Shown here piece by piece: positions 1 through 64,000 of a DNA stretch of 64,000 nt; position 1 is the first letter of the stretch; every line of letters begins with the position of its first letter. A program made the translations under genes and the position numbers. Source of the DNA: Eubacteriales bacterium (lineage in GTDB: Bacteria; Bacillota; Clostridia; Oscillospirales; CAG-272); assembly GCA_045632405.1 (NCBI GenBank), contig JAZQWO010000029.1, positions 17,614-81,613 on the forward strand, in the 5' to 3' direction. Under the pieces are notes generated by a model. That model was not told where the DNA came from. It worked only from the letters and a program-made list of their open reading frames with translations, and did not search any database.

Positions 1-1
1 T

Positions 2-253
2 GCTCACGATGCCAACATTATCTGGGGTGTTAACTTTGACGAAACCTTGACAGATACAGTAAAGGTTACAATTATTGCCACAGGCTTTGAAAAATCAAAA
101 TCACGAATTGCAAAGCCAAGTGCTGATGACGAAAGCTTGGATGAGGTTAAGCCCTTGCCTGAAATGAAGGAAGAGGATTATACCGACATTATCGACATTA
201 TAAATAAGAACAGAGGCAAGAGCGCCCCTGAGGATTTTGACGAAAAGTATTAA
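2..253 (+). CDS. ftsZ: Cell division protein FtsZ, C-terminal fragment (5' end lies outside the window)
   Basis: The frame is open from the window edge. AHDANIIWGVNFDETLTDTVKVTIIATGFEK is the conserved end of the FtsZ core and is followed by an acidic tail. Stop codon at 251-253. Confidence 0.8.
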   Translation, partial: AHDANIIWGVNFDETLTDTVKVTIIATGFEKSKSRIAKPSADDESLDEVKPLPEMKEEDYTDIIDIINKNRGKSAPEDFDEKY

Positions 254-257
254 AATG

Positions 258-284
258 AAATGCCGCGGCTTTTGCGGCATTTTC
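258..284 (+). terminator. Rho-independent terminator after ftsZ
   Basis: A 9-bp stem (AAATGCCGC / GCGGCATTT) with a 7-nt loop, running into a T tract. Confidence 0.55.
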
Positions 285-431
285 CGCGTATTTAGTAAAA
301 TCCGAAACTGATTTTTCTTGTGATTTAAACCGATTTTTTGTGTCAAAAATATAAAATGTGCCCAAAAAACCAACTTGTCAAGTTGTCAATTTGTGCAAAA
401 CATAGAATTTTGACACTGAAAACAGTTGTTC

Positions 432-460
432 TTGACAACTTAGCAAGCAGATGTTATAAT
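432..460 (+). promoter_or_regulatory. Sigma-A type promoter of the str operon
   Basis: TTGACA (432-437), a 17-nt spacer, then TATAAT (455-460). Confidence 0.6.
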
Positions 461-580
461 AGTGCTGTGCGTAAATGCGTAAATAAGGTATATTTGCGCC
501 TATTTGCGCCACATTATACGATACATCGTGCCGTTTGGCACTGACGTATAAACATTTATCACTAAAGAAGGAGGAACGAA

Positions 581-997
581 ATGCCAACCTTTAATCAGCT
601 CGTAAGACAAGGTAGAAGCGACAAGACATATAAGTCTAAGGCACCTGTACTTCAGGTAGGCTTCAATACTTTGAAGAACAAAGCGATTGATCAGAGCGCA
701 CCTCAAAAGAGAGGCGTATGTACCAAGGTTACAACAACTACACCTAAGAAGCCAAACTCCGCTCTTCGTAAGATAGCAAGAGTTAAGCTCACAAACGGTA
801 TGGAAGTTACATCTTATATCCCTGGTATTGGCCACAATCTTCAGGAGCACTCAGTTGTACTTATCCGTGGTGGTAGAGTACGTGACTTGCCTGGTTGCCG
901 TTATCACATTATCCGTGGTACACTTGATGCACAGGGCGTTGCAAATCGTAACCAGAGCCGTTCTAAATACGGCGCTAAGCGTGCAAAGAAGAAATAA
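581..997 (+). CDS. rpsL: 30S ribosomal protein S12
   Basis: [12 protein letters not shown]...[10 protein letters not shown]...GVRYHIIRG-type sequence. RBS AAGGAGGA lies upstream. Confidence 0.97.
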
Positions 998-1163
998 TTC
1001 AATCTTTTTTGCGGTTAGGTAACAAAAGTTAAATTTTTAATCGTAGTTCCCAACTTGTAGCTGAATAAATGTTTATTATGTCAGTGACAACTTGCAGGAC
1101 ACGACGGGAGAATTTCTTTCGAGTACCAATGATATCATATTTTTAATGAAGGAGGGAAGTAAA

Positions 1164-1634
1164 GTGCCAAGAAGAGGTCAAATTTCCAAAAGAGATGTAT
1201 TGCCAGATCCACTTTACGGTTCAAAGCTCGTAACAAAGCTTATCAACAACATTATGCTTGATGGTAAGAAGGGCGTTGCTCAGAAGATTGTTTACGACGC
1301 ATTTAAGATCGTAGAAGAAAAGACTGGTGAGAATGGTCTTGAGGCGTTCCAGGCAGCTCTTGAGAACGTAATGCCTGTGTTGGAGGTTAAGGCTCGCCGT
1401 GTAGGTGGTTCTAACTATCAGGTACCAATGGAAGTAAGAGCAGAAAGACGTCAGACACTCGGTCTTCGTTGGATAACAACATATTCAAGAAACCGTGGTG
1501 AAAAGACTATGGCTGAAAGACTTGCAGGCGAAATACTCGACGCTAGAAATAGCTTGGGTGGCGCATTCAAGAAGAAAGAAGAAACACACAGAATGGCTGA
1601 AGCTAATAAGGCTTTCGCACACTACAGATATTAA
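1164..1634 (+). CDS. rpsG: 30S ribosomal protein S7
   Basis: The product starts [24 protein letters not shown] start at 1164 is preceded by GGAGGG at 1151-1156. The ORF-track start at 1092 is an upstream extension with no RBS. Confidence 0.93.
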
Positions 1635-1670
1635 TCCACGCCCCTTATTTTTTGAAAGGAAAAAACACAG

Positions 1671-3782
1671 ATGGCAAGAGAATATTCACTTGAAAATACC
1701 CGTAATATTGGTATTATGGCGCACATTGACGCTGGTAAGACCACTACTACTGAGCGTATCTTGTTCTACACAGGTAGAACACATAAAATAGGTGAAACTC
1801 ATGAAGGCTCTGCTACAATGGACTGGATGGAGCAGGAGCAGGAAAGAGGTATTACAATTACTTCTGCTGCTACAACTTGCTTCTGGGCTGGTTCTGAGAA
1901 GCAGTTCAACCCCACTCGTATCAACATTATTGATACCCCTGGCCACGTTGACTTCACCGTTGAAGTACAGCGTTCATTAAGAGTTCTTGACGGCTCTGTT
2001 ACCGTTCTCTGTGCGAAGGGCGGCGTTGAACCTCAGTCTGAAACAGTATGGAGACAGGCTGACGAATATGGCGTACCACGTATGGCATACGTTAACAAGA
2101 TGGACATCATGGGTGCAGACTTCTATAGAGTTGTAAACATGATGAGAGAAAGATTACATGCTAACGCAGTACCGATTCAGTTGCCTATCGGCGCTGAAGA
2201 CACATTTAAGGGTATCATCGACCTTTTCGAAATGAAGGCTGATGTATACTATGATGACCTCGGTAAGGATATGAGAATTGAAGATATCCCTGCTGATCTC
2301 ATCGACAAGGCAAATGAATACAGAGCAAACCTCGTTGAATCCATTTGCGAAACAGACGATGAACTTATGATGATGTACTTGGAGGGTGAAGAACCTTCTA
2401 ACGAAGAGCTTAAGGCTGCACTTCGTAAGGCAACAATCGCTAACAAGATAGTTCCTGTTGTATGCGGAACATCATATAAGAACAAGGGTGTTCAGAAGCT
2501 TCTCGATGCAGTTATCGAGTATATGCCTTCTCCACTTGACGTTCCTGCTATCAAGGGTATCAACCCTGACACAGGTGATGAGGATGTTCGTCACTCCAGT
2601 GACACAGAGCCATTCTCCGCACTTGCATTCAAGATTATGACAGACCCATTTGTTGGTAAGCTTTGCTTCTTCCGTGTATACTCTGGTTCAGTTCAGGCTG
2701 GTACTCAGGTATATAACTCCTGCAAGGACAAGACAGAAAGATTCGGTCGTATTCTTCAGATGCACGCAAACGATAGAAAAGATATCGATATTTGCTACGC
2801 AGGTGATATCGCTGCTGTTATCGGTGTAAGAAACACCACAACAGGTGATACATTCTGTGATGAAAAGAACCCAATCATCCTTGAGTCTATGGAATTCCCA
2901 GAGCCTGTTATCAGAGTTGCTGTTGAGCCAAAGACAAAGGCTGGTCAGGAAAAGATGGGTATCGCTCTTGCAAAGCTTGCAGAGGAAGACCCAACATTTA
3001 GAACTTATACAGACGAAGAAACAGGACAAACAATCATCGCTGGTATGGGTGAGCTTCACCTTGAAATCATCGTTGACCGTCTCCTTCGTGAGTTTAAGGT
3101 AGAGGCAACAGTTGGTAAGCCACAGGTTGCTTATAAGGAAACTATTAGAAGATCCGCTGACGTTGACCACAAGTATGCTCGTCAGTCTGGTGGTAAGGGT
3201 CAGTATGGTCACGTTAAGATCATTATGGAGCCAAACGAGCCAGGCAAGGGCTACGAGTTCATCAACAAGGTTGTTGGTGGTGCTATTCCAAAGGAATACA
3301 TCCCATGTGTTGACCAGGGTATCCAGTCTGCTTCTCAGACAGGTATTCTTGCAGGCTACAATGTAGTTGACTTTAAGGTAACACTTTATGATGGTTCATA
3401 CCACGAGGTTGACTCCTCTGAAATGGCGTTCAAGATTGCCGCTTCTATGGCATTCAAGGAAGCTATGAGAAAAGCTGACCCTGTATTGACAGAGCCTATT
3501 ATGAAGGTTGTTGTTGTAACACCTGATGACTACATGGGCGACGTTATCGGTAGCTTGAACTCCCGTCGTGGACAGATCCAGTCTATGGAGCCTGTTGCCG
3601 GCGCACAGCAGATCACTGCTATGGTTCCTCTTGCTGAAATGTTTGGTTACGCAACAACATTGCGTTCATCCACACAGGGTAGAGGTAACTACTCAATGGA
3701 GCCTGACCACTTTGCAGAGGTTCCAAAGAACGTTCAGGAAGAAATTATCAAGGTTCGTGGACGTAATAATAACAACGATTAA
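1671..3782 (+). CDS. fusA: Elongation factor G
   Basis: [28 protein letters not shown] and the later EF-G domains are present; 703 aa. Confidence 0.97.
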
Positions 3783-3819
3783 TTTTAAATTAAAATAATT
3801 TATTTGGAGGATTATTCAA

Positions 3820-5022
3820 ATGGCTAAGCAGAAGTTTGAAAGAACCAAACCACACGTTAACATTGGTACAATCGGTCACGTTGACCACGGTAAGACAACT
3901 CTTACAGCTGCAATCACAAAGACACTTTCTTTGAACGGCGGAGCTGAGTTTTTGGACTACAGCCAGATCGACAACTGCCCAGAAGAAAGAGCAAGAGGTA
4001 TCACAATCAACTCCCGTCACGTTGAGTACGAAACAGCAAATCGTCACTACGCACACGTTGACTGCCCAGGCCACGCTGACTATGTAAAGAACATGATCAC
4101 TGGTGCTGCTCAGATGGACGGCGCTATCCTCGTTGTTGCTGGTACAGACGGCCCTATGGCTCAGACACGTGAGCACATCCTTCTCGCTCGTCAGGTAGGC
4201 GTTCCTGCACTCGTTGTATTCATCAACAAGTGTGATGACGTTGACGATGCTGAGCTTCTCGACCTCGTTGAGATGGAAATCAGAGACCTTCTCTCCCAGT
4301 ACGAGTTCCCAGGCGACGACATTCCGATCGTTCGTGGTTCCGCTAGAAACGCTCTTATGAGCACAAACAACGACACTTCCGCTCCTGAGTATGCTTGCAT
4401 TCTCGAGCTTATGGAAGCTGTTGACTCCTACATCCCAACTCCAGACAGAAAGGCTGATATGCCATTCCTTCTCCCAGTTGAGGACGTATTCTCTATCTCC
4501 GGCCGTGGTACAGTTGCTACAGGTAGAGTAGAGCGTGGTACAGTTAAGATGAACGACCAGGTTGAAATCGTTGGTCTTACAGAAGAGTCCAGATCTACAG
4601 TTATCACAGGTATCGAAATGTTCCATAAGCTTATGGACAGCGCTGAGGCTGGTGACAACGTTGGTCTTCTTCTCCGTGGCGTTAACAAGACAGACATCGA
4701 AAGAGGTCAGGTTCTTTGCAAGCCAGGTTCCATCAACCCACACACAAAGTTCGAGGGTGCTGTATATATCTTGACAGAAAAGGAAGGCGGCCGTTCAAAG
4801 CCATTCTTCACAAACTACAGACCTCAGTTCTATATCAGAACAACTGACGTTACAGGTATCATCAATCTTCCTGCAGACGTTGACATGGCTAAGCCTGGTG
4901 ACAACCTCACAATCAGCGTTGAGCTCATCACTCCTATCGCTATTGAAGACGGTTTGAAGTTCGCTATCCGTGAGGGTGGTAGAACAGTTGGTTCAGGTAA
5001 GGTTACAAAGATTATCGCGTAA
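3820..5022 (+). CDS. tuf: Elongation factor Tu
   Basis: [28 protein letters not shown] and NKCD motifs are present; 400 aa; RBS GGAGGA. Confidence 0.97.
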
Positions 5023-5041
5023 TTTATTACGAACCCTATAA

Positions 5042-5071
5042 AAAAGAGCTTCTTTTGAAGCTCTTTTTTTG
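5042..5071 (+). terminator. Rho-independent terminator after tuf
   Basis: Stem AAAAGAGCTTC / GAAGCTCTTTT followed by a T7 run. Confidence 0.85.
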
Positions 5072-5137
5072 TTTATCTGTTGACTTTAGTTTCGCAAAAG
5101 TGTAGAATTAATATAGTACATTCTAAGGAGCAACCAT

Positions 5138-6214
5138 ATGAAAAATTATTTTAAAGCTTATGTATCAAATACACTTGCGGGCAGCGGAAACCAAAGCTAT
5201 TTCTTATCAGATAATACAATACAAACAGGCAGAGTATTTTATAAGGTGTTTGCAGGTGGCAAATATAACTATTCCTTTATGTTTACCAATATAATTGATA
5301 GTACCTATGCTGATGGCGCACACTCCAAGGCTAATTTGAAATGCAGGGAATGGACGATTAAAAGCGCTAAGGTAATGGTGGCAGACAAGGATACAAAGGA
5401 TCTTGCAAATTGCGAATTTAAGTGCGAAAAAGCTCTTACATTTAACAAAAAAACAGAAAAAGCAGTTGTGTATGAAGATATTTTCCATTCTGACTCAGTA
5501 GAGCTTGAATGCGAAAAGAACGATTATATTTGCCTTGAAATTGATTTTTGCGGCGAACAAATCCCATATTTTGAGGAGCTTATTATTCCAAGCTTCCGCC
5601 TCGTTGACGGTAAGTGGGTAGCTACTAAGCAAACCCCTCTTGCTTGTATGGTTGGCTGTGATAGACCTGTTACTAAAAAAATCGGCTTTTTAGGCGACTC
5701 AATTACTGAGGGTATCGGTGTTCCAATGAACGCATATACACACTGGAATGCTAAAATCGCTGAAATGACAGGCGAGCAATATTCTTACTGGAATTTGGGC
5801 ATCGGCTTCGGCAGAGCTGCAGATGCTGCATCAAATGGTGCGTGGCTTAACAAGGCAAAGCAAATGGATACAGTTACAATTTGCTACGGTGTTAATGACC
5901 TCGGCAGAGGCTATACTCCTATGGAAATCAAGTGCAATCTTGAAACTATTGTGAGAATTTTAAAGGATAATAAGGTAAGAACCATTTTATTTACAATTCC
6001 GCCATTCGATTACTCGGAAGAGATAAAAGCAAAGTGGATGGAAATAAATAACTATATTATGAATGAGCTTTCAAAAATCACCGAGGTTTACGATGTTGTT
6101 CCTGTGTGGGGAGATGAATCCCCCAATGAACAAAGAGCAATTTACGGTGGGCATCCAAATGAAGAGGGATGCTTAAAGCTCGCTTGCAATTTCCTTGAAA
6201 AATTCACTTTATAA
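5138..6214 (+). CDS. SGNH/GDSL-family hydrolase with an N-terminal extra domain of about 180 aa
   Basis: Block I FLGDSITEG, block III YGVNDL and a C-terminal GGHPNEEG block. RBS AAGGAG. Confidence 0.75.
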   Translation: MKNYFKAYVSNTLAGSGNQSYFLSDNTIQTGRVFYKVFAGGKYNYSFMFTNIIDSTYADGAHSKANLKCREWTIKSAKVMVADKDTKDLANCEFKCEKALTFNKKTEKAVVYEDIFHSDSVELECEKNDYICLEIDFCGEQIPYFEELIIPSFRLVDGKWVATKQTPLACMVGCDRPVTKKIGFLGDSITEGIGVPMNAYTHWNAKIAEMTGEQYSYWNLGIGFGRAADAASNGAWLNKAKQMDTVTICYGVNDLGRGYTPMEIKCNLETIVRILKDNKVRTILFTIPPFDYSEEIKAKWMEINNYIMNELSKITEVYDVVPVWGDESPNEQRAIYGGHPNEEGCLKLACNFLEKFTL

Positions 6215-6234
6215 TAAAAAATCGTGATATAGCC

Positions 6235-6264
6235 AAAAATCCGTTGCTTTTGCAACGGATTTTT
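6235..6264. terminator. Bidirectional terminator hairpin between convergent genes
   Basis: AAAAATCCGTTGC tttt GCAACGGATTTTT, with an A run on one side and a T run on the other. Confidence 0.7.
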
Positions 6265-7560
6265 CTATTTTAGATTAGTATTTGCAGGGCCTTCAATTAA
6301 TGTCCCTTTCTCAGTGTAACGAGAGCCGTGGCAAGGGCAATCCCATGTTCGCTCGTGCTTGTTCCATTTTAGAGCGCAACCTAAATGCGAGCAACGTTTT
6401 TTCTTAAATGAAGCATAGCCTAAAATCGCTTCAAAGGAGTTTACAAGCAACTGCGGCTTGAGCATAGAGCGATTAGGTGAAAATAACACCTCATATTTGT
6501 TTTTCTTGCCCAAAATCAAATCACCCAGTAGATATGATGCTATCATTGAGGATGTCATTCCCCATTTGTTAAATCCCGTTGCAACATATAAATTTGGAGT
6601 CGATTTGGAATATTGACCGATGTATGGAATTTTGTCAAGCGTCATACAGTCCTGTGCCGCCCACTGGGAAACAACAGTATTTCCGGGGAAATATTTGTCT
6701 GCAATATTAATTAGCCCCTGCCAAGCATAACTGCTTTTGCCTGTCCTATGTCCTTCACCGCCAAGGATAACAGTGTCTTTGTAAGTGCGAAGGGATAGCC
6801 CATATTCAGTGTCATTTAAATGCATTCCGTCAATATTCTTGTCTGTCTTAATGGCTATTGCATATGACCGATGCTGATACATCTTCAAAAAATACATTCC
6901 GTGCTTGTTGTAAATTGGAAAATGAGTAGTAACTATAATTTTTTTAGCCTTAATCGTATGTCCGTTTACCTTGACAGAACCATCATATATATCTTTAACG
7001 CGGCTATTTTCGTAGATGTTCAGATTAGAAGAGATGGCAGATAAAAATTTTATTGGGTTATACTGTGCTTGATTTTCAAGCCTGACGCCACAAATGTAGT
7101 TAAATGGTATGTCCAAACGCTTTTCCAATGTAGCATTCGCACCGATAGATTGTAACGCGTGGACTTCCTTTTCAATTTTTGAAGCATTGCTGTCGGTAAA
7201 TATATATGCATTTTTTTCTTCAAAATCACAGTCAATTTCTTTGGATAAGGAGCGAAATATTGCAATCGCCTCTTGATTTGCTTGATAATATAGCTTTGCA
7301 AAATCCAGACCCTTTGATTTAATAATATCTTGATAAATTAATCCGTGCAAAGAGGAAATTTTTGCGGTTGTATTCACGGTGGTTTTCTTGCAAATCTTTT
7401 CTGCCTCTACCAATATATAGTCAACACCCAATTGCTTCAATCTGTATGCACAAAGAACACCGGCAATTCCGCCACCGATAATTAACACATCAGTGCTCAA
7501 GCTGCCCTCAACCTTTGGAAAGCTCGGAAGCTCTGCGGTGTCGTTCCAAATAGAATTCAT
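6265..7560 (-). CDS. FAD-dependent oxidoreductase fused to a C-terminal Rieske [2Fe-2S] domain
   Basis: N-terminal dinucleotide fold VLIIGGGIAGVLCAYRL. C-terminal CSHLGC...CPCHGSRY Rieske motif. ATG at 7560 follows GAGGTG; the track start at 7575 is a TTG extension. Confidence 0.75.
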   Translation of the reverse strand: MNSIWNDTAELPSFPKVEGSLSTDVLIIGGGIAGVLCAYRLKQLGVDYILVEAEKICKKTTVNTTAKISSLHGLIYQDIIKSKGLDFAKLYYQANQEAIAIFRSLSKEIDCDFEEKNAYIFTDSNASKIEKEVHALQSIGANATLEKRLDIPFNYICGVRLENQAQYNPIKFLSAISSNLNIYENSRVKDIYDGSVKVNGHTIKAKKIIVTTHFPIYNKHGMYFLKMYQHRSYAIAIKTDKNIDGMHLNDTEYGLSLRTYKDTVILGGEGHRTGKSSYAWQGLINIADKYFPGNTVVSQWAAQDCMTLDKIPYIGQYSKSTPNLYVATGFNKWGMTSSMIASYLLGDLILGKKNKYEVLFSPNRSMLKPQLLVNSFEAILGYASFKKKRCSHLGCALKWNKHERTWDCPCHGSRYTEKGTLIEGPANTNLK

Positions 7561-7670
7561 ACTATCACCTCGCAAATATTATGTTCAATTCAATATTTTT
7601 TATGTATTTTAGGTGGAAAACACAAATATGAAAGAATAATAATATGAACATATGAGCTCATATAATATAT

Positions 7671-7696
7671 AAAAAGCCCGTAAAAACGGGCTTTTT
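7671..7696. terminator. Bidirectional terminator hairpin
   Basis: AAAAAGCCCG taaaaa CGGGCTTTTT. Confidence 0.7.
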
Positions 7697-7705
7697 GAGT
7701 GCTTT

Positions 7706-9172
7706 TTACAATATTATGCAGATTAAACCGTTTGAGCCTTCGTTGATAACGCGCGTTAATGTGTCCGACAGCTTGCCACGTGATTCTTGAGTTATATGAG
7801 CAAGCTTGGTGTGTAGGCTATCGCTTACTAATTCATAAAGGGATTTTCCAAGCATATTGAAATCCCAAAGTCGTTGCGGGTCCTCTTGATATTCGTCAAG
7901 CATAAGCCGTACAATTTCATCTGCCTGCTCAGCTGTGCCAACTATGGGGTTTACTTCCGCTTCAATATTTGCCTTTATCATATGTATTGATGGTGCGGTT
8001 GCCTTTAACCGTATGCCGTGGGCGCCTGCTTGCTTTGACATCTCCGGCTCATTTAATGTCATATCATTAACACCTGGCAAAACGATTCCATAGCCTGTTG
8101 CGTTGACCTCATCAATTGCACTTGCAAATTTGTCAAATTCTCGCTTTGTTTCGGAGAGACTCTTAATGTTGCGGAATAAATCCTCCTCGTCTTTTATGTC
8201 GATTTCGCACATTTCACTGATAATCTTGTAATATAGCTCAGGCAAAAGCTGAATATCAACATCAATTTCTCCCGTTCCTAAGTGGCACGTGAAATTAGGC
8301 TCGCCATCAACATATTCGTTTGACGCAATTTGCTTGGCGATGCTTTTAGCATCGTCTATTTTGTTTGTGGGTGATACCGCGTTTTTAATCGTGTTAATCA
8401 GGCTTTGGTGTAACCAATGATTTTTTTCAAGTGATGAAAAATATTTTGGGAAGTGACACCTGATTTCTGTGGCAGAAAACTGTCCAAGCAGCAATTCGAT
8501 TATTCCGTCAAAATCCTCTTTCCCAAGCTCTAATGCATTGATAAGTGCCACAGGAGCGCCATATTTTTCCTCAAGCGAAAAAGCAAGGCTTTGCGCCTCT
8601 TGTGATTCAGGCTTGCTTGAATTTAAAACTATTACAAAAGGCTTTTTTGCCGTCTTTAGCTCGTTTATAACTCGTTCCTCACTTGGTATATAGCTTTCTC
8701 TCGGTATGTCTCCTATAGTGCCGTCAGTTGTTACCACAATTCCCACAGTGGAGTGCTCGCTTATAACCCGTCTTGTTCCAATCTCCGCCGCGCGCTCAAA
8801 CTCCATGGGCTCCTTGTCCCACGGTGTTGTTACCATTCTGATTTCGCCGTTTTCCTCTCCGCCAATAGCACCGTCAACTAAGTAACCTACACAGTCAATG
8901 AGTCGCACCTTCATTTTTGAGCTGCCAATCGAAACCTCAACCGCTTCGTCAGGAACAAATTTTGGCTCAGTTGTCATAATTGTTCTGCCTGATGCACTTT
9001 GAGGCGTTTCGTCAAGAGCGCGTTCTCGGTTGTAGCCCTGTCCCATATTGGGAATAACAATGGAATTCATAAACTGTTTAACAAATGTAGATTTTCCGCT
9101 GCGCACAGGGCCGACAACACCTACGTAAATCTCTCCGTTTGTCCTTTTTGCAATGTCCTCATACAAGTTCAT
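7706..9172 (-). CDS. spoIVA: Stage IV sporulation protein A (spore coat morphogenetic ATPase)
   Basis: MNLYEDIAKRTNGEIYVGVVGPVRSGKSTFVKQFM contains the Walker A motif typical of SpoIVA. The product is about 488 aa and ends ...GLICIIL. The start was chosen at the internal ATG at 9172. Confidence 0.9.
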   Translation of the reverse strand: MNLYEDIAKRTNGEIYVGVVGPVRSGKSTFVKQFMNSIVIPNMGQGYNRERALDETPQSASGRTIMTTEPKFVPDEAVEVSIGSSKMKVRLIDCVGYLVDGAIGGEENGEIRMVTTPWDKEPMEFERAAEIGTRRVISEHSTVGIVVTTDGTIGDIPRESYIPSEERVINELKTAKKPFVIVLNSSKPESQEAQSLAFSLEEKYGAPVALINALELGKEDFDGIIELLLGQFSATEIRCHFPKYFSSLEKNHWLHQSLINTIKNAVSPTNKIDDAKSIAKQIASNEYVDGEPNFTCHLGTGEIDVDIQLLPELYYKIISEMCEIDIKDEEDLFRNIKSLSETKREFDKFASAIDEVNATGYGIVLPGVNDMTLNEPEMSKQAGAHGIRLKATAPSIHMIKANIEAEVNPIVGTAEQADEIVRLMLDEYQEDPQRLWDFNMLGKSLYELVSDSLHTKLAHITQESRGKLSDTLTRVINEGSNGLICIIL

Positions 9173-9325
9173 ACTCTCTGCCCGTCCTTTAATACGTTTT
9201 TTAGTAAAGTATATTGAAGAGTTGTCGCAATTATTACTCAAAATATTTTGGAAATATTCCTTTATCGGTAGATTTATTTAAAAAAGTGTGATAGAATTGA
9301 ATTAATAAATTAAAGGAGAAAAATT

Positions 9326-10405
9326 ATGAGCTTTGCAAAAATAAATGAAAAGTTGATAGATAGTCACCTTCATATTTTTGAATGGTGGGATAAGGAAGGA
9401 AATAGCTTTATCACAGGCTTTGACGAATATATTGAAAAAATGGGTGTGACCGCTGTCAATATCGCGGCCTTGCCTGCAGGCAAAAACAGAAATGTTAGCT
9501 CTAATATAATGATAGCTTTTTACAAGCTTGCAAACAAGGGCGCATTTGCCCACGGTGGGCTTGTGTACCCCGAATGTCCTGCACCCGACAAAATGCCCGA
9601 GGGATATGATTTTGCAACACAGTACAAGGAGCTGATGGAGATCGGCTTTGACGGTATGAAAATGCTTGAAGGCAAGCCTACACTACATAAATATGTAGGA
9701 AAGGACCTTTCTTCAGATCTTTATGACCCATATTTTGCAGAAATGGAAAAGAATGGCACGCACTTGATTTTCCACGTGAACGATCCTGAGGAATTCTGGG
9801 ACCCTGAAAAAGCACCTGATTGGGCGAAGAAAGAGGGCTGGTATTATGGTGACGGTGGCTATGCAACAAATGAAGAGGTATATGCTCAAATTAGCCGAAT
9901 TTTGGAAAAACACCCTAACCTGTGTGTGAATTTTGCACATTTCTATTTTTATTCCAATTTTCCTGAGAAGCTTGTTGCCTTGTATGAAAAATATCCAAAC
10001 GTAGGTGTTGACATAACCCCCGGGGGAGAGATGTACTTTGCGTTTGACGATAGACGGGACTATTACAGGGATTTCTTTATAAAGTATTCCGACCGCATCC
10101 AGTTTGGCACAGATACCTGCTTCCCATACGGAACAGAAAGCTATTGCTGGCTAACTGACAGAGTATATAGATATATCGCAACCGACGAGCAATTTAAGGG
10201 CTTTGGCGACAGAATTCATACAGGTATGAAGCTGCCAAGAAAGACCTGCGAGGACATTTTCTACAAAAACTTTGAGCGCACAGTAGGTACAAAGCCAAAG
10301 GAAATTAACAAGGAAGCGTTATCAAGATATATCGCCAAATATAGATGGATGCTTGACGAGAAAACTAACAAATTGATTGACGAGCTGTCAAAAAAGTATC
10401 TCTAA
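9326..10405 (+). CDS. Amidohydrolase-family metal-dependent hydrolase
   Basis: N-terminal IDSHLHIF (HxH) motif and later H/D residues typical of TIM-barrel amidohydrolases. RBS AAAGGAGA. Confidence 0.65.
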   Translation: MSFAKINEKLIDSHLHIFEWWDKEGNSFITGFDEYIEKMGVTAVNIAALPAGKNRNVSSNIMIAFYKLANKGAFAHGGLVYPECPAPDKMPEGYDFATQYKELMEIGFDGMKMLEGKPTLHKYVGKDLSSDLYDPYFAEMEKNGTHLIFHVNDPEEFWDPEKAPDWAKKEGWYYGDGGYATNEEVYAQISRILEKHPNLCVNFAHFYFYSNFPEKLVALYEKYPNVGVDITPGGEMYFAFDDRRDYYRDFFIKYSDRIQFGTDTCFPYGTESYCWLTDRVYRYIATDEQFKGFGDRIHTGMKLPRKTCEDIFYKNFERTVGTKPKEINKEALSRYIAKYRWMLDEKTNKLIDELSKKYL

Positions 10406-10522
10406 ATATGGACCCTTGTGTCTAATTTTGGCTAAATTGTTACGTTAATTCAATATTACTTGACTTTTATATAATAACGTGCTATAATATTACCAATTAA
10501 TTTATGGAGGATATATACTATA

Positions 10523-11845
10523 ATGGACCCCGATCCTAATACTATTTTGACATTTTTAAGTATTCCCGCACCTAAGCTCAATGTTGGATTGCTCATTTCT
10601 ATGCTTGTTTTGCTTGTGTTCTCATTCCTGTTTTCTTCAATAGAAACAGCATATTCTACATTCAACAAAATCAGAATGAAGAATCTTGCACAGAGCGGAA
10701 ACAAGAAGGCAGAAGCCGTAATTGCTCTTGAAAGCAAGTATGATAAGCTTTTGACAAGCATTTTAATTGGAAACAATATTGTTAATATTGCACTTTCCTC
10801 AATAGCAACCATATTCTTTATGGATGTTATTGTAAACAATGAATCCTTGGCGGCAACGGTTTCAACAATTGTTATTACTGTGGCAGTTCTGATTTTTGGC
10901 GAAATCTCACCAAAGGTTATTGCAAAGGAAAATGCAGATAAATATGCCATTGCTCTTGCTCCTTTTGTAAAGGCGATAGTTGTTGTTTTGACTCCTCTCA
11001 GCATTATTTTTGGCGGCTGGAGTAAGCTTTTACATAAGATGTTCAAGTCCAAGGATCAAGAAGCATCATTCACTGAAGATGAGCTTATCACTATTGTTGA
11101 CGAGGCTGAGGAGGATGGTGTCCTCGAGGAGGATGAGGGCAACCTTATCAGATCAGCTATTGAGTTTAACGATGTGTGCGCGGGCGATATTTTGACACCA
11201 CGTGTTGATATTTGCGCAATTTCCAAGGATGATAGCATACAGGATATTGCAAAAACCTTTATCGAAAACGCATATTCCCGCTTACCTGTTTACGGCGAGG
11301 ATATGGACGATATTATCGGTATTTTGCACGAAAAGGATTTCTTTATAGCATATCACAATAATAATAAAACAATTACCAAGCATTTGCAAAAGCCCGTGCA
11401 TGTGTCCGAGCACATAAAAATAGCAGATCTTTTGCAGGTTCTCAAGTCCAAAAAGTGCCATATGGCAATCGTTGTTGACGAGTTTGGCGGCACAATGGGT
11501 CTTGTTACTATGGAAGACATAATTGAGGAGCTTATCGGCGATGTTTGGGACGAGCATGACGAGGTTGTTAACGACTATAAGGAGTTGCCTGACGGTAGCT
11601 TTATCGTTAAATGCTCAGCAGATCTTGACGATTTCTTTGAAAAGTTTGAATTGACCGTTCCTGACGAAGAGGATATGCCACAAACAGTAAATGGCTTTAT
11701 TATGAAGGAGCTGGAGTCCTTCCCTCAGGTTGGTGATAATTTCGATTATCAGACCTTGCACCTTGAAATCAAAAAGATTGGCGCTAAGAGAATAGAAGAA
11801 GTAAAGGTTACAAGAATAATAGACGAGGAAAAAGCTGCCGAATAA
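10523..11845 (+). CDS. CNNM/DUF21-CBS-CorC_HlyC family membrane protein (hemolysin-related, putative divalent cation efflux)
   Basis: The N-terminal half is multi-TM, followed by a CBS pair region (RLPVYGEDMDDIIGILHEKD) and a C-terminal CorC/HlyC-like domain. Confidence 0.85.
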   Translation: MDPDPNTILTFLSIPAPKLNVGLLISMLVLLVFSFLFSSIETAYSTFNKIRMKNLAQSGNKKAEAVIALESKYDKLLTSILIGNNIVNIALSSIATIFFMDVIVNNESLAATVSTIVITVAVLIFGEISPKVIAKENADKYAIALAPFVKAIVVVLTPLSIIFGGWSKLLHKMFKSKDQEASFTEDELITIVDEAEEDGVLEEDEGNLIRSAIEFNDVCAGDILTPRVDICAISKDDSIQDIAKTFIENAYSRLPVYGEDMDDIIGILHEKDFFIAYHNNNKTITKHLQKPVHVSEHIKIADLLQVLKSKKCHMAIVVDEFGGTMGLVTMEDIIEELIGDVWDEHDEVVNDYKELPDGSFIVKCSADLDDFFEKFELTVPDEEDMPQTVNGFIMKELESFPQVGDNFDYQTLHLEIKKIGAKRIEEVKVTRIIDEEKAAE

Positions 11846-11869
11846 GCAGCTTTTTTCAAGGGAGAGCAT

Positions 11870-12451
11870 ATGAATGTATTTGATTTTGACGGCACAATTT
11901 ATAATGGCGACAGCTCATTTGACTTTGTGCGCTATTGCTTGAAGAAATACCCCAAGACAAGAAGGCATATTCCTTCAATTTTGTGGTATGGCGCAGGCTA
12001 CGGCTTAAAGATTGTGAAAAAGAAAACATTTAAGCAAAAGCTTTTTGCCATTGTTTCCAAAATTGAAAATTTGGCGGGGGCAGTGTCTGATTTTTGGGCT
12101 ATAAACAAGTCTAAAATCAAAAAATGGTATCTTGATATGAAGAAGCCAAGCGATGTAATCATCTCCGCATCTCCCGAGTTTTTGTTAGCTCCTATTTGTG
12201 GGGAGCTTGGTGTGGAGTGTATGATGGGCACTAAGGTGAATGAAAAAACGGGACTCTTTGAAAGCGAAAACTGCGTTGGTGAGGAAAAGGTTGTGCGCTT
12301 TTATGAGGTTTACCCAGATGGCGTAATTGATGAATTTTACTCCGATAGGTATGTAGATACCCCGGTTGCAAGAATTGCAAAAAAAGCAATTTTTGTAAAG
12401 GGCAACAAGCTCTTGCCCTGGAAAAAAGGACTGAAAAAGGCAAATGCCTAA
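11870..12451 (+). CDS. HAD-IB family hydrolase
   Basis: Motif I FDFDGTIY (DxDxT) at the N-terminus; 193 aa. Confidence 0.65.
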   Translation: MNVFDFDGTIYNGDSSFDFVRYCLKKYPKTRRHIPSILWYGAGYGLKIVKKKTFKQKLFAIVSKIENLAGAVSDFWAINKSKIKKWYLDMKKPSDVIISASPEFLLAPICGELGVECMMGTKVNEKTGLFESENCVGEEKVVRFYEVYPDGVIDEFYSDRYVDTPVARIAKKAIFVKGNKLLPWKKGLKKANA

Positions 12452-12465
12452 AATACGAATTAAAG

Positions 12466-12497
12466 AAAGGGGCGTCGCATTAAGCGATGCCCCTTTT
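12466..12497 (+). terminator. Rho-independent terminator after the HAD gene
   Basis: GGGGCGTCGC / GCGATGCCCC stem followed by TTTT. Confidence 0.7.
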
Positions 12498-12597
12498 GAG
12501 GGGATAGTGAAATGAGTACAGAAGCCGCGAACTCGTACACGTCGGCGTACTTGGTACGGTAGAGTGCGAGGTCGCGGATAAAAAACAGACATCCAAA

Positions 12598-12631
12598 ACA
12601 AAGGGGAACTTGCAAATTTTTGCAAGTTCCC
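12598..12631 (-). terminator. Hairpin downstream of the cyclophilin gene
   Basis: GGGAACTTGCAAA / TTTGCAAGTTCCC, a 13-bp stem. The T tract on the minus strand is weak. Confidence 0.5.
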
Positions 12632-12719
12632 TACCTTATTCATCTTGAAAATAATAGAAAATATAGGTTTTGAGGGAAAATTGTCTGTTTTTGGTCTGTG
12701 CTTATTGCAACATCCACTT

Positions 12720-13196
12720 TTATTCTTCAATAAGAGTAACAGACTTCATTCTCATATCAATTACAGGTCTGTCGCGCATATCGGTTTTTACACCTGCGAT
12801 TTCGTCAACTGTTTCCATACCGGAAACAACCTTGCCGAATGCTGCATACTGACCGTCCAAGAACTTGCCATCAGCGTGCATAATAAAGAACTGTGATGAT
12901 GCTGAATTGTAATTCTGACTTCTAGCCATTGAAATAACACCGCGAACGTGGGAAATGTCATTCTTGAAGCCGTTTATAGCGAATTCACCCTTGATATTTT
13001 TGTCAGAACCGCCACAGCCTGTACCTGTTGGGTCACCGCCCTGAATCATAAAGCCGGCAATTACTCTGTGGAAAATTAGTCCATCGTAAAAGCCCTCAGA
13101 AACAAGCTTTTTAAAGTTAGCAACGGTTACAGGAGCCTTATCCTCATAAAGCTCGATATCAATGATGCCGCCGTTTTCCATTTCGATACGTACCAT
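12720..13196 (-). CDS. ppiB: Peptidyl-prolyl cis-trans isomerase, cyclophilin type
   Basis: VTVANFKKLV...FHRVIAGFMIQGGDP...GKVVSGMETVDEI. ATG at 13196 follows GAGGTG. Confidence 0.9.
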   Translation of the reverse strand: MVRIEMENGGIIDIELYEDKAPVTVANFKKLVSEGFYDGLIFHRVIAGFMIQGGDPTGTGCGGSDKNIKGEFAINGFKNDISHVRGVISMARSQNYNSASSQFFIMHADGKFLDGQYAAFGKVVSGMETVDEIAGVKTDMRDRPVIDMRMKSVTLIEE

Positions 13197-13313
13197 AATA
13201 CACCTCGCAAAAAATATTGTTACATACATTTTAGCAGAACGCACAGAAAATGTCAAACATTATGTTTAATATTTTTGATTTTGCAAAGTATAAATATCAT
13301 AAGAGGTGATGTT

Positions 13314-14390
13314 GTGGAAAAATATAAAAGGATAGCATATATTCTCCTAGCTGCATTTGGAACAATTTTAGCAGTGTGCTTGTTTTTAAAATACGTACTG
13401 AGGGTTATATTGCCCTTTATTCTTGCCTTTGTTGTGGTATCAATGATAAGACCGCTTATAGATAAAATTTGCCGCAAAACAAAGGCGTCAAAATCCTTTG
13501 TTACGATATTTACTATTTCAATCCTAACTGTGATTACCCTTGCCTTGCTCATTTTTATTTTCAGCGCAATGGTAGAGCAGATAGGCAGTATTTTTGAAAG
13601 CATTGTGGAGGGCTTGTCGAAGGAAACTAATTATGTGGCTAAAATATTCGACTTTGTGTCGCGCATAGAAGCAAAAATCCCATTTATAAAAAGCATTACC
13701 AATGAGTCAATGTACACCCTCGTTACAGAAATGATAACGGACGGAGTGAAAAGCCTAAGCATGAGCCTGACATCATACGTGGCACGCGTGGTTGCGGAGC
13801 TGCCGCAAATAATGGTGACAATAATAGTTGTTCTTTTGTCGCTCTATTACTTTGCAAAGGATTACGAAAAAATAGGCAAAAGAATAGTATCTGCTTTGCC
13901 GTCGGGCATTGGCAAAAGAGCACCGCAAATCAAAAATGATATAATACTTGTGGTGTCAAAATATGTCAAGTCCTACCTTTTGCTTATACTAATAACCTTT
14001 GCTCAGCTGTTTGCAGGATTTTTAATTCTCGGTATAAAAAATAGCTTTGTTTTGTCTGTGGTGATATCGTTTGTGGATATTTTGCCTGTTTTGGGCGTTG
14101 GCACGGTTCTTGTACCTTGGGCAATAATATTATTGATAAGCGGACAGACCAAGCTTGCCATTGGCTTGCTTGTGATGTTCATTATTATCTATGTGGTGCG
14201 ACAGTATTTAGAGCCGAGAATTGTAAGCGCACAAATGGAGGTGCACCCCTTGATTACCCTTTTTGCAATGTATGCAGGGCTCAAGCTGGCAGGTATTTTG
14301 GGCTTGGTTTTCGCCCCCTTGGTTGCGTTTGTTGTGAAAACGGTATATAAAAGCTACAAAAACGAAAAAACTGTTGACATCCAAGAATAA
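13314..14390 (+). CDS. AI-2E family transporter / YtvI-like sporulation integral membrane protein
   Basis: Polytopic membrane protein with a PerM/AI-2E-like layout. The start is ambiguous: GTG at 13314 follows AGAGGTGA, and TTG at 13275 is the alternative. Confidence 0.7.
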   Translation: MEKYKRIAYILLAAFGTILAVCLFLKYVLRVILPFILAFVVVSMIRPLIDKICRKTKASKSFVTIFTISILTVITLALLIFIFSAMVEQIGSIFESIVEGLSKETNYVAKIFDFVSRIEAKIPFIKSITNESMYTLVTEMITDGVKSLSMSLTSYVARVVAELPQIMVTIIVVLLSLYYFAKDYEKIGKRIVSALPSGIGKRAPQIKNDIILVVSKYVKSYLLLILITFAQLFAGFLILGIKNSFVLSVVISFVDILPVLGVGTVLVPWAIILLISGQTKLAIGLLVMFIIIYVVRQYLEPRIVSAQMEVHPLITLFAMYAGLKLAGILGLVFAPLVAFVVKTVYKSYKNEKTVDIQE

Positions 14391-14395
14391 ATATG

Positions 14396-14655
14396 CTAAA
14401 ATGGGCAGGTAAACCGATGAGAAAGAGTAGTAACTGAGTGAGAAATGGTAAAGAGAGATGCAGGCGGTGGGATTGCATTACAGGGACCTTGGCGAATGGA
14501 CTTTTGAGGGCGGTGCTGAAGGTAAGTAGGCACTGACGGAAATGCACCGTTATAGGCATAGCGCATAGCGTAGTGCGCGTATGAGAAGTAAATTGGGTGG
14601 TACCACGATATATTCGTCCCAAGTGTCTTTACGGACACTTGGGCTTATTTTTTTG
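14396..14655 (+). promoter_or_regulatory. T-box leader (tRNA-Trp sensing) controlling trpS
   Basis: T-box sequence AAATTGGGTGGTACCACG at 14590-14607. Terminator GTCCCAAGTGTC / GACACTTGGGC plus a T run at 14616-14654. Stem-I-like GAGAAAGAGTAG. A TGG triplet at 14446-14448 sits where the specifier codon would be expected. Confidence 0.85.
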
Positions 14656-14671
14656 AAAAGAGGAGAAAAAT

Positions 14672-15676
14672 ATGTTTAACGATAAGAAAGTAGTTTTTTC
14701 AGGCGTACAGCCTTCAGGCAATTTAACAATAGGCAATTACCTTGGCGCAATTAAAAATTTCAGCGCATTTTCCGATGAATATCATTGCTATTATTGTGTA
14801 GTAGATATGCACGCAATCACCGTTCGCCAGGTGCCTGCTGAATTAAGACGCAGAACATATGAAACACTGGCACTTTATATGGCTTGCGGCCTTGACCCAC
14901 AGAAGAACACCTTGTTTGTGCAGAGCCACGTGCCACAGCACGCAGAGCTTGGCTGGGTTCTTGACTGCTATACTATGTTTGGAGAGCTTTCACGTATGAC
15001 ACAGTTTAAGGACAAGAGCGCTAAGAATGCAGATAACATTAATGCAGGCTTGTTTACATATCCTGCACTTATGGCGGCTGATATTTTGCTTTATCAAACA
15101 GAGCTTGTGCCTGTTGGACAGGACCAAAAGCAGCACTTGGAGCTTGCTCGTGATATTGCTAACCGCTTTAATCAGGTATATGGGGAAACCTTTGTTGTTC
15201 CCGATGGCTATATTGCTAAGGACGGCGCTAAGATTATGTCCTTGCAGGAGCCAACAAAGAAAATGAGCAAGTCCGATGCTAATGAAAATGCCGTTGTTCG
15301 TATTCTTGACACAAAGGACGATATTATCAGAAAGTTCAAAAGAGCAGTAACAGACTCAGGTAACGAAATTGTTCGCGGAGAGGGCAAGGACGGTATTTCC
15401 AACCTTCTTACCATTTACTCCTGCTTCACAGGTAAAACCATCGAGGAGTGCGAGCGCGAGTTTGCAGGCAAGGGCTATGGCGAATTCAAGCTTGCAGTTG
15501 GTGAGGCTTGTGCAGATAGCCTTCAGCCTGTAAGAGAAGAGTTTGCTCGCTTAATGGCAGACAAGGCATATCTTGAGCAGGTTATGGCACAGGGCGCAGA
15601 GGAAGCATACAAAAACGCCCGCCGCACAATGTCAAAGGTTCGCCGCAAGATTGGCTTTACAGAAATAAAGCACTAA
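14672..15676 (+). CDS. trpS: Tryptophan--tRNA ligase
   Basis: Class I signature region GVQPSGNLTIGNYLGA and KMSKS (KKMSKSD); 334 aa. Confidence 0.95.
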   Translation: MFNDKKVVFSGVQPSGNLTIGNYLGAIKNFSAFSDEYHCYYCVVDMHAITVRQVPAELRRRTYETLALYMACGLDPQKNTLFVQSHVPQHAELGWVLDCYTMFGELSRMTQFKDKSAKNADNINAGLFTYPALMAADILLYQTELVPVGQDQKQHLELARDIANRFNQVYGETFVVPDGYIAKDGAKIMSLQEPTKKMSKSDANENAVVRILDTKDDIIRKFKRAVTDSGNEIVRGEGKDGISNLLTIYSCFTGKTIEECEREFAGKGYGEFKLAVGEACADSLQPVREEFARLMADKAYLEQVMAQGAEEAYKNARRTMSKVRRKIGFTEIKH

Positions 15677-15689
15677 TACAGTCAATACT

Positions 15690-15718
15690 AAAAGAGCTTG
15701 CAATTTGCAAGCTCTTTT
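15690..15718. terminator. Bidirectional terminator hairpin
   Basis: AAAAGAGCTTGCAA / TTGCAAGCTCTTTT. Confidence 0.75.
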
Positions 15719-15724
15719 GAAGTA

Positions 15725-16000
15725 TTATTTCTGACATATTTTACAGGGCTTAAAGCTGTCACGCTCAAGAACTTCGCGGTCATAGGTTTCCCATCTGTTA
15801 TCATCCGTTATTCTTTTTGCAAGATAACATTTTGGCAAATGATAGGTAAAGGATTTGGTGTTTGCCACATATAAAATATCGCCTATTTCTCTTGATACTG
15901 CCGTCTTGTTTTCCTCTCCGCTTATTTCTGTATAGGGTACAGTTGAACAGGATGAAACGGTAAGGACTAATAAAATAACAAATAATATGCGTTTAATCAA
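15725..16000 (-). CDS. Small lipoprotein with a C-terminal YH-x3-C ... C-x2-C module
   Basis: Signal peptide plus lipobox (LTVSSC). TTG start 10 nt after GGAG. C-terminus YHLPKCYLAKRI...FKPCKICQK. Confidence 0.6.
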   Translation of the reverse strand: MIKRILFVILLVLTVSSCSTVPYTEISGEENKTAVSREIGDILYVANTKSFTYHLPKCYLAKRITDDNRWETYDREVLERDSFKPCKICQK

Positions 16001-16184
16001 AGCCCGTAATCTCCAATCATTTTATAAGAATAGTATAATGTTATCACGTGCCAAAGTCAATACAAAAGGCGAAAACCTCGTCAAAATTCTCAATAAACCG
16101 TTATGCGCGCGGGCGCAATTAATTTATTTTACTAATATTATAATATTTTACTTGACTAAAGCGAAAAATTAGTATAAAATACTA

Positions 16185-16213
16185 TTGACAAATTGGAATG
16201 AGTGTAGTATAAT
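16185..16213 (+). promoter_or_regulatory. Sigma-A type promoter of the yerC-his operon
   Basis: TTGACA (16185-16190), a 17-nt spacer, then TATAAT (16208-16213). A second candidate is TTGACT (16152-16157), 17 nt, TAAAAT (16175-16180). Confidence 0.55.
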
Positions 16214-16254
16214 TTAGCATATTAGCACTTTACCATACTAAAGCGAGGTATAAA

Positions 16255-16548
16255 ATGAACAAATTACATACTAAAGAGGTTGATACTTTATTTGAGGCAA
16301 TTTTGTCCTTGAACTCAGTTGAAGAATGCTACAAGTTTTTCGAGGATGCTTGTACAATTAAAGAGGTTTTGGAAATTGCACAAAGATTAAAGGCAGCAAA
16401 AATGTTGACCGACGGTGTTAACTACGCTGTTATCAGCAAGGAAACAGGAATGAGCACAGCAACTATCAGCCGTGTTAACAGGTGCTTAGAGTACGGCGGT
16501 GGCGGTTATGCCATGATTTTGGAAAGACTAGCAAAGAAGGAAGATTGA
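16255..16548 (+). CDS. YerC/YecD-family TrpR-like DNA-binding protein (candidate his operon regulator)
   Basis: 97 aa. ...IAQRLKAAKML..GVNYAVISKETGMSTATISRVNRCLEYGGGGY is the family hallmark. Confidence 0.8.
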   Translation: MNKLHTKEVDTLFEAILSLNSVEECYKFFEDACTIKEVLEIAQRLKAAKMLTDGVNYAVISKETGMSTATISRVNRCLEYGGGGYAMILERLAKKED

Positions 16549-16550
16549 CA

Positions 16551-17657
16551 GTGTTTGATTATAAGTATTTGAAAAATGAAGAAAGGGTGATTTATACCCT
16601 TCGTTCTCTTTATGGCAAATACGGTTATTTGCCATTTAATATGAGCAAGTTTGAGGAATATGAGCTATACGTTAAAAACAAGGATTTCTTGGTTAGTGAC
16701 AGTGTTATTACCTTTAACGATACAAACGGTAAGCTCCTGGCACTAAAGCCTGACGTTACCTTATCTATAATAAAGAACGGTCTTGACACAAAGGGTGTTA
16801 AGCAAAAGGTTTATTATAGCGAAAATGTATATAGAATCTCCGGTAGCACAAGACAGTTTAAGGAAATTATGCAAACAGGTCTTGAATGTATTGGCGATAT
16901 TGACCTTTACGATGTATATGAGGTTGTTTCTCTTGCTTGTGCAAGCCTGAAGTCTATTTCCGACTCCTACGTTTTGGAAATTTCTCACTTGGGTGTTCTT
17001 AGCTCGTTGATTGATAGCATCAGTGATGACGATAGCTTCAAAGCATCTGTAATGGAGTGCATTAAGCAAAAGAATGCTCACGAGATTAAAAAGCTTTGTG
17101 AGGAAGCAGGCGTTGACACTGAAAAAGCAAGCCTTCTTTGCAGCTTCGTCGGTATTTACGGCGGCGCGGACCAGGTTTTGGAAAAGCTTTATTCAATGCA
17201 GGTAAGTGACGAATTTAAGTCCGCCGTTGACGAGCTTTCAGAGATTATGGCGCTCCTTGGCAAAACAGAGTATAGCGACAAGCTTCGCCTTGATTTCTCA
17301 ATCGTTAACGATATGAATTATTATAACGGAATTGTGTTCAACGGCTTTATTGAGGGCGTTTGCGAAACTGTGCTTTTTGGCGGCAGATATGATAAGCTTC
17401 TTGCCAAAATGGGCAGATGCGGCAAGGGTATCGGCTTTGCCGTTTATGTTGACTTGCTTGAAAGCCTTAATAAAGAGGTGCGCGGCTATGATGTTGACGT
17501 GCTTGTGGCTTATGACGGTGCAGTTACCGCCACTGAGCTTGCCAAGACAGTTGACTCATATGTTTCTAAGGGACTTTCTGTAACAACACAGAAGGCAATA
17601 CCCGAAAAATTAAGATACAAGGAATTGGTTGATTTGAGAAAGGGGGATGCAAAATGA
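16551..17657 (+). CDS. hisZ: ATP phosphoribosyltransferase regulatory subunit
   Basis: HisRS-like paralog located directly before a short-form hisG. GTG at 16551 lies 7 nt after GAAGGAAG. The track start at 16482 overlaps the yerC-like gene. Confidence 0.85.
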   Translation: MFDYKYLKNEERVIYTLRSLYGKYGYLPFNMSKFEEYELYVKNKDFLVSDSVITFNDTNGKLLALKPDVTLSIIKNGLDTKGVKQKVYYSENVYRISGSTRQFKEIMQTGLECIGDIDLYDVYEVVSLACASLKSISDSYVLEISHLGVLSSLIDSISDDDSFKASVMECIKQKNAHEIKKLCEEAGVDTEKASLLCSFVGIYGGADQVLEKLYSMQVSDEFKSAVDELSEIMALLGKTEYSDKLRLDFSIVNDMNYYNGIVFNGFIEGVCETVLFGGRYDKLLAKMGRCGKGIGFAVYVDLLESLNKEVRGYDVDVLVAYDGAVTATELAKTVDSYVSKGLSVTTQKAIPEKLRYKELVDLRKGDAK

Positions 17658-18283
17658 TTAACGTGGCACTCCCAAAGGGACGCTTAGGAGAAAAGGTATA
17701 TCAAATGTTTGCCAAGGCAGGCTTTGAGTGTCCCTCTATTTTGGAAAATAACAGAAAGCTCATATTTGAAAATAAGGAAAAGAATGTGCGCTACTTCTGG
17801 GTTAAGCCGTCAGATGTTTCCATTTATGTGGAAAGAGGTGCGGCTGATATAGGAGTTTGCGGCAAGGACATTCTTTTGGAATATGAGCCAGATATATATG
17901 AAATCCTTGACTTGGATATGGGCAAATGCCGTATGGCAGTTGCCGCTAAAAAGGATTTTTATGACGATACGGAGAAGACATTGAGGGTTGCTACAAAATT
18001 TGCCAATATCGCAAAAAAGTATTACGCATCCAAGTGCCGCAACATCGACATCATTAAGCTGAACGGCTCAATAGAGTTAGCGCCGATTCTTGAGCTTTCC
18101 GATGTTATTGTCGATATTGTTGAAACAGGAACAACTCTTAAGGAAAATAACCTTGAGGTTTTTGAAACAATCGTGCCAATTTCCGCACGCTTGATAGTTA
18201 ATAAATCAAGCTTCAAATTTAAAACACAGGAAATTGAGAAAATTGCAAGTAGCTTAAAAGAACAGGTAGAAGCAAATGATTAA
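17654..18283 (+). CDS. hisG: ATP phosphoribosyltransferase, short form
   Basis: INVALPKGRL...; 209 aa. Its start overlaps the hisZ stop by 4 nt (ATGA). Confidence 0.93.
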   Translation: MINVALPKGRLGEKVYQMFAKAGFECPSILENNRKLIFENKEKNVRYFWVKPSDVSIYVERGAADIGVCGKDILLEYEPDIYEILDLDMGKCRMAVAAKKDFYDDTEKTLRVATKFANIAKKYYASKCRNIDIIKLNGSIELAPILELSDVIVDIVETGTTLKENNLEVFETIVPISARLIVNKSSFKFKTQEIEKIASSLKEQVEAND

Positions 18284-19553
18284 GATTTTTAAGTATGGCG
18301 AGGTGCCAAACAGCGAGGTTTTTGCTCGCGATAATATAGACAGTGGCGTTGAGGGCATAGTTTCCGATATTATCGCCAATGTTAAAGCAAATGGCGACAA
18401 GGCTCTTTTTGAGTATTGTGAAAGGTTTGACAAGGTTAAGCTTTCAAGCCTTGAGGTAACGGAGGAAGAGATAAATGAGGCGTTTGAAATTGCCGACCCC
18501 GAGTTTGTAAAAATCGTTGAGGAAGCGGCAGAGAACATCCGTGCCTTCCACCAAAAGCAGATTAGAAACAGCTTTATTATGAGCGAAAAGGACGGTGTTA
18601 TCACAGGACAAAAGGTGACACCTATTGAAAAGGTAGGTCTTTATGTGCCGGGCGGTACAGCCGCATATCCGTCAACAGTTTTGATGGACAGTATTCCTGC
18701 TAAAATAGCAGGCTGCTCCGAAATTGTTATGGTAACTCCACCGTCAAAGGACGGTCGCGTTAACCCCAACATTCTGGCGGCGGCTAAAATTGCAGGCGTA
18801 ACAAGAATATTCAAGGTTGGCGGAGCGCAAGCAATTGCGGCTCTTGCATACGGCACAGAGAGTGTTCCCTGTGTTGACAAAATAGTAGGTCCCGGTAATG
18901 CCTTCGTTGCAGAAGCAAAGAAGCAGGTTTTCGGCAAGGTTTCCATTGATATGATAGCAGGACCGAGTGAAATCCTTGTAGTGGCGGACTCTACCTGTAA
19001 TCCTGTATATGTAGCCGCAGATTTGCTTTCTCAAGCAGAGCATGACAAAATGGCATCTGCCGTTTTGGTAACAGATACAGTTGATTTTGCAGACAAGGTA
19101 AGCGCCGAGCTGGAAAGACAAATTCCGCAGTTGCCACGCGCGGAAATTGCAAGATATTCAATTGATAATAACGGCAAAATTATAGTTGCTGAAAACAACC
19201 TTATGCTTGCCATTGATATAGCAAATGAGATAGCACCTGAGCATCTTGAAATCTGCGTTGATAATCCATTTGATTATCTTGATAAAATCAAGCACGCAGG
19301 CTCAATCTTTATGGGTAAATATTGTCCTGAGGCTCTGGGTGACTATTTTGCAGGTCCTAACCACACATTACCAACAAGTGGCAGCGCAAGATTTTCATCT
19401 CCATTGTCAGTTGACGATTTTGTTAAAAAATCTCAGTTCACATACTACACAAGGGATGCCCTTTCAGCAGTTTACGGTAAGGTAGCCGCATTTGCGGAAA
19501 AGGAAGGCTTGCACGCCCACGCAAAAAGTGCAACAATTAGATTTGAGGAATAA
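18276..19553 (+). CDS. hisD: Histidinol dehydrogenase
   Basis: 425 aa. ...GGAQAIAALAYGT...QAEHD... motifs. Confidence 0.95.
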   Translation: MIKIFKYGEVPNSEVFARDNIDSGVEGIVSDIIANVKANGDKALFEYCERFDKVKLSSLEVTEEEINEAFEIADPEFVKIVEEAAENIRAFHQKQIRNSFIMSEKDGVITGQKVTPIEKVGLYVPGGTAAYPSTVLMDSIPAKIAGCSEIVMVTPPSKDGRVNPNILAAAKIAGVTRIFKVGGAQAIAALAYGTESVPCVDKIVGPGNAFVAEAKKQVFGKVSIDMIAGPSEILVVADSTCNPVYVAADLLSQAEHDKMASAVLVTDTVDFADKVSAELERQIPQLPRAEIARYSIDNNGKIIVAENNLMLAIDIANEIAPEHLEICVDNPFDYLDKIKHAGSIFMGKYCPEALGDYFAGPNHTLPTSGSARFSSPLSVDDFVKKSQFTYYTRDALSAVYGKVAAFAEKEGLHAHAKSATIRFEE

Positions 19554-19556
19554 AAA

Positions 19557-20621
19557 ATGAGCAGATTTTTCAGCCAAAAATACAGTAGCCTTGTGCCATA
19601 TACCCCAGGGGAGCAGCCAAAGGATGTTCAGTATATAAAATTGAATACTAACGAATCTCCCTTCCCACCGTCAAAGAGCGTTCTTGAAGCGGTAGCGAAG
19701 GAGGCAAATTGCCTGCAGCTATATTCAGACCCGGAGTGCACTGCGCTACATCGTGCCATTGCAGAGCTATACGGTAAGGAGCCCTGTGAGGTTTTGGCAA
19801 CAAATGGCAGTGACGAAATTTTGAACTTTGCTTTTATGGCATTTTCGGACAAGGAAAGACCAATTGTTTTTCCTGACATTACATATGGCTTTTATCCTGT
19901 ATTTGCAGAGATAAACAACATTCCATATGAAACAATCCCCTTGAAAGAGGATTTTACCATAGATGTTAATGACTATATAGGAATAAACAAAAATATCGTT
20001 ATTGCAAACCCAAATGCCCCAACAGGCATTTGCTTGCCCCTTTGCGACATTGAAAGGATTGTCAAATCCAATCCCGATAACATTGTGATAATTGACGAAG
20101 CATATATTGACTTCGGTGGAGAAAGCGCAATTCCGTTGACGGAAAAATACGATAATATCATAGTTACAAGAACATTTTCCAAGTCATATTCTATGGCAGG
20201 CGCTCGCCTTGGCTTTGGTATTGCAGGTAAGAGCTTGATTGCAGATATGAACACAATTAAGTACTCCACAAACCCATATAACGTGAACAGAATGACACAG
20301 TGGGCGGGAGTTGGCGCAATCTCGGACAATGACTACTATATGGCAAACTGCAAAAAGATAATTGAAGCCCGTGAATATACAAAAAAAGCTCTTGAGGATT
20401 TAGGCTTTACTGTACTACCGTCATGTGCAAACTTCCTGTTTGCCAAGAGTGACAGCATTGACGGCGGCGAGCTTTACTTGGCGCTAAAGTCAAGAGGCAT
20501 ATTGGTGCGCCACTTTACAGGTGAGCGCATAAAGGACTTTAACAGAATTACCGTTGGCACAATGGAGCAAATGGAAATCCTATTAAAGGAAATTAAGAGC
20601 ATACTGGAGGAACAAAAATGA
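19557..20621 (+). CDS. hisC: Histidinol-phosphate aminotransferase
   Basis: YTPGEQP...IKLNTNESPFPPS and TFSKSYSMAGARLG (PLP lysine). Confidence 0.93.
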   Translation: MSRFFSQKYSSLVPYTPGEQPKDVQYIKLNTNESPFPPSKSVLEAVAKEANCLQLYSDPECTALHRAIAELYGKEPCEVLATNGSDEILNFAFMAFSDKERPIVFPDITYGFYPVFAEINNIPYETIPLKEDFTIDVNDYIGINKNIVIANPNAPTGICLPLCDIERIVKSNPDNIVIIDEAYIDFGGESAIPLTEKYDNIIVTRTFSKSYSMAGARLGFGIAGKSLIADMNTIKYSTNPYNVNRMTQWAGVGAISDNDYYMANCKKIIEAREYTKKALEDLGFTVLPSCANFLFAKSDSIDGGELYLALKSRGILVRHFTGERIKDFNRITVGTMEQMEILLKEIKSILEEQK

Positions 20622-21205
20622 GAGAGGCGAAAATTGTAAGAAAAACAAATGAAACCGACATTGAGCTTTACTTGTGTCTGGATGGCACAGGTAAGGGAAT
20701 TATAAATACAGGCTGCGGCTTTTTAGACCATATGCTCACCCTTTTCTCAAAGCATGGCAGATTTGACCTTGACGTTAAGTGCGTGGGAGATACACAGGTT
20801 GACTACCACCACACCGCTGAAGATATCGCTATATGCTTAGGCAAGGCGTTTTATGAAGCTATGGGGGACAAAAAGGGCATTGTTCGTTATGCAGACATTG
20901 TTTTGCCAATGGATGAAGCGCTCATTTTGTGTGCTCTTGATATTTCGGGCAGAGGTGGCTTATATTACAGTCTTGACATTCCCTCAGCCAAGGTTGGCGA
21001 TTTTGATACTGAGCTTTGTGAGGAATTTTTCCGCGCATTTGTTCGCGAGTGCGGAGTTACCTTGCATATCAGACAGCTTGCAGGCTCTAATTCACACCAC
21101 ATTATTGAAGGCACATACAAGGCGTGCGCCCGCGTGCTTGCAAAGGGTGTTTCCATTGACGAAAAATATAAGGACGAGATTCCATCTACCAAAGGGGTAA
21201 TTTAA
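20618..21205 (+). CDS. hisB: Imidazoleglycerol-phosphate dehydratase
   Basis: VRKTNETDIEL...GFLDHML...DYHHTAEDIAI. Confidence 0.95.
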   Translation: MREAKIVRKTNETDIELYLCLDGTGKGIINTGCGFLDHMLTLFSKHGRFDLDVKCVGDTQVDYHHTAEDIAICLGKAFYEAMGDKKGIVRYADIVLPMDEALILCALDISGRGGLYYSLDIPSAKVGDFDTELCEEFFRAFVRECGVTLHIRQLAGSNSHHIIEGTYKACARVLAKGVSIDEKYKDEIPSTKGVI

Positions 21206-21825
21206 TGATAGCCATAGTTGATTACGGTGTCGGCAATTTGTTCTCCTTGATTTCATCCTTCAAGTTTATTGGTGCTGAAATTGAGGTGACATCCGACCCG
21301 GACGTTATTCGAAAAAGTGACAAAATAATTTTGCCGGGTGTTGGCGCATTTGAGGATGCAAGACGCAAATTAAACGACACAGGTCTTGACAAAATTATAA
21401 TTGAAGAAGCAAAAAACGGTAAGCCCGTTATGGGTATTTGCTTAGGTATGCAAATGCTTTTTGAAAAGAGCTATGAGTACGGTGAGCACTGCGGCTTGGG
21501 TCTTTTGAAGGGAAGCGTTGTTCCTATGCAGGGTGTTATTTCCGCTGAGCTTAAAATTCCGCATATAGGCTACAATCCGTTGATTTTCAAAAAGCAATCC
21601 CCACTTTTCAAATACATAAAAGAGGGCGACTGTGTTTATTTTGTTCACTCATATTATGCAACAGACTGTGAGGACAGTGTAATTGCTACCGCCGAGTACG
21701 GAGAGGAGCTTACCGCCGCAGTTATGCAGGGCAACATTATGGGTTGCCAGTTCCACCCCGAAAAAAGCGGAGATGTGGGACTTAACATTTTAAGAGCTTT
21801 TTATGAAATGGAGGGAGTAAGATGA
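21205..21825 (+). CDS. hisH: Imidazole glycerol phosphate synthase, glutaminase subunit
   Basis: IAIVDYGVGNL...GICLGMQ...QFHPEKS. Confidence 0.95.
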   Translation: MIAIVDYGVGNLFSLISSFKFIGAEIEVTSDPDVIRKSDKIILPGVGAFEDARRKLNDTGLDKIIIEEAKNGKPVMGICLGMQMLFEKSYEYGEHCGLGLLKGSVVPMQGVISAELKIPHIGYNPLIFKKQSPLFKYIKEGDCVYFVHSYYATDCEDSVIATAEYGEELTAAVMQGNIMGCQFHPEKSGDVGLNILRAFYEMEGVR

Positions 21826-22535
21826 AAATTTTTCCTGCCATTGATTTGTATGATAAAAAGGCTGTAAGGCTTTTTAAGGGCGATTACGCTCAAATGACCG
21901 TCTATTCCGAAAATCCCATAGAGGTCGCCCGTGATTTTGAAAAATGCGGTGCGGAATTCATTCATATGGTGGATTTGGAGGGGGCGAAAAACGGCACAAC
22001 TCCAAACCTTCAGATAGTTAAGGAAATTGCAGAAAAGACAAGTCTTTTCGTGGAAATCGGCGGTGGAATTCGCTCAATGGAAACTGTAAAGACATATCTT
22101 GAAAATGGTGTTGGCAGAGTAATTCTCGGCACATCTGCCGTAACTGACGAAGCGTTTCTTCGTGAAGCCGTTGACACATACGGCGAAAAAATTGCAGTAG
22201 GCGCTGACGTTAAGGACGGCTATATCGCCATAAAGGGTTGGGTGGAAAAATCCCAATATTCCTTAGATGAGTTCCTTTCCAAAATGGAAAAAATCGGTGT
22301 TAAAACAGTTATCTGCACCGATATTTCCAAGGACGGAGCTATGAAGGGTACTAACTTAGAGCTATATAAGGCTCTTTCAGAAAAATACTCTCTTGATATA
22401 ATTGCATCAGGTGGAGTATCTACAATCGACGATATTAAAGCGCTATGCCAAATGAATATGTACGGTGCTATTATTGGCAAGGCATACTACACAGGCGCTA
22501 TTGATTTGAAGGAAGCTATCGAGGTGGCAAAATGA
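21822..22535 (+). CDS. hisA: ProFAR isomerase
   Basis: IFPAIDLYDKKAVRL...GGGIRS...SGGVS. Confidence 0.95.
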   Translation: MKIFPAIDLYDKKAVRLFKGDYAQMTVYSENPIEVARDFEKCGAEFIHMVDLEGAKNGTTPNLQIVKEIAEKTSLFVEIGGGIRSMETVKTYLENGVGRVILGTSAVTDEAFLREAVDTYGEKIAVGADVKDGYIAIKGWVEKSQYSLDEFLSKMEKIGVKTVICTDISKDGAMKGTNLELYKALSEKYSLDIIASGGVSTIDDIKALCQMNMYGAIIGKAYYTGAIDLKEAIEVAK

Positions 22536-23290
22536 TTACAAAAAGAATTATCCCCTGCCTTGATGTGCGCGCAGGCAGAGTTGTAAAGGGCACAAACTTT
22601 GAGGGTGTACGCGATGTTTCCTGTCCTGTGGAGCTTGCAAAATATTATTCCGCAAACGGCGCTGACGAGCTTGTGTTTTATGATATTACCGCATCCTTTG
22701 AGGAAAGAGCACTGTTTACCGACATTCTTAAAAGAGTTGCGGAAAACGTGTTTATTCCCCTGACAGTTGGCGGCGGCATCAACACCGTTGAGGACTTTGA
22801 CAGGGTTTTAAAATGCGGTGCGGACAAGGTTAGCGTAAACTCAGGTGCTATCAAAAATCCAATGCTCATTAAAGAAGCTGCTATGAGATACGGCAACCAA
22901 TGCGTTGTTATTTCCGCAGATATAAAGCGAGTTGACGGTGAATTTAAGGTCTTTGCCAAGGGTGGACGCGAAAACACAGGAATGGAAGCTATTTCCTGGA
23001 TTAAAAAATGCGTAGAGCTGGGAGCAGGTGAGGTTGTTGTCAACTCCATAGATACAGACGGTGTTAAGGGCGGCTTTGATATAGAGCTTTTGAAGCTTGT
23101 GTGCGAGGCGGTCAACGTGCCTGTTATCGCATCAGGCGGTGCCGGCAATATACAGCACTTTGTGGAGCTTTTTGAGGAAATCCCCAATATAGATGCAGGA
23201 CTTGCCGCATCAATCTTCCATTTTGGTGAGGTTGCCATTAAGGATTTGAAAAACGAGCTAAAGAAAAACAATATAAGGGTTAGGTTATAA
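22532..23290 (+). CDS. hisF: Imidazole glycerol phosphate synthase, cyclase subunit
   Basis: [15 protein letters not shown]...TVGGGI...ASGGAG. Confidence 0.96.
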
Positions 23291-23292
23291 AA

Positions 23293-23943
23293 ATGTTAGA
23301 CATTGAAAAATTGAAATTTGACGAAAACGGTTTGATTCCAGCAGTAGTTGTGGATGCCTTTTCCAAAAAGGTTTTGACCGTTGCATATATGAACAAGGAA
23401 AGCCTTAAAATCTCTATGGAAAAGGGGCTTACCTGCTTTTACAGCCGTTCAAGAAAGGAGCTTTGGCTCAAGGGTGAGACAAGCGGCAACTATCAGCACA
23501 TCGTTTCCATCACCGCAGACTGCGATATGGACGCATTGACAGTAGTTGTTGAAAAGGACGGTCCTGCTTGCCACACAGGCACAGATACCTGCTTTACAAA
23601 TGAGGTTTATCAAGCAGAGGACAGACACGAGTTCTGCATAGAGGGACTTTATGACCTGCTCGTTGGCAGAAAGGAAAATATGCCCGAGGGCTCATACACA
23701 ACATACCTTTTCCAAAAGGGAATTGACAAGATTCTCAAAAAGGTAGGCGAGGAGTGTACTGAGGTTATTATCGCAGGCAAGGCAGACGACAAAAAGGAAA
23801 CAATTTACGAAATTGCAGACCTTGCATACCACGTTATGGTTTTGATGGTGGAAATGGGCATCTCCGTTGAGGATATTCAAAAGGAGCTTGCATCACGTCA
23901 CATTATCGACCGCAAGGTTAAGCAGGAGAAAATGACAAAATGA
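23293..23943 (+). CDS. hisI: Bifunctional phosphoribosyl-AMP cyclohydrolase / phosphoribosyl-ATP pyrophosphatase
   Basis: The HisI part contains ...SRSR.ELW.KGETSGN...DCD.DAL; the HisE-like helical part follows. Confidence 0.93.
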
Positions 23944-24731
23944 TGCTATCAAGCTATCACACTCATTCTACCTTCAGCGACGGCAAAAGCACCCTTGAGG
24001 AAATGGTACAGGCAGCAATTGCACAGGGCTGTCAGGAAATCGGCTTTTCCGACCACGCACCTATGATTTTTGATTGTGAGTGGAGCATCAAGGCAGAAAA
24101 ATTAGAAAGATATAAAAAAGAGGTTACCGCCTTAAAAGAAAAGTATAAGGATAAAATCAAGATATACTTGGGCATTGAGCAGGACTATTTTTCCGTGCCT
24201 GCCGAGGGCTATGACTATATCATCGGCTCTGTCCATTACGTTTTAAAGGACGGAGAATATCTTCCAAACGATTATAGCGCCGATACAATGAAGGAGTTTG
24301 TTGATAGATGCTACGGCGGCGACGTGTACGCATATTGTGAGGACTATTTTAAGCTGATTGGCGACATAGTGCGCGTGACTAACTGTCAAATTATCGGTCA
24401 CTTTGATATTGTCACAAAGTTTAACGAGCGCATGCCTATGATTGATACAAATCACCCTCGCTATGTAGCGGCGGTTGATAAGGCGCTTTCATCTCTCTTA
24501 GCAACCAATGCTATATTTGAAATCAATACAGGCGCAATTTCCCGCGGTTATAGGACAACACCTTACCCCGATGATTGCACCCTTGATAAAATAGCAAAAG
24601 GCGGAAAGCCCTTTGTTATAACCTCTGATACACACAACAAGGAAACCGTTACCTTCCACTTCACCGAGGAGCAAGCAAAGCTTGACGAAAAAGGATATCA
24701 CTATATAACATCTCTTGAAGAGATTTTGTGA
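23940..24731 (+). CDS. hisK: Histidinol-phosphatase, PHP family
   Basis: N-terminal [15 protein letters not shown] motif. Located last in the his operon. Confidence 0.85.
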
Positions 24732-24743
24732 AAGGATAGAGCA

Positions 24744-25439
24744 ATGAAAGAAGGAACTAAAATAGCTTTGAGCTGTATTCTTATTACAATACTTGTATTA
24801 GCTATTTTATTTGGTGCTGTTGTCCTGTTTTTTGCCTGTGATACCGAAAATCATAGAAAATATTTCAAAAGCGTGGACTTCGTTTGCACTGCTGAAGAAT
24901 TTGAAGAAGAGTATTACCCCTTGTATTATGCCGAAATTCAAAGACTGAAGGAACAATACGGTCTTGAATATAAAGAGCATATTGACAAGGGAATGTCGGG
25001 TGACAAATCCTATAAGGTGGAAATGTATTTTTATTGTCAGGAGTACACCGTGAGAATATATATGAATGGCGGCGGAGCATATTCCACATACACAGCCGGT
25101 CTTTATTATTACGGAAGCAGTAATCTCCCCACAGACTATGAGGGCTGTGGAGATGCTGTAAATTTCTTGAACGACTTTACAAATTATGTAGCCTATGACG
25201 CAATAACCGAGAAAAACTGCTTCTCTGAATTGTTTGAGGAAGCAAAATCAGATGAAAATAAGTTTGCATCCGAGCATTTGCATTTTGATGATTTTATAGG
25301 AAATGTACAGTATATAGTTAACCTTAACCCGTCAAAGGATACAGGCGGCTATTACTATATGAAGGAATTCAATAAAGAGCTTGAAAAAGAGTGCTATTAT
25401 TTTGAATTCCACGGCATTTTAAAGGACATAAAACAATAA
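24744..25439 (+). CDS. Membrane-anchored hypothetical protein
   Basis: One N-terminal TM helix followed by a Tyr/Glu-rich soluble domain. Starts 12 nt after hisK. No family was recognised. Confidence 0.55.
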   Translation: MKEGTKIALSCILITILVLAILFGAVVLFFACDTENHRKYFKSVDFVCTAEEFEEEYYPLYYAEIQRLKEQYGLEYKEHIDKGMSGDKSYKVEMYFYCQEYTVRIYMNGGGAYSTYTAGLYYYGSSNLPTDYEGCGDAVNFLNDFTNYVAYDAITEKNCFSELFEEAKSDENKFASEHLHFDDFIGNVQYIVNLNPSKDTGGYYYMKEFNKELEKECYYFEFHGILKDIKQ

Positions 25440-25467
25440 AAAAATCCGCAAAAGCGGATTTTTTTAA
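25438..25467 (+). terminator. Rho-independent terminator ending the his transcription unit
   Basis: AAAAAATCCGC aaaa GCGGATTTTTTT. Confidence 0.85.
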
Positions 25468-25515
25468 TTGCCTTGTACTTAGGCAAGGAAAAGCATATAT
25501 CAACAAAGATGTGTA

Positions 25516-25567
25516 GGGGCAGCCCTCTCCAGTGGGAGAGGGTGGCGCGCCAAGCGCGACGGAAGAG
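25516..25567 (+). repeat. GC-rich REP-like palindromic unit (copy 1)
   Basis: CCCTCTCC agtg GGAGAGGG hairpin, CGCGC caa GCGCG hairpin and a purine tail ACGGAAGAG. The same architecture recurs at 27514-27626. Confidence 0.6.
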
Positions 25568-25620
25568 ATATTATTTGCGCTCCATATCTTTGATGAATTT
25601 ATTTGATGCGTATTTCGTTA

Positions 25621-27072
25621 TTACTCGATACTGCTTGAATTAAACACTACTGTATATTTACTTGCGTTCCATTGATCATCCCATTTGGGGTTTTCGCTAT
25701 TTCCGGCATAGTAAATTATAGCATCATTACGTAGCTTCCAAAATGCACCCTCGCCAACGTAATCAAGCTCATTTGGTAGAAAAATTTTGTGTAAATTCTT
25801 GCAATGAGAGAAGGCGTAATCATCAATATATATGACGCTGCTTGGTATAGTTATAATTTTAAGGGCGGCAGAACTATCAAAGGAATAATAGCCGATTTTT
25901 TCCAGCGTACCTGGCAGAGAGATTTCTTCTAATTTTGAGTTCTTATAAAATGCATAATTGCCTATTTCAGTAACTCCTTCATTAATCGCGAAGGAAACAT
26001 CACGTTTTCCGTCTGCGTACAGGACAAAAATTTTTCCATCCTTGCTAAAAATATGCCCGTCTACAGATTTATACTCTCGGTTGTTGGCGTCAACTGTATA
26101 TTCACTCAGAGAGGTGCACCCGATAAAAGAATAACCACGTATTTTACTCACGTTCTCAGAAATATAGAAGGAAGTGAGTGACGTGCATTCTCTAAAGGCA
26201 TAGTTTGGTATTTCCATAACCGTTTTTGGTATGGTAACAGATGTGAGACTTGCGCATCGGTCAAAGGCGCCAAATGTTAAATTTCCTGTTAAAACTACCT
26301 CGCGCAAAGATAGTGGAATATAATATTCCGCTACATAACTGGCATTTATATATGGGGAGGGGTAGGCTTGCTTTGCTAAATAAGTACTTTCAAAAAACTC
26401 TTTGCCAAAAATATAACCAAGTAACGCTTCTTTGCCTGTTGCGTCAGCACTTTTTCCTACGAAAGGAATAGTTATTTTCTGTAAATTACTACACCCCTTA
26501 AAAGCACCCTCTTCAATAGTAAGAATTGAGCTTGGAATATATATTTCAGAGAAATTACCGTTATTAAATGATGTAGCTCCAATATACTCCACGGGCAATC
26601 CCTCATATTTACTGGGAATAATAATGATATCATTTTGGCAGTTACCTAAGCTAACCTCGTATCCGGATTCACTTTTGTTCAAGGTAAACTCTAAATCTTC
26701 CGTAAAATATTTGATTCTACAATACTCGCACGTTCCGTCTACAAAGCTATGCTCATTTTTCGCAATTATCTCTTGCTCTACAAGAATCTTGTCACATAGG
26801 CTGCATCGTACACCCGCGGTTAAGCCCGTGCTTGAACACGAAGGGGTAACTGACTCTAGCAATATCTCAGTGTGTCCTGTGGGCTTAATGGCTTCTGTTT
26901 TTGAAAGCCCACAAAGGGAACAATGGGCGATTTTTGTGCCCATATCAACGCAGGTAGGAGCATTGATTGTTTCCCAATTTTTAAAATCATGATTACATTC
27001 TCCACAAGCGGTAAATAATAAAGATAGGCTTATAACAATGAAGCAAAGTATTAAAACAATTATATTTTTCAC
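25621..27072 (-). CDS. BspA-type leucine-rich-repeat lipoprotein with N-terminal Cys/His-rich repeats
   Basis: GTG start after AAGGAGGA. Signal peptide plus LLFTAC lipobox. Repeats of the type PxC...G.....CxxC.........GH. Then LRR_5-like repeats (AF..C..L..I.IP..V..I...AF). Confidence 0.8.
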   Translation of the reverse strand: MKNIIVLILCFIVISLSLLFTACGECNHDFKNWETINAPTCVDMGTKIAHCSLCGLSKTEAIKPTGHTEILLESVTPSCSSTGLTAGVRCSLCDKILVEQEIIAKNEHSFVDGTCEYCRIKYFTEDLEFTLNKSESGYEVSLGNCQNDIIIIPSKYEGLPVEYIGATSFNNGNFSEIYIPSSILTIEEGAFKGCSNLQKITIPFVGKSADATGKEALLGYIFGKEFFESTYLAKQAYPSPYINASYVAEYYIPLSLREVVLTGNLTFGAFDRCASLTSVTIPKTVMEIPNYAFRECTSLTSFYISENVSKIRGYSFIGCTSLSEYTVDANNREYKSVDGHIFSKDGKIFVLYADGKRDVSFAINEGVTEIGNYAFYKNSKLEEISLPGTLEKIGYYSFDSSAALKIITIPSSVIYIDDYAFSHCKNLHKIFLPNELDYVGEGAFWKLRNDAIIYYAGNSENPKWDDQWNASKYTVVFNSSSIE

Positions 27073-27191
27073 AAAGGATCCTCCTTAATATTAGTATCTA
27101 TATTATAGTACGAATATTTACTAAAGTCAACAGTAAAGTTATTTACTTGATATAATGAAACCACAAAATATTTTACGGAGTTGAGCAGCAT

Positions 27192-27377
27192 TTGTATTAT
27201 ATAAAACGCATTCGAGATTTACGTGAGGATCACGATAAAACTCAGCAGGAAATTGCCAGTATATTAGGAACCTCGCAAACTATGTATGCACGATATGAGC
27301 GTTGTGCTAATGAACTACCTATACATCATTTGATTAAGCTATGCAAATACTACAATGTGAGCGCAGACTATATTTAG
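27192..27377 (+). CDS. Short XRE-family helix-turn-helix protein
   Basis: IKRIRDLREDHDKTQQEIASILGTSQTMYARYE is an HTH_3-like sequence. TTG start with GGAG 12 nt upstream; 61 aa. Confidence 0.65.
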   Translation: MYYIKRIRDLREDHDKTQQEIASILGTSQTMYARYERCANELPIHHLIKLCKYYNVSADYI

Positions 27378-27513
27378 GAATAGATGAAAAATAGCCGCCA
27401 TTTAACAGGCGGTTATTTTTTTGTATAACGAATCCACATGACTATGTTGGGTTTCAAAATAGGTTAACGCATTAGGGCAGAAATATAGAAAAATTAATTT
27501 GGTAAAAAAATAA

Positions 27514-27626
27514 GGGACTAGTCCTCCATCAGAGAGGGAGGGGGAACGCTTGCGGTGGAAGGAGTTGACCGTAAATCTCTCCCCCAGTTTTCGCGAACGA
27601 AAACAGCTCCCTCGTCAGAGGGAGCC
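27514..27626. repeat. GC-rich REP/BIME-like element: two units in opposite orientation
   Basis: Forward unit 27523-27564 (...GAGAGGGAGGGGGAACGCTTGCGGTGGAAGGAG). Reverse unit 27577-27626 has hairpins GTTTTCG cgaa CGAAAAC and GCTCCCTC gtca GAGGGAGC. There is also a GGACTAGTCC palindrome. Confidence 0.6.
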
Positions 27627-27695
27627 GAAAATAATTTGTTCGTTTTGCAAGGAGTAGTGCCTGTGATGCTCTATTGATTGCACGGTGGTTATGAT

Positions 27696-29516
27696 TTATT
27701 TCTTTTCAGTAGTATAGGTAAGTGGCATAGAATATTCACGTTCGTAGATTTCACGCCATACCTTAAAGTTTTGCTTCGCCATATATTCCATATTTTCGCG
27801 CGTTGTTCGGCTAGGATCGGGATAAATAGGCTCGCCTATGTGGATTGTATATTCTTGCACATAGTAGCCGTTTGGCAAAAAGTTTTCATCTACGTCAAAA
27901 TCCTTGATTTCGCGGCGCAAATCCTCGCCAAGTATATCTGAGTCCTTCATAGTAATAAAGCAAGGAAGCACAGGAACGTTGTTTTTAACTGCGAACTTGT
28001 AAGCACCGGGCTTTAATGGGCGCGGCTTGCGGTAATTCCACCACATAGCCTGCTCAGGATAAAACAGTACAAAGTTACCTTGCTTTAAAAGTGTGTTTGT
28101 AGCCTCGGTAAACTTTACCATAGTTTTCAAGTTAGAGGACAGTGGCAGAGTATAGTAATGACGCATAAGCTCACCGAAAAATCCGGGGAAGGATGTGTAA
28201 TTGCCCTCGCGTATAACACGATAGAATTTGCCCTTTTTCTTTGCGGCATGGTAAGCCTCTTGAATTGCAAAGCTATCAAAGGCGTTGAAGTGATTACAGG
28301 TTACAATAGCACCCGTATTTAAATTTTGCCAATTTTCAGCACCCTTAATATCCTTGATAATCATTATCTTTTTGTCAAGAATAGTCTTTAAGAAAACCTT
28401 CGCCTTCTGGTGTGCAATCTTTGTTTTAATTTTTGCCATAAGACTGCGCCTTAAATAGTCAATTTCGTCAGGCATTATCATTCTTGATGGCGGGTCAGCT
28501 TCAACATCCTCATCAAATCTGCCGTCGCGCTCATATCGTTCGATTTTGCGGGTCAGCTCAACCCTGTACGGTGAACGCTTTGTTTCGTCAAGCTTGTGCT
28601 GATAATTGTCCTTCTTGTTGGTTTCTGTAATGGCAAGCTCTAATAGCTGCTCACCTGAAATGCGGTCCTTTTCCCTTTGCTCGTCGGTATAAGCTTCAAG
28701 CTCTGCTTGCAAAATGTCGTAAACAGAGGTTTCCTTGGCATATTCCCAAAAGATATCTGCACCGCGGCACTGGTGATAGTGCCAAGGCTTGTTTGCCATG
28801 ATGTAGTGTAGAATATATGCGGATTTTATGTCATATTTGTAGCTTAAATTCTCGGGCAGCTCTGTATTCCATTTTTGGTCGAGCCAATATACATGGTCCT
28901 TGCAAATAAGGTTGAGATAATCCTCGTCCTGTGTAACCACAAAATCATATTCCCACAGTAAGTGAATAAATTTCTTTAACACCTGCTTTTCACGGAACAC
29001 GTGGCAGTTGATAAGCATAACGCCCGCATTGAAAAAATTGTGCCTTGAAACACCAACAACACGCTCGGCATAAGTGCCGTAAGCGTCTATTTGTACCATT
29101 GCCTGCTCGTGACAAGCGCCAATGTAGTTGTCATCAATATCGGTTTCATAAAGCTTTGAAATGTCACCCTGTACAATAGTGTCGCTGTCAATATAGATAG
29201 CCTTTGAATATTGAGGGAACATTTCAGCTATGAAAAATCTGTAATAAGTTGTCTTGGAGTAATAATGACGGATAGGGAGCTCCTTGCTGATGGTGCTGAG
29301 CATATCGCTTACATCTACGAAATTAATTTCAAATTGCACATTTTCCAGCTCTGATAGCTTTTCCTTCATTTCATTACCGATAGAAGTGTTTAAAACATAA
29401 ACCTTGTATTGATGGTCCTTTGAAGCGTTTTTGATAATAGAGCTAAGTGAAACAATGGTGTATTTTACAAAGGCATCGTCGCAAGCGTAGAATATAGGTA
29501 TAATTTTGTTGCTCAT
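27696..29516 (-). CDS. Fusion protein: N-terminal GT8 glycosyltransferase and C-terminal PlsC/LPLAT-type acyltransferase
   Basis: N-terminus IPIFYACDDAFVKYTIVSLSSII...YIDSDTIV (GT8 DxD-type). C-terminal half has NHFNAFD (HX4D) and EGN..S blocks. ATG at 29516 follows AGGAGA. Confidence 0.75.
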   Translation of the reverse strand: MSNKIIPIFYACDDAFVKYTIVSLSSIIKNASKDHQYKVYVLNTSIGNEMKEKLSELENVQFEINFVDVSDMLSTISKELPIRHYYSKTTYYRFFIAEMFPQYSKAIYIDSDTIVQGDISKLYETDIDDNYIGACHEQAMVQIDAYGTYAERVVGVSRHNFFNAGVMLINCHVFREKQVLKKFIHLLWEYDFVVTQDEDYLNLICKDHVYWLDQKWNTELPENLSYKYDIKSAYILHYIMANKPWHYHQCRGADIFWEYAKETSVYDILQAELEAYTDEQREKDRISGEQLLELAITETNKKDNYQHKLDETKRSPYRVELTRKIERYERDGRFDEDVEADPPSRMIMPDEIDYLRRSLMAKIKTKIAHQKAKVFLKTILDKKIMIIKDIKGAENWQNLNTGAIVTCNHFNAFDSFAIQEAYHAAKKKGKFYRVIREGNYTSFPGFFGELMRHYYTLPLSSNLKTMVKFTEATNTLLKQGNFVLFYPEQAMWWNYRKPRPLKPGAYKFAVKNNVPVLPCFITMKDSDILGEDLRREIKDFDVDENFLPNGYYVQEYTIHIGEPIYPDPSRTTRENMEYMAKQNFKVWREIYEREYSMPLTYTTEKK

Positions 29517-29979
29517 TGTAATTCTCCTGTGGTAGTTTGAAATATGCATGCTTTGATTTCAAAAGCACGTCGCACACTTGTTATCTAAAACACAAGTATG
29601 ACCTGTTAATAGATTTTCTGAATTGTAATGATAGCGCTCAAATGCCACATTTTAAATGCAGCGTGATCTTGCCGAGCGGTAATAGATACATTGTCAGGGG
29701 AGACGGTTGTAATCTTGTCATATACACTCGGCAAGCGTTTAACACGCGGATTTATGTGGCTGATGATGTCGCACATAGCCTGAGGTGGAGAAGCGAAATG
29801 CAAAATAGTATTTTTGCAGCAATACTAAATGCAGCCTTTCCGTATCAAGCAAATAAATTGTATCAAATTAACGAACAAAAGTAAAGGACGAAAGGCGCGT
29901 TTGCTCTCTCTCATTTTTTCTACACCTTGATAAATAGTAGAATTGGCATTCCACAAATAGTAGAATGTGCTAAAAGCCC

Positions 29980-30008
29980 TTGATTTTCAAGGATTTTTAA
30001 TGTATAAT
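29980..30008 (+). promoter_or_regulatory. Sigma-A type promoter (extended -10) of the XRE-TM gene
   Basis: TTGATT (29980-29985), 17 nt, TGTATAAT (30001-30008). Preceded by two AAATAGTAGAAT direct repeats at 29932-29943 and 29955-29966. Confidence 0.6.
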
Positions 30009-30033
30009 GTAAAAAAACAGAGGAGGTGTCGCT

Positions 30034-30636
30034 ATGAAGGATGTCAAAGCCATCGTTGCTAAAAATTTGACAATGCTACGTAAGGCTAACGGTTTAACAC
30101 AGGCAGAGCTTGCGGAAAAGCTTAACTATTCCGACAAGGCGGTGTCCCGCTGGGAGCACGGCGAAACTATGCCCGACATTAATGTTCTCTATGAGCTTTG
30201 CGAGTTCTACGGCATCACAATGAATGACTTAGTCAACGAGGAATATACGGCAGATGCGAAAGAAAACGGCAAAGAAAAAAGCGAAAACGCATATAGAATG
30301 TGGCTTGGAATAGTTACCGCATCAACAGTATGGCTGTTTTTTACAATTTTGTTTATTTATACACGTATGGTGCGAGAAAGTGCATACTGGCTTTCCTTTG
30401 TTTGGGCAATTCCCGCATCAATTCTTCCTTTTATGTACATATGCAGGAAAAATTTCGGTTGGATTGTCAGGTTCGTCCTTGGCTCAGTTGTTATTTGGAC
30501 ACTGATAAGCGCGGTGTATTTGCACTTGTTGGTAGGATTTGGTGCCAACCTGTGGATGATTTTCTTGATTGGCATACCCTTGCAGGCAATGTACTTTATG
30601 TGGCAGAAAATGAAAAAATATAAGCAATATCTATAA
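30034..30636 (+). CDS. Membrane-tethered XRE-family transcriptional regulator
   Basis: N-terminal HTH (LRKANGLTQAELAEKLNYSDKAVSRWE) followed by about 4 predicted TM helices. Confidence 0.75.
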   Translation: MKDVKAIVAKNLTMLRKANGLTQAELAEKLNYSDKAVSRWEHGETMPDINVLYELCEFYGITMNDLVNEEYTADAKENGKEKSENAYRMWLGIVTASTVWLFFTILFIYTRMVRESAYWLSFVWAIPASILPFMYICRKNFGWIVRFVLGSVVIWTLISAVYLHLLVGFGANLWMIFLIGIPLQAMYFMWQKMKKYKQYL

Positions 30637-30651
30637 TCAAGGAGAACTGAT

Positions 30652-31035
30652 ATGAATATAGGAGATAAATTTACACTCAAAATCAAGGTTGGGGAAAATG
30701 ATACGGCAAAAGCGGTGGGCAGCGGCACGCTGGCGGTGCTTGCCACCCCTCGTATGATAGCATTAATGGAGGAATGTGCATATAAGTGTATTGGCAATAG
30801 CTTGGATGCAGGCTCAACAAGCGTTGGCACACTTATGAACGTTAAGCATTTGAGCGCCACCCCTGTGGGAATGGAAGTAACAGCTACCGCTGAGGTGACT
30901 GAAATTGACGGAAGAAGAGTAGCCTTCAAGGTAGAAGCATATGATGAAGCGGGAATAATTGGTGAGGGCGTGCACGAAAGATTTGTTGTATTCGAGGAAA
31001 AGTTTGTTTCCAAAACCTACGCCAAGCTATCATAA
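30652..31035 (+). CDS. Hotdog-fold thioesterase family protein
   Basis: 127 aa. ...AVGSGTLAVLATPRMIALMEE...HLSATPVGMEVTATAEV is typical of small FlK/YbgC-like thioesterases. Confidence 0.7.
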   Translation: MNIGDKFTLKIKVGENDTAKAVGSGTLAVLATPRMIALMEECAYKCIGNSLDAGSTSVGTLMNVKHLSATPVGMEVTATAEVTEIDGRRVAFKVEAYDEAGIIGEGVHERFVVFEEKFVSKTYAKLS

Positions 31036-31058
31036 TACAGTAAATATTTAAACACAGG

Positions 31059-31090
31059 GTGGGGAATTTTTAAAAAGTCCCCACTTTTTG
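31059..31090 (+). terminator. Rho-independent terminator
   Basis: GTGGGGA / TCCCCAC stem with a 12-nt loop, followed by TTTTT. Confidence 0.55.
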
Positions 31091-31188
31091 TTGCTTATTT
31101 GATTATGCTAAAAAAATTAAAGCTTTAAACTCATAGCGAAAAGAATTTTGATAAAATAAAAAAATATGAAAAAATTTGAAAAAGGGTC

Positions 31189-31217
31189 TTGACAATATAA
31201 AAGCCTTGTGATATAAT
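31189..31217 (+). promoter_or_regulatory. Sigma-A type promoter of the tRNA operon
   Basis: TTGACA (31189-31194), 17 nt, TGATATAAT (31209-31217). Confidence 0.7.
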
Positions 31218-31246
31218 AGTCAAGCATTAAGCGTTGAGCAGAATTT

Positions 31247-31322
31247 GGCGGAATAGCTCAGAGGCTAGAGCATCCGGTTCATACCCGGCAGGTCATAGGT
31301 TCAAATCCCATTTCCGCCACCA
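31247..31322 (+). tRNA. tRNA-Met (anticodon CAT), elongator-like, CCA encoded
   Basis: Cloverleaf folded by hand: acceptor GGCGGAA/TTCCGCC, anticodon arm TCCGG-TTCATAC-CCGGC, T arm ATAGG-TTCAAAT-CCCAT. A lysidine-modified Ile2 identity cannot be excluded. Confidence 0.85.
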
Positions 31323-31327
31323 TAAAT

Positions 31328-31402
31328 GGCCCGTTGGTCAAGCGGTTAAGACACGGCCCTTTCACGGCTGTAACATGGGTTCGATTCCCGTACGGGTCAC
31401 CA
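31328..31402 (+). tRNA. tRNA-Glu (anticodon TTC), CCA encoded
   Basis: Acceptor GGCCCGT/ACGGGTC, anticodon loop CTTTCAC, T arm TGGGTTCGATTCCCG (stems TGGG/CCCG, with A-TGGG and CCCG-T giving one non-Watson-Crick end pair). Confidence 0.9.
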
Positions 31403-31412
31403 AAATAAAACT

Positions 31413-31443
31413 AAGTCGAACTTTGGTTCGACTTGTTTTATTT
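31413..31443 (+). terminator. Hairpin plus U-rich tract after tRNA-Glu (family AAGTCGAAC-N4-GTTCGACTT)
   Basis: A 9-bp stem with loop TTTG and tail GTTTTATTT. The same stem recurs at 34737-34767 and 41930-41958. Confidence 0.6.
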
Positions 31444-31634
31444 ATCCAAGCCGAAGGTTTGGTATGGCATCAGCCGTTAGGCTGTATGGAATCACATTTA
31501 TGTGTATGGCATCACCGTATGGTGCATTTCTTCGGCTTGATTCTATACGCCACAAAGTGGCAATTCCATACTGCAACAAGTTGCAGATTCCATACACGCT
31601 AAAGCGTGATTATATGCAACGCTTTGCGTTGATT
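31444..31634 (+). repeat. Hairpin-ladder element, copy 1 (candidate structured ncRNA or DNA site array)
   Basis: Seven hairpins at 31471-84, 31493-504, 31513-24, 31549-61, 31571-86, 31595-608 and 31617-31. They are separated by the linkers TATGGCAT, TATGGAAT, TATGGCAT // ATTCTATA, ATTCCATA, ATTCCATA, ATTATATG. CAAGCCGAAG (31447-56) is complementary to CTTCGGCTTG (31530-39). Confidence 0.7.
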
Positions 31635-31645
31635 GAGGTGAGCTT

Positions 31646-31999
31646 ATGAAGAAAAATTTGCTAATGGAATATAGCGAACAGTTAGCTGTTAATATGGTAA
31701 AGCTATGTAATGAAAATAAGTTTGACTCCAATGTAGTATTTCAAATCAAAAAATCTTCTTCAAGTGTATTTGCTAATATAACCGAAGCACAATACCCACA
31801 AAGCCTTGCTGATATGCACTCGAAATTTGAAATTGCAAGAAAAGAGTGTGCGGAAACCGAAAGTTGGCTAAAGCTTCTTTTCTCAACCGAAGCAATAAAC
31901 GAGGAAACCTTTAAAAAGCACAGAAACCTCTGCGGCAGAATCAAAAGAATGCTCACAAGCTCTATAATCACAATTGAAAACAAAATGAAGCAAGGCTGA
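31646..31999 (+). CDS. Four-helix-bundle protein (23S rRNA intervening-sequence protein / Avd-like family)
   Basis: 117 aa, all-helical. ...QIKKSSSSVFANITEAQ....S..D...KF.IARKECAETESWL.LL is typical of the TIGR02436/PF05635 family as I recall it. RBS GAGGTGA. Confidence 0.75.
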   Translation: MKKNLLMEYSEQLAVNMVKLCNENKFDSNVVFQIKKSSSSVFANITEAQYPQSLADMHSKFEIARKECAETESWLKLLFSTEAINEETFKKHRNLCGRIKRMLTSSIITIENKMKQG

Positions 32000-32020
32000 A
32001 AATTCAACCTTGCTTTTCTT
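31987..32020 (+). terminator. Terminator overlapping the 4HB gene stop codon
   Basis: AAGCAAGGCTGAA / TTCAACCTTGCTT stem with one mismatch, followed by a T-rich tract. A better-paired copy lies at 35010-35042. Confidence 0.6.
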
Positions 32021-32151
32021 TATTTTCAAAAATGCTTTGGACAGCTCTCGTTCAAGACAAGCACACGCCCGAAAACAAAATCGCAAATTTGGTGTAATTT
32101 TGGTAAGTAATGGTAAAAAGAAAAGTTATTTAATAAAAATTCTTATAACGA

Positions 32152-32180
32152 TTGAATTTTATTTTGTTTTGTGGTAAAAT
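32152..32180 (+). promoter_or_regulatory. Candidate promoter of the LRR-B gene
   Basis: TTGAAT (32152-57), 17 nt, TAAAAT (32175-80). Confidence 0.45.
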
Positions 32181-32330
32181 ATGTTTGCGACACATTTGAA
32201 TATTCCTGCAAGTAAGAGAGTACTATAGGTAAAAATGTACTCTCTCCCCTTGTTATTGGTGGAAAATGTGTCGCAACATTGAGAGAGGCGTTTTTCGTGC
32301 GTCTCTTAATGGGGCGCACTTTTTTATTTT
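32181..32330 (+). promoter_or_regulatory. Structured 5' leader of the LRR-B gene (candidate attenuator)
   Basis: ATGTTTGCGACACATTT (32181-97) pairs with AAATGTGTCGCAACAT (32264-79). An inner 9-bp hairpin is AGAGAGTAC/GTACTCTCT (32215-45). GTGCG...CGCAC plus T6 lies at 32297-32325. Confidence 0.4.
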
Positions 32331-32361
32331 GAAAAGAAAATATTTATTAAAGGAGAGTTTT

Positions 32362-34509
32362 ATGAAGCGCAAAATTTTACTAACATTCATTTTGGCAGCC
32401 ACCTTGATAGCCCTGTTTGCTATCTCCGTCAGCGCCGCCGAGCCTGTGGAAACATGGGACATTTCCGCAACGGCAAATGACAATGTAACTGCATATCTCT
32501 ACGAGGATACGGAAAATGAGGAATGCTACACTCTAACTATCAGCGGTACGGGTAATATGAAGAATTGGACAAGTGGCGGTACTCCTTGGTATTCTTCATA
32601 CAGTTCGAAAATCACCTCTGTCACAATTAAAAAAGGCGTTACAAGCATAGGCTCTTCAGCATTCGAGAAATGCAGAAAACTTACAAAGATAGAACTGCCA
32701 GATAGTTTGAAAAGAATAGGTAACGATGCATTCTATTATTGTGACACTCTTACTAGTATAGAATTGCAAAAAAATGTTACAAACATAGGGAATGATGCAT
32801 TTGTTAGTTGCTATAGTCTTATAGATATCAAAGTTGATGAGGAGAATACCATATACCAATCAATAGATGGAAACTTGTATTCCCATGATGGTAAAACTAT
32901 AATACAGTATGCACTAGGCAAAACTGATACATATTTTGTTATTCCGGATTTTGTGACAACTATAGGAGAAAGTGCATTTGAAAGTTGTTATCGTTTGAGA
33001 CATGTTTTACTACATAATGATGTAACTCGGATAGAAAGAAGCGCTTTTAATAGTTGTTCTAACATAAAGAGTATAAATATACCTGCTGGGGTGACATATA
33101 TAGGGGGCTTTGCTTTCGGCTTTTGTTATGATTTGACAATTTATGTCGAGGCTCAAGGCAAGCAAACTGAATGGGATCAATATTGGGATTATTCGTTCAA
33201 TGGACGAACAAAATGGGAGATAAGAGATAGTGGATTTTTGGAAGATGGTCTTGTTTGGCTAAAATTAAGCGACGACACGGTAACTATAGCAGGGTGTTTG
33301 TACGAAAAAGAAGAAGTTGAAATTCCCGATGTAATTAATGGATATAATGTTACTACTATCGGCAAAAATGCATTTCTCGAATCAGCATATTTAGAGACTG
33401 TAACAATTGGTAGCAACATAACAAATATAGATTATTCAGCATTTTCCGAATGTACAGCTTTGAAAAGTATAATCATAGGTGAAAACGTTAAAAAAATCTC
33501 TCATGAAGCTTTTAAGGGATGTACATCGTTAAAAGAAGTGGTGATACCGAACAATGTAACAATGATAGACTATGGTGCATTTTGGGGTTGCAAAAGTTTA
33601 ACAAGTGTAGTAATCAGCGATAGTGTAACAAGTATAGGCAATTATGCATTCGCTGGTTGCACAGAACTTGCAAACATCGTATTACCGTTTGTTGGCAACA
33701 CTTTGAACGGAACGAAGTTTACACATTTTGGCTATATATTCGGAGCATATTATGATACCGAAAACGATGAGTGTGTTCCCGCAAGTTTAAAGAGTGTTAC
33801 TGTAACTGGTGGAAACAGTATAAATTCCTATGCATTCTACAAATGTAATAACATAACAAGTATTGTTATCGGTGATGGCGTAACAAGCATAGGCAATTCT
33901 GCGTTTATTGGTTGCACGGGCCTAACAAGTGTGGTAATTCCAGATAGTGTAACAAACATAGGCAATTCTGCATTCTCTAGTTGCACAAGTCTCACAATCT
34001 ATTGCGAGGTTGCAAGTCAGCCAAGTGGATGGAGTACAAGTTGGAATCCTTTAAATTGTCCTGTTATTTGGGGCTATCTAGACAAAGAGGCTTGCTTGAT
34101 TAAAATCTTCACATTTAAGGGCTACTCCTTCAACGAGTCAGGCTCTATGGCTATAGGCTTTGACATTGATTATGAAGCAATCAGACTTTACGAAGAATTA
34201 ACAGACGAAAAGCTTGAAATTGGTGTATTGTTTGCAGGCTATGATTTGTTAAACGGACAAAATCCTCTTGATAATCAAGGTAATGCAATTGCTCTTGCAA
34301 GCGGCAAGGTTATAAAGAGTGATTTGACAAGCTATTCTTACTCCTATTATGACTTTATTTTGACTGATATAACAGGTGATATTTGTAACATTCCTCTTGT
34401 AATATCAGCATACATAAACAATGGTAGTGAAAGCTGGTATATCCAAGCAAATGGACTTAGCTCCACTGTAACAGGTATAACCTACAACGAAGCAAAGGAG
34501 AATAACTAA
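32362..34509 (+). CDS. BspA-type leucine-rich-repeat surface protein with a C-terminal module of about 135 aa shared with the 37951 gene
   Basis: ATG at 32362 follows AAGGAGAG. Signal peptide MKRKILLTFILAATLIALFAISVSA. Many LRR_5-type repeats (..IG..AF..C..LTS..IP..V..IG). The gene is AT-rich compared with the core genes. Confidence 0.85.
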   Translation: MKRKILLTFILAATLIALFAISVSAAEPVETWDISATANDNVTAYLYEDTENEECYTLTISGTGNMKNWTSGGTPWYSSYSSKITSVTIKKGVTSIGSSAFEKCRKLTKIELPDSLKRIGNDAFYYCDTLTSIELQKNVTNIGNDAFVSCYSLIDIKVDEENTIYQSIDGNLYSHDGKTIIQYALGKTDTYFVIPDFVTTIGESAFESCYRLRHVLLHNDVTRIERSAFNSCSNIKSINIPAGVTYIGGFAFGFCYDLTIYVEAQGKQTEWDQYWDYSFNGRTKWEIRDSGFLEDGLVWLKLSDDTVTIAGCLYEKEEVEIPDVINGYNVTTIGKNAFLESAYLETVTIGSNITNIDYSAFSECTALKSIIIGENVKKISHEAFKGCTSLKEVVIPNNVTMIDYGAFWGCKSLTSVVISDSVTSIGNYAFAGCTELANIVLPFVGNTLNGTKFTHFGYIFGAYYDTENDECVPASLKSVTVTGGNSINSYAFYKCNNITSIVIGDGVTSIGNSAFIGCTGLTSVVIPDSVTNIGNSAFSSCTSLTIYCEVASQPSGWSTSWNPLNCPVIWGYLDKEACLIKIFTFKGYSFNESGSMAIGFDIDYEAIRLYEELTDEKLEIGVLFAGYDLLNGQNPLDNQGNAIALASGKVIKSDLTSYSYSYYDFILTDITGDICNIPLVISAYINNGSESWYIQANGLSSTVTGITYNEAKENN

Positions 34510-34510
34510 A

Positions 34511-34678
34511 ATGAAATATACAACTCCAACATATAACAAAGAAACAATAGAAACAGAGGACATTATTTTAGCTTCAAGCGGAGTAATTGATTTAGGCAAT
34601 GGCACAAGCTTAACAGAAACAGCTGATGGAAACGCTAACGTTTTGGCAAGCGTTCTTGATATTTTAGGCTTAAGATAA
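34511..34678 (+). CDS. 55-aa microprotein, possibly translationally coupled to LRR-B
   Basis: The ATG lies 1 nt after the LRR-B stop codon. Product: MKYTTPTYNKETIETEDIILASSGVIDLGNGTSLTETADGNANVLASVLDILGLR. It is not in the ORF track because it is shorter than 60 aa, and it has no separate RBS. Confidence 0.4.
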   Translation: MKYTTPTYNKETIETEDIILASSGVIDLGNGTSLTETADGNANVLASVLDILGLR

Positions 34679-34720
34679 AAGGCTTAATTAGATTTAATTT
34701 CAATATAGCTTGGCACCTGC

Positions 34721-35042
34721 TCACCAAAATAAAACTAAGTCGAACTTCGGTTCGACTTGTTTTATTTATCCAAGCCGAAGGTTTGGAATGGAATCACCGT
34801 AAGGTGCATGGAATCAGTCGCACAGCGACTGTATGGCATCAATCGTTAGATTGTATTGTTTTTTGCTTCAGTTTGATTCCATACGACACTGTGTGTCAAT
34901 TCCATGCTGCAACAGGTTGCAAATTCCATACACGCTATGCGTGAGTTCACACAATGCGTTGCATTGATTTTAACAATTTCCAAACCCACGCACCACAATT
35001 GAACAAAAACAAAGCAAGGCTGAAATTCAGCCTTGCTTTTCG
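34721..35042 (+). repeat. Direct-repeat copy 2 of the module at 31397-32020 (terminator hairpin, hairpin ladder, 3' remnant of the 4HB gene, terminator)
   Basis: Positions 34721-34787 are nearly identical to 31397-31463, with one loop mismatch. The ladder at 34768-34968 is diverged but has the same 3+4 hairpin layout. CACAATTGAACAAAAACAAAGCAAGGCTGA matches the last codons of the 4HB gene. The 4HB ORF itself is absent. Confidence 0.75.
34737..34767 (+). terminator. Terminator hairpin after LRR-B and the microprotein (AAGTCGAAC family)
   Basis: AAGTCGAAC ttcg GTTCGACTT followed by GTTTTATTT. Confidence 0.6.
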
Positions 35043-35062
35043 TTATGCTACTATTTAGCTTA

Positions 35063-37333
35063 TTAATTAAAGTTGGATGTGCTATAAACCTTACCGTTGT
35101 CAGTAACTACTGCAAGAACGCATCCCTTGAGTCCCTTAGCGTTCCAGTCACAAAGAGCAAGCTCTACTGTAAGGGTGGCGCTAGTTTCACCCTCTGCAAA
35201 GAACTGCTCGAGCCATGCATACTGAGTTGCGCTACCGGAATAGAGAAGCACGCCACCAACGTAGAAGGTTACGTTAGTATATGAGCCTTGTTGCTTTGAC
35301 ACCTTTTCAACCGTTGCTGTAACTACGTAAACGTTTGTAGTTGCTTCAGGTGTATCAACAACCGAGGCAATAGCGTTAATTTCCTCTCCCGTGATAAATG
35401 AATTGGTGGAGTAATCATGATTTCCGTAATAGTTTGCAAGGATAACCGCGTTATCAATTACTATTTGTCCACCGCCGTCCTTTGTTATAGTTCTTGTGCC
35501 CTTAACTACAACCTCGTCGCCGATTGACAAGCCATCCATTATTTCGTTAGTGCCACGAACAGGAATTGCGCCGTTTTCGGAAATAAGATAGAATGTTCCC
35601 TTTTGGTTAACAGCTGAAGGACCAACAATACCCTTGACAGTTACCTCTGTGTTATTTTCAGCTACGATAGCCTCGCCGACAGTGATGCTATCGTATCCCT
35701 CTTGAGCCTCTACAATGATTGTGATGCTTCTTTCAAAGTCGTTTACACCTGTGTAGCTGCCCTTAACTGTTACTGTTACCTCGCCTGCAGAAAGTGTCTT
35801 GAAATAAGTCTTTCCGTCCTCTGTGATAATTGTGGCAACAGCATTGTTGGAAACGGTGTAGCTTAATACCGCGCCCTCAAAGCCAAGAAGCTCTGATGAA
35901 GCAGATGTAGGAAGCTCAATCTCTGCATTCACCATATATGAATTTTCAAAAGAAGGAGCACCTACATAGTCAACTGCATATTTTGGAGCATCTGCATTAT
36001 CAAATACGTAATTTTCATAGATTACCTCAACAGGGATAAATCTCCAAATGCATCCTGCAGCTGATGACTTTGCGTTTATGCAGGAAAGATAAACCGTACA
36101 GATTTTGCCGTCGAATGTATTGAGCCAAGCAAAATCGCTACCGTTACACTGCGTATAGGTGTACGAGCCTGTTACACCGTCAAGATCGTTGATATAGTAA
36201 TTAACGAAGCCTGAGCCTGGAGCCTTTGTAACAAGAGCGGTTACCTTATAAATAGTAGTGGTAAAGTTTTCAGCATCATAAGGAGTTTCCATCATTTCCT
36301 TTACAGTGCTTTCTGTTATCCATGATTTATCAAATTCGTTATTACCGTTATCGTTATCTACCAAGGTTGCATCTGTAAGCTGACAGCAGCCCTGATAACC
36401 GAATTTATTAGCGTTGTTTTGCTCTGTGTCAAGGATCCAATAATCCTTTCTTGCACATACTGTAACCTTGTTGCCCTCTTTTACTCTTTGAGCAGCATCT
36501 GAATCGTAAACATAAATTGAATTTGTTTCATCTACAAGATAAAATCCGCATGGCTTCAGGCCAAATGCGTAAAGAACCTTAGCAACAACACCGTCAACCT
36601 TAACAAGCGCGTCCTTTTCTGCTTCTCTTGCACTGTTAATTGACATTTCGGTGTAGTTGGAGCTATCAAAATCATCTGTCTTAGATACAAAATCGATGAT
36701 CCAACCGCTATTAATTTCGATTGTGCCTTGGTAGTTTTTGAGGTTACCGTATATGATTACCTCATCGCCACGGTATGGAACGCTTTCCATTTCGGAATAA
36801 CGGAGAGCTCCGTCTGCACTGTATGTGCCGTACACGTAAATTGTGCCTGTACTGTCGCTTATATTCATTGTGCCGTACTGAGCATTTTCAATAGAGTCAA
36901 TTGTCGCGCGAATGTAGTAGCGCTCAGCGGTCACCTGTCCGTCTGCGATATCAAATGCAAGAGCCTCTTCAATTGTTATGTAATCGTAATCGAATTTCGC
37001 ATAAGCCGTCATATCATTTTCAATTACAGTATCCTTGTTAAAGGGAACTGTAAATGCTTCATCATCAAACCAACCTAAAAATTTCTTGTCTGTCTTTTCG
37101 GGATCAGCAGGCATATCCCATGATTTGCCTTCGGTTACGTCAACGGTAGCATATGTGCTTCCGTCAACCGTAAATGTGATTTTGTAGCTTTTAGCTGGGA
37201 CATCAGTGTCAGTTGTGTTAGTACCTGTTGACACGTCTGTGGCATCCGGCTCATCTGTGTTTCCGCCGCAGGCAGAAAAAATCATAACTGCCATAAGGAG
37301 CAACGCAAGGAGAAAAATTCGTCTGAGTTTCAT
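35063..37333 (-). CDS. Large lipoprotein: Listeria-Bacteroides repeat, four OB-fold-like modules and one Big_2-like Ig domain
   Basis: ATG at 37333 follows AGAGGTG. Lipobox IFSACGG. KFLGWFDDEAFTVPF...MTAYAKF is a flg_new-type repeat. A recurring pattern resembles ..V.V.G.V......G.FYL.D..G.I.VY. SAGEVTVTVKGSY looks Big_2-like. Confidence 0.7.
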   Translation of the reverse strand: MKLRRIFLLALLLMAVMIFSACGGNTDEPDATDVSTGTNTTDTDVPAKSYKITFTVDGSTYATVDVTEGKSWDMPADPEKTDKKFLGWFDDEAFTVPFNKDTVIENDMTAYAKFDYDYITIEEALAFDIADGQVTAERYYIRATIDSIENAQYGTMNISDSTGTIYVYGTYSADGALRYSEMESVPYRGDEVIIYGNLKNYQGTIEINSGWIIDFVSKTDDFDSSNYTEMSINSAREAEKDALVKVDGVVAKVLYAFGLKPCGFYLVDETNSIYVYDSDAAQRVKEGNKVTVCARKDYWILDTEQNNANKFGYQGCCQLTDATLVDNDNGNNEFDKSWITESTVKEMMETPYDAENFTTTIYKVTALVTKAPGSGFVNYYINDLDGVTGSYTYTQCNGSDFAWLNTFDGKICTVYLSCINAKSSAAGCIWRFIPVEVIYENYVFDNADAPKYAVDYVGAPSFENSYMVNAEIELPTSASSELLGFEGAVLSYTVSNNAVATIITEDGKTYFKTLSAGEVTVTVKGSYTGVNDFERSITIIVEAQEGYDSITVGEAIVAENNTEVTVKGIVGPSAVNQKGTFYLISENGAIPVRGTNEIMDGLSIGDEVVVKGTRTITKDGGGQIVIDNAVILANYYGNHDYSTNSFITGEEINAIASVVDTPEATTNVYVVTATVEKVSKQQGSYTNVTFYVGGVLLYSGSATQYAWLEQFFAEGETSATLTVELALCDWNAKGLKGCVLAVVTDNGKVYSTSNFN

Positions 37334-37418
37334 AATACACCTCTTCTTCAAAAAATTTTTAAGAGCATAAAATACCCTTAAAGTGCACCGCTGGAATTTG
37401 AAATCTCGGCGCTTTTTA

Positions 37419-37447
37419 ATTATATCATAGTGAAAAAGTCAAGTCAA
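37419..37447 (-). promoter_or_regulatory. Sigma-A type promoter of the 35063-37333 gene
   Basis: On the minus strand: TTGACT, 17 nt, TATAAT. Confidence 0.55.
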
Positions 37448-37510
37448 TAAAACCACACTTTTGTCGAAAAGTGTGGTCGAATTTATTCTATTTAGGAGTC
37501 ATTAACGAAA

Positions 37511-37723
37511 TTATATTAAAATTTTGTTGTAGCTACTTATTTTAATGAAAATTCGTAATGTGTAAAGTCCCCATATAAACAACAACAAGGACACACTCAA
37601 TGATGCAGCCGCCACGTCTTCGCCTCTGATGGCGAAAAATGATGCAAGCATATTTGTTGCATGGTTAGCACCAAAATTGAAAACAGTTACCACGCAACCG
37701 GTATTGTTAATTATTTTCATCAT
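37511..37723 (-). CDS. Small hydrophobic protein (70 aa), unknown function
   Basis: It has its own RBS (AGAGGGG) and its own downstream terminator hairpin CCACACTTTT/AAAAGTGTGG at 37451-37480. One C-terminal TM helix. Confidence 0.45.
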   Translation of the reverse strand: MMKIINNTGCVVTVFNFGANHATNMLASFFAIRGEDVAAASLSVSLLLFIWGLYTLRIFIKISSYNKILI

Positions 37724-37876
37724 TGCCGCCCCTCTAAATTTCCTGCCGTAAGTTTAACACACCGAGGGAAAACTGTCAAGCAACCTGTAGTTGATTTGGC
37801 AAAACTGAACAAATTCCTTTGTGAAAGCAAGGTGAAAAAAGTGTAAATTTTGTGAAAGTTGCCGAGTGGGATTTCG

Positions 37877-37906
37877 TTGACTTTTTCCCCTTAAATATAG
37901 TATAAT
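37877..37906 (+). promoter_or_regulatory. Candidate promoter of the 37951 gene
   Basis: TTGACT (37877-82), 18 nt, TATAAT (37901-06). Confidence 0.5.
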
Positions 37907-37950
37907 TATATAAGAAGAACAGAATTTGCTATGCGAAAGGATTATTAACA

Positions 37951-40900
37951 ATGAAACGCAAAATTTTATTGATGTTTACGGTTGTTCTTATGCTTGCCTT
38001 TGCCTTGTGCGTTAATGCGCAGACGAGTGATGGCGGAATGGAAGATATATTTGAACTGAAGGGATATTCACTTAGTCCTGACGGCACAGGTATTTCAGCA
38101 GGCTTTATTTTGAATTACGATGCTAAGGATGCGTATGAAGCAGAGCTTGGCAAATCGGTTGATATCGGTGTTGTTTTCGCATCATATGACGAGCTTGGCG
38201 CCAAAAATCCTCTTGACGAGAATGGAAATCCGCGTGAGCTTGATGAAAGCTACGTATTCAAGTTTTCCTTGAACGATTATGACTACATAACCTATAACTT
38301 TAATTTGACAGATCTTACAGAGAAGCTGTATGCTCACAAGTTTGTTATCTCTCCGTATGTATTTGACGGCGAGAATGTTTACTACTTTAATGAGGACGGT
38401 GTGAGCGCAGAGGCAACAGGTATTTCCTACGAGGAAATTTACAAGCTTGTTCACGACCACACATTTAACAGTGTTGCTTCTCCTGAGTATTTGGCATCAA
38501 GCCCAAGCTGTACGGAAAATGCAACATACTACAAATCCTGTCAAGGATGCGGCGCGATTTCCGATGAGCGCTTCGAGGCGCAGAGCACAGCCCTTGGCCA
38601 TGTGCCGACGGTACTAAGTGCAGTTGCTCCAAATTGCACACAGAGTGGCTTGACCGAAGGCTCATACTGTAAAGCATGTAACAAGGTGCTTGTTGCACAA
38701 ACAACAGTTCCTTCTGCAGGACACAATTATGTGTATTCAGCAAGCAAATCTACCACCCCTACCTTGAACGCGGCAGGCAAGAAGGTTAGCGTTTGCGCAG
38801 GCTGTAACGGAACAACAACTCAAACGGTAAGTAGGCTTACTGCAACAAAGGTTACAAAAGACCAAATATATAATGTAGAAACAGGCAAATTCAATCCGGC
38901 TATCAATAACATCTGGAAGGTTTTTGACGGAGATATTGTTTCGCAGGGTATCTATACACCTGGTAACGACTGGTTTGGTAACGTTGGTGATGTTTTGACA
39001 ATTACGTTGGATCAAGAAATGTATCTTTCTTCCTTATACGTGTATATCTCGGGCAACTATACTAAGGCGAAGATCACTGTCAAAAATGCCGACGGCGTGG
39101 TGACTGCATCAAATACTGTATTAGCGAACGCGGGTGAATACACCGGTAACGGAACAAAAACTGAGGCTTTCGCAAACAAAAATATATTGGCATATACAAT
39201 TGAAGTTGAAATAACAGAGCTTAAGTGGGGAAGTGCAAAAACATTTAAGCTTGCTGAAATGGAAATTTTTGCAGCGGATATTGATTTGAGCTTCAATCAT
39301 ACACACGTTTACAGAGAATTTGTGGAGCAGGATGCGGCTCCAACCTGTACAAGAGCAGGACTTGAAACACGTGCTTGCTACTGTGGCGAGGAAAAAGAAT
39401 TTGTACTTGAAACACTAGAGCACAATTACAGTACACTTTCTTACAGAAAAGAGGCAACCTGCACAATAGACGGTAAAGAGGTTTATTTCTGTGAGTGCGG
39501 AGCATCAAAGGATGTTGCACTTGCAGCACCTGGACATATTTACGAAAGGTTTATTCGCTATTCCCTTGAGCCTGCATATGGCTATGACGGTGCGGCTATT
39601 TATCAGTGCGTAGGCTGTAGCGCAAGAGAAGAAAGAGCAGTGCCAATGTTGGCGCTTGAAGAACTGAAATATGTTCGTGTAGCAGAAATCAACGGCACAA
39701 CCGTTACATTGAAATTCAATATTGCACATTCACCCGCAAGCTATGAAATTAGATATAGCAAGAATGAAATCACAAGCGCTAATTTCCAAAATGCAACATT
39801 GGTTAGCGCAACAGTAACAGGTGAGCGCGAAATGACAGCTGTGTTTAATCTGGATGCAAGCTTGAACAATGGCTACTATGTAGCAATCAGACCTTATGTA
39901 GGCGAAAACGTTGGTGAGGTTTACTCCATAAGAGTTGGCGGAAATCAGCTTATTCCTATTGATTACAGTGATGCAAGAGTATACCACGGTGAAACACTTG
40001 CAAGCTTTGTAAAGATGTTTGACGAGCAGTATGGCTACAACAGTACACCGTCATCCGTTTTGGGCAGAATCTTTACAGATAAAAACGATACGCTTCTTTA
40101 CGGCATGTCACTTGCTCCAATTGTTGACCTTGAATATATGCACTATGTAAGTGATGTTTACGTTTACTTTAATGCAGCAAGTGCTGGAAAGACTGTAAAG
40201 GTCAGATGGTCAAGGACTCCAGTTGATTTCCAGGCAGAGGATGGTGCGTGGGATGGTCACTGTATAATTACCTCCTCCGAAGGCTGGAGATATGTTCCAA
40301 TTTCACAGGAAACAAGATATATTCAAATTGTATTTGAGGATGGCTTTGCTCCTTCTGAAATGCTTATTTACGGCTATCAGAGTGCGGAGGGCGACAAGAT
40401 TACCTTGACAGAGCGCGAAAACCCAACAATTGGTGATATGATGGGTATGTGCGGCTTTGTTGCAGGCGGTGGCGGTAATACTCCTATTGATTCCGTTATT
40501 TGCTCAACAGTGTTGAGAGAGTACCACAACTTCGGTTGGTCATATGATGCGAACTCATACGCAGGCAAGCCGTCATTTATCAGATCAAGCTGGTTTGACT
40601 TTGACGTTGCGTATAGAGATTATACTAAAGCGGGCTTGAATGTTATCCCTTGTATTCAGTGGAATTTGGAAAGGGATTCTATATGCAATAAGGTTGACTC
40701 AAACAATATGCCTATCATTGAAAATGATGCATTTTCAAGAGGAAACTTCTTCGATAAGTTCAACCCATACACATACTTTACATATGCGGACAGTATGTTT
40801 GCACTTGCTGCAAGATACGGCTCTAACAACTCAGCGGCACTTGCTGAAATTGCGGCTCAGCGTACTAACGCATCACAGGCGGTAGGTCTTGGCTACATCA

Positions 40901-41919
40901 AGTGGATGGAGCTTGGCAACGAGCCTGACGGTTCATGGAACGGTGTTCACAATTACTATTCTGCATATCAATATGCTGCACTTTTGTCCGCAGGCTATGA
41001 CGGACATTGCGGCACAATTCAGTCAAGTGTCCTTGATGGTGTTAACCACTTTGGTGTAAAATCAGCAGACCCTAATATGGGCGTTGCTATGGCAGGTATT
41101 GCAGCGGCAGACTGTAACTATGTAAATTCAATTAACTATTGGATGAGAGCAAACCGTCTTGACGGCAAGATTGCTTATGATGCCTTTAACGGACACCATT
41201 ATATGACAAAGCAGGTTGTTATTGAGGGTAACACATTCACAGTGGGTGCAAGCCCTGAGGAAGGTAAACTCAAAGAGGTTATGTCTAACTTTGTTAACTT
41301 GAGAGATAAGTATTATAGTGACAAAGAGGTTTGGATAACTGAGTTCGGTTGGGATACTAACCAAAGCTACGCAACAGAAACCTCAGCACATGCATACGGT
41401 AACTACACAGGCAGACAGGTACAGGCAATGTGGCTCACCCGTGCATACTTGCTCTTGTCATCCGCTGGTGTTGATAAAGCAACAATGTATATGTGCGAGG
41501 ACGGAGGCATTGAAGCAGAAAGTAGCGGTAAATATGGCACCTGCGGTGTTATCGGCTATGAAAAGGATGCTAACGGAAATTTGGTAGAGGTTAAGAAGGA
41601 TTCTTACTACTATATGTACACCTTGAAGAACACTCTTGGTGAATTCCGCTTCAACCGCGAAATTACCGCTTATGATGAAAACGTAATGATTTACGAATAC
41701 GTTTCAGACGACGGAAGAACAGCATATGCTGTATGGTGCAAGACATCTGACGGTACAACATCCGATAACTATCAGCTGAGAATTGGCGCTGACAGCGCAA
41801 CTCTCGTTGAAGCAGTTTACGGTGATATTGACGGTGTTGAAACCAAGCTTACAAGCGACGATGTTGGTTGTGTAAGCATCAATGTTTCTGAAAACCCTGT
41901 TTACGTAGTAATTGACTAA
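37951..41919 (+). CDS. 1322-aa secreted multidomain protein with a C-terminal clan GH-A-like glycoside hydrolase domain
   Basis: Signal peptide. Shared module at aa 31-165. Cys/His repeats PxCT..G.....CxxC........GH. Two jelly-roll/discoidin-like segments. Catalytic-type motifs WMELGNEPDG (40903-40931) and VWITEFGWD (41326-41355). Confidence 0.75.
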   Translation: MKRKILLMFTVVLMLAFALCVNAQTSDGGMEDIFELKGYSLSPDGTGISAGFILNYDAKDAYEAELGKSVDIGVVFASYDELGAKNPLDENGNPRELDESYVFKFSLNDYDYITYNFNLTDLTEKLYAHKFVISPYVFDGENVYYFNEDGVSAEATGISYEEIYKLVHDHTFNSVASPEYLASSPSCTENATYYKSCQGCGAISDERFEAQSTALGHVPTVLSAVAPNCTQSGLTEGSYCKACNKVLVAQTTVPSAGHNYVYSASKSTTPTLNAAGKKVSVCAGCNGTTTQTVSRLTATKVTKDQIYNVETGKFNPAINNIWKVFDGDIVSQGIYTPGNDWFGNVGDVLTITLDQEMYLSSLYVYISGNYTKAKITVKNADGVVTASNTVLANAGEYTGNGTKTEAFANKNILAYTIEVEITELKWGSAKTFKLAEMEIFAADIDLSFNHTHVYREFVEQDAAPTCTRAGLETRACYCGEEKEFVLETLEHNYSTLSYRKEATCTIDGKEVYFCECGASKDVALAAPGHIYERFIRYSLEPAYGYDGAAIYQCVGCSAREERAVPMLALEELKYVRVAEINGTTVTLKFNIAHSPASYEIRYSKNEITSANFQNATLVSATVTGEREMTAVFNLDASLNNGYYVAIRPYVGENVGEVYSIRVGGNQLIPIDYSDARVYHGETLASFVKMFDEQYGYNSTPSSVLGRIFTDKNDTLLYGMSLAPIVDLEYMHYVSDVYVYFNAASAGKTVKVRWSRTPVDFQAEDGAWDGHCIITSSEGWRYVPISQETRYIQIVFEDGFAPSEMLIYGYQSAEGDKITLTERENPTIGDMMGMCGFVAGGGGNTPIDSVICSTVLREYHNFGWSYDANSYAGKPSFIRSSWFDFDVAYRDYTKAGLNVIPCIQWNLERDSICNKVDSNNMPIIENDAFSRGNFFDKFNPYTYFTYADSMFALAARYGSNNSAALAEIAAQRTNASQAVGLGYIKWMELGNEPDGSWNGVHNYYSAYQYAALLSAGYDGHCGTIQSSVLDGVNHFGVKSADPNMGVAMAGIAAADCNYVNSINYWMRANRLDGKIAYDAFNGHHYMTKQVVIEGNTFTVGASPEEGKLKEVMSNFVNLRDKYYSDKEVWITEFGWDTNQSYATETSAHAYGNYTGRQVQAMWLTRAYLLLSSAGVDKATMYMCEDGGIEAESSGKYGTCGVIGYEKDANGNLVEVKKDSYYYMYTLKNTLGEFRFNREITAYDENVMIYEYVSDDGRTAYAVWCKTSDGTTSDNYQLRIGADSATLVEAVYGDIDGVETKLTSDDVGCVSINVSENPVYVVID

Positions 41920-41929
41920 AACAATATGA

Positions 41930-41958
41930 AAAAGTCGAACCTCGGTTCGACTTTTTTC
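41930..41958 (+). terminator. Rho-independent terminator (AAGTCGAAC family)
   Basis: AAAAGTCGAAC ctcg GTTCGACTTTT followed by a T run. Confidence 0.8.
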
Positions 41959-42045
41959 TTAAATATAATTGATATTTTGTCCCCAAACATAGCAAAATAT
42001 GCTACAATATATATAATAGCATTTTGAGTTCACATAGGAGAAACA

Positions 42046-42699
42046 ATGAAATTCGGAGAGAAAATTAAAGCCTTAAGGGTGAAGAATAATTTGACACAGG
42101 AGCGGTTAGCATCACAGCTTTATGTGTCGCGCACCGCTGTATCCAAATGGGAGAGCGACAGGGGATATCCTAATATAGATTCATTAAAGGACATAGCAAA
42201 GCTATTTAATGTCACAGTGGATGAGCTGCTATCCAATGAAGAAATAATAGATATTGCTAAAAAAGAAAATATTTCAAACGTTAAATCCTCGAAAAGACTG
42301 ATATTTGCGCTTCTGGATTTAATTAGCATTCTTTTGATATTTTTGCCACTTTATGCACACAGGGCGGAGGATTTTATATATTCTGTTTCACTAATTAGTG
42401 CAAATGGAATAGGCTTTATAGCTAAAATATGCTTTATTATCATTCTTTCGTTGCTTTCTTTGGTGGGCGTTTTGGAGTTGATTTTTTGCTTTGTTGACGG
42501 CAAAAGGATGCAAAGGCTATTGCAAATATTGTCAGTTGCAGTGCAAACCGTTTCCATTTTATTTTTCGCCCTTTCAAAGCAGGCGTATTTAACCACCGTG
42601 GTTTTCATTTTATTTTCCATTAAACTCGTAGCACTGTTTGTGAATGTTACTAAAAGTGTCAAGGAAAATTGCAACTGTGACAGTAAGTTTCTTGATTAA
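42046..42699 (+). CDS. Membrane-tethered XRE-family transcriptional regulator
   Basis: HTH IKALRVKNNLTQERLASQLYVSRTAVSKWE followed by about 4 TM helices. Confidence 0.75.
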   Translation: MKFGEKIKALRVKNNLTQERLASQLYVSRTAVSKWESDRGYPNIDSLKDIAKLFNVTVDELLSNEEIIDIAKKENISNVKSSKRLIFALLDLISILLIFLPLYAHRAEDFIYSVSLISANGIGFIAKICFIIILSLLSLVGVLELIFCFVDGKRMQRLLQILSVAVQTVSILFFALSKQAYLTTVVFILFSIKLVALFVNVTKSVKENCNCDSKFLD

Positions 42700-42752
42700 C
42701 TGATACATTTGTAATAAACTCGGAGTAGGCGAATGCCGAAAGGAGAATTATT

Positions 42753-43403
42753 ATGAATAAAAACAAAAGGAAATTTTTACTCAGCACCATTTTAGTCATT
42801 TTATCAATCATATTTACCGTTTTAGTTAAGCTGGTGGATGTTGGCACTTGCGGTGAAACTAACACAGAGGTCGGCTTTTCCCACATTAATCAATTTGTAT
42901 TTGATTTAACAGGAGTCCATATGGTGTGGTATCATATTACAGACTGGTTAGGTCTTGTGCCAATTGCTATGTGCTTTGTGTATGCTTTTATTGGGCTTTT
43001 TCAGTGGATTAAGCGAAGACACCCTTTAAAGGTGGACAGAGAAATTTTGGCGTTGGGTGTATTTTACATTGTCACATTGTCCGTTTATATATTCTTTGAG
43101 AATATTATCTTTAATTATAGACCTGTTTTTATAAACGGATTTTTAGAGGCATCTTATCCATCGTCACATACGGTGATGGCGCTTTGCCTTTGTATCAGCT
43201 CCATTATGGTAAACAAAAGGCTGTATAAAAGCAAGCTTTCCAAGGCTATGAATATAATATCCGCCGTTATCGTTGCGGTGACAGTTTTGGGAAGGCTGAT
43301 TTCTGGCGTACATTGGTTTACTGACATTTTGGGTGGCGTTATTATATCGTCAGCCTTGCTGATGTGCTATTATTCCGTAATTTCCGCAGAATCTGAACGG
43401 TAA
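42753..43403 (+). CDS. PAP2-family membrane phosphatase
   Basis: Acid phosphatase motifs SYPSSHT and GRLISGVHWFTDILGG in a polytopic membrane protein. Confidence 0.8.
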   Translation: MNKNKRKFLLSTILVILSIIFTVLVKLVDVGTCGETNTEVGFSHINQFVFDLTGVHMVWYHITDWLGLVPIAMCFVYAFIGLFQWIKRRHPLKVDREILALGVFYIVTLSVYIFFENIIFNYRPVFINGFLEASYPSSHTVMALCLCISSIMVNKRLYKSKLSKAMNIISAVIVAVTVLGRLISGVHWFTDILGGVIISSALLMCYYSVISAESER

Positions 43404-43476
43404 TTTCTTGTTTGTATTGTAATAGCAAGCTGTGTTGTGATATAATTTTAATATAATTTGGAAAGGAAATAATCTA

Positions 43477-45414
43477 ATGAGCAATAAATTGTTTTCATAT
43501 ACGATTATGCCTCTTGATGTTGCACATTTAGAGGAGATTTGTCAGGATATAAAGCAGCAACACGAAAAAGGAATAGCGTCAATGGCGCTTTTTAAAATGA
43601 CGTTAGTGCCCGAGGGCAATCCCCCTGCCGACAAGGTGACTATTCTTTGTAAGCAGTTTGCAAAATTCAAATCGCGCCTTGGAGAGATGGGCTTGAAATG
43701 TGGAATTTTGGTGCAGGCAACGGTCGGTCACGGTTGGATTTTGGGAGAAATGTTCCCGTATCAAACCCACGTAAATTTCACTGATGGAGTACCCACAAGA
43801 GTGGTGTGCCCTTGCGACCGCGACTTTTTGCAATTCCTATATAATGAAATGTCAATTATTGCAAAATATGAGCCTGACCACGTAATGATAGATGACGATT
43901 TGCGCACCATATGGTTTAAGGGTGAGGGCTGCGCCTGTCCGTTGCATATGGAAATGTTCAATAAGCGCGCAGGTACAAGCATTAGCAGAGAAGAGCTTTG
44001 GGAGATTGTCAACCAAAGAACAGAGCAAAGCAAAAAATTTACAGATATATTTGTTGAATGTCAAAAGGACTCTCTTGTAGAGGCGGCAAAAACTATCAGG
44101 GCAGGCTTTGACAGTGTCAATCCAAAGCTGCCTGCATCCTATTGTTGTTGCGGAAATAATGCAGAATTTGCATATGAAATATCGTCAATTTTGGCAGGCG
44201 AGGGTAATCCTGTAACTGTGCGAATAAACAACGGTAACTATACACCCCAGGGTGCAAGATATTTAAGCCGCGTTTTCCACCGTGCCGCTACACAAATTGC
44301 AAAGCTGAAGGGGCGCGTAGATGTTATCTTGGCAGAAACCGATACCTGTCCACAAAACCGATACAGTGTAAGCGCAAACGGTATGCACGCCCACTATACA
44401 GGCTCAATTTTAGAGGGTGTAAATGGAGCTAAGCATTGGATTACCCGATTGATGACTCACGAGCCCAAGAGCGGTGAAAAATATAGAGAAGTTTTAGCGA
44501 AAAACAGAGGCTTTTACGAAAAGCTTGCTGAAATACAGCCAGCTCTCAAGTGGCGCGGATGCAGAATTTTTGTGCCCTCAACTCCTGACTTTACATACGG
44601 CAGAGTAAAAGAGGAATGGGACGGCTGGAGCTATTGCGTGCTGGAAAAATTGGGCTTGCCAATGTATTATTCAGCGGAAAACGGTGGTGTTGTTTGCTTA
44701 GAGGGTGATGCAGATAGCAGGATGGATGACGCCGAGGTTTTGGAAATGCTCCGCGGTAATGTTATATTGGCGTCCGACACGGCAAAAAATTTGATTGACC
44801 GAGGATTTGGTAAATATCTTGGAGTTGACGTTCGTGAGTGGAACGGCAAGCAGCCTGTGCGTGAAATTTACAAAAGTGGAGAGTGCTCAGGTGTTCAAAT
44901 GCAAATCAAGGAGCTTGTTCCGTTGAGTGAAAAAACCATTGTAAATTCCAAGGCTTGCAACACCACGGATTATGAAAATTACGAGTATCTTTTCCCGGGA
45001 GTTACTGAATATGAAAATGAGCTCGGGGGACGCGTGTTTGTATTTTCGGGCACCCCTGTGGCTGAATTTCATCTGTCAACCGCCTTTTCATTCCTTAATT
45101 ATTCAAGAAAAGAGCAGCTGATTGATCTTATGAAAAAGACAGGAGAAATGCCTGTATATTATCCTAATGACGAAGAGGTATATTTCAAGGTGGCAGATAT
45201 GCCAAGTGGACAGGTCTTTTGTGCATTGTTTAATATAGGACTTGACCCCATAGAAAAGATTGAGCTTGTGTGTGATTTTGAGGCTAAGAGGTTTGAAGCT
45301 TTGATGCCAAGCGGCGACGTGAAGGAAATAAGCTATAGCAAGGAAAATGGCAGATACATATTAGATGCATCTGCGCAAATCCTTGACCCTGTGGTTATAT
45401 TTATAACAAAATAA
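43477..45414 (+). CDS. Hypothetical cytoplasmic protein, 645 aa
   Basis: Long ORF with a good RBS (GGAAAGGAAA). No signal peptide and no family recognised by eye. Confidence 0.6.
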   Translation: MSNKLFSYTIMPLDVAHLEEICQDIKQQHEKGIASMALFKMTLVPEGNPPADKVTILCKQFAKFKSRLGEMGLKCGILVQATVGHGWILGEMFPYQTHVNFTDGVPTRVVCPCDRDFLQFLYNEMSIIAKYEPDHVMIDDDLRTIWFKGEGCACPLHMEMFNKRAGTSISREELWEIVNQRTEQSKKFTDIFVECQKDSLVEAAKTIRAGFDSVNPKLPASYCCCGNNAEFAYEISSILAGEGNPVTVRINNGNYTPQGARYLSRVFHRAATQIAKLKGRVDVILAETDTCPQNRYSVSANGMHAHYTGSILEGVNGAKHWITRLMTHEPKSGEKYREVLAKNRGFYEKLAEIQPALKWRGCRIFVPSTPDFTYGRVKEEWDGWSYCVLEKLGLPMYYSAENGGVVCLEGDADSRMDDAEVLEMLRGNVILASDTAKNLIDRGFGKYLGVDVREWNGKQPVREIYKSGECSGVQMQIKELVPLSEKTIVNSKACNTTDYENYEYLFPGVTEYENELGGRVFVFSGTPVAEFHLSTAFSFLNYSRKEQLIDLMKKTGEMPVYYPNDEEVYFKVADMPSGQVFCALFNIGLDPIEKIELVCDFEAKRFEALMPSGDVKEISYSKENGRYILDASAQILDPVVIFITK

Positions 45415-45450
45415 CAAAGAACTCCGCCTGTTCAAGAGCGGAGTTCTTTG
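45413..45450. terminator. Bidirectional terminator hairpin
   Basis: CAAAGAACTCCGC / GCGGAGTTCTTTG, a 13-bp stem between convergent genes. Confidence 0.75.
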
Positions 45451-45453
45451 TTG

Positions 45454-46590
45454 TTAATTTTCAAGTGCCTCATATACTAATGTGCGGATAAGAGGCTGCA
45501 AAATAATATAGGAATATGAGCAATTAACCACACTCATACCGTAAAATAGTCCAACCCTGTTGGCTCTGTCCACCATAGAAAAGCATCCTGCCATACCATC
45601 CCAGCCGAATTCTCCAACGGAGGATTTTGAAAGAGAAAATATAGGATTGATGTGGACTCTGCCCCCAAGTCCCCAACCGTAGCCGTGGAGCCTGCCGTTT
45701 ACAAAATCACGCAGAGCCGCGGGGCAAAGGCGATTTACTTCCATTAGCTTAATTGTTTCTTCCTTGAGAAGACAATAGCCATCCTTTGTTGTGCCGCCAC
45801 AGGCAAGTGTGGTGACAAATTTGATGTAGTCCTCAGCACAGCTGAAAAGTCCCGCTCCGCCACTGTCGTAATTCTTGGTAAGAGTAAATTTGTTTTCTGT
45901 GGGAATAAGAACACTTGTTCCGTTTGAATTGTCATAGCAATATGTAGCGGTGAAGCGCTTTTTTTGCTCCTCTGTGGGTCGGTAGCCTGTATTATTCATA
46001 CCTAAAGGAGTCAAAATATACTTCTGCACATACTCGGAAAGTCTCATTCCGCTTGCCACCTCAATAACCGCGCCTAAGGCGTCGTGGCAAAAGCCGTATT
46101 GATATCTTGTGCCCGGCTCAAAATAGAGAGGAGTATCTGGAAAACTGCTAACAAGCTCAACCGTGCTAGCATCGGGATTTTTGGTAAATACCTTGCCGAG
46201 CGCTTCCATTTTTTCGTGGTCAGGACCAATTCCCCCTGTCATTGTAAAAAGATGCTCAACGGTCATTACAGTTTTGCAAGGCTTTGTACTTCCGTCAGGC
46301 TGACGGACAGTTAAATTTGCAAATGACGGAATATATTTTGAAACAGGATCGCTCAAGTTGATTTTGCCTTCCTCTACTAAGCGAAGAGCCGCCACACAGG
46401 TAATAACCTTGGTGGTAGAGAATAGCCAATAAAGGTCATCCTTTTCAAACGGCTTTTTCTGTTCAGAGTCAGAATAGCCTCCCCTGTGTCTGAAAACCTC
46501 TTGTCCATCCTTGGTTACAGCTAACTCGAAAAAAGGAATCCCACGCCCTGGCATTGTGTCAATAAGTCTTTTTACCTTAGAAAAATCCAT
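45454..46590 (-). CDS. Serine hydrolase, beta-lactamase (class C/PBP4-like) family
   Basis: S-x-x-K motif FSTTKVITCVAAL and a later YQYG block. ATG at 46590 follows GAGGTG. Confidence 0.75.
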   Translation of the reverse strand: MDFSKVKRLIDTMPGRGIPFFELAVTKDGQEVFRHRGGYSDSEQKKPFEKDDLYWLFSTTKVITCVAALRLVEEGKINLSDPVSKYIPSFANLTVRQPDGSTKPCKTVMTVEHLFTMTGGIGPDHEKMEALGKVFTKNPDASTVELVSSFPDTPLYFEPGTRYQYGFCHDALGAVIEVASGMRLSEYVQKYILTPLGMNNTGYRPTEEQKKRFTATYCYDNSNGTSVLIPTENKFTLTKNYDSGGAGLFSCAEDYIKFVTTLACGGTTKDGYCLLKEETIKLMEVNRLCPAALRDFVNGRLHGYGWGLGGRVHINPIFSLSKSSVGEFGWDGMAGCFSMVDRANRVGLFYGMSVVNCSYSYIILQPLIRTLVYEALEN

Positions 46591-46658
46591 TTTGCACCTC
46601 GAAAAAACTTTATATACTAATGTTACCATATCGAAGCTCAAAATGTCAATAGAAAATC

Positions 46659-46687
46659 AAAAAACGCACACCCTGTGTGCGTTTTTT
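46659..46687 (-). terminator. Terminator after the DagK-like gene
   Basis: CGCACAC cct GTGTGCG, flanked by A and T runs. Confidence 0.7.
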
Positions 46688-46693
46688 GTGCTT

Positions 46694-47599
46694 TTATGCC
46701 TCTTGATAAGCTTCTTCTTTTGCGTTACTTTGGCAATAGTCTGCAAGATTAACCTCATAAGAAGATACATCAAGAATTGTTTCGCCATCAATTTGCAATG
46801 CCACAGGACGATCGAACTCTACTGTGATGTGCTTTCCTTGGAAAACGGCAGTTGTTTTTGTTTTCTTGATATGCTCGCCCTTGAAAAGTGAAGGGAAGTG
46901 GATAAGCGTTCTCAATTTTCCCGTACCGAACATCAAAGCAACGGAAACGTGGTCGCATCTGTTCTCACGTCTTTGCTGCGGAGCAGGGAGCATTCCTCCA
47001 CCGTAGTAACGGCCAACCATTGTCGGTGCAATCCATACCTTTTTAAATTCGTATCTTTCACCGTCAACTGTAACAACCGCATTTGTTGGCTTGTAATGGA
47101 AAAGTAAGCCCTTTATGGCAATTGAGGTGTAGTTAATCTTCTTGGCAGAGGCATTGCGCAGCTTGTCGCCAACCTCGCAGCAATAGCCGTCAATACCAAA
47201 TCCAACTCCGTTTATAAAACGGTAGCTCTTGCCCTTAACAGTTGCTATCGGAAGATTTGTTATGTAGTTATTTAACTTGACAGGTCCATCCTCAGGTGTC
47301 TTTTCAAGGTCGCGCAAAAAGTCATTTCCTGAGCCTGTTGCATAATAAAGAATTTCGTTTTGTACATGCAAATCATATATTTCGTTGACAAAGCGGTTAA
47401 CTGTACCGTCGCCACCGCAAATAACAATTTTGTCGTCAGACGAAAGACTGTCGATAAACTCCTTGTGATTTTCGATGGACGTTATATCAACAAATTCAAT
47501 CATATCCTCGTTTGGAAAAAACTGAATAAGCTCGTGCGCCTTTTGCTCGCCAAGCTTGTTTGCGGAAAGAGGATTGAATAATGCGTATATTTTGCTCAT
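46694..47599 (-). CDS. Diacylglycerol/lipid kinase family protein (YegS/DagK-like)
   Basis: IVICGGDGTVNRFVN and ATGSGNDF motifs. ATG at 47599. Confidence 0.8.
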   Translation of the reverse strand: MSKIYALFNPLSANKLGEQKAHELIQFFPNEDMIEFVDITSIENHKEFIDSLSSDDKIVICGGDGTVNRFVNEIYDLHVQNEILYYATGSGNDFLRDLEKTPEDGPVKLNNYITNLPIATVKGKSYRFINGVGFGIDGYCCEVGDKLRNASAKKINYTSIAIKGLLFHYKPTNAVVTVDGERYEFKKVWIAPTMVGRYYGGGMLPAPQQRRENRCDHVSVALMFGTGKLRTLIHFPSLFKGEHIKKTKTTAVFQGKHITVEFDRPVALQIDGETILDVSSYEVNLADYCQSNAKEEAYQEA

Positions 47600-47672
47600 T
47601 TTGTTATTCCCCCAGAATAAATTCAAGTCATTATAATCAACAAAAATAAACTAAAACTAAACATTTTTTGCA

Positions 47673-48776
47673 CTAATTTGGTAAATCGGTAAATTGCTCC
47701 TGTGATTTCAACTTATTTCCTTGTAATTTTACAGTGAACGTTACAGCACCGTCTTCAGATGTAACATCAATGCTACCCTTGTGTAGCTCGAGTATTTTTT
47801 TCACAATAGCCAGTCCAATGCCGTTTCCTTCTGTTGAATGTGACAAATCGTCCTGATAGAATTTTTTGAAAATTTTTGCCTTGGCATCCTCTGAAATTTT
47901 AGTGCCGAAATTGGTTATTGAAACAGATATCACGCCGTTATTTTCGGTTGCACTCAAGATAATTGTGCTTCCGTTCTTTGAAAATTTTATGGCGTTGTCA
48001 ATTAAGTTTATCCATACCTGCTTCAAAAGCTCCTCGTTGGCGTTGACGCAGTATTCGTCAAGCTCCACCTGCAATTCAAGCTCCTTTTTGGACCACTTCG
48101 GCTCTAACAAAAGAAAGCAGGAGCGTATCTGCTCGGAAACGTTAAAGGATGACACGTCTGTCAAAATAGACTGGTTCTCAACCTTAGTCAAATTAAGCAC
48201 GTTTGTTGCCATGTATGAAAGACGCATAGATTCTTCCTCGATGGCAGAAAGATATTGATCCCTTTGCTCATCGGTCAAATTGCCTTTTTTCAAAAGCTTT
48301 GCAAAGCCTGCAATTGAAACGATAGGGGTTTTAAACTCGTGAGAAAAGTTATTTATAAAGTCGCTTCGTAGCATTTCTGTGTTTTTTAACTCCTCGGAAA
48401 GCTTGTTGAAAACCTCGGAAAGCTTGAGGAATGACGGTACTCGCTTGACAATCTCGTCAAAATCCACACGTGTACCGAAATTTCCGTTGGCAAGGCTGTT
48501 GATTTTAGATGTCATCATATTCATAGGACTTAGGAACATTTTGCTCACTATGATGGAAATGAGAGTTCCCAAAACCAAACTGCAAACCGCCATGAACACA
48601 ATGATGTGCCATGTCATTATTCCACTCTCGTCGGCAATGACTCCCAGCTCCACAAGAAGATAAGCCGCAAGAGAACAAAGACCCAAAACCACCACCAGCA
48701 CACCCAAAACAATGAGGGAGAAAACAAGGGTGAGACGTCTTATGTTTCTTTGGTCTCTTTTGTTAGTGTATTTCAT
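47673..48776 (-). CDS. Sensor histidine kinase
   Basis: Two N-terminal TM helices, H-box FSHEFKTPI and N/G boxes (NLIDNAIKFS, GNGIGLAIVKK). Confidence 0.9.
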   Translation of the reverse strand: MKYTNKRDQRNIRRLTLVFSLIVLGVLVVVLGLCSLAAYLLVELGVIADESGIMTWHIIVFMAVCSLVLGTLISIIVSKMFLSPMNMMTSKINSLANGNFGTRVDFDEIVKRVPSFLKLSEVFNKLSEELKNTEMLRSDFINNFSHEFKTPIVSIAGFAKLLKKGNLTDEQRDQYLSAIEEESMRLSYMATNVLNLTKVENQSILTDVSSFNVSEQIRSCFLLLEPKWSKKELELQVELDEYCVNANEELLKQVWINLIDNAIKFSKNGSTIILSATENNGVISVSITNFGTKISEDAKAKIFKKFYQDDLSHSTEGNGIGLAIVKKILELHKGSIDVTSEDGAVTFTVKLQGNKLKSQEQFTDLPN

Positions 48777-49447
48777 ATTTTCTTTACCGCCTTGTAACCA
48801 AGTCCACGCACCGCTTCAATCTGAAATTCGTCCCATCCCTCAAACTTTTTGCGGAGTCTGCCAATATGAACAGTGACAGTTTCCCATCCTGTTTCACTGT
48901 CTGCACCCCAAATTTCGTCCATTAGCTGTATGCGGGTGAAAATTTTTCCGGGGTAGGAGAGAAGCTTGAAAAGGAGCAGAAATTCCTTTTGCGGAAGCTC
49001 CACCTGCTCGCTTCCCCTTGAAACAGTCAACGAGTCGTAGTCAAGCACCACATCACCGATGACGATTTTGTGCTCGTTTGCAATTTTTGCACGTCTGAGT
49101 AGCGCCTTGATTCTATATAGCATTTCCTCGTCATCTATTGGCTTTATCATATAGTCGTCAGTACCTACCAAAAAGCCCTTGTGCTTGTCGGCAGGCAGCT
49201 GCTTTGCAGAAATCATAAGTATAGGCAGGTTGTTGTCACTGTCTCTGATTGCCTTTGTCAGCTCATAGCCGTCCATATTAGGCATCATAATGTCAAGCAC
49301 AATAAGGTCAATGTGCTCCTTGTCCATTATTCGGAGTGCTTGAACACCGTCGCTTGCAACGCTGACAGTGTAGCTGGCATTTTCCAAAACGGCTTTTAAG
49401 AATAGTCTGGTATTTTTATCGTCATCAACAACAAGAATGCGAAACAT
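48773..49447 (-). CDS. OmpR-family response regulator
   Basis: ILVVDDD...DLIVLDIMMP receiver domain and a winged-helix C-terminus (...VRGLGYK). Overlaps the kinase start by 4 nt. Confidence 0.92.
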   Translation of the reverse strand: MFRILVVDDDKNTRLFLKAVLENASYTVSVASDGVQALRIMDKEHIDLIVLDIMMPNMDGYELTKAIRDSDNNLPILMISAKQLPADKHKGFLVGTDDYMIKPIDDEEMLYRIKALLRRAKIANEHKIVIGDVVLDYDSLTVSRGSEQVELPQKEFLLLFKLLSYPGKIFTRIQLMDEIWGADSETGWETVTVHIGRLRKKFEGWDEFQIEAVRGLGYKAVKKI

Positions 49448-49701
49448 AAGGTCTCCTTTGCATAAAAATCTACAAGGGTATTTTATCACAGAGTCGCAAA
49501 ATAATCAACATTAAACTTAATTTGTCAAAAACAGTACCGTGATTTTTATTGAACGTGAAGAAAAAACGACACCACACTTCAAGCAATTCACCGTTTCGAC
49601 ACATAGTTTGCACAAAGTTTACATTTTTGTGTAAATATGTGTTGACTAATTGAACACTGTATGATAAAATACTTAATATTATATTGAAAGGAGGACCAAT
49701 A

Positions 49702-51189
49702 ATGGGTGAGGGATTTATTCGTTTAAAGAAAATTAACTTTATCGACGCCTTAGTGAAGGCTTTGCTTGCTTTTGTCAGCGTCACCCTGCTTGTTGTTGCT
49801 ACCTTCCTGATAGTTATTCACCAAAGTAACTCTGATTTCAAGGTTATTTTTGCCGTGTTTATCGGTGTTGCTTCGGGTTTGCTTTTGGGATTTTTGACAT
49901 TTTTTATTTTTCGTTTGAGTGATAAAAGGCTGGCAGAAAGGCTTGACCGTGGCTTGGGCTTAAAGGAAAAGGTTCAAACCATGTATGCCTTTCGCAACGA
50001 AGAAGGAGGACTCAAGGACCTTCAAAGAGAGGATGCACAGGCACTACTCAGTAAGCAAGCCGTTTCAATAGGCAAGCTTTTTAAACGTTGGATTGCGTTT
50101 ATAATTGCGTTCGTTGTTGCGGTGGCTTATTTCAGTGCTGCTATGGTGCTTTTCTTGAAGGAAGAGCCTGTGACACCGCCTGATAACATTGTGGATGACC
50201 CCAATGAGAACGTGCCGCCTGTTGTTGAGGAATTTGAGCCAACAGACCATCAAAAGAAGGCTCTTGAGGAGTTGATTGCTTATGTTGAGGCATCGCTGCT
50301 TCAGTCAGATGCGAAAGTGCAGGTCGTTGCCATATTGCGTGAGCTTCTTGACAATATGGACACACTTGGCACAGATACCGAGATGCGTGACTACGTTGTC
50401 AATGTTATCAAGCAGGTTAGAGGAATAGTTAATGCGGTTAACACCACATTCGCGTTCCGTATGAGCTCAGGCAACAGTAAGAACGATAATATGAAGGCAT
50501 TTAGCTTTGCGCTATATAGCTTAGACCTCAACATGATTGAGAGCGAGGTTGAAAATCTTACAACCGCGTTGTTTGACGGTACAAGCCGTGATGAAATTGC
50601 AAGCTTCAAGGATGAGCTTGGCGCAGTTTTGAATTCGGAGCAGTTTAAGGACAAGGGTGAGCTCTTTGAACTAATTAAGGGGCTTTACAATACCTTGGCA
50701 GACATTTCCGACCATCCGGATTATTCCGATGCAAATGTTATCCGCAAGCTCAATGATGCCTTGACAGGCACTCTTATGACAGGACTTAAACAGTTGATTC
50801 CGCTTCAAAAGAACAACGAGGACGTTAAGGTTTATGCTGTTGAAGAGCTTATGCGAATCTTCGGTATTACCGAGATGGATTTGCAGGAGCGTAAGGACGA
50901 GGAGGGCAGCCTTGAAACCGAGGAGCCTGAGGAAAGACCTGAGGAGGGTGATGACGGTGGCTTCGGCTTAGGTGATACACTTTTCGGCAGCAATGATTTG
51001 GTAATTGACCCAACAAAGGACCCTGGCAACGATGTTGATAGCATTTGGGTAGAATATGGCGACATTATCTTTAAAAACGGTTATGACCAAAAGCTGACTG
51101 ACCTTTTGGTAAATGGTGAGCTTAGCGAGGAGCTGAAGCAGCTTTTGGAAAAATATTTTGAAATACTTGAAACCCCCGGCGATAAATAA
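49702..51189 (+). CDS. Membrane protein with a long acidic helical C-terminal domain, unknown function
   Basis: ATG at 49702 follows AAGGAGGA. Three predicted TM helices, then a Glu/Asp-rich region. The MoxR gene follows 20 nt downstream. Confidence 0.6.
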   Translation: MGEGFIRLKKINFIDALVKALLAFVSVTLLVVATFLIVIHQSNSDFKVIFAVFIGVASGLLLGFLTFFIFRLSDKRLAERLDRGLGLKEKVQTMYAFRNEEGGLKDLQREDAQALLSKQAVSIGKLFKRWIAFIIAFVVAVAYFSAAMVLFLKEEPVTPPDNIVDDPNENVPPVVEEFEPTDHQKKALEELIAYVEASLLQSDAKVQVVAILRELLDNMDTLGTDTEMRDYVVNVIKQVRGIVNAVNTTFAFRMSSGNSKNDNMKAFSFALYSLDLNMIESEVENLTTALFDGTSRDEIASFKDELGAVLNSEQFKDKGELFELIKGLYNTLADISDHPDYSDANVIRKLNDALTGTLMTGLKQLIPLQKNNEDVKVYAVEELMRIFGITEMDLQERKDEEGSLETEEPEERPEEGDDGGFGLGDTLFGSNDLVIDPTKDPGNDVDSIWVEYGDIIFKNGYDQKLTDLLVNGELSEELKQLLEKYFEILETPGDK

Positions 51190-51208
51190 AGAATAAGAGG
51201 ACAAAAAA

Positions 51209-52201
51209 ATGATGCAAAATAATCAAGAAATAGCACAAAAGGTAAAAATGTTCAGCGAAGCAGTTGCAAAAATCAAGACAGAGCTTCGCAAGGACGTTGT
51301 AGGTCAAGATGAGATTGTTGATAATGTTATTATTGCAATTATCGCTGGCGGTAACGTTCTTTTGGAGGGTGTTCCTGGCGTTGGTAAAACACGTTTGGTT
51401 CGTTCACTCGGTAGAGTTCTCAGCCTTCCATTCTCAAGAATTCAGTTCACACCCGACCTTATGCCATCTGACGTTACAGGTACTAATGTAATCGAAAAGG
51501 ATGAAAACGGCAAAATGGTTAGCACCTTCCGCAAGGGTCCTATTTTTGCTAACCTTGTTTTGGCAGATGAAATTAACCGTGCAACTCCAAAGACACAGTC
51601 TGCTATGCTTGAGGTAATGCAGGAGCACAAGATCACTGTTGGTAACGACAGATATACTCTTGACGAGCCATTCTTCGTTCTTGCAACAGAGAACCCAATC
51701 GAGCAGGACGGTACATACCCACTTCCAGAAGCTCAGATGGACCGTTTCGTGTTCAAGCTTTTGATGCAGTTCCCAAGCGAAAATGAGCTTGTGGGCATTG
51801 TTAATATGACACAGATAACACTTGACGAAACCGCTGAGGCAGTGGTTGACGGCAAGACAATTATGGAAATGAGAAAGCTCGCATCCAAAGTGCCAGTTAT
51901 CGACGAGGTAGTAAGATATGCTGCAAGACTTGTTTCCAACACACACCCAGAGCTTGACTCCTGTGCATCAGCTAAGAAGTACGTTAAATACGGTGCATCC
52001 CCTCGTGCGGCACAGGCATTGATTACCTGCGCTAAGGTAAGAGCCCTTATCAACGGCAAGTACAATGTTTCAATGGAAGATATTGACGCGCTTGCTTGTC
52101 CAGTTTTCAGACACAGGATTAAGATCAACTATACAGCAGTAAATGAAAAGAACACTGTTGACGATGTTATCAAGATGATCGTTAAGGAAACAAAGAAATA
52201 A
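51209..52201 (+). CDS. MoxR-family AAA+ ATPase
   Basis: Walker A GVPGVGKT, Walker B LADEINRA, ...ATENPIEQDGTYPLPEAQMDRF. Confidence 0.93.
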   Translation: MMQNNQEIAQKVKMFSEAVAKIKTELRKDVVGQDEIVDNVIIAIIAGGNVLLEGVPGVGKTRLVRSLGRVLSLPFSRIQFTPDLMPSDVTGTNVIEKDENGKMVSTFRKGPIFANLVLADEINRATPKTQSAMLEVMQEHKITVGNDRYTLDEPFFVLATENPIEQDGTYPLPEAQMDRFVFKLLMQFPSENELVGIVNMTQITLDETAEAVVDGKTIMEMRKLASKVPVIDEVVRYAARLVSNTHPELDSCASAKKYVKYGASPRAAQALITCAKVRALINGKYNVSMEDIDALACPVFRHRIKINYTAVNEKNTVDDVIKMIVKETKK

Positions 52202-52211
52202 GGGTAAAATA

Positions 52212-53096
52212 ATGAAAAGAACAATAATCAACGAGGAGTTTTTGCAACAGGTCGAGGCATTACAGACCCTTATCAAAAACAATGTTGCAGGCTTGTTCGG
52301 CGGTACACACCAAAGTAAAACCTTTGGCTCCTCCTGCGAGTTTGCGGATTATCGTGATTATGTTCCCGGTGACGATATTACAAAAATAGACTGGAATGTA
52401 TATGCCCGCTTTGATAAGCTTTATCAAAAGCTTTATCTTGACGAGCGTCAGATGCACACAAAGATATACATCGATGCCAGCCGTTCTATGGAATACGGTA
52501 GAGCCGATAAGGCAGAGCAGGCGCTCCGTCTTGCCGCAACAATTGCCTATATTTCCTTGAATGAAATGGACAAGGTATCCGTTTATGCTATACGAGAAAA
52601 AGAGGTTGTCAGTGTTATCTCAGGTATGGTAGGTAAGGACTCCTTCGTTGGCGAGATTGGCAAGCTGAATGAGGTTGAATTCAGTGGCGACAGCCATATC
52701 AGTGAGGCAATTGTGCCCACAAGCGTTGGCTACGGCGACGGTATGTCTATCATCATCTCCGACTTCTTGACTGACAATGATTATGAAAATGCAATTAATC
52801 ATATGGCGGACAAGAAAAGAGATGTGTTCTGCATTCAGGTTTTATCACCGGATGAGCTTAATCCGAAAATCAGAGGTAAGGTTCATCTTTATGACTCTGA
52901 AAATGTTGAAAGAACTTACAGAAAAAATATTAAAAAGGATGTTATGCGAGCATATAGAGAAGCGCTCGAATATGTGACAAGCAGAATTGAAAATGTTTGC
53001 GCATCAAGAGGAGCGAGCTACCTACTCGCATCCTCCGAGGACCAAATAGGGGAAATCTTCTTTGGTAAGCTTGTTGAGAGGGAGGTGTTGAAATGA
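52212..53096 (+). CDS. DUF58 domain protein
   Basis: FADYRDYVPGDDITKIDWNVYAR hallmark; the canonical partner of MoxR. Confidence 0.88.
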   Translation: MKRTIINEEFLQQVEALQTLIKNNVAGLFGGTHQSKTFGSSCEFADYRDYVPGDDITKIDWNVYARFDKLYQKLYLDERQMHTKIYIDASRSMEYGRADKAEQALRLAATIAYISLNEMDKVSVYAIREKEVVSVISGMVGKDSFVGEIGKLNEVEFSGDSHISEAIVPTSVGYGDGMSIIISDFLTDNDYENAINHMADKKRDVFCIQVLSPDELNPKIRGKVHLYDSENVERTYRKNIKKDVMRAYREALEYVTSRIENVCASRGASYLLASSEDQIGEIFFGKLVEREVLK

Positions 53097-54964
53097 GCTT
53101 TCAATTACCTTTAGGCTTGCTTGGCTTAATCGGCGTTCCGATTTTGATTATCATTTATATAATCAAGAGCAAATTTACCGAGCAAACCGTTTCAGCAACA
53201 TACCTTTGGACACTTAGTGAAAGATTTTTGAAAAAGAAAAGGAAGGATAACAAGCTAACAGGCATTATCAGCTTGATTTTGCAGGTTTTAGCGGTAATTA
53301 TCATTTCTTTGACAATCGCTCAGCCTGTATTTACAATTCCCGGAGCAGCAAATGACTATTATTTCATCTTAGACTCCACAGGAAGCATGAATATTGTCTG
53401 CGAGGACGGCGAAACAAGATTTAACAAGGGCAAAGCTCAAATCCGTGAAATCATTTTGGATTCTATGGATGGCAGTACATACACATTAGTGCGCGTAAGC
53501 GGTGATACAAATACCCTTTTCAAAAACGAGGGTGACAAGGAAAGCGCGCTCAAGCTTCTTGATGAAATCGAGCCAGGCTACGGCGACGAGGATTATTACG
53601 ATGCTCTCACGGAGGCACAGTCCTTTATCCGCGAGAGCAAGGGCGCTGTTACATACCTTATCACCGATAAAAGCTATACAGGTGCTGATAACGTTGAGAT
53701 TATCAATGTTCAGAGCGACTCACAAAACTATGGCTTGTCCGACCTGATACAGGAGCACGCAGTAAACGGTGACCTTACAGTTAACGGTATGGTTGCATCC
53801 TACAAGGGAGACGCAAGACTGAAAATTGAGTTCAGCATTGATGGTGAAAAGGTATCCGAGCAGGAAATTGATGTTGTAAAAAACACACCAAAGGCATTTA
53901 CGTTTGAAGCAAATGTAGAAAGCTATGGTTATGTGACAGTTAAAATTTTGGCAGAGGACTCTCTTGCAACCGACAACGAGGTTACACTCTATAATGTTAA
54001 GAGCGAAAATGCATACAAAACACTCTTGGTAAGTGACACTCCGTTCTTTTTGCAGACTGTTTTAAAGGTAGTCGGAAATGCTGACATCACCGTTATGTCA
54101 ACAGATGACTATAAGAAAAATGAAAGCAAAAAGGATAAGAGCATAGAAGGCTTTGGCCTTTATGTTTTCCATTCCTGCAATCCTGAGTCTGTGCCTGATG
54201 ACGGTAGCGTATGGCTTATCAACACAACAGCCAGCATAGAAAATTCAGGCTTCAACTATCAAGGTGAAATTAAGCTTGACAAGGCAGAGTCCCTTGAAAA
54301 AACTACATCCTCCGCATCCGTTGTCAAGAAGCTCTTGGCAAATGTGAAGGGTGAGGAAATTTATATTTCCAAATATTCAAAATACGATACATATCGTAAC
54401 TTCAATACATTGTTTACTCATAACGGCAACCCTCTTATCTTTACAGGTATGAATATGTACGGTAACCGTGAGGTTGTTTTCGCATTCGACCTTCACAATT
54501 CCGATATGCCACTTTTGACAGACTATGTGTTGCTTGTTAAAAATTTACTAGATTATTCATTCCCTGCGGTAATTGAAAAAACAGATTACATATGTGGGGA
54601 AAATGCACTTGTTAATGTTGTTTCCAATTGCGAAAGCATTCGTGTGGAAAGCCCAAGCGGAAAAATCTCTCATCTTGCACTTACAAGCGCAAGCACAGAG
54701 TTTCTGTTGGATGAGGTAGGCACATACGTTATAAAGGCGACAATAAACGGTGCGGTTAAGGAATTCCACGTTTATTCATCACTTGCAAAAGAGGAGCAGG
54801 TGCCAGTGGTAAATGTGGATGAAAGAATCAGCTTGAGCAAGGATTCGGGCAAGAGCGGCTTGGACGGTATATACGACAAGCTTATCGTGTTCTTCATTTG
54901 CTTGGTAGTTATTATTTCTGCGGATTGGGTGGTGTATTGCTATGACAAGTATCAGCTTCGATAA
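53093..54964 (+). CDS. BatA-like protein: N-terminal double-TM anchor, vWA-like domain and C-terminal TM helix
   Basis: N-terminal LPLGLLGLIGVPILIIIYIIK. MIDAS-like LDSTGSM. Start overlaps the previous stop by 4 nt. Confidence 0.8.
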   Translation: MSFQLPLGLLGLIGVPILIIIYIIKSKFTEQTVSATYLWTLSERFLKKKRKDNKLTGIISLILQVLAVIIISLTIAQPVFTIPGAANDYYFILDSTGSMNIVCEDGETRFNKGKAQIREIILDSMDGSTYTLVRVSGDTNTLFKNEGDKESALKLLDEIEPGYGDEDYYDALTEAQSFIRESKGAVTYLITDKSYTGADNVEIINVQSDSQNYGLSDLIQEHAVNGDLTVNGMVASYKGDARLKIEFSIDGEKVSEQEIDVVKNTPKAFTFEANVESYGYVTVKILAEDSLATDNEVTLYNVKSENAYKTLLVSDTPFFLQTVLKVVGNADITVMSTDDYKKNESKKDKSIEGFGLYVFHSCNPESVPDDGSVWLINTTASIENSGFNYQGEIKLDKAESLEKTTSSASVVKKLLANVKGEEIYISKYSKYDTYRNFNTLFTHNGNPLIFTGMNMYGNREVVFAFDLHNSDMPLLTDYVLLVKNLLDYSFPAVIEKTDYICGENALVNVVSNCESIRVESPSGKISHLALTSASTEFLLDEVGTYVIKATINGAVKEFHVYSSLAKEEQVPVVNVDERISLSKDSGKSGLDGIYDKLIVFFICLVVIISADWVVYCYDKYQLR

Positions 54965-57632
54965 TCCGTATCTACTTTTAATTGCCATTCCTCTTATGGC
55001 GCTTGTTTTTGTTCCTTATTTTATAGCTATAAGGAAGGAAAACAGCAGCGTTTCCACTGTTTTGTCGTTAATCATCCACACTGTTATGGTTATATCTGTT
55101 GCTCTTGCATTTGCAGGACCGCACAAAACAACAGTTAAGACTGAAACAGAGGTTATCGTTGTAGCGGACGTTTCATATTCAACAGATAAGGAGCTTGAGG
55201 CTATTGATGCGCACATCAATAATCTTATGAAGGAAGGCAACCTTCCTCTCAATTCCAAGCTTGGCGTTGTTTGCTTTGCCAAGGATTACAAGATAAACAC
55301 AGAGCTTGGCGCACAGTTTACAACTGTTAAGAATATGGAGCTTGATACAAGCGAAACTGATATTTCATCTGCTCTTGAATATACATCTACATTGTTCTCA
55401 CCTAACGCTATTAAGAGAATAGTTTTGATAACAGACGGTAAGCAAAATGTGGGCGACAAGGAAGCAGGTCTTATCAACTCTATTAAAAATATGGATGCTA
55501 AGGACATCTTGGTTGATGCTATTTATGTGAACAGTAACCTTCAAGCTGGAGAAAAAGAGGTTCAGATAACAAGCATTAACTATGTTTCATCCACATATTT
55601 GAATGTTCCGTCTGTTCTTGAGGTTTTGATTCAGTCAAACACAGATTATATCTATGACGAGAACAATTCAAAGGACAGAAATGATGCCTATATTCACCTC
55701 TACAACAAAGACGGTGTATTAGTTAAGACTGTCACCAAGCAGCTCCAAAGGGGCTTTAACCTCGTTTCCGTTGACCTTGATACAAGCGTTGCGGGCGTTA
55801 TGGACTACAAGGTGGTGGTTGAGGCAAATCATGATAGGTCCACACATAACAATGCAGTTGCATTTACACAGTCAGTAGCCGGAAGACAAAAGGTTTTGCT
55901 TGTCTCTACCTTGAAATCCGATTTCGATAAGGCGAAGCTTCTCTATGGAGAGGATGCGGATATTGATGCTCCGATTGTGGGAAAAAGAAAAGGACCATAC
56001 AAAGTTCCTTATAGTCTTGAGGAGCTTTGCAAATACGATGAGATTATTCTTTCTGATATTGATATAAAGGAAATTGACAATGCAACCGCTTTTGTTGCCA
56101 ACCTTGATATTGCGGTTTCCAAGTTCGGCAAGAGCTTGATTACAGCAGGCAACACCTACATTCAAAATCAAGAGGACAAGATATATAAAACTCTTGAGGA
56201 TATGTTGGCAATTAAGTACGGTAACACAGACGGTGATCCTAAGCTTTATGCTTTGGTAATTGACGGCTCCAGAAGTATGCAGGATGCATATCAGCTCATT
56301 ATGGCAAAGGAGACAGCAATTCATCTTCTTGATATGATGTCCCCGCAGGATTACGTTATGGTAATTGCCTTTTCAGGTGATGTTGCCGTAGTTCAAAGAG
56401 CAACACCTGCAGCATATAAGGAAGAGCTTATTCAGGCTATCAACTCCATTCAGCCATCACAGGGTACGGTTTTGGGCGCAGGCTTGCGCGTTGCTTACGA
56501 GCAAATGAACGGTCAGCCGTTCTATGAAAAACGCGTTATGCTTATCAGTGACGGCCGTTCCTATGCTTCTGTTAACGAAAGAGACGATGCCGTTGCCATA
56601 ACAGCATCAATGTACCGTGCAGGTATTTACACATCCGTTGTTAATACACATAGCCCACAGGGCACAGACCTGTTGACTAAAATTAAGGACGTTGGTCGTG
56701 GTAATTACTACTGGATTGATTCCCCTGAGGATGTCAAGGAAGTGGTTTCCACAGATATTGCTGACGATATGACGGAAACAGTTGTTGAAAAGGATACTCC
56801 TGTTATCATTGAGGACTATAATGACCCGTTGGTATCTGGCATGACAGAGCTTCCCAACATCGGCGGATACTACTACGGCAAGGTGAAATCTAATGCCACC
56901 GTGGTTTTGAGTGTCGATTATAAGAAGCCTAACGGCAGCATACTTAGTGTTCCTGTTTATTCTTACTGGAACTACGGTAACGGTAAGGTAACATCAATTT
57001 CCACCACATTCTCAGGCAACTGGGTTGCAGGCTGGGAAAATGATGCAAACGGCAGAGAAATGTTTGAAAGAATACTTACCACAAACACACCAAAGGAAAG
57101 AATAGATTGCCCATTCAATACTATTATCACCTTTGAGGGTAACGAAGCGCTTTTGGAAATTATTCCTGGTGAAATCAACCCTGATATCGTGGTAGATATT
57201 GAGATAACACCACCAAATGGCGAGCCTGTAACAACAAGAATAGAGTACTATGAGGGTAGCTATTCTATGAAATACAGTGTTGAGGATGTTGGTAAATACC
57301 GTGTTGGCATTAAATATGTTTACGGTGACCAGGTGTTTGAAACAAGCACAGCCTTTGACCATTCTTATAAAGACGAGTACAATAGCTTCGAGCTCTTTGA
57401 TTCTGCTACATTGTATAACGCCATTGGAAATAACGGTAAGGTTATTGAACAGGGCGAATTGAAGCTGGAAAATGACGAAAACGACGTTGAAACATATGTT
57501 TTCTATTACACAGCTCGACTGATGATTTTGGCAGTGGCTCTCTATGTAATTGATATTATAATCAGAAAGCTCAAATGGAGTGACATTAAGAGCTTGTTTG
57601 GAAAAGGTAAAGCAGGAGGTAAGGCAAGATGA
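54942..57632 (+). CDS. Membrane protein with two vWA domains
   Basis: MIDAS motifs VVADVSYST and LVIDGSRSM, with N- and C-terminal TM helices. Overlaps the upstream gene by 23 nt. Confidence 0.8.
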   Translation: MTSISFDNPYLLLIAIPLMALVFVPYFIAIRKENSSVSTVLSLIIHTVMVISVALAFAGPHKTTVKTETEVIVVADVSYSTDKELEAIDAHINNLMKEGNLPLNSKLGVVCFAKDYKINTELGAQFTTVKNMELDTSETDISSALEYTSTLFSPNAIKRIVLITDGKQNVGDKEAGLINSIKNMDAKDILVDAIYVNSNLQAGEKEVQITSINYVSSTYLNVPSVLEVLIQSNTDYIYDENNSKDRNDAYIHLYNKDGVLVKTVTKQLQRGFNLVSVDLDTSVAGVMDYKVVVEANHDRSTHNNAVAFTQSVAGRQKVLLVSTLKSDFDKAKLLYGEDADIDAPIVGKRKGPYKVPYSLEELCKYDEIILSDIDIKEIDNATAFVANLDIAVSKFGKSLITAGNTYIQNQEDKIYKTLEDMLAIKYGNTDGDPKLYALVIDGSRSMQDAYQLIMAKETAIHLLDMMSPQDYVMVIAFSGDVAVVQRATPAAYKEELIQAINSIQPSQGTVLGAGLRVAYEQMNGQPFYEKRVMLISDGRSYASVNERDDAVAITASMYRAGIYTSVVNTHSPQGTDLLTKIKDVGRGNYYWIDSPEDVKEVVSTDIADDMTETVVEKDTPVIIEDYNDPLVSGMTELPNIGGYYYGKVKSNATVVLSVDYKKPNGSILSVPVYSYWNYGNGKVTSISTTFSGNWVAGWENDANGREMFERILTTNTPKERIDCPFNTIITFEGNEALLEIIPGEINPDIVVDIEITPPNGEPVTTRIEYYEGSYSMKYSVEDVGKYRVGIKYVYGDQVFETSTAFDHSYKDEYNSFELFDSATLYNAIGNNGKVIEQGELKLENDENDVETYVFYYTARLMILAVALYVIDIIIRKLKWSDIKSLFGKGKAGGKAR

Positions 57633-59338
57633 AAAGAATAATAGCATTTATCTTGGTGATGCTCCTTGTGCTATCTATGATTAGCTGTGGCGGTGATGTT
57701 GTGGAAAGCAGTAGCTCAACCACTCCGTCAAGCAGTGACACATCCACCACGGATTCAAGCAAGAACGATGATACAAATGACAAGGACAACGAGGATGAGG
57801 AAATTGTTTTCCGTGTATATCTTGAGTATAACGGAGAAGCATTTACTTCGAGCTCCGATGTTCCTATTGTAGTAACCTGGAGTGACGGCATTTCCTATGT
57901 GAATGCCAATGTTGACAAGGACGGTATGGCGTCTGTTATCGGCTTGGACGGTGACTATGATGTAACCTTGAAGAATTTACCTGAGGGCTACACATATAAC
58001 CCAAACATTTACCGAGCTACAAACGATACTCCCGAAATTGTTATCGACATTTATAAGCTGGGCACATCAAAGGGCTCAGGAACAGGAGTTTATTCTCCAA
58101 ACAGAAAGGTACTTACAAAAACAAGCATGTACAGGGCAACCCTGACAAGCGACAACCAAAAGATTTATTTTGAATTTGCACCAAAGGCAAGCGGAACATA
58201 TACAATTGAGTCCTGGTTGCCTATCACAGATGATAAAATCAATCCTAAAATCGATGTTTACTCAAGCAATTCAGCAGCTCCTATGTTCCAATACACATTG
58301 GATTCAGGCGGAGCAGAGGGCAAAAACTACACCAAAAACTTTAAGTACGAGGTGGAAATTGCCGACGAAATGATTTCCTTGAGTGGCGGTCAGGTTGTGT
58401 TTATCTTTGCAATTTATACAACTGCAAGAAATGATAAATATTATCCTGTCAATGTTGATTTTGCTGTTCAGTACGAGGGCGGCTTCGAGATTAACCGTCC
58501 CGACTCCAACTATGTTATGCCTGAGCAGATGTATGCTAAAATGGGCGAGGTAGTTAAGGAAATGAAATCACTCAGTCGTGATGAGTTTATGTCAAAGTAT
58601 AGCGTTAGCGGATACGAGGAGTATTATGGCGAAGCATATGCTGATATTCAAAGGCTGACAAACCTTGACCTTGAGGATGCAATTTCCTTGAACGTATTGT
58701 TCAATGCTCATCCATTTATCAGATCAATAGCATCTGCGCATTATAAGAGCTATTTGAATGGCTATTATGATGATATAGAGGGTAAAACCTGGCAGAATCC
58801 ATCAACCGTAATTAACGGAAGAACTGTTTTCATTGGTACTAACTATAAATTCAATGATAATACAGGCTTCTACCATAAATATGATGAAACAAAGTATGCA
58901 AGCGACCCGTATGGCTATGGCGAAGGCTTTGGTCCAATTCTTTATGCGGACATCAGCACAGCTGCGAGAACCGGCGTTTTGGACACCGCCTTTATAGCAA
59001 TTGAGTATATTGGTAATAAGGCACTTCTTGTTAGCAACGGAACAGAGTATTATAAGCTCTTTATTGAAGGCTACGAGAACGTTCAGTCAATGTCACAGTC
59101 AACCTATGGCGGTGAAATGGACATACCAGAGGAGCTGAAAAACACCTATGGCTACAATGATTTTGTAAACAAGGATGGAGCAGTTCCCGTAAACCGTGAG
59201 GTTCATGATTTCTTGCAGAAATATTCTGTTTCACAGGTACTCTTTATGGACGGTGACGGATGGGCAGAAACAGGCACCATACCATATGAATCAACAGAGG
59301 ATGACCAATGGCTCTTTGCTTGCGGTTATTATGAATAA
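57629..59338 (+). CDS. Lipoprotein, unknown function, last gene of the MoxR operon
   Basis: Lipobox SMISCGG and a Ser/Asp-rich linker. Overlaps the upstream stop by 4 nt. Confidence 0.7.
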   Translation: MKRIIAFILVMLLVLSMISCGGDVVESSSSTTPSSSDTSTTDSSKNDDTNDKDNEDEEIVFRVYLEYNGEAFTSSSDVPIVVTWSDGISYVNANVDKDGMASVIGLDGDYDVTLKNLPEGYTYNPNIYRATNDTPEIVIDIYKLGTSKGSGTGVYSPNRKVLTKTSMYRATLTSDNQKIYFEFAPKASGTYTIESWLPITDDKINPKIDVYSSNSAAPMFQYTLDSGGAEGKNYTKNFKYEVEIADEMISLSGGQVVFIFAIYTTARNDKYYPVNVDFAVQYEGGFEINRPDSNYVMPEQMYAKMGEVVKEMKSLSRDEFMSKYSVSGYEEYYGEAYADIQRLTNLDLEDAISLNVLFNAHPFIRSIASAHYKSYLNGYYDDIEGKTWQNPSTVINGRTVFIGTNYKFNDNTGFYHKYDETKYASDPYGYGEGFGPILYADISTAARTGVLDTAFIAIEYIGNKALLVSNGTEYYKLFIEGYENVQSMSQSTYGGEMDIPEELKNTYGYNDFVNKDGAVPVNREVHDFLQKYSVSQVLFMDGDGWAETGTIPYESTEDDQWLFACGYYE

Positions 59339-59359
59339 TTAAAATTTAAAATAGCTCAT

Positions 59360-59386
59360 GTCAAAAGCGTGAAAAACGCTTTTGAC
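59360..59386 (+). terminator. Hairpin after the lipoprotein gene (weak terminator candidate)
   Basis: GTCAAAAGCGT / ACGCTTTTGAC, an 11-bp stem with no trailing T run. Confidence 0.35.
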
Positions 59387-59497
59387 GGGGCGAAATATCG
59401 TTAGTTAATAATTCACAGAACGGGGCAAGTGCCAAGCCCCGATCGCTGGAATATTATAAATTGTTGTATTATTTTATTAGAAGGAGGACGCTAAATA

Positions 59498-62400
59498 ATG
59501 AAAAGATTTTTATATTTAGCATTGTGTTTTATCATCGCTTGCGCAATGACTCTTTGCTTTGTAGCATGCGGCGACGAAACACCGGAAAGCACTGCAAGTA
59601 GCGCAGATACTAACAGCTCTGACACTACAAGCAGCACAAGTGGAACAGGCACCTCTTCAGGTGACACAACAAGCTCCACAGAACAACCACAACCACCCGC
59701 TCACGAGCATACATATGAGGATGTTCTTTCATATGATGAAAATGAGCACTTCTACAAGGCAAACTGTGAGCACACAGATGAGAAGAAGGATGCTGAAGCG
59801 CATACCTTTAACAAGATCACAGGCTTCTGCGTATGCGGCTATTACACTGAGCCAAGCATAACAGATGCTCTTGAGTCTATTCTCGCTAACAGAGATTCTG
59901 TTACAAGCGGCACAATTGTTGACTTTACAGACAACAAGGAATTCAACGTGAAGACAACAGCAACATATACATATTCATTCTATGACAATTATGTATATAT
60001 CAAGGAAGAGAGCGACTATTTGAACGAGTACTACTATGCATATGACAAAAACGGCAGCGTTTTTGGTGTTGTAGTACAAACAACAGAGTATAGCTCATTT
60101 GTTAACCGTGACGATGCTGCGTATGAAGATAATATGAACGGTCCGCTCCTTAACTTTAACTTCATAGGCGACAATGAAAACAATGCATATGGCGCTGAGG
60201 AGCTCATTTCTGCTCTTTATGAAATGGCAGCTGAAAACGTAAACGGTGACTTCTTCTCCGCACACGTTGAAGGTATGTTTACATTCGGCTTTGGTGTTCG
60301 TGTATTTGACGATTACCTTAACAACTTCTACGTTATAGCAGTAGCGTTTGAGGCTGATGGTGAAACAGGCGCACTTAAAAATGGTGCGGTTGTTGTTGAA
60401 AAGTATGCACAGACTAAGTACACAGAGGTTGACGGCTTGTTCGTTTTGAACGAGGGCGAAACACCAAACGCAACAACAACAATTGCTATTGCTCAGACAC
60501 AGGATGCTCTTGAAGAGAGCGAAAACCCATACGATCCTAGCAAGATTCTTGTTGATAGCTTCATTGTAACTGATGCACAGGGCGTTGATATTGAAGAGAC
60601 AACTATCAGAGTTGAAGCAGGCGGACAGATCAAGATTAAGTTCGCTAACATCGCACCTGAAACAGCTTTGTTCAGCCTTTGCACAACAGGCGTTGAAATT
60701 GTTAACAATGAGGATGGCACATCACCCGGATTCTTCCCATGGTTTAACTCATATGACAATTCTTATTCATTTAACATAAGCGATCCTGGCTCATATACAA
60801 TGACAGTATTTGTTGACGATATCGAGGTTGTAACAACAATTGAGGTTGCACTTAAGGTTCCAACAGCTATCTCCACACAGGTATATGATTCAGATATGAC
60901 AATTTTCAACAAGACAACAAAGGCAACTGTATATGCAGGCGCACCACTTTATTTGATGTCTTATGTTGATCCTGATTATGATGGCGCATATGTAGCAGAG
61001 CTTGTTGGCGAAGCAACAGGTGCTACATTAGAGGCTGCTGAGCTTGATGGCGTGGCTTGCACGTTGTTCAAGGCACAGACAGTAGGCACATACCAGGTTA
61101 AGGTTACATCTACTGTTAAGTCAAGCTTGAGCGCAACACTTACAATCACAGTTGAAGAGGCACCTTCACTTGATACATTGCTTTCAGGCGAGTACATTGG
61201 CAGAGATGAATTTGCTATGACCCCTGTAAAGGTTACATTTGATAGCGCAGCTAAGACAGCAGAGGTTGTATATACAGATGCTCTTAACGGCGACTTGACA
61301 GCAACAATTTCATTTACAACAGAAAATGGCTTTGAGTACACATTGACAAGCGGCGACGACTTCATCGAAGAGTTCTACATCTCCGAAAGCTATGAGCTCG
61401 TTATCGTTATCTATGGTGAAAAGTATGTTCTTGAGGCTGTTGCAAAGGATATTGTAGCAACAGGTACAATCGTTGTTGAAGACGTTATAAACAACGGCAA
61501 GGACAGCGCTACATACACATTTGAGCTTGACGCTGACGGCAAGTTCACATTCTATAAGGCTGGTGTTGCAACAACCGAAATCTCTATCAGAGACGACGGA
61601 ACAGGCTATGCATTCAAGTTCCCGGGTGCTGGCTTTGAGCTCGCCCTTACAAAGACAAGCGGTGAAGAAGGCTTGGCAGGTAGCTATGCCGGAAACTTTG
61701 GAAACTTTGGCTTGATTGCAAATGTTACAATTACAGTAGATGCTGAGGAACAGCCTGTTAAGGAATCCACAACAGGTACTCTTATCGTTGCGCATCTTGA
61801 CAACAATGGTAAGTACAGCGGAACATACACATATGAAATCGTTGACGGCGCATTCGTATTCTATAAGGATGGCGCAGTAACAACAGACGTTTCTCTCACA
61901 GGCTCTGAGGGAGTTTACTCCTTCAAGTTCCAGGGCGTAGGTACTGCTCAGATTCTTGAAAAGACATCTGGCGAAGAGGGTACATTGGCAGGTGTATATA
62001 AGTGTGCAATGAACCTCGAAACAATGAGCTTCCACGTTGCAAACGTAACAATCACTCCTGACCCTGTTGATGATGGTGGCGATGAGCCAGCAGGCGAGCT
62101 TACAACAGGTACACTTGAATTCGTTGACAACAACAAAAATGCAAATTCCGGTACATTCACATACGCAATTGTAGATGGCGTATTTGTTTTCTATAAGGAT
62201 GGCGCAGTAACAACTGACATTATCATCACAATGAATCCAGACGGCACATACACATTCCAGTCCTTAAGCTGTTTAAAGCCACAGCCAATGGTTAAGGTTG
62301 AAGGCGAGGAAGGCGTTTTGGCTGGTAAGTACAACGTTAACTTTGTAATGGACGGTATGTACGTTCTCACATTCACTCCAGGCGAGATTGAACTCCCAAC

Positions 62401-63352
62401 TCCACCTGCAGAGAAGGAAACAGGTAAGCTCACTATCGTTGATAACAACAACGGTGCAGTTTCTGGTACATACACATATGAAGTAGTTGATGGCACATTC
62501 ATTATCTACAAGGATGGAACTGAAACATCAGACGTTATCATAACAATTGGACTTGATGGAAATTCATATACCTTCCAGGCTGTTAATTTGAAGTTGCCTC
62601 AGACACTTGTTAAGGTTGACGGCGAAGACGGCGTTCTTGCTGGTAAATATAATGTAAACTTCCCAACCGCTGCTACATATGTTCTTACATTCACTCCTGA
62701 CGGAGAAGATGTTGGCGGCGACGAAGGCGACGACGGAGATGACCCTGTAGTTGAAAGCACAGAGCTTGTTCTCGGCGACAACGCAGTTAGCGTTCCTGCA
62801 GGCGGTTGGGGTACTGATATCCCATTCACATCTGCTGAGGGTGGCAAGTTCACAATCAGTGCAGCAGCTGGCGAAACAAACGCAGTTGTAGTTGTGTTCT
62901 TGGCTGACGGTACTGCTGAAATGGTTACATTACCATACACATTTGAGGCTGCAGCAGGCGAGACAGTTACATTCAATATTTGTCCTGATAACTATGAAGA
63001 GGATGTAATTAATCTTGTAATTGCAGTTGCAGAAGAAGGTGGCAACAGTGGTAGCGAAGGCGGTTCTGCTACAGACGGTACATATTATGCTGCTCATGAT
63101 AATGGAACAACTGTAACTATGGTATTTACCAATACCACTGCTACATCAGGCGACATTTTCCTTACAAGAACTACTTCTTGGGGTACAACACAAGAGGTTT
63201 ATATGACATATGTCGTAGTTGATGGCGTTGTAACTCTTGCAGGTGCGAACGGTTCAAGCGTACCTTACGGTGCAGTTTTGACTGTTGGTGCAGATGGCAC
63301 ACCACTTACATACACATATAGTGGCGCAACATATGAGCTTGTAAAGCAGTAA
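59498..63352 (+). CDS. 1284-aa lipoprotein with four tandem repeats of about 105-110 aa
   Basis: RBS AGAAGGAGGA. Lipobox FVACGD and a Ser/Thr-rich linker. The repeat core is TGTL.....N.G..SGTYTYE.VDG.F.FYKDG..T.D.... Confidence 0.8.
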   Translation: MKRFLYLALCFIIACAMTLCFVACGDETPESTASSADTNSSDTTSSTSGTGTSSGDTTSSTEQPQPPAHEHTYEDVLSYDENEHFYKANCEHTDEKKDAEAHTFNKITGFCVCGYYTEPSITDALESILANRDSVTSGTIVDFTDNKEFNVKTTATYTYSFYDNYVYIKEESDYLNEYYYAYDKNGSVFGVVVQTTEYSSFVNRDDAAYEDNMNGPLLNFNFIGDNENNAYGAEELISALYEMAAENVNGDFFSAHVEGMFTFGFGVRVFDDYLNNFYVIAVAFEADGETGALKNGAVVVEKYAQTKYTEVDGLFVLNEGETPNATTTIAIAQTQDALEESENPYDPSKILVDSFIVTDAQGVDIEETTIRVEAGGQIKIKFANIAPETALFSLCTTGVEIVNNEDGTSPGFFPWFNSYDNSYSFNISDPGSYTMTVFVDDIEVVTTIEVALKVPTAISTQVYDSDMTIFNKTTKATVYAGAPLYLMSYVDPDYDGAYVAELVGEATGATLEAAELDGVACTLFKAQTVGTYQVKVTSTVKSSLSATLTITVEEAPSLDTLLSGEYIGRDEFAMTPVKVTFDSAAKTAEVVYTDALNGDLTATISFTTENGFEYTLTSGDDFIEEFYISESYELVIVIYGEKYVLEAVAKDIVATGTIVVEDVINNGKDSATYTFELDADGKFTFYKAGVATTEISIRDDGTGYAFKFPGAGFELALTKTSGEEGLAGSYAGNFGNFGLIANVTITVDAEEQPVKESTTGTLIVAHLDNNGKYSGTYTYEIVDGAFVFYKDGAVTTDVSLTGSEGVYSFKFQGVGTAQILEKTSGEEGTLAGVYKCAMNLETMSFHVANVTITPDPVDDGGDEPAGELTTGTLEFVDNNKNANSGTFTYAIVDGVFVFYKDGAVTTDIIITMNPDGTYTFQSLSCLKPQPMVKVEGEEGVLAGKYNVNFVMDGMYVLTFTPGEIELPTPPAEKETGKLTIVDNNNGAVSGTYTYEVVDGTFIIYKDGTETSDVIITIGLDGNSYTFQAVNLKLPQTLVKVDGEDGVLAGKYNVNFPTAATYVLTFTPDGEDVGGDEGDDGDDPVVESTELVLGDNAVSVPAGGWGTDIPFTSAEGGKFTISAAAGETNAVVVVFLADGTAEMVTLPYTFEAAAGETVTFNICPDNYEEDVINLVIAVAEEGGNSGSEGGSATDGTYYAAHDNGTTVTMVFTNTTATSGDIFLTRTTSWGTTQEVYMTYVVVDGVVTLAGANGSSVPYGAVLTVGADGTPLTYTYSGATYELVKQ
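61450..62720 (+). repeat. Intragenic tandem repeats (4 units of about 312-330 bp)
   Basis: TTCTATAAGGATGGCGCAGTAACAAC is identical at 61859-61884 and 62189-62214. Related cores lie near 61547 and 62503. Confidence 0.75.
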
Positions 63353-63367
63353 GCTATATTCTATAAC

Positions 63368-63405
63368 AAAAAACACTCGTGTCCGAAAACACGAGTGTTT
63401 TTTTT
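63368..63405 (+). terminator. Rho-independent terminator
   Basis: CACTCGTG tccgaaaa CACGAGTG followed by T8. Confidence 0.85.
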
Positions 63406-63474
63406 GTATGTGCTATTGCGCTTTGTGCAACACGACAAATTCGCAAAAAAATCGCAAAGCAGTATTGTGTAATA

Positions 63475-63504
63475 TTGACAATGACACTTATTCTATGCTA
63501 TAAT
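63475..63504 (+). promoter_or_regulatory. Sigma-A type promoter (extended -10)
   Basis: TTGACA (63475-80), 18 nt, TGCTATAAT (63496-63504). Confidence 0.6.
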
Positions 63505-63533
63505 ATAAAAAAATAAAATAAGGAGATCTTTTT

Positions 63534-64000
63534 ATGAAAAAGAAAATCGCTATTTTGCTTTCTCTCATTCTGCTTATAGTGGGCGCAGTGGTCACAGCCA
63601 CCATTGCTTTGGCAGAGGATGCAGAAGCACAAACTATTACTATTTCGTATATGAAGGAGTCAAACACTACAAGTGATACAACAAATCTTGACAAAGTGGC
63701 ATATACGGACGGAAAACAAGTGGTAGGAGTAGGTGAAAGCTTTAACCTTCCTACAACAGCGGACGATTCATATTTTGGCAAAGAGGGCTTCCAGCTTGTA
63801 TGGTACACCGAGGACGGCCGTACATACAAAGCAGGTGAAACTGTTTCCTTTACAAAGGATACTAAGCTCTTCAGATGTGTAGCCAAGGAATGCTATACAA
63901 TGACAGATGTCAACTATGCTATGGACAACGATTCTACTGCTGCAATTTTGATGGCTGATATTTCAACTAACAGCAGTATTACTGTAAGAAACCAGGGACA
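63534..64000 (+). CDS. Secreted protein, N-terminal fragment (runs off the window end)
   Basis: ATG follows AAGGAGA. Signal peptide MKKKIAILLSLILLIVGAVVTATIALA. The frame is open to position 64000. GFQLVWYTEDGRTYKAGETVSF resembles a Listeria-Bacteroides repeat. Confidence 0.65.
   Translation, partial: MKKKIAILLSLILLIVGAVVTATIALAEDAEAQTITISYMKESNTTSDTTNLDKVAYTDGKQVVGVGESFNLPTTADDSYFGKEGFQLVWYTEDGRTYKAGETVSFTKDTKLFRCVAKECYTMTDVNYAMDNDSTAAILMADISTNSSITVRNQG

Follow-up and report, generated by a model that had tools for sequence, protein, structure and literature searches.

Introduction

PF05635 (“23S rRNA intervening sequence protein,” or four-helix bundle) is a very large protein family. To our knowledge, its only understood member is Avd of the diversity-generating retroelements (DGRs), and Avd acts bound to structured RNA. 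PF05635 proteins are relatives of Avd and are pentameric (PMC10053308). Members of the family are also encoded in intervening sequences (IVSs) of 23S rRNA, which carry an S23p/PF05635 open reading frame (ORF), for example in Coxiella (PMC4990558). IVSs, which are regarded as selfish passengers, lie inside helix 45 or helix 25 of 23S rRNA, and their ORF sits within one long stem that is cut by RNase III.

A second relevant system is the Gut-1 motif, which came from human-gut metagenomes, was judged “certainly” to be RNA, and was described only as occurring in gut sequences (Weinberg et al. 2010, PMC2864571). The published description is silent on a bipartite architecture, on a closing helix of the kind that we call P0 below, on linkage to tRNA genes, and on a four-helix-bundle protein partner.

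Here we describe an array of short hairpins and 8-nt linkers, referred to below as the ladder, that lies between a tRNA operon and a PF05635 gene (the 4HB gene) in a window of 64,000 nt, the whole stretch of DNA that was analysed. The ladder is a member of a large, almost undescribed hairpin-and-linker family of uncultured gut and rumen Clostridia. It occupies positions 31446-31631, between the terminator T1 and the ribosome-binding site (RBS) of the 4HB gene, and the features of its first copy are as follows.

31189..31217, + strand: sigma-70 consensus promoter of the tRNA-Met/tRNA-Glu operon, TTGACA-17-TATAAT with TG
31247-31322, + strand: tRNA-Met
31328-31402, + strand: tRNA-Glu
31412-31435, + strand: T1, intrinsic-terminator hairpin of the tRNA operon, with a T-run to 31445
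31446-31462, + strand: P0a, a perfect small hairpin, CCAAGCCgaaGGTTTGG
31463..31524, + strand: first half, L1 to H3, TATGGMAT plus hairpin three times
31463-70, + strand: linker L1, TATGGCAT, followed by hairpin H1 at 31471-84
31485-92, + strand: linker L2, TATGGAAT, followed by hairpin H2 at 31493-504
31505-12, + strand: linker L3, TATGGCAT, followed by hairpin H3 at 31513-24
31530-39, + strand: P0b, 10 nt, CTTCGGCTTG, after a short spacer
31540..31631, + strand: second half, R1 to H7, ATTCYATA plus hairpin four times
31540-47, + strand: linker R1, ATTCTATA, followed by hairpin H4 at 31548-62
31563-70, + strand: linker R2, ATTCCATA, followed by hairpin H5 at 31571-86
31587-94, + strand: linker R3, ATTCCATA, followed by hairpin H6 at 31595-608
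31609-16, + strand: linker R4, ATTATATG, followed by hairpin H7 at 31617-31
31635-40, + strand: RBS of the 4HB gene, GAGGTG
31646..31999, + strand: four-helix-bundle (4HB) gene, 117 aa, ATG at 31646
31988..32015, no strand assigned: T2, terminator-like hairpin behind the 4HB gene

T1 and T2 both look like bidirectional terminators, and the linkers of the second half read as the reverse-complement type of those of the first. With Gut-1 the ladder shares three short covarying hairpins and a conserved single-stranded linker of 7-8 nt, which is GUGAAAU there and TATGGMAT here. With the IVSs it shares a PF05635 gene within a stable-RNA transcription unit, adjoining a structured RNA and, in the window's clade, having no promoter of its own; unlike in an IVS, all of the structure precedes the ORF, consists of short hairpins, and stands behind tRNA genes.

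Results

The ladder exceeds chance expectation and is conserved. The motif TATGGMAT occurs 17 times in the window (5.9 expected; none of 100 shuffles reached 17), and 8 of the 17 occurrences fall inside two ladder copies. A generic scan for three or more hairpins spaced by 6-10 nt returned two sites in the 64 kb, both of them ladder copies, and 0-1 in shuffled sequence; the fold z-scores of the window copies were -3.4 and -4.9. The initial annotation had described seven hairpins separated by fixed 8-nt linkers and, as double-stranded DNA, two opposed arrays of an 8-10 bp site. We found the hairpins and linkers both present in the window and conserved across copies, and the element is indeed made of opposed arrays of one 8-nt box. 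Its list of hairpins holds overall, with two adjustments: H2 and H6, written with 2-nt loops, really have 4-5 bp and a 4-nt loop, and H4 is GCCAC/GTGGC with an unpaired C and A at its flanks. In 28 copies aligned by fitting to the covariance model described below, 93% of hairpin positions were paired and both sides had changed in 24 of 36 pairs, a level that none of 500 shuffles equaled; the same pattern is visible by eye in the raw sequences.

Further homologues with the hairpin and linker architecture kept, on which the initial annotation had staked its claim, were found at more than 140 loci in more than 100 species-level genomes. A pattern scan with one genome per species gave at least 120 stretches, and among the matches listed, about 35 were true hairpin-linker arrays of identical layout, all from metagenome-assembled genomes of Clostridia (Eubacteriales, Oscillospiraceae, Acutalibacteraceae, and Christensenellaceae) from human and ruminant guts. 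A covariance model made from 23 copies, to which the hairpins alone were supplied, recovered full-length copies at 100-190 bits. The second half varies from 3 to 8 hairpin units across the family, and arrays of one orientation, with 3-15 units and no partner half, stand in other intergenic places. No true ladder was found in IMG/VR, among the INPHARED phages, or among the PLSDB plasmids, and a phage or plasmid origin was set aside.

The linkers fall into at least three classes: GGA/TCC, GTA/TAC (TATGTAAT/ATTACATA), and ATC/GAT (TATATCAT/ATGATATA). Both of the latter have the architecture seen in the window, and the ATC/GAT class came from the same taxa among the matches listed in a genome scan. 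The covariance model recognises about 30 ladders of the ATC/GAT class, which accompanies 4HB genes of 62% identity as well as those of clade E (~40%), behind tRNA genes. In clade E the halves stand in reverse order, the hairpins abut, and the stems contain + strand T.G pairs.

An Rfam scan returned the tRNAs as the sole matches at the ladder, both at gathering score and at E≤10. Gut-1 (RF01706), for which we took a covariance-model match of at least 50 bits as membership, gave no match at the window ladder at E≤10 (31200-32100); at gathering score, neither the window as a whole nor the ATGATATA-class ladders had one. An Rfam run on the loci that had no upstream tRNA gave a Gut-1 match at one of them, L045, directly behind tRNA-Gln and T1 (51.9 bits; scores for L045 were 51.9 and 53.5 bits). 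Behind it come an inverted half, the linkers of which read ATTTCAT, and a P0-like closure, so that the Gut-1 match forms the first half of a ladder of a fourth linker class. The initial annotation could match the element to no known noncoding RNA class; this stands insofar as the window copy lies outside the Gut-1 model and fails insofar as Gut-1 shares its build. Gut-1 was thus already known as a representative of such motifs, and what is new here is that the full element is bipartite and includes P0, that its linkers come in several classes, that it has a tRNA/tmRNA address, and that it has an obligate partner in 4HB.

The protein encoded behind the ladder matches PF05635 at 70.7 bits (cut-off, 33.8) and TIGR02436 at 73.8 bits (cut-off, 24), and it aligns with PDB entry 2RLD (5 chains) at E=8e-14. 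A search of the collected genomes with 4HB as the query yielded 80 loci, their identity to it being 69-92%; a separate search for homologous proteins gave close relatives only (at least 77% identity). The link of the ladder to the 4HB gene proved very tight, the ladder being directly upstream on the same strand at 79 of the 80 loci, and at the 80th the upstream sequence is just 78 nt long. The reverse link is weaker: the 4HB gene adjoins 6 of about 26 full ladders among the DNA-pattern matches listed. Across the 80 loci we found no conserved neighbour other than 4HB, and no reverse transcriptase (RT), integrase, or transposase; the 18 ORFs around the ladder in the window (25.6 to 53.1 kb) likewise include no RT, integrase, transposase, or Cas protein.

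At the loci that were read, the order tRNA, T1, P0a, half 1, P0b, half 2, 4HB is fixed, apart from the swapped halves of clade E. For the 110 ladders with enough upstream sequence, the distance to the nearest tRNA gene could be counted, and 71 (65%) begin no more than 60 nt from a tRNA or tmRNA gene on the same strand. A further 13 are separated from such a gene by up to 300 nt, and what precedes these is usually a short insert together with a repeat of a tRNA 3' fragment. The linked genes cover 14 amino-acid specificities plus tmRNA, and loci that share a tRNA cluster by 4HB identity, which implies that the modules are old paralogues held in place, several per genome. Several readings of the linkers in terms of known sequences were set aside. 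Anticodon or codon mimicry (TTC-CAT would equal the anticodons of the upstream Glu and Met tRNAs) is out because the same linker stands behind many other tRNAs. A T-box-like UGGN/NCCA contact, similarity to Xer/dif half-sites, and a DnaA-box-like TTATCCAAG each failed across the linker classes.

How the 4HB gene is transcribed differs between clades. In the window, no promoter-like + strand site other than the promoter at 31189-31217 precedes the 4HB gene, and none was found from the tRNA promoter to the 4HB start, ladder included; in the window, therefore, the 4HB gene must be read through T1, an efficient-looking terminator that sits 2-10 nt ahead of the ladder. A conserved post-ladder promoter occurs in some clades only: the ATTACATA class has a promoter-like TTGATT-17-TATACT between the ladder and the 4HB gene, and the ATGATATA class has TTGATT-17-TGgTATAAT at the equivalent place (read by eye from the sequences). 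In these two classes, the promoter follows the ladder, which places the ladder outside that 4HB mRNA.

A long-range helix closes the first half. The 10-bp pairing that the initial annotation had offered as an alternative closing off the left half, which we call P0, is real, with coordinates 31448-57 and 31530-39, one base off those first given. The 5' arm and loop of P0a (31448-31457) are complementary to P0b, and P0 and the local hairpin are competing folds. Joint changes in P0a, the partner arm, and P0b include the loop bases, so that the covariation with P0a is three-way, and it extends over at least six sequence types (CAAGCC, CAATCC, CAAACT, AAAGTC, CAAGACC with a compensated insertion, and CATTGC). 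In P0a, G.U exceeds A.C by 15:1. Loop-loop kissing between the halves was also considered; H2-H4 alone was marginal (17% versus 6%, with a shuffle maximum of 15%), and the other pairs gave none.

The window holds a second copy of the ladder downstream of the first, with the following features.

34721..34769, + strand: duplicate of the tRNA-Glu 3' end (TCACCA, its last six bases) and T1'
34770..34966, + strand: copy 2 ladder, with P0a' at 34770-86, three L units, P0b' at 34866-75, and four R units
35011..35039, no strand assigned: T2', terminator-like hairpin homologous to T2

Copy 2 is without a 4HB gene, its P0a' is mismatched to P0b', and T2' marks the site at which a 4HB gene was lost. The DNA between the copies includes a BspA-type LRR gene and an ORF of 55 aa. 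The direct repeat of TCACCA, T1, and ladder (~250 nt, diverged) bounds 3.3 kb, from which an integrase is absent. The body of copy 2 is 91% identical to the locus L203, whereas copy 1 is nearest to L171 (85%), with L173 and L177 at ~83%. The two copies, though of different lineages, are near-identical over their first 76 nt, and one compensatory change separates their linkers (TATGGAAT/ATTCCATA in copy 1 versus CATGGAAT/ATTCCATG in copy 2). The combination of lineage-specific bodies, a common 76 nt, and the P0a'/P0b' mismatch shows that ladder copies recombine. The element also comes and goes among relatives. In L252, a close relative, tRNA-Glu and T1 are present and the ladder is missing, and in L255 the ladder and the 4HB gene are both lost. 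Window copy 2, L040, and L255 each show a deletion that retains the downstream terminator, and recent tandem expansion was seen in L241, L407, and L372.

Comparison with known systems

Several described systems share features with the ladder. Type III toxin-antitoxin loci, like the ladder, have a terminator close by and place tandem structured RNA units (ToxI) directly before the gene of a small protein. ToxI units are near-identical direct repeats of 34-45 nt that are cut by the endoribonuclease toxin, whereas the ladder has units of 20-24 nt with differing hairpins and inverted halves. No nuclease motif was seen in 4HB, and it had no PADLOC match. The ladder does not look like a type III toxin-antitoxin system, since its units differ in both sequence and orientation and PADLOC returned nothing. 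An integron attC site does not fit, since hairpin-linker repeats of 20-24 nt take the place of one long imperfect palindrome and no integrase is nearby; nor does a CRISPR array, since the conserved part is 8 nt, the variable part is palindromic, and no Cas protein occurs among the scanned ORFs or conserved neighbours. A T-box leader (RF00230) was not found at the ladder, the only T-box of the window being at 14408-14624.

The likeness to Avd is one of protein, 4HB being a PF05635-like pentameric four-helix bundle of the same superfamily. The locus is not a DGR: there is no RT and no template/variable repeat pair nearby, and the differences between ladder copies are compensatory, hairpin-preserving, accompanied by indels, and not adenine-specific. 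Membership in the IVSs likewise fails, because the ladder stands behind tRNA genes and the 4HB ORF lacks a flanking inverted repeat. By analogy, the 4HB-ladder arrangement may nevertheless be seen as a parallel to PF05635 genes riding in 23S rRNA IVSs. Another genomic setting is that of a PF05635 homologue in Monoglobus, which lies between hsdS and hsdR in a type I restriction-modification operon and is flanked by a 24-nt inverted repeat.

REP elements and their composite arrays (BIMEs) resemble the ladder in being multi-copy intergenic palindrome arrays that occur in both orientations, with or without a protein gene, and that expand and contract. In REP/BIME the palindrome is conserved and carries a 5' GTAG tag, whereas in the ladder it is the linker that is conserved and the palindromes that are free to vary. 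Likewise, REP/BIME go with a RAYT (Y1/HUH) transposase, and the ladder is linked only to a non-enzymatic-looking four-helix bundle and has strict polarity behind tRNA genes. Because its palindromes vary and no transposase is linked, we do not assign the ladder to REP/BIME with RAYT.

Discussion

The most economical interpretation of these results is that a structured element and an Avd-like protein form a two-part module riding on stable-RNA operons. Our tentative but preferred reading is that the ladder is the cis half of a ladder-4HB module at the 3' ends of tRNA and tmRNA operons, and that it may act as + strand RNA, the single-stranded joints of which would bind 4HB. We infer all three of the steps that this involves, namely, transcription of the ladder, its binding by 4HB, and a regulatory effect. 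Transcription by polymerase that passes T1 would extend through the ladder, and in the clade of the window it would take in the 4HB gene as well. Three covarying hairpins with single-stranded 8-nt joints would then form in the first half, with P0 closing that half in competition with P0a, and the second half would add 3-8 further hairpin units before the RBS. The conserved joints may be the recognition sites of a trans-acting factor, most plausibly pentameric 4HB, in which case the ladder could serve as an assembly or autoregulatory platform and as a 5' stabiliser of the 4HB message.

Covarying stems with fixed joints are the usual signature of structured RNA, and the folding preference of the family points mostly to the + strand. 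The same reading is favoured by the fixed polarity, the close linkage to 4HB and to tRNA genes, the surplus of G.U over A.C in P0a, the lack of a promoter-like site between the tRNA promoter and 4HB in the window, the Gut-1 match in L045, and the kinship of pentameric 4HB with Avd. The first half folds better on the + strand in 77 of 89 copies (p=1e-12), the whole element does so by 61 to 28 (p=1e-5), and in clade E the same holds for 6 of 7. For the second half, however, the main clades show a slight folding preference for the other strand (57 versus 30; p=7e-4). As a strand test, G.U versus A.C in the stems gave 22 versus 19 on the covariance-model alignment and was uninformative, so that folding energies told more. 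Most single stem mismatches fall at the closing position and are mirrored between the halves. L and R units are mutually inverted, loops included (G..A 60 versus 2 on the left, T..C 50 versus 5 on the right). These inverted units, the loop bias, and the swapped halves of clade E look like a DNA-like dyad logic and count against RNA. So do the efficient-looking T1 just ahead of the ladder, the promoter-like sites behind it in the ATTACATA and ATGATATA classes, the full ladders that lack an adjoining 4HB gene, the arrays of one orientation, and the signs of recombination, tandem duplication, and gain or loss among copies.

The best placed of the alternatives, a serious rival though on balance an unlikely one, is accordingly that the ladder is a DNA-level palindromic repeat of the REP/BIME kind. 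Either 4HB or a host factor would bind an 8-bp box in each of its two orientations, the spacers would form hairpins or cruciforms, and the repeat would spread in intergenic DNA, notably behind highly transcribed stable-RNA operons. Such a repeat would fit the inverted L/R units with their loop bias and the swapped halves of clade E. It would also fit the joint change of class by L and R boxes, with no register specificity; the ladders without 4HB and the single-orientation arrays of 3-15 units; and the tandem expansions (L241, L407, and L372) and contig breaks. A double-stranded DNA site, however, has no need of palindromic spacers of changing sequence, and a single strand is indicated both by the better folding of the + strand and by the many G.U pairs of P0a. 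The fixed polarity toward the tRNA and 4HB genes also argues against a REP-like repeat, as do hairpin sequences that, unlike those of REPs, are unconserved within a genome, and the absence of a linked RAYT-like gene.

Integration classically targets tRNA and tmRNA genes, and a distinctly less probable alternative is that the ladder, tRNA 3' end, and T1 together make up a site at which cassettes or islands insert, with 4HB aiding a remote recombinase. This would account for two direct copies, each starting from the tRNA-Glu 3' end, that flank 3.3 kb with the 4HB gene, the LRR gene, and the small ORF; for the differing lineages of the copies with their near-identical first 76 nt and the P0 mismatch of copy 2; for the many copies that lie behind a tRNA 3' fragment alone; and for the empty and decayed sites in relatives. 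Against it, no integrase or transposase was found in the window neighbourhood or at the 80 related loci, the element is not in IMG/VR, INPHARED, or PLSDB, and orthologous positions are stable across many species in the tRNA-Cys-linked and Met-Glu-linked groups. Moreover, since 14 tRNA types are used and the tRNAs are intact, the crossover cannot be inside the tRNA.

Transcription termination has been proposed as a role of hairpin clusters (PMC8355165), and the ladder could in principle be a back-up terminator or insulator, a cluster that halts leftover read-through both ways and has no dedicated protein. The ladder is always directly behind T1 and ahead of the next gene, T1 and T2 look bidirectional, and in some clades a promoter follows the ladder. 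We consider such a role very unlikely, because the ladder hairpins have no T-runs and because the 8-nt joints, P0, box class switching, and one-to-one link with 4HB would be left unexplained.

The initial annotation had further proposed that, as RNA or single-stranded DNA, the element could form stacked four-way junctions, with left linkers paired to right linkers and every spacer self-folded. That this is the native fold now seems most improbable: linker pairing across 28 copies (89.0%) is at the shuffle mean (88.9%), covariation in the nested register (0.084) is no higher than in an impossible parallel register (0.102; 93 copies), the class-defining position (G-C to T-A) covaries equally in both registers with ~25% of its cells unpaired, L3 position 6 is mismatched to R1 in 84 of 89 copies, the right linkers of the tRNA-Cys-linked group (ATAACATA, ATTCCATA, AGGACATA, and ATTTCATA) do not complement the left linkers, arrays of single orientation stand alone, and the fold clashes topologically with the covarying P0 helix. 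What had suggested it is that L1-R3, L2-R2, and L3-R1 are drawn in the minimum-energy folds of both window copies and in RNAalifold, that box complementarity is held across three linker classes, and that the two window copies differ by one compensatory linker change. The complementarity of left and right linkers mainly reflects the fact that both are conserved, and because linker covariation is no better than in the controls, the linker-paired drawings are probably not the selected structure.

Returning to the reading of the ladder as the RNA partner of 4HB, a broader and more speculative version of it, which we think rather improbable as it stands, is that the ladder and a stand-alone Avd-like pentamer form a new ribonucleoprotein or nucleoprotein system. 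This would be a selfish or domesticated “stable-RNA hitch-hiker” on tRNA, tmRNA, and (via IVSs) rRNA operons, the protein and linker classes (GGA, GTA, ATC, and GAA) of which would have co-diversified. If this were true, it would provide the first defined nucleic-acid partner for orphan PF05635 proteins outside DGRs. More generally, one branch of PF05635 has, across more than 100 uncultured species of the gut and rumen, a fixed structured nucleic-acid partner and a fixed address behind tRNA/tmRNA genes. The Gut-1 motif, which has stood without explanation since 2010, and a protein family that is likewise an orphan can thereby be tested as a pair.

Contigs frequently end at the ladder element. 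Since the element breaks contigs, the ladder is also relevant to assembly and annotation.

Genomic neighborhood of the ladders

Both ladder copies in the window, each an array of short hairpins joined by fixed 8-nt linkers, lie in a variable block (31100-43400) that also contains the tRNA pair, the LRR, Flg_new-repeat, HTH and PAP2 genes, and a 1322-aa protein for which we found no Pfam match. In three other loci (L253, L254 and L257), the homologue of the window's 645-aa gene is found within ~1 kb after the thioesterase gene. The window features concerned, together with a T-box leader that bears no relation to the ladder, are as follows.

14408-14624, T-box leader (RF00230, 110 bits); the ORF at 14672-15676 lies downstream of it
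30652-31035, thioesterase gene
34511-34678, 55-aa ORF, its start codon and the LRR stop codon overlapping as ATGA
43477-45414, 645-aa gene

Searches with the 55-aa ORF against Pfam, NCBIfam, PADLOC and PHROGs gave no hits.

At three loci, L247 (1-1130), L229 and L211, the tail of an rRNA operon is closed by the module of ladder and PF05635 four-helix-bundle (4HB) gene, in the order 23S rRNA end, tRNA-Lys, tRNA-Glu, 5S rRNA, tRNA-Asn and ladder; in L211 the copy after tRNA-Asn is a weaker one, and the 4HB-linked ladder lies ~1.5 kb beyond. In L077 an array begins right where a probable cysteinyl-tRNA synthetase gene ends, at its stop codon, and a three-unit array in L339 (4325-4400) stands immediately 5' of the ribosome-binding site of an opposite-strand gene that looks like one for leucyl-tRNA synthetase. 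In L404, a DUF3800-XI RNA (3870-3917; RF02975, 54 bits) is found ~165 nt 3' of a ladder of the ATGATATA linker class.

Tandem expansion and associated small repeats

The second half of the ladder has undergone recent tandem expansion in L241 (2195-2400), L407 (1-240) and L372 (900-1060), reaching up to 8-12 units, with identical hairpins recurring (e.g., CCGCCtttGGCGG four times).

Where a ladder lacks a 4HB gene, the first 60-70 nt downstream contain a conserved piece resembling a T-loop (GGGTTCAAGTCC…), with the tail …AAAATATCTTTTTTGTCCGC (L038, L041, L076, L080, L086, L090, L062 and L069). The piece, which also occurs upstream of the ladder in L118, may derive from a tRNA by decay or may belong to the repeat unit. 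Another small repeated sequence (…GGTTCGCATTTTCG…CGAAAATAGTTCACG.AGTGAACCTTCCCGCTTGC…) has inserted between tRNA-Glu and a duplicated fragment of the tRNA-Glu 3' end, in L255 (1710-1925) and twice in L266 (4180-4570).

Distant four-helix-bundle loci

Plasmid 12 of Monoglobus pectinilyticus (L250, 1439-1874) carries a distant, unannotated PF05635 reading frame (35% identity) with apparent in-frame stops, located in a type I restriction-modification operon with hsdS on one side and hsdR on the other. A 24-nt inverted repeat (92%) flanks the reading frame, an arrangement like that of the 23S rRNA intervening sequences, some of which carry a PF05635 ORF. On pTS1 of Treponema saccharophilum (L251, 1150-1490), ~270 nt of purine-rich GAAAG(N)GGAAAG repeats, followed by a complementary CTCTCCGCTTTCC run, lie immediately upstream of another four-helix-bundle gene.

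Follow-up and report, generated by a model that had tools for sequence, protein, structure and literature searches.

The interval 34768-34968 of the window (the whole 64,000-nt stretch of DNA analysed here) is a relic, the second copy of a conserved cis-element some 200 nt long that has lost the gene belonging to it. In its intact form, the element is a cis hairpin array that together with a PF05635 gene makes up a module of ~0.65 kb. An intact module lies upstream in the same window, and copy 2 is a diverged copy of its segment 31463-31631. The element is uncatalogued in Rfam and is a new structured element for annotation.

Architecture and position of the module

Copy 2 carries three plus four perfect short hairpins between 34787 and 34966, joined by the linkers (T)ATGGAAT and ATTCCAT(A) (Table 1). 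The earlier note, made without database searches, had listed these elements, and every one is found in its place. Its claim of a 3 + 4 organisation common to copy 1 (31446-31631) and copy 2 held, as did its observations that the left-arm hairpins are not collinear between the copies and that a near-identical start is followed by a diverged ladder (repeat finder: 76 nt at 96%, 31397-31472 versus 34721-34796, and 85 nt at 81%). Palindrome A of copy 2 has been homogenised with that of copy 1 and is mismatched to its own A''; in the orthologous locus L001, palindrome A is CCAAACTGAAGGTTTGG, which matches the A'' CTTCAGTTTG of copy 2. The gene of copy 2 is gone apart from its last codons and terminator, a motif of 27-28 nt that also closes the intact gene at 31988. 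As a side observation, this remnant terminator is now also used by a convergent 762-aa gene.

The copy 1 module begins immediately 3' of the CCA end of tRNA-Glu, with a terminator called on both strands by the terminator scan; behind this terminator, the module lies 44 nt past the tRNA. Its A'' is an inverted copy of the left half of A plus the loop, and its right-arm hairpins are GCCAC/GTGGC, CTGCAAC/GTTGCAG, CACGC/GCGTG and CAACGC/GCGTTG. The terminator of the 117-aa gene (31988-32015) has one stem half within the final codons. The passengers between the two copies are strain-specific and absent from sister strains. No sigma-70-like promoter was found between the tRNA terminator and the start codon of the copy 1 gene, and its expression in the window must therefore pass through the array; no convincing candidate for an antisense promoter into the ladder was found either. 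Within the window, Rfam 15 detected only a T-box and the tRNAs above threshold. The ladder matches none of its families, the best sub-threshold matches scoring ~19 bits against cut-offs of 75-90, and related loci likewise lack a ladder family match.

Table 1 Coordinates of the two copies and their surroundings in the window
Feature	Position	Strand	Details
tRNA promoter	31189-31217		perfect TTGACA-17-TATAAT
tRNA-Met	31247-31322	+	ARAGORN, Rfam
tRNA-Glu	31328-31402	+	ARAGORN, Rfam
Copy 1 two-way intrinsic terminator	31412-31435	.	AAGTCGAAC..GTTCGACTT; A-run before, T-run after
Copy 1 palindrome A	31446-31462	+	CCAAGCC GAA GGTTTGG; covaries across species
Copy 1 left arm	31463-31524	+	three TATGG[C/A]AT + hairpin units (CAGCC/GGCTG, CACAT/ATGTG, CACC/GGTG)
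Copy 1 A''	31530-31539	+	CTTCGGCTTG; adjoins first right linker on its 5' side
Copy 1 right arm	31540-31631	+	four units, linkers ATTC[T/C]ATA or ATTATATG
Ribosome-binding site	31635-31640		GAGGTG, after copy 1 right arm
117-aa four-helix-bundle gene	31646-31999	+	PF05635 23S_rRNA_IVP / TIGR02436
Passengers between copies	32266-34678	+	747-aa BspA-type leucine-rich-repeat surface protein and 55-aa ORF
Copy 2 upstream block	34721-34759	.	TCACCA (copy of final 6 nt of tRNA-Glu), A-run, two-way terminator
Copy 2 two-way terminator	34736-34759
Copy 2 palindrome A	34770-34786	+	CCAAGCCGAAGGTTTGG
Copy 2 left arm	34787-34853	+	three units
Copy 2 L1	34787-34794		AATGGAAT, then CACC-GTAA-GGTG
Copy 2 L2	34807-34814		CATGGAAT, then CAGTCGC-ACA-GCGACTG
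Copy 2 L3	34832-34839		TATGGCAT, then CAATC-GTTA-GATTG
Copy 2 centre	34854-34865	+	TATTGTTTTTTG
Copy 2 A''	34866-34875	+	CTTCAGTTTG
Copy 2 right arm	34876-34966	+	four units
Copy 2 R1	34876-34883		ATTCCATA, then GACAC-TGT-GTGTC
Copy 2 R2			ATTCCATG, then TGCAAC-AG-GTTGCA
Copy 2 R3			ATTCCATA, then CACGC-TAT-GCGTG
Copy 2 R4	ends 34966		AGTTCACA (degenerate linker), then CAATGC-GTT-GCATTG
Remnant of copy 2's deleted four-helix-bundle gene	35011-35039	+	last codons (..AAG CAA GGC TGA) and terminator

The architecture and position of the module are shown by comparison of homologous loci. The order is palindrome A, three left units of TATG[G/T][A/C]AT plus hairpin, A'', the right units of GATT[C/A]CATA plus hairpin (three or four, rarely up to ten) and the gene's ribosome-binding site. 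This 3 + 3-4 layout is present upstream of the gene in essentially all of the ~80 species-level loci with enough sequence. In one clade, the array is followed not by the ribosome-binding site but by a good promoter of the gene (TTGATT-17-TATACT or TATAAT), whose -35 box overlaps the last unit; the array is still conserved there, though it lies outside that promoter's mRNA. In Clostridia of the animal gut, the modules follow immediately after the terminators of tRNA or rRNA operons, in one case (L066) after a complete rrn operon, and a strong terminator precedes the array at every locus. They occur behind many different tRNAs, several per genome, and are present or absent among strains. The conserved block spans the operon terminator to the gene's own terminator and nothing beyond, and flanking genes are unshared (468 ORFs fall into 392 clusters). 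Across Clostridia families with only 70% protein identity, the layout has been conserved together with palindrome A, A'', the loop polarity and the linker variants typical of each position. Units have been duplicated and shuffled in L023, L083 and L040, and chimeric stems are found in L011 and L019.

Pairing, linkers and the matching protein subfamily

Measured against dinucleotide shuffles, the folding z-scores are -4.4 for copy 2 and -2.9 for copy 1. Among the segments between linkers of 82 ladders, 253 of 304 form perfect hairpins of at least 4 bp, versus 22 of 304 after per-segment shuffling. Across ~80 loci, 1601 pairs are Watson-Crick and 36 are not (1637 in total), with many two-sided changes. 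The 11 sequences of the window clade have 96.7% of their cells paired, with changes on both sides in eight pairs, and sliding the partner column cuts the pairing to 22-33%. A and A'' contribute five pairs with two-sided changes in this clade. For the 17 sequences of a second clade the paired fraction of cells is 94.2%, and two-sided changes occur in 15 pairs and 85 cells, which none of 500 shuffles equalled. These results demonstrate that the pairing is conserved.

The earlier note had taken paired substitutions in hairpin 4 (GCCAC/GTGGC to GACAC/GTGTC) and hairpin 7 (CAACGC/GCGTTG to CAATGC/GCATTG) as evidence that the hairpins themselves are under selection. Both changes are real, and maintenance of the hairpins is supported by many homologues, with caveats on the mechanism. 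In the 11 sequences of the window clade, covariation is clean for hairpin 7 (UA in eight, CG in three, none unpaired) and weaker for hairpin 4, whose stem is mismatched and apparently recombinant in 3 of the 11 relatives (L011, L013 and L019). Stem sequence is free and stem length ranges over 4-8 bp, yet pairing persists; the linkers, by contrast, are conserved. Conservation does not extend to base pairing between left and right linkers, the "ladder" in the strict sense, which the note had implied and which is not supported. Many of the two-sided changes are GC-to-CG or whole-hairpin swaps, that is, unit replacement or shuffling and not stepwise compensation. Template switching during replication corrects quasi-palindromes, and it might help to hold the stems perfect here.

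Of the 1637 pairs, 12 are G.T and 10 are A.C, which shows no excess of wobble pairs; the pattern is therefore unlike the usual one-strand RNA signature, and the wobble counts are uninformative for strand assignment. Loops of 3 nt predominate. Loop polarity flips by arm, with G..A in 91 of 185 left loops and T..C in 127 of 273 right loops; the left-arm G..A loops are mostly GYNA or GNA, not GRNA, and the right-arm loops are the complement. In duplex DNA, the linker spacing is variable (20-25 bp). Since stem length varies while the linkers are kept, the spacing would become constant once the hairpins fold.

The protein encoded at 31646-31996 matches Pfam PF05635 (E = 1.4e-19), NCBIfam TIGR02436 (E = 1.1e-20) and PDB 2RLD (E = 8e-14). 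PF05635 is the S23p or 23S-rRNA-intervening-sequence protein family, which also includes Avd. Close relatives number more than 1,500 for one subfamily and more than 7,800 for each of two others. Our comparison demonstrates that the motif matches the protein subfamily. In the subfamily of copy 1 and copy 2 the motif is ATGGAAT or ATGTAAT. A second family has GTGAAGT / ACTTCAC plus hairpins, with its own covarying A / A''; its sense strand also conserves a tandem G.A / A.G mismatch, which adjoins a compensatory T-A to C-G change. In Bacteroides, (AATTGAC)x4 and (GTCAATT)x4 arrays without hairpins flank the ORF, and in the Coxiella intervening sequence tandem GACAGAT precedes the S23p start codon (PMC4990558). 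In two other PF05635 subfamilies, the arrays lie within operon transcripts. Residue 62 of the protein, the sole perfectly segregating alignment column, is E in all 31 loci with G-type linkers and K in all 33 with T-type linkers; other PF05635 subfamilies have H or N. The association of E62/K62 with the motif is explicable by a single event on the tree, and independent replication of the link was rejected since the tree permits such an event. S23p proteins assemble into homopentameric rings (PMC4990558, citing Lin 2006); five chains are present in 2RLD, and such a ring fits the 3-5 repeats per arm.

Proposed model and rival explanations

We then propose a model in which the module's own ring-forming protein recognises the 8-nt linkers as its motif. 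The hairpins would serve as spacers of arbitrary sequence that fold away when the stretch is single-stranded. Folding would put successive motifs side by side, like the contiguous heptad arrays of Bacteroides and Coxiella. The array-bound protein would sit at the entrance of its own gene and may set expression, nucleate the module's working nucleoprotein, or both. A / A'' may act as an alternative fold or as an inverted repeat enclosing the left arm. The core of this model, linkers as cognate motif and hairpins as foldable spacers read in single-stranded form, is in our judgement slightly less likely to be right than wrong. Protein binding is inferred without direct evidence, and so are the single-stranded state and the regulatory outcome. 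The identity of the strand is likewise an inference: it is possibly a read-through transcript, which we slightly favour over unwound or extruded DNA, and the choice between RNA and DNA is unresolved.

Several observations speak against the model. There is no direct binding evidence, and the E62/K62 link may reflect one tree event. The balance of G.T and A.C pairs (12 versus 10) and the 3-nt loops are atypical of structured RNAs. The loop polarity flips, and one transcript would show the motif in a given sense in one arm only. A strong terminator precedes every array, the promoter of one clade is downstream of an array that is yet conserved, and copy 2 has kept seven perfect hairpins without a gene in cis.

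A rival reading of the inverted arrays is that they are element ends or the arm-type sites of an attachment site, read as extruded or single-stranded DNA hairpins by a recombinase or transposase acting in trans. It resembles integron attC sites and the target hairpins of diversity-generating retroelements (DGRs), DNA that is read by shape; a DGR target requires a DNA hairpin with a strand-specific loop, whereas its stem may have any sequence (PMC3240598). The strict Watson-Crick pairing, loops of C-GNA-G type and a polarity with dyad symmetry fit this reading, as do the multiple modules behind tRNAs, their variable presence among strains and the mostly very short contigs that carry the gene, repeats likely breaking the assemblies. 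In the window, the two copies stand in tandem and the tRNA 3' end recurs (TCACCA + 70 nt at 31397 and 34721), three loci (L012, L019 and L044) carry a 13-18-nt copy of the tRNA 3' end ~115-133 nt past the gene, and the arrays of Bacteroides (observed here) and of rRNA intervening sequences (PMC4990558) flank the ORF like terminal inverted repeats. However, no conserved integrase or transposase was found within 4-5 kb, no integrase or recombinase is encoded in the module, and no conserved partner gene (integrase, reverse transcriptase or transposase) was found. The lone serine recombinase belongs to another island, inserted between tRNA and ladder in L222-type loci. The Clostridial arrays are both on one side of the gene. 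In the viral contigs of IMG/VR, neither a relative of the gene nor a true ladder was found, which offers no support for a phage origin. Most loci lack a detectable direct repeat of ≥10 nt; the Bacteroides inserts have a 10-nt repeat at one site and none at others. We consider the mobility reading unlikely.

Less likely still is a purely structural RNA leader, in which the read-through would fold into stable hairpins that protect the mRNA 5' end against RNase J, or process it via RNase III as in rRNA intervening sequences, without a sequence-specific protein partner. It is supported by the lack of a promoter of the module's own in the window, the arrays inside operon transcripts in two other subfamilies, the significantly stable MFE folds and the cleavage by RNase III of the inverted repeats in rRNA intervening sequences (PMC4990558), but it fails to explain conserved linkers that change with the protein subfamily. 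It is also at odds with the absence of G.U enrichment, the promoter downstream of the array in one clade, the upstream terminator, and stems of 5-7 bp that are too short for RNase III. A duplex-DNA operator array, whose protein would bind the motif in both orientations and repress its own promoter or block read-through, has in its favour the short-motif inverted arrays directly upstream of the gene, the clade-specific promoter whose -35 overlaps the last unit, and the contiguous heptads of Bacteroides. It is nevertheless very unlikely, since it gives the palindromic free-sequence spacers no role and a spacing of 20-25 bp does not keep helical phasing. A true "ladder" RNA, with left and right linkers paired in register as a four-way junction stack, is highly unlikely and already largely refuted. 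RNAfold does pair the linkers in both window copies, and GTGAAGT / ACTTCAC are perfectly complementary in the second family. Over 45 loci, however, nested pairing scores 22.4 of 27, a parallel register 22.6 and arms swapped between loci 21.8, so there is no register-specific covariation. L3 is almost always ATGGCAT or ATGTCAT without a matching right linker, which leaves an invariant C.U mismatch; loci have anywhere from 3 to 10 right units; and the A / A'' pairing is topologically incompatible. The arrays could finally have no function, in which case the units would be palindromic repeats that have been shuffled and that owe their perfection solely to mutational processes, such as template-switch correction of quasi-palindromes, gene conversion from copy to copy, or transposon footprints. 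The missing wobble bias, the duplicated and shuffled units, the chimeric stems and the persistence of copy 2 without a gene point this way. We regard this as very unlikely too, as the 3 + 3-4 layout, A, A'', linker variants and polar loops are kept across families at that protein divergence, and the same design recurs with another motif in a second protein subfamily.

Relation to known systems and wider implications

The closest parallels are the S23p rRNA intervening-sequence elements of Coxiella, Leptospira, Brucella and CPR bacteria, whose gene belongs to the same family (PF05635) as that of the window module. Like it, they are selfish inserts of small size, without a promoter, and associated with stable-RNA operons. 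In Coxiella, 3-4 GACAGAT copies lie ahead of the start codon, and the element has a terminal stem of 28 bp (PMC4990558; bioRxiv 10.1101/2024.02.27.582315). The window ORF is similarly accompanied by inverted repeats of tandem short repeats, three left and 3-4 right 8-nt copies. Unlike the rRNA intervening sequences, the module lies behind an operon terminator and not inside 23S helix 25 or 45, both arrays are upstream of the ORF, the repeats are split by free-sequence hairpins, and there is an extra A / A''. Any helices formed between left and right would be no longer than 7-9 bp, and their register is not conserved; excision by RNase III, for which there is no evidence here, would be unlikely for 8-bp helices.

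Avd of the Bordetella phage BPP-1 DGR belongs to the same fold family as the module's protein. That DGR needs a DNA hairpin just downstream of VR, the variable repeat that ends the target gene at its 3' side. The hairpin's stem may vary if paired, whereas its GRNA loop must have the right sequence on the right strand (PMC3240598). In the left arms of the ladder, G..A loops with a C-G closing pair prevail, in most cases as GYNA or GNA and not as GRNA. The DGR has one hairpin, and the module has seven, with 5-7 bp stems that are not especially GC-rich and conserved 8-nt linkers. Unlike a DGR, the module has no reverse transcriptase or TR/VR pair in the window and its flanks: no RT-like ORF was found in the window and no recurrent neighbour in ~80 loci, and the repeat scan detected only the ladder copies and gene-internal repeats.

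The TRAP ring reads 11 (G/U)AG repeats on a single strand. TRAP and the module would share a homo-oligomeric ring, evenly spaced short motifs near the start codon and free-sequence spacers; the module differs in its 7-8-nt motif, its hairpin spacers, the presence of both array orientations and the fact that binding is not shown. The omega-repressor of inc18 plasmids (pSM19035) uses heptads, 7-bp repeats in both orientations upstream of its own operon. These are contiguous duplex sites for a ribbon-helix-helix dimer without palindromic spacers, unlike the module. Shape is what is recognised in the DNA of integron attC sites, REP/BIME elements and the N4 hairpin promoters; the last have stems of 5-7 bp with loops of 3 nt, and extrusion is favoured by loops of C-GNA-G type. 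As in the module, pairing is conserved while sequence drifts, hairpins are short, and sites are intergenic after terminators. The module's context, however, contains no integron integrase, RAYT or phage polymerase, and in REP the palindrome is conserved while the linker varies, the reverse of the module.

Two other identities were rejected. Each left linker contains ATG, and the T-type clade has ATG-TAA, sometimes after AAGGAGG. A leader peptide or upstream ORF was excluded because ORF lengths and stop positions are unconserved and only 3-4 loci end at the gene start codon. A CRISPR array was excluded by its 8-nt repeats, by palindromic "spacers" common to several species and by the absence of cas genes. 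A DNA-pattern scan of metagenome contigs was also discarded, as nearly all of its 120 matches lack palindromic spacers and only L345 is a true ladder; many contigs have multiple GATTCCAT matches, likely a (GGAAT)n-like satellite.

The S23p / IVS family is very common and uncharacterised in the literature searched, and the mutagenic homing of DGRs requires Avd, although how Avd acts there is still unclear. Different PF05635 subfamilies have their own short-motif arrays, the Clostridial version consisting of seven shape-conserved hairpins. From such subfamily-specific arrays follows a testable hypothesis: each protein would bind its cognate motif, and residue 62 is a candidate for switching specificity. 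It is tempting to speculate that PF05635 proteins (S23p, the rRNA intervening-sequence protein and stand-alone Avd-like rings) are sequence-specific readers of tandem 7-8-nt single-strand repeats, with a cognate array for each subfamily, a possibility for which there are no binding data. The gene and array could then be widespread enzyme-less selfish modules at the 3' ends of stable-RNA and other host units, and the hairpin-interrupted Clostridial array might indicate that what the protein reads is a single strand in folded form. If true, this bolder reading would give a testable function to a protein family unexplained since 1993 and a testable nucleic-acid role to Avd in DGRs. At the practical level, the short contigs around the gene suggest repeats that break assemblies, and the module explains why metagenome assemblies are interrupted at these loci behind tRNA genes.

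Two hairpin arrays and the module behind copy 1

Copy 2 is organised as an earlier note had described it from sequence alone, and its coordinates were confirmed. Its three left units carry the linkers AATGGAAT, CATGGAAT and TATGGCAT, and behind each linker stands a perfect 4-7 bp hairpin. Beyond a T-rich centre lie four right units with linkers ATTCCATA, ATTCCATG, ATTCCATA and AGTTCACA, all of them likewise leading into perfect hairpins, here with stems of 5-6 bp. The claim that copy 1 shares this organisation also held, the layout being identical. A repeat finder aligned the copies over 76 nt at 96% identity and their right arms over 85 nt at 81%. Both copies fold beyond dinucleotide shuffles (z = -4.4 and -2.9), and neither matches an Rfam family.

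Copy 1 starts directly 3' of tRNA-Met and tRNA-Glu, whose promoter is a perfect TTGACA-17-TATAAT. The end of tRNA-Glu (..TCACCA) is followed by an A-run, a two-way intrinsic terminator, TTTTATTTAT, palindrome A, the left arm, A'' (a 10-nt inverted copy of the left half and loop of A), the right arm, GAGGTG and the ATG of a 117-aa ORF. The nearest solved structure to the product, a PF05635 (S23p/Avd family) protein, is 2RLD, deposited with five chains. No sigma-70-like promoter was found in the window between the copy 1 terminator and this ATG.

Many ATTCCAT-clade loci (L013-L039) share a conserved motif, ..GACTTGTATCAAGACAAGCACACGCC(A/T)CGGTGCCAAA, 3' of the gene's terminator. Its ending resembles the acceptor 3' end of a tRNA, and it might mark the right boundary of the module. 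Elsewhere, the window holds a T-box leader upstream of an ORF and several BspA-type leucine-rich-repeat or repeat-rich surface protein genes, with internal DNA repeats of ~69 nt and ~315-330 nt (repeat finder).

Coordinates of the features discussed (window positions unless a locus is named)
Feature	Position	Strand	Remark
T-box leader	14408-14624	+	Rfam, 110 bits
ORF behind the T-box leader	14657-15676		
Surface protein genes	25621-27084	-	
	32266-34509	+	
	61500-63000	+	
Insertion hotspot at tRNA-Glu	31397-34735		also L001-L011, L222-L231
76-nt repeat	31397-31472 / 34721-34796		copy 1 / copy 2
Copy 1 array	31446-31631		
PF05635 gene of copy 1	31646-31999	+	closing motif at 31988
Motif 3' of the gene's terminator	32060-32085		
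Copy 2 array	34768-34968		
Left-linker ATGs	34787-34839		also L050-L091
Insertion in third left unit	L038 4700-4860		~150 nt
Duplication of third left unit	L065 1800-1900		
Deletion between arms	L042 4900-4997		
Ladder of the second L042 gene	L042 8890-9126		
Satellite-like array	L336 1-950		

Conservation of the array among relatives

The array is a conserved, uncatalogued cis-element of the PF05635 module. Close homologues of the protein number more than 1,500, most of them on very short metagenome contigs, and a scan of species-representative genomes gave 80 loci, all from animal-gut Clostridia (Oscillospiraceae, Acutalibacteraceae, Christensenellaceae and Ruminococcus MAGs). Nearly all loci with sufficient upstream sequence follow the same plan. 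In ~50 of the 60 loci tested, the ATG lies 218-281 nt downstream of the end of a same-strand tRNA gene (Glu, Met, Ala, Val, Lys, Cys, Thr, Asn, Arg, Pro or Asp), and in locus L066 the module stands at the end of a whole rRNA operon. Similarity between loci ends where the gene ends. The flanks have nothing in common, their 468 ORFs falling into 392 clusters, and no integrase, transposase or reverse transcriptase was found among these ORFs.

Perfect hairpins of at least 4 bp occupy 253 of 304 inter-linker segments, against 22 after shuffling, with 1601 Watson-Crick, 12 G.T, 10 A.C and 14 other pairs. In two collinear alignments, 96.7% and 94.2% of cells are paired, with 8 and 15 pairs changed on both sides; sliding the partner column abolishes the signal. 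From paired substitutions in two right-arm stems, the earlier note had inferred that the hairpins themselves are maintained. The observation is real and the inference is supported: the last hairpin (7) shows clean covariation among relatives, while support for the first (4) is weaker, three relatives having mismatched, chimeric stems. Unit replacement may also help to keep stems perfect, as may template-switch correction of quasi-palindromes, and hence the covariation is not stepwise compensation alone.

A and A'' covary jointly in at least nine variants, with complementarity that takes in loop bases. The linkers are conserved, polar and position-specific, the third left one being nearly always ATGGCAT or ATGTCAT. 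Pairing between left and right linkers was not supported (nested 22.4, parallel 22.6 and between-locus 21.8 of 27), and in one clade the four right linkers all differ from one another, without full complementarity to any left linker. Loops read G..A in 91 of 185 left cases and T..C in 127 of 273 right cases; since loop polarity reverses between the arms, the arms mirror one another in linker and loop sense. A C-G pair closes ~84% of loops, and the right arm has mostly 3-nt loops.

Units are modular, with the same hairpin types in varied order and number, and are amplified in tandem in three loci (L023, L083, L040). Ladder variants include an insertion within the third left unit, a duplication of that unit and a deletion that has brought the third left and last right hairpins together, which shows recombination between units. 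Locus L336 carries ~25 copies of a 26-nt unit (CCAAATCTGAAGGTTTGG + ATTCCATG) resembling palindrome A plus a right linker, with ~8 inverted copies on the left. Every left linker contains an ATG. In the ATGTAAT clade the linker reads AUG-UAA, a start then a stop, and in the L058 clade a perfect AAGGAGG within the palindrome A loop precedes an ATG by 6 nt; ORFs starting at left-linker ATGs are not conserved.

Other PF05635 subfamilies and the reading of the array

Locus L042 has a second PF05635 gene, too dissimilar to the first for retrieval by the first search. Upstream of it lie an A-like hairpin, three to four GTGAAGT units with hairpins, a covarying A'', four ACTTCAC units with hairpins and a ribosome-binding site. 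This gene has more than 7,800 relatives, and all 20 loci read share the layout, always directly 3' of the stop codon of a U5-methyltransferase (RlmD/TrmA-like) without an intervening terminator. This second ladder family is represented by L042 and L352-L373. Two right hairpins keep a sense-strand tandem G.A / A.G mismatch beside a compensatory T-A to C-G change. Bacteroides homologues of the 2RLD protein (L374-L394, Bacteroidaceae) sit within operons such as araD-araA or aminotransferase-DAHP synthase, with (AATTGAC)x4 upstream and (GTCAATT)x4 downstream of the gene and no hairpins; a related species has AATTGAG / AATTGAT 14-mers in place of the AATTGAC heptads. At one Bacteroidaceae insertion site a 10-nt repeat, CAATAAATTA, may be a target duplication. 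In the Coxiella 23S intervening sequence, three to four GACAGAT heptamers are reported in tandem ahead of the start codon of S23p, RNase III cleaves a terminal stem of 28 bp, and S23p forms a homopentameric ring (PMC4990558). Given their occurrence in all these groups, inverted short-repeat arrays with a subfamily-specific motif look like a PF05635 hallmark. The Clostridial ladders are its form with foldable spacers between the repeats.

Because stems vary from 4 to 8 bp, linkers in duplex DNA are unevenly spaced, at 20-25 bp. Folded hairpins would juxtapose the motifs as in the contiguous heptad arrays, which points to a single-stranded reading state. That the motif differs from one protein subfamily to the next points to the protein itself as reader. 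Within the family of the window protein, residue 62 is the sole perfectly segregating column, E with GGAAT-type linkers (31/31) and K with GTAAT-type linkers (33/33); it is H or N in the other PF05635 subfamilies. This link is only suggestive, since the tree allows a single switch. Our preferred reading is that a cognate binding array, read folded and single-stranded, controls or assembles the protein just ahead of its own gene. This mechanism is inferred, and we consider it slightly more likely to be wrong than right.

The main rival is that the array is a DNA mobility site. Whether it acts as RNA or DNA is not settled. For DNA speak the lack of enrichment in wobble pairs, the 3-nt loops of C-GNA-G type, the dyad-symmetric polarity, the terminator upstream at every locus and one clade with a good promoter between ladder and gene; so does the DNA hairpin of DGR targets, with its strand-specific G..A loop on a stem of free sequence (PMC3240598). 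For RNA speak the lack of a promoter in the window module, the arrays inside transcripts in the two other subfamilies, the precedent of intervening sequences and the sense-strand G.A motif. On balance we lean slightly towards a read-through transcript.

Copy 2 as a relic at an insertion hotspot

Copy 2 is the relic of a PF05635 module. Its opening TCACCA duplicates the 3'-terminal six bases of tRNA-Glu, and it has the same terminator and A as copy 1. Only 44 nt separate its seventh hairpin from AAGCAAGGCTGA..GCCTTGCTT, the motif that also closes the intact gene, whose stop codon and terminator stem overlap; thus copy 2 is a module with an internally deleted gene. In locus L001, from a sister strain, the copy 2 orthologue lies directly 3' of the tRNA with its gene intact, which indicates that a second module and a BspA-type surface protein gene now stand between the tRNA and the older module in the window. 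The older module has been homogenised with the newer one over its first 76 nt, and therefore its A (CCAAGCC..) no longer matches its own A'' (CTTCAGTTTG), while the two match in L001.

As a hotspot for insertions, the 3' end of tRNA-Glu is occupied by other small islands in sister strains: AbiH, a DUF4379 protein, a restriction-modification island that includes a large serine recombinase and stops exactly at ..|TCACCAAAAAA, and a 190-nt remnant in which 20 nt of the tRNA end are repeated. Relative to these insertions the ladder module remains distal.
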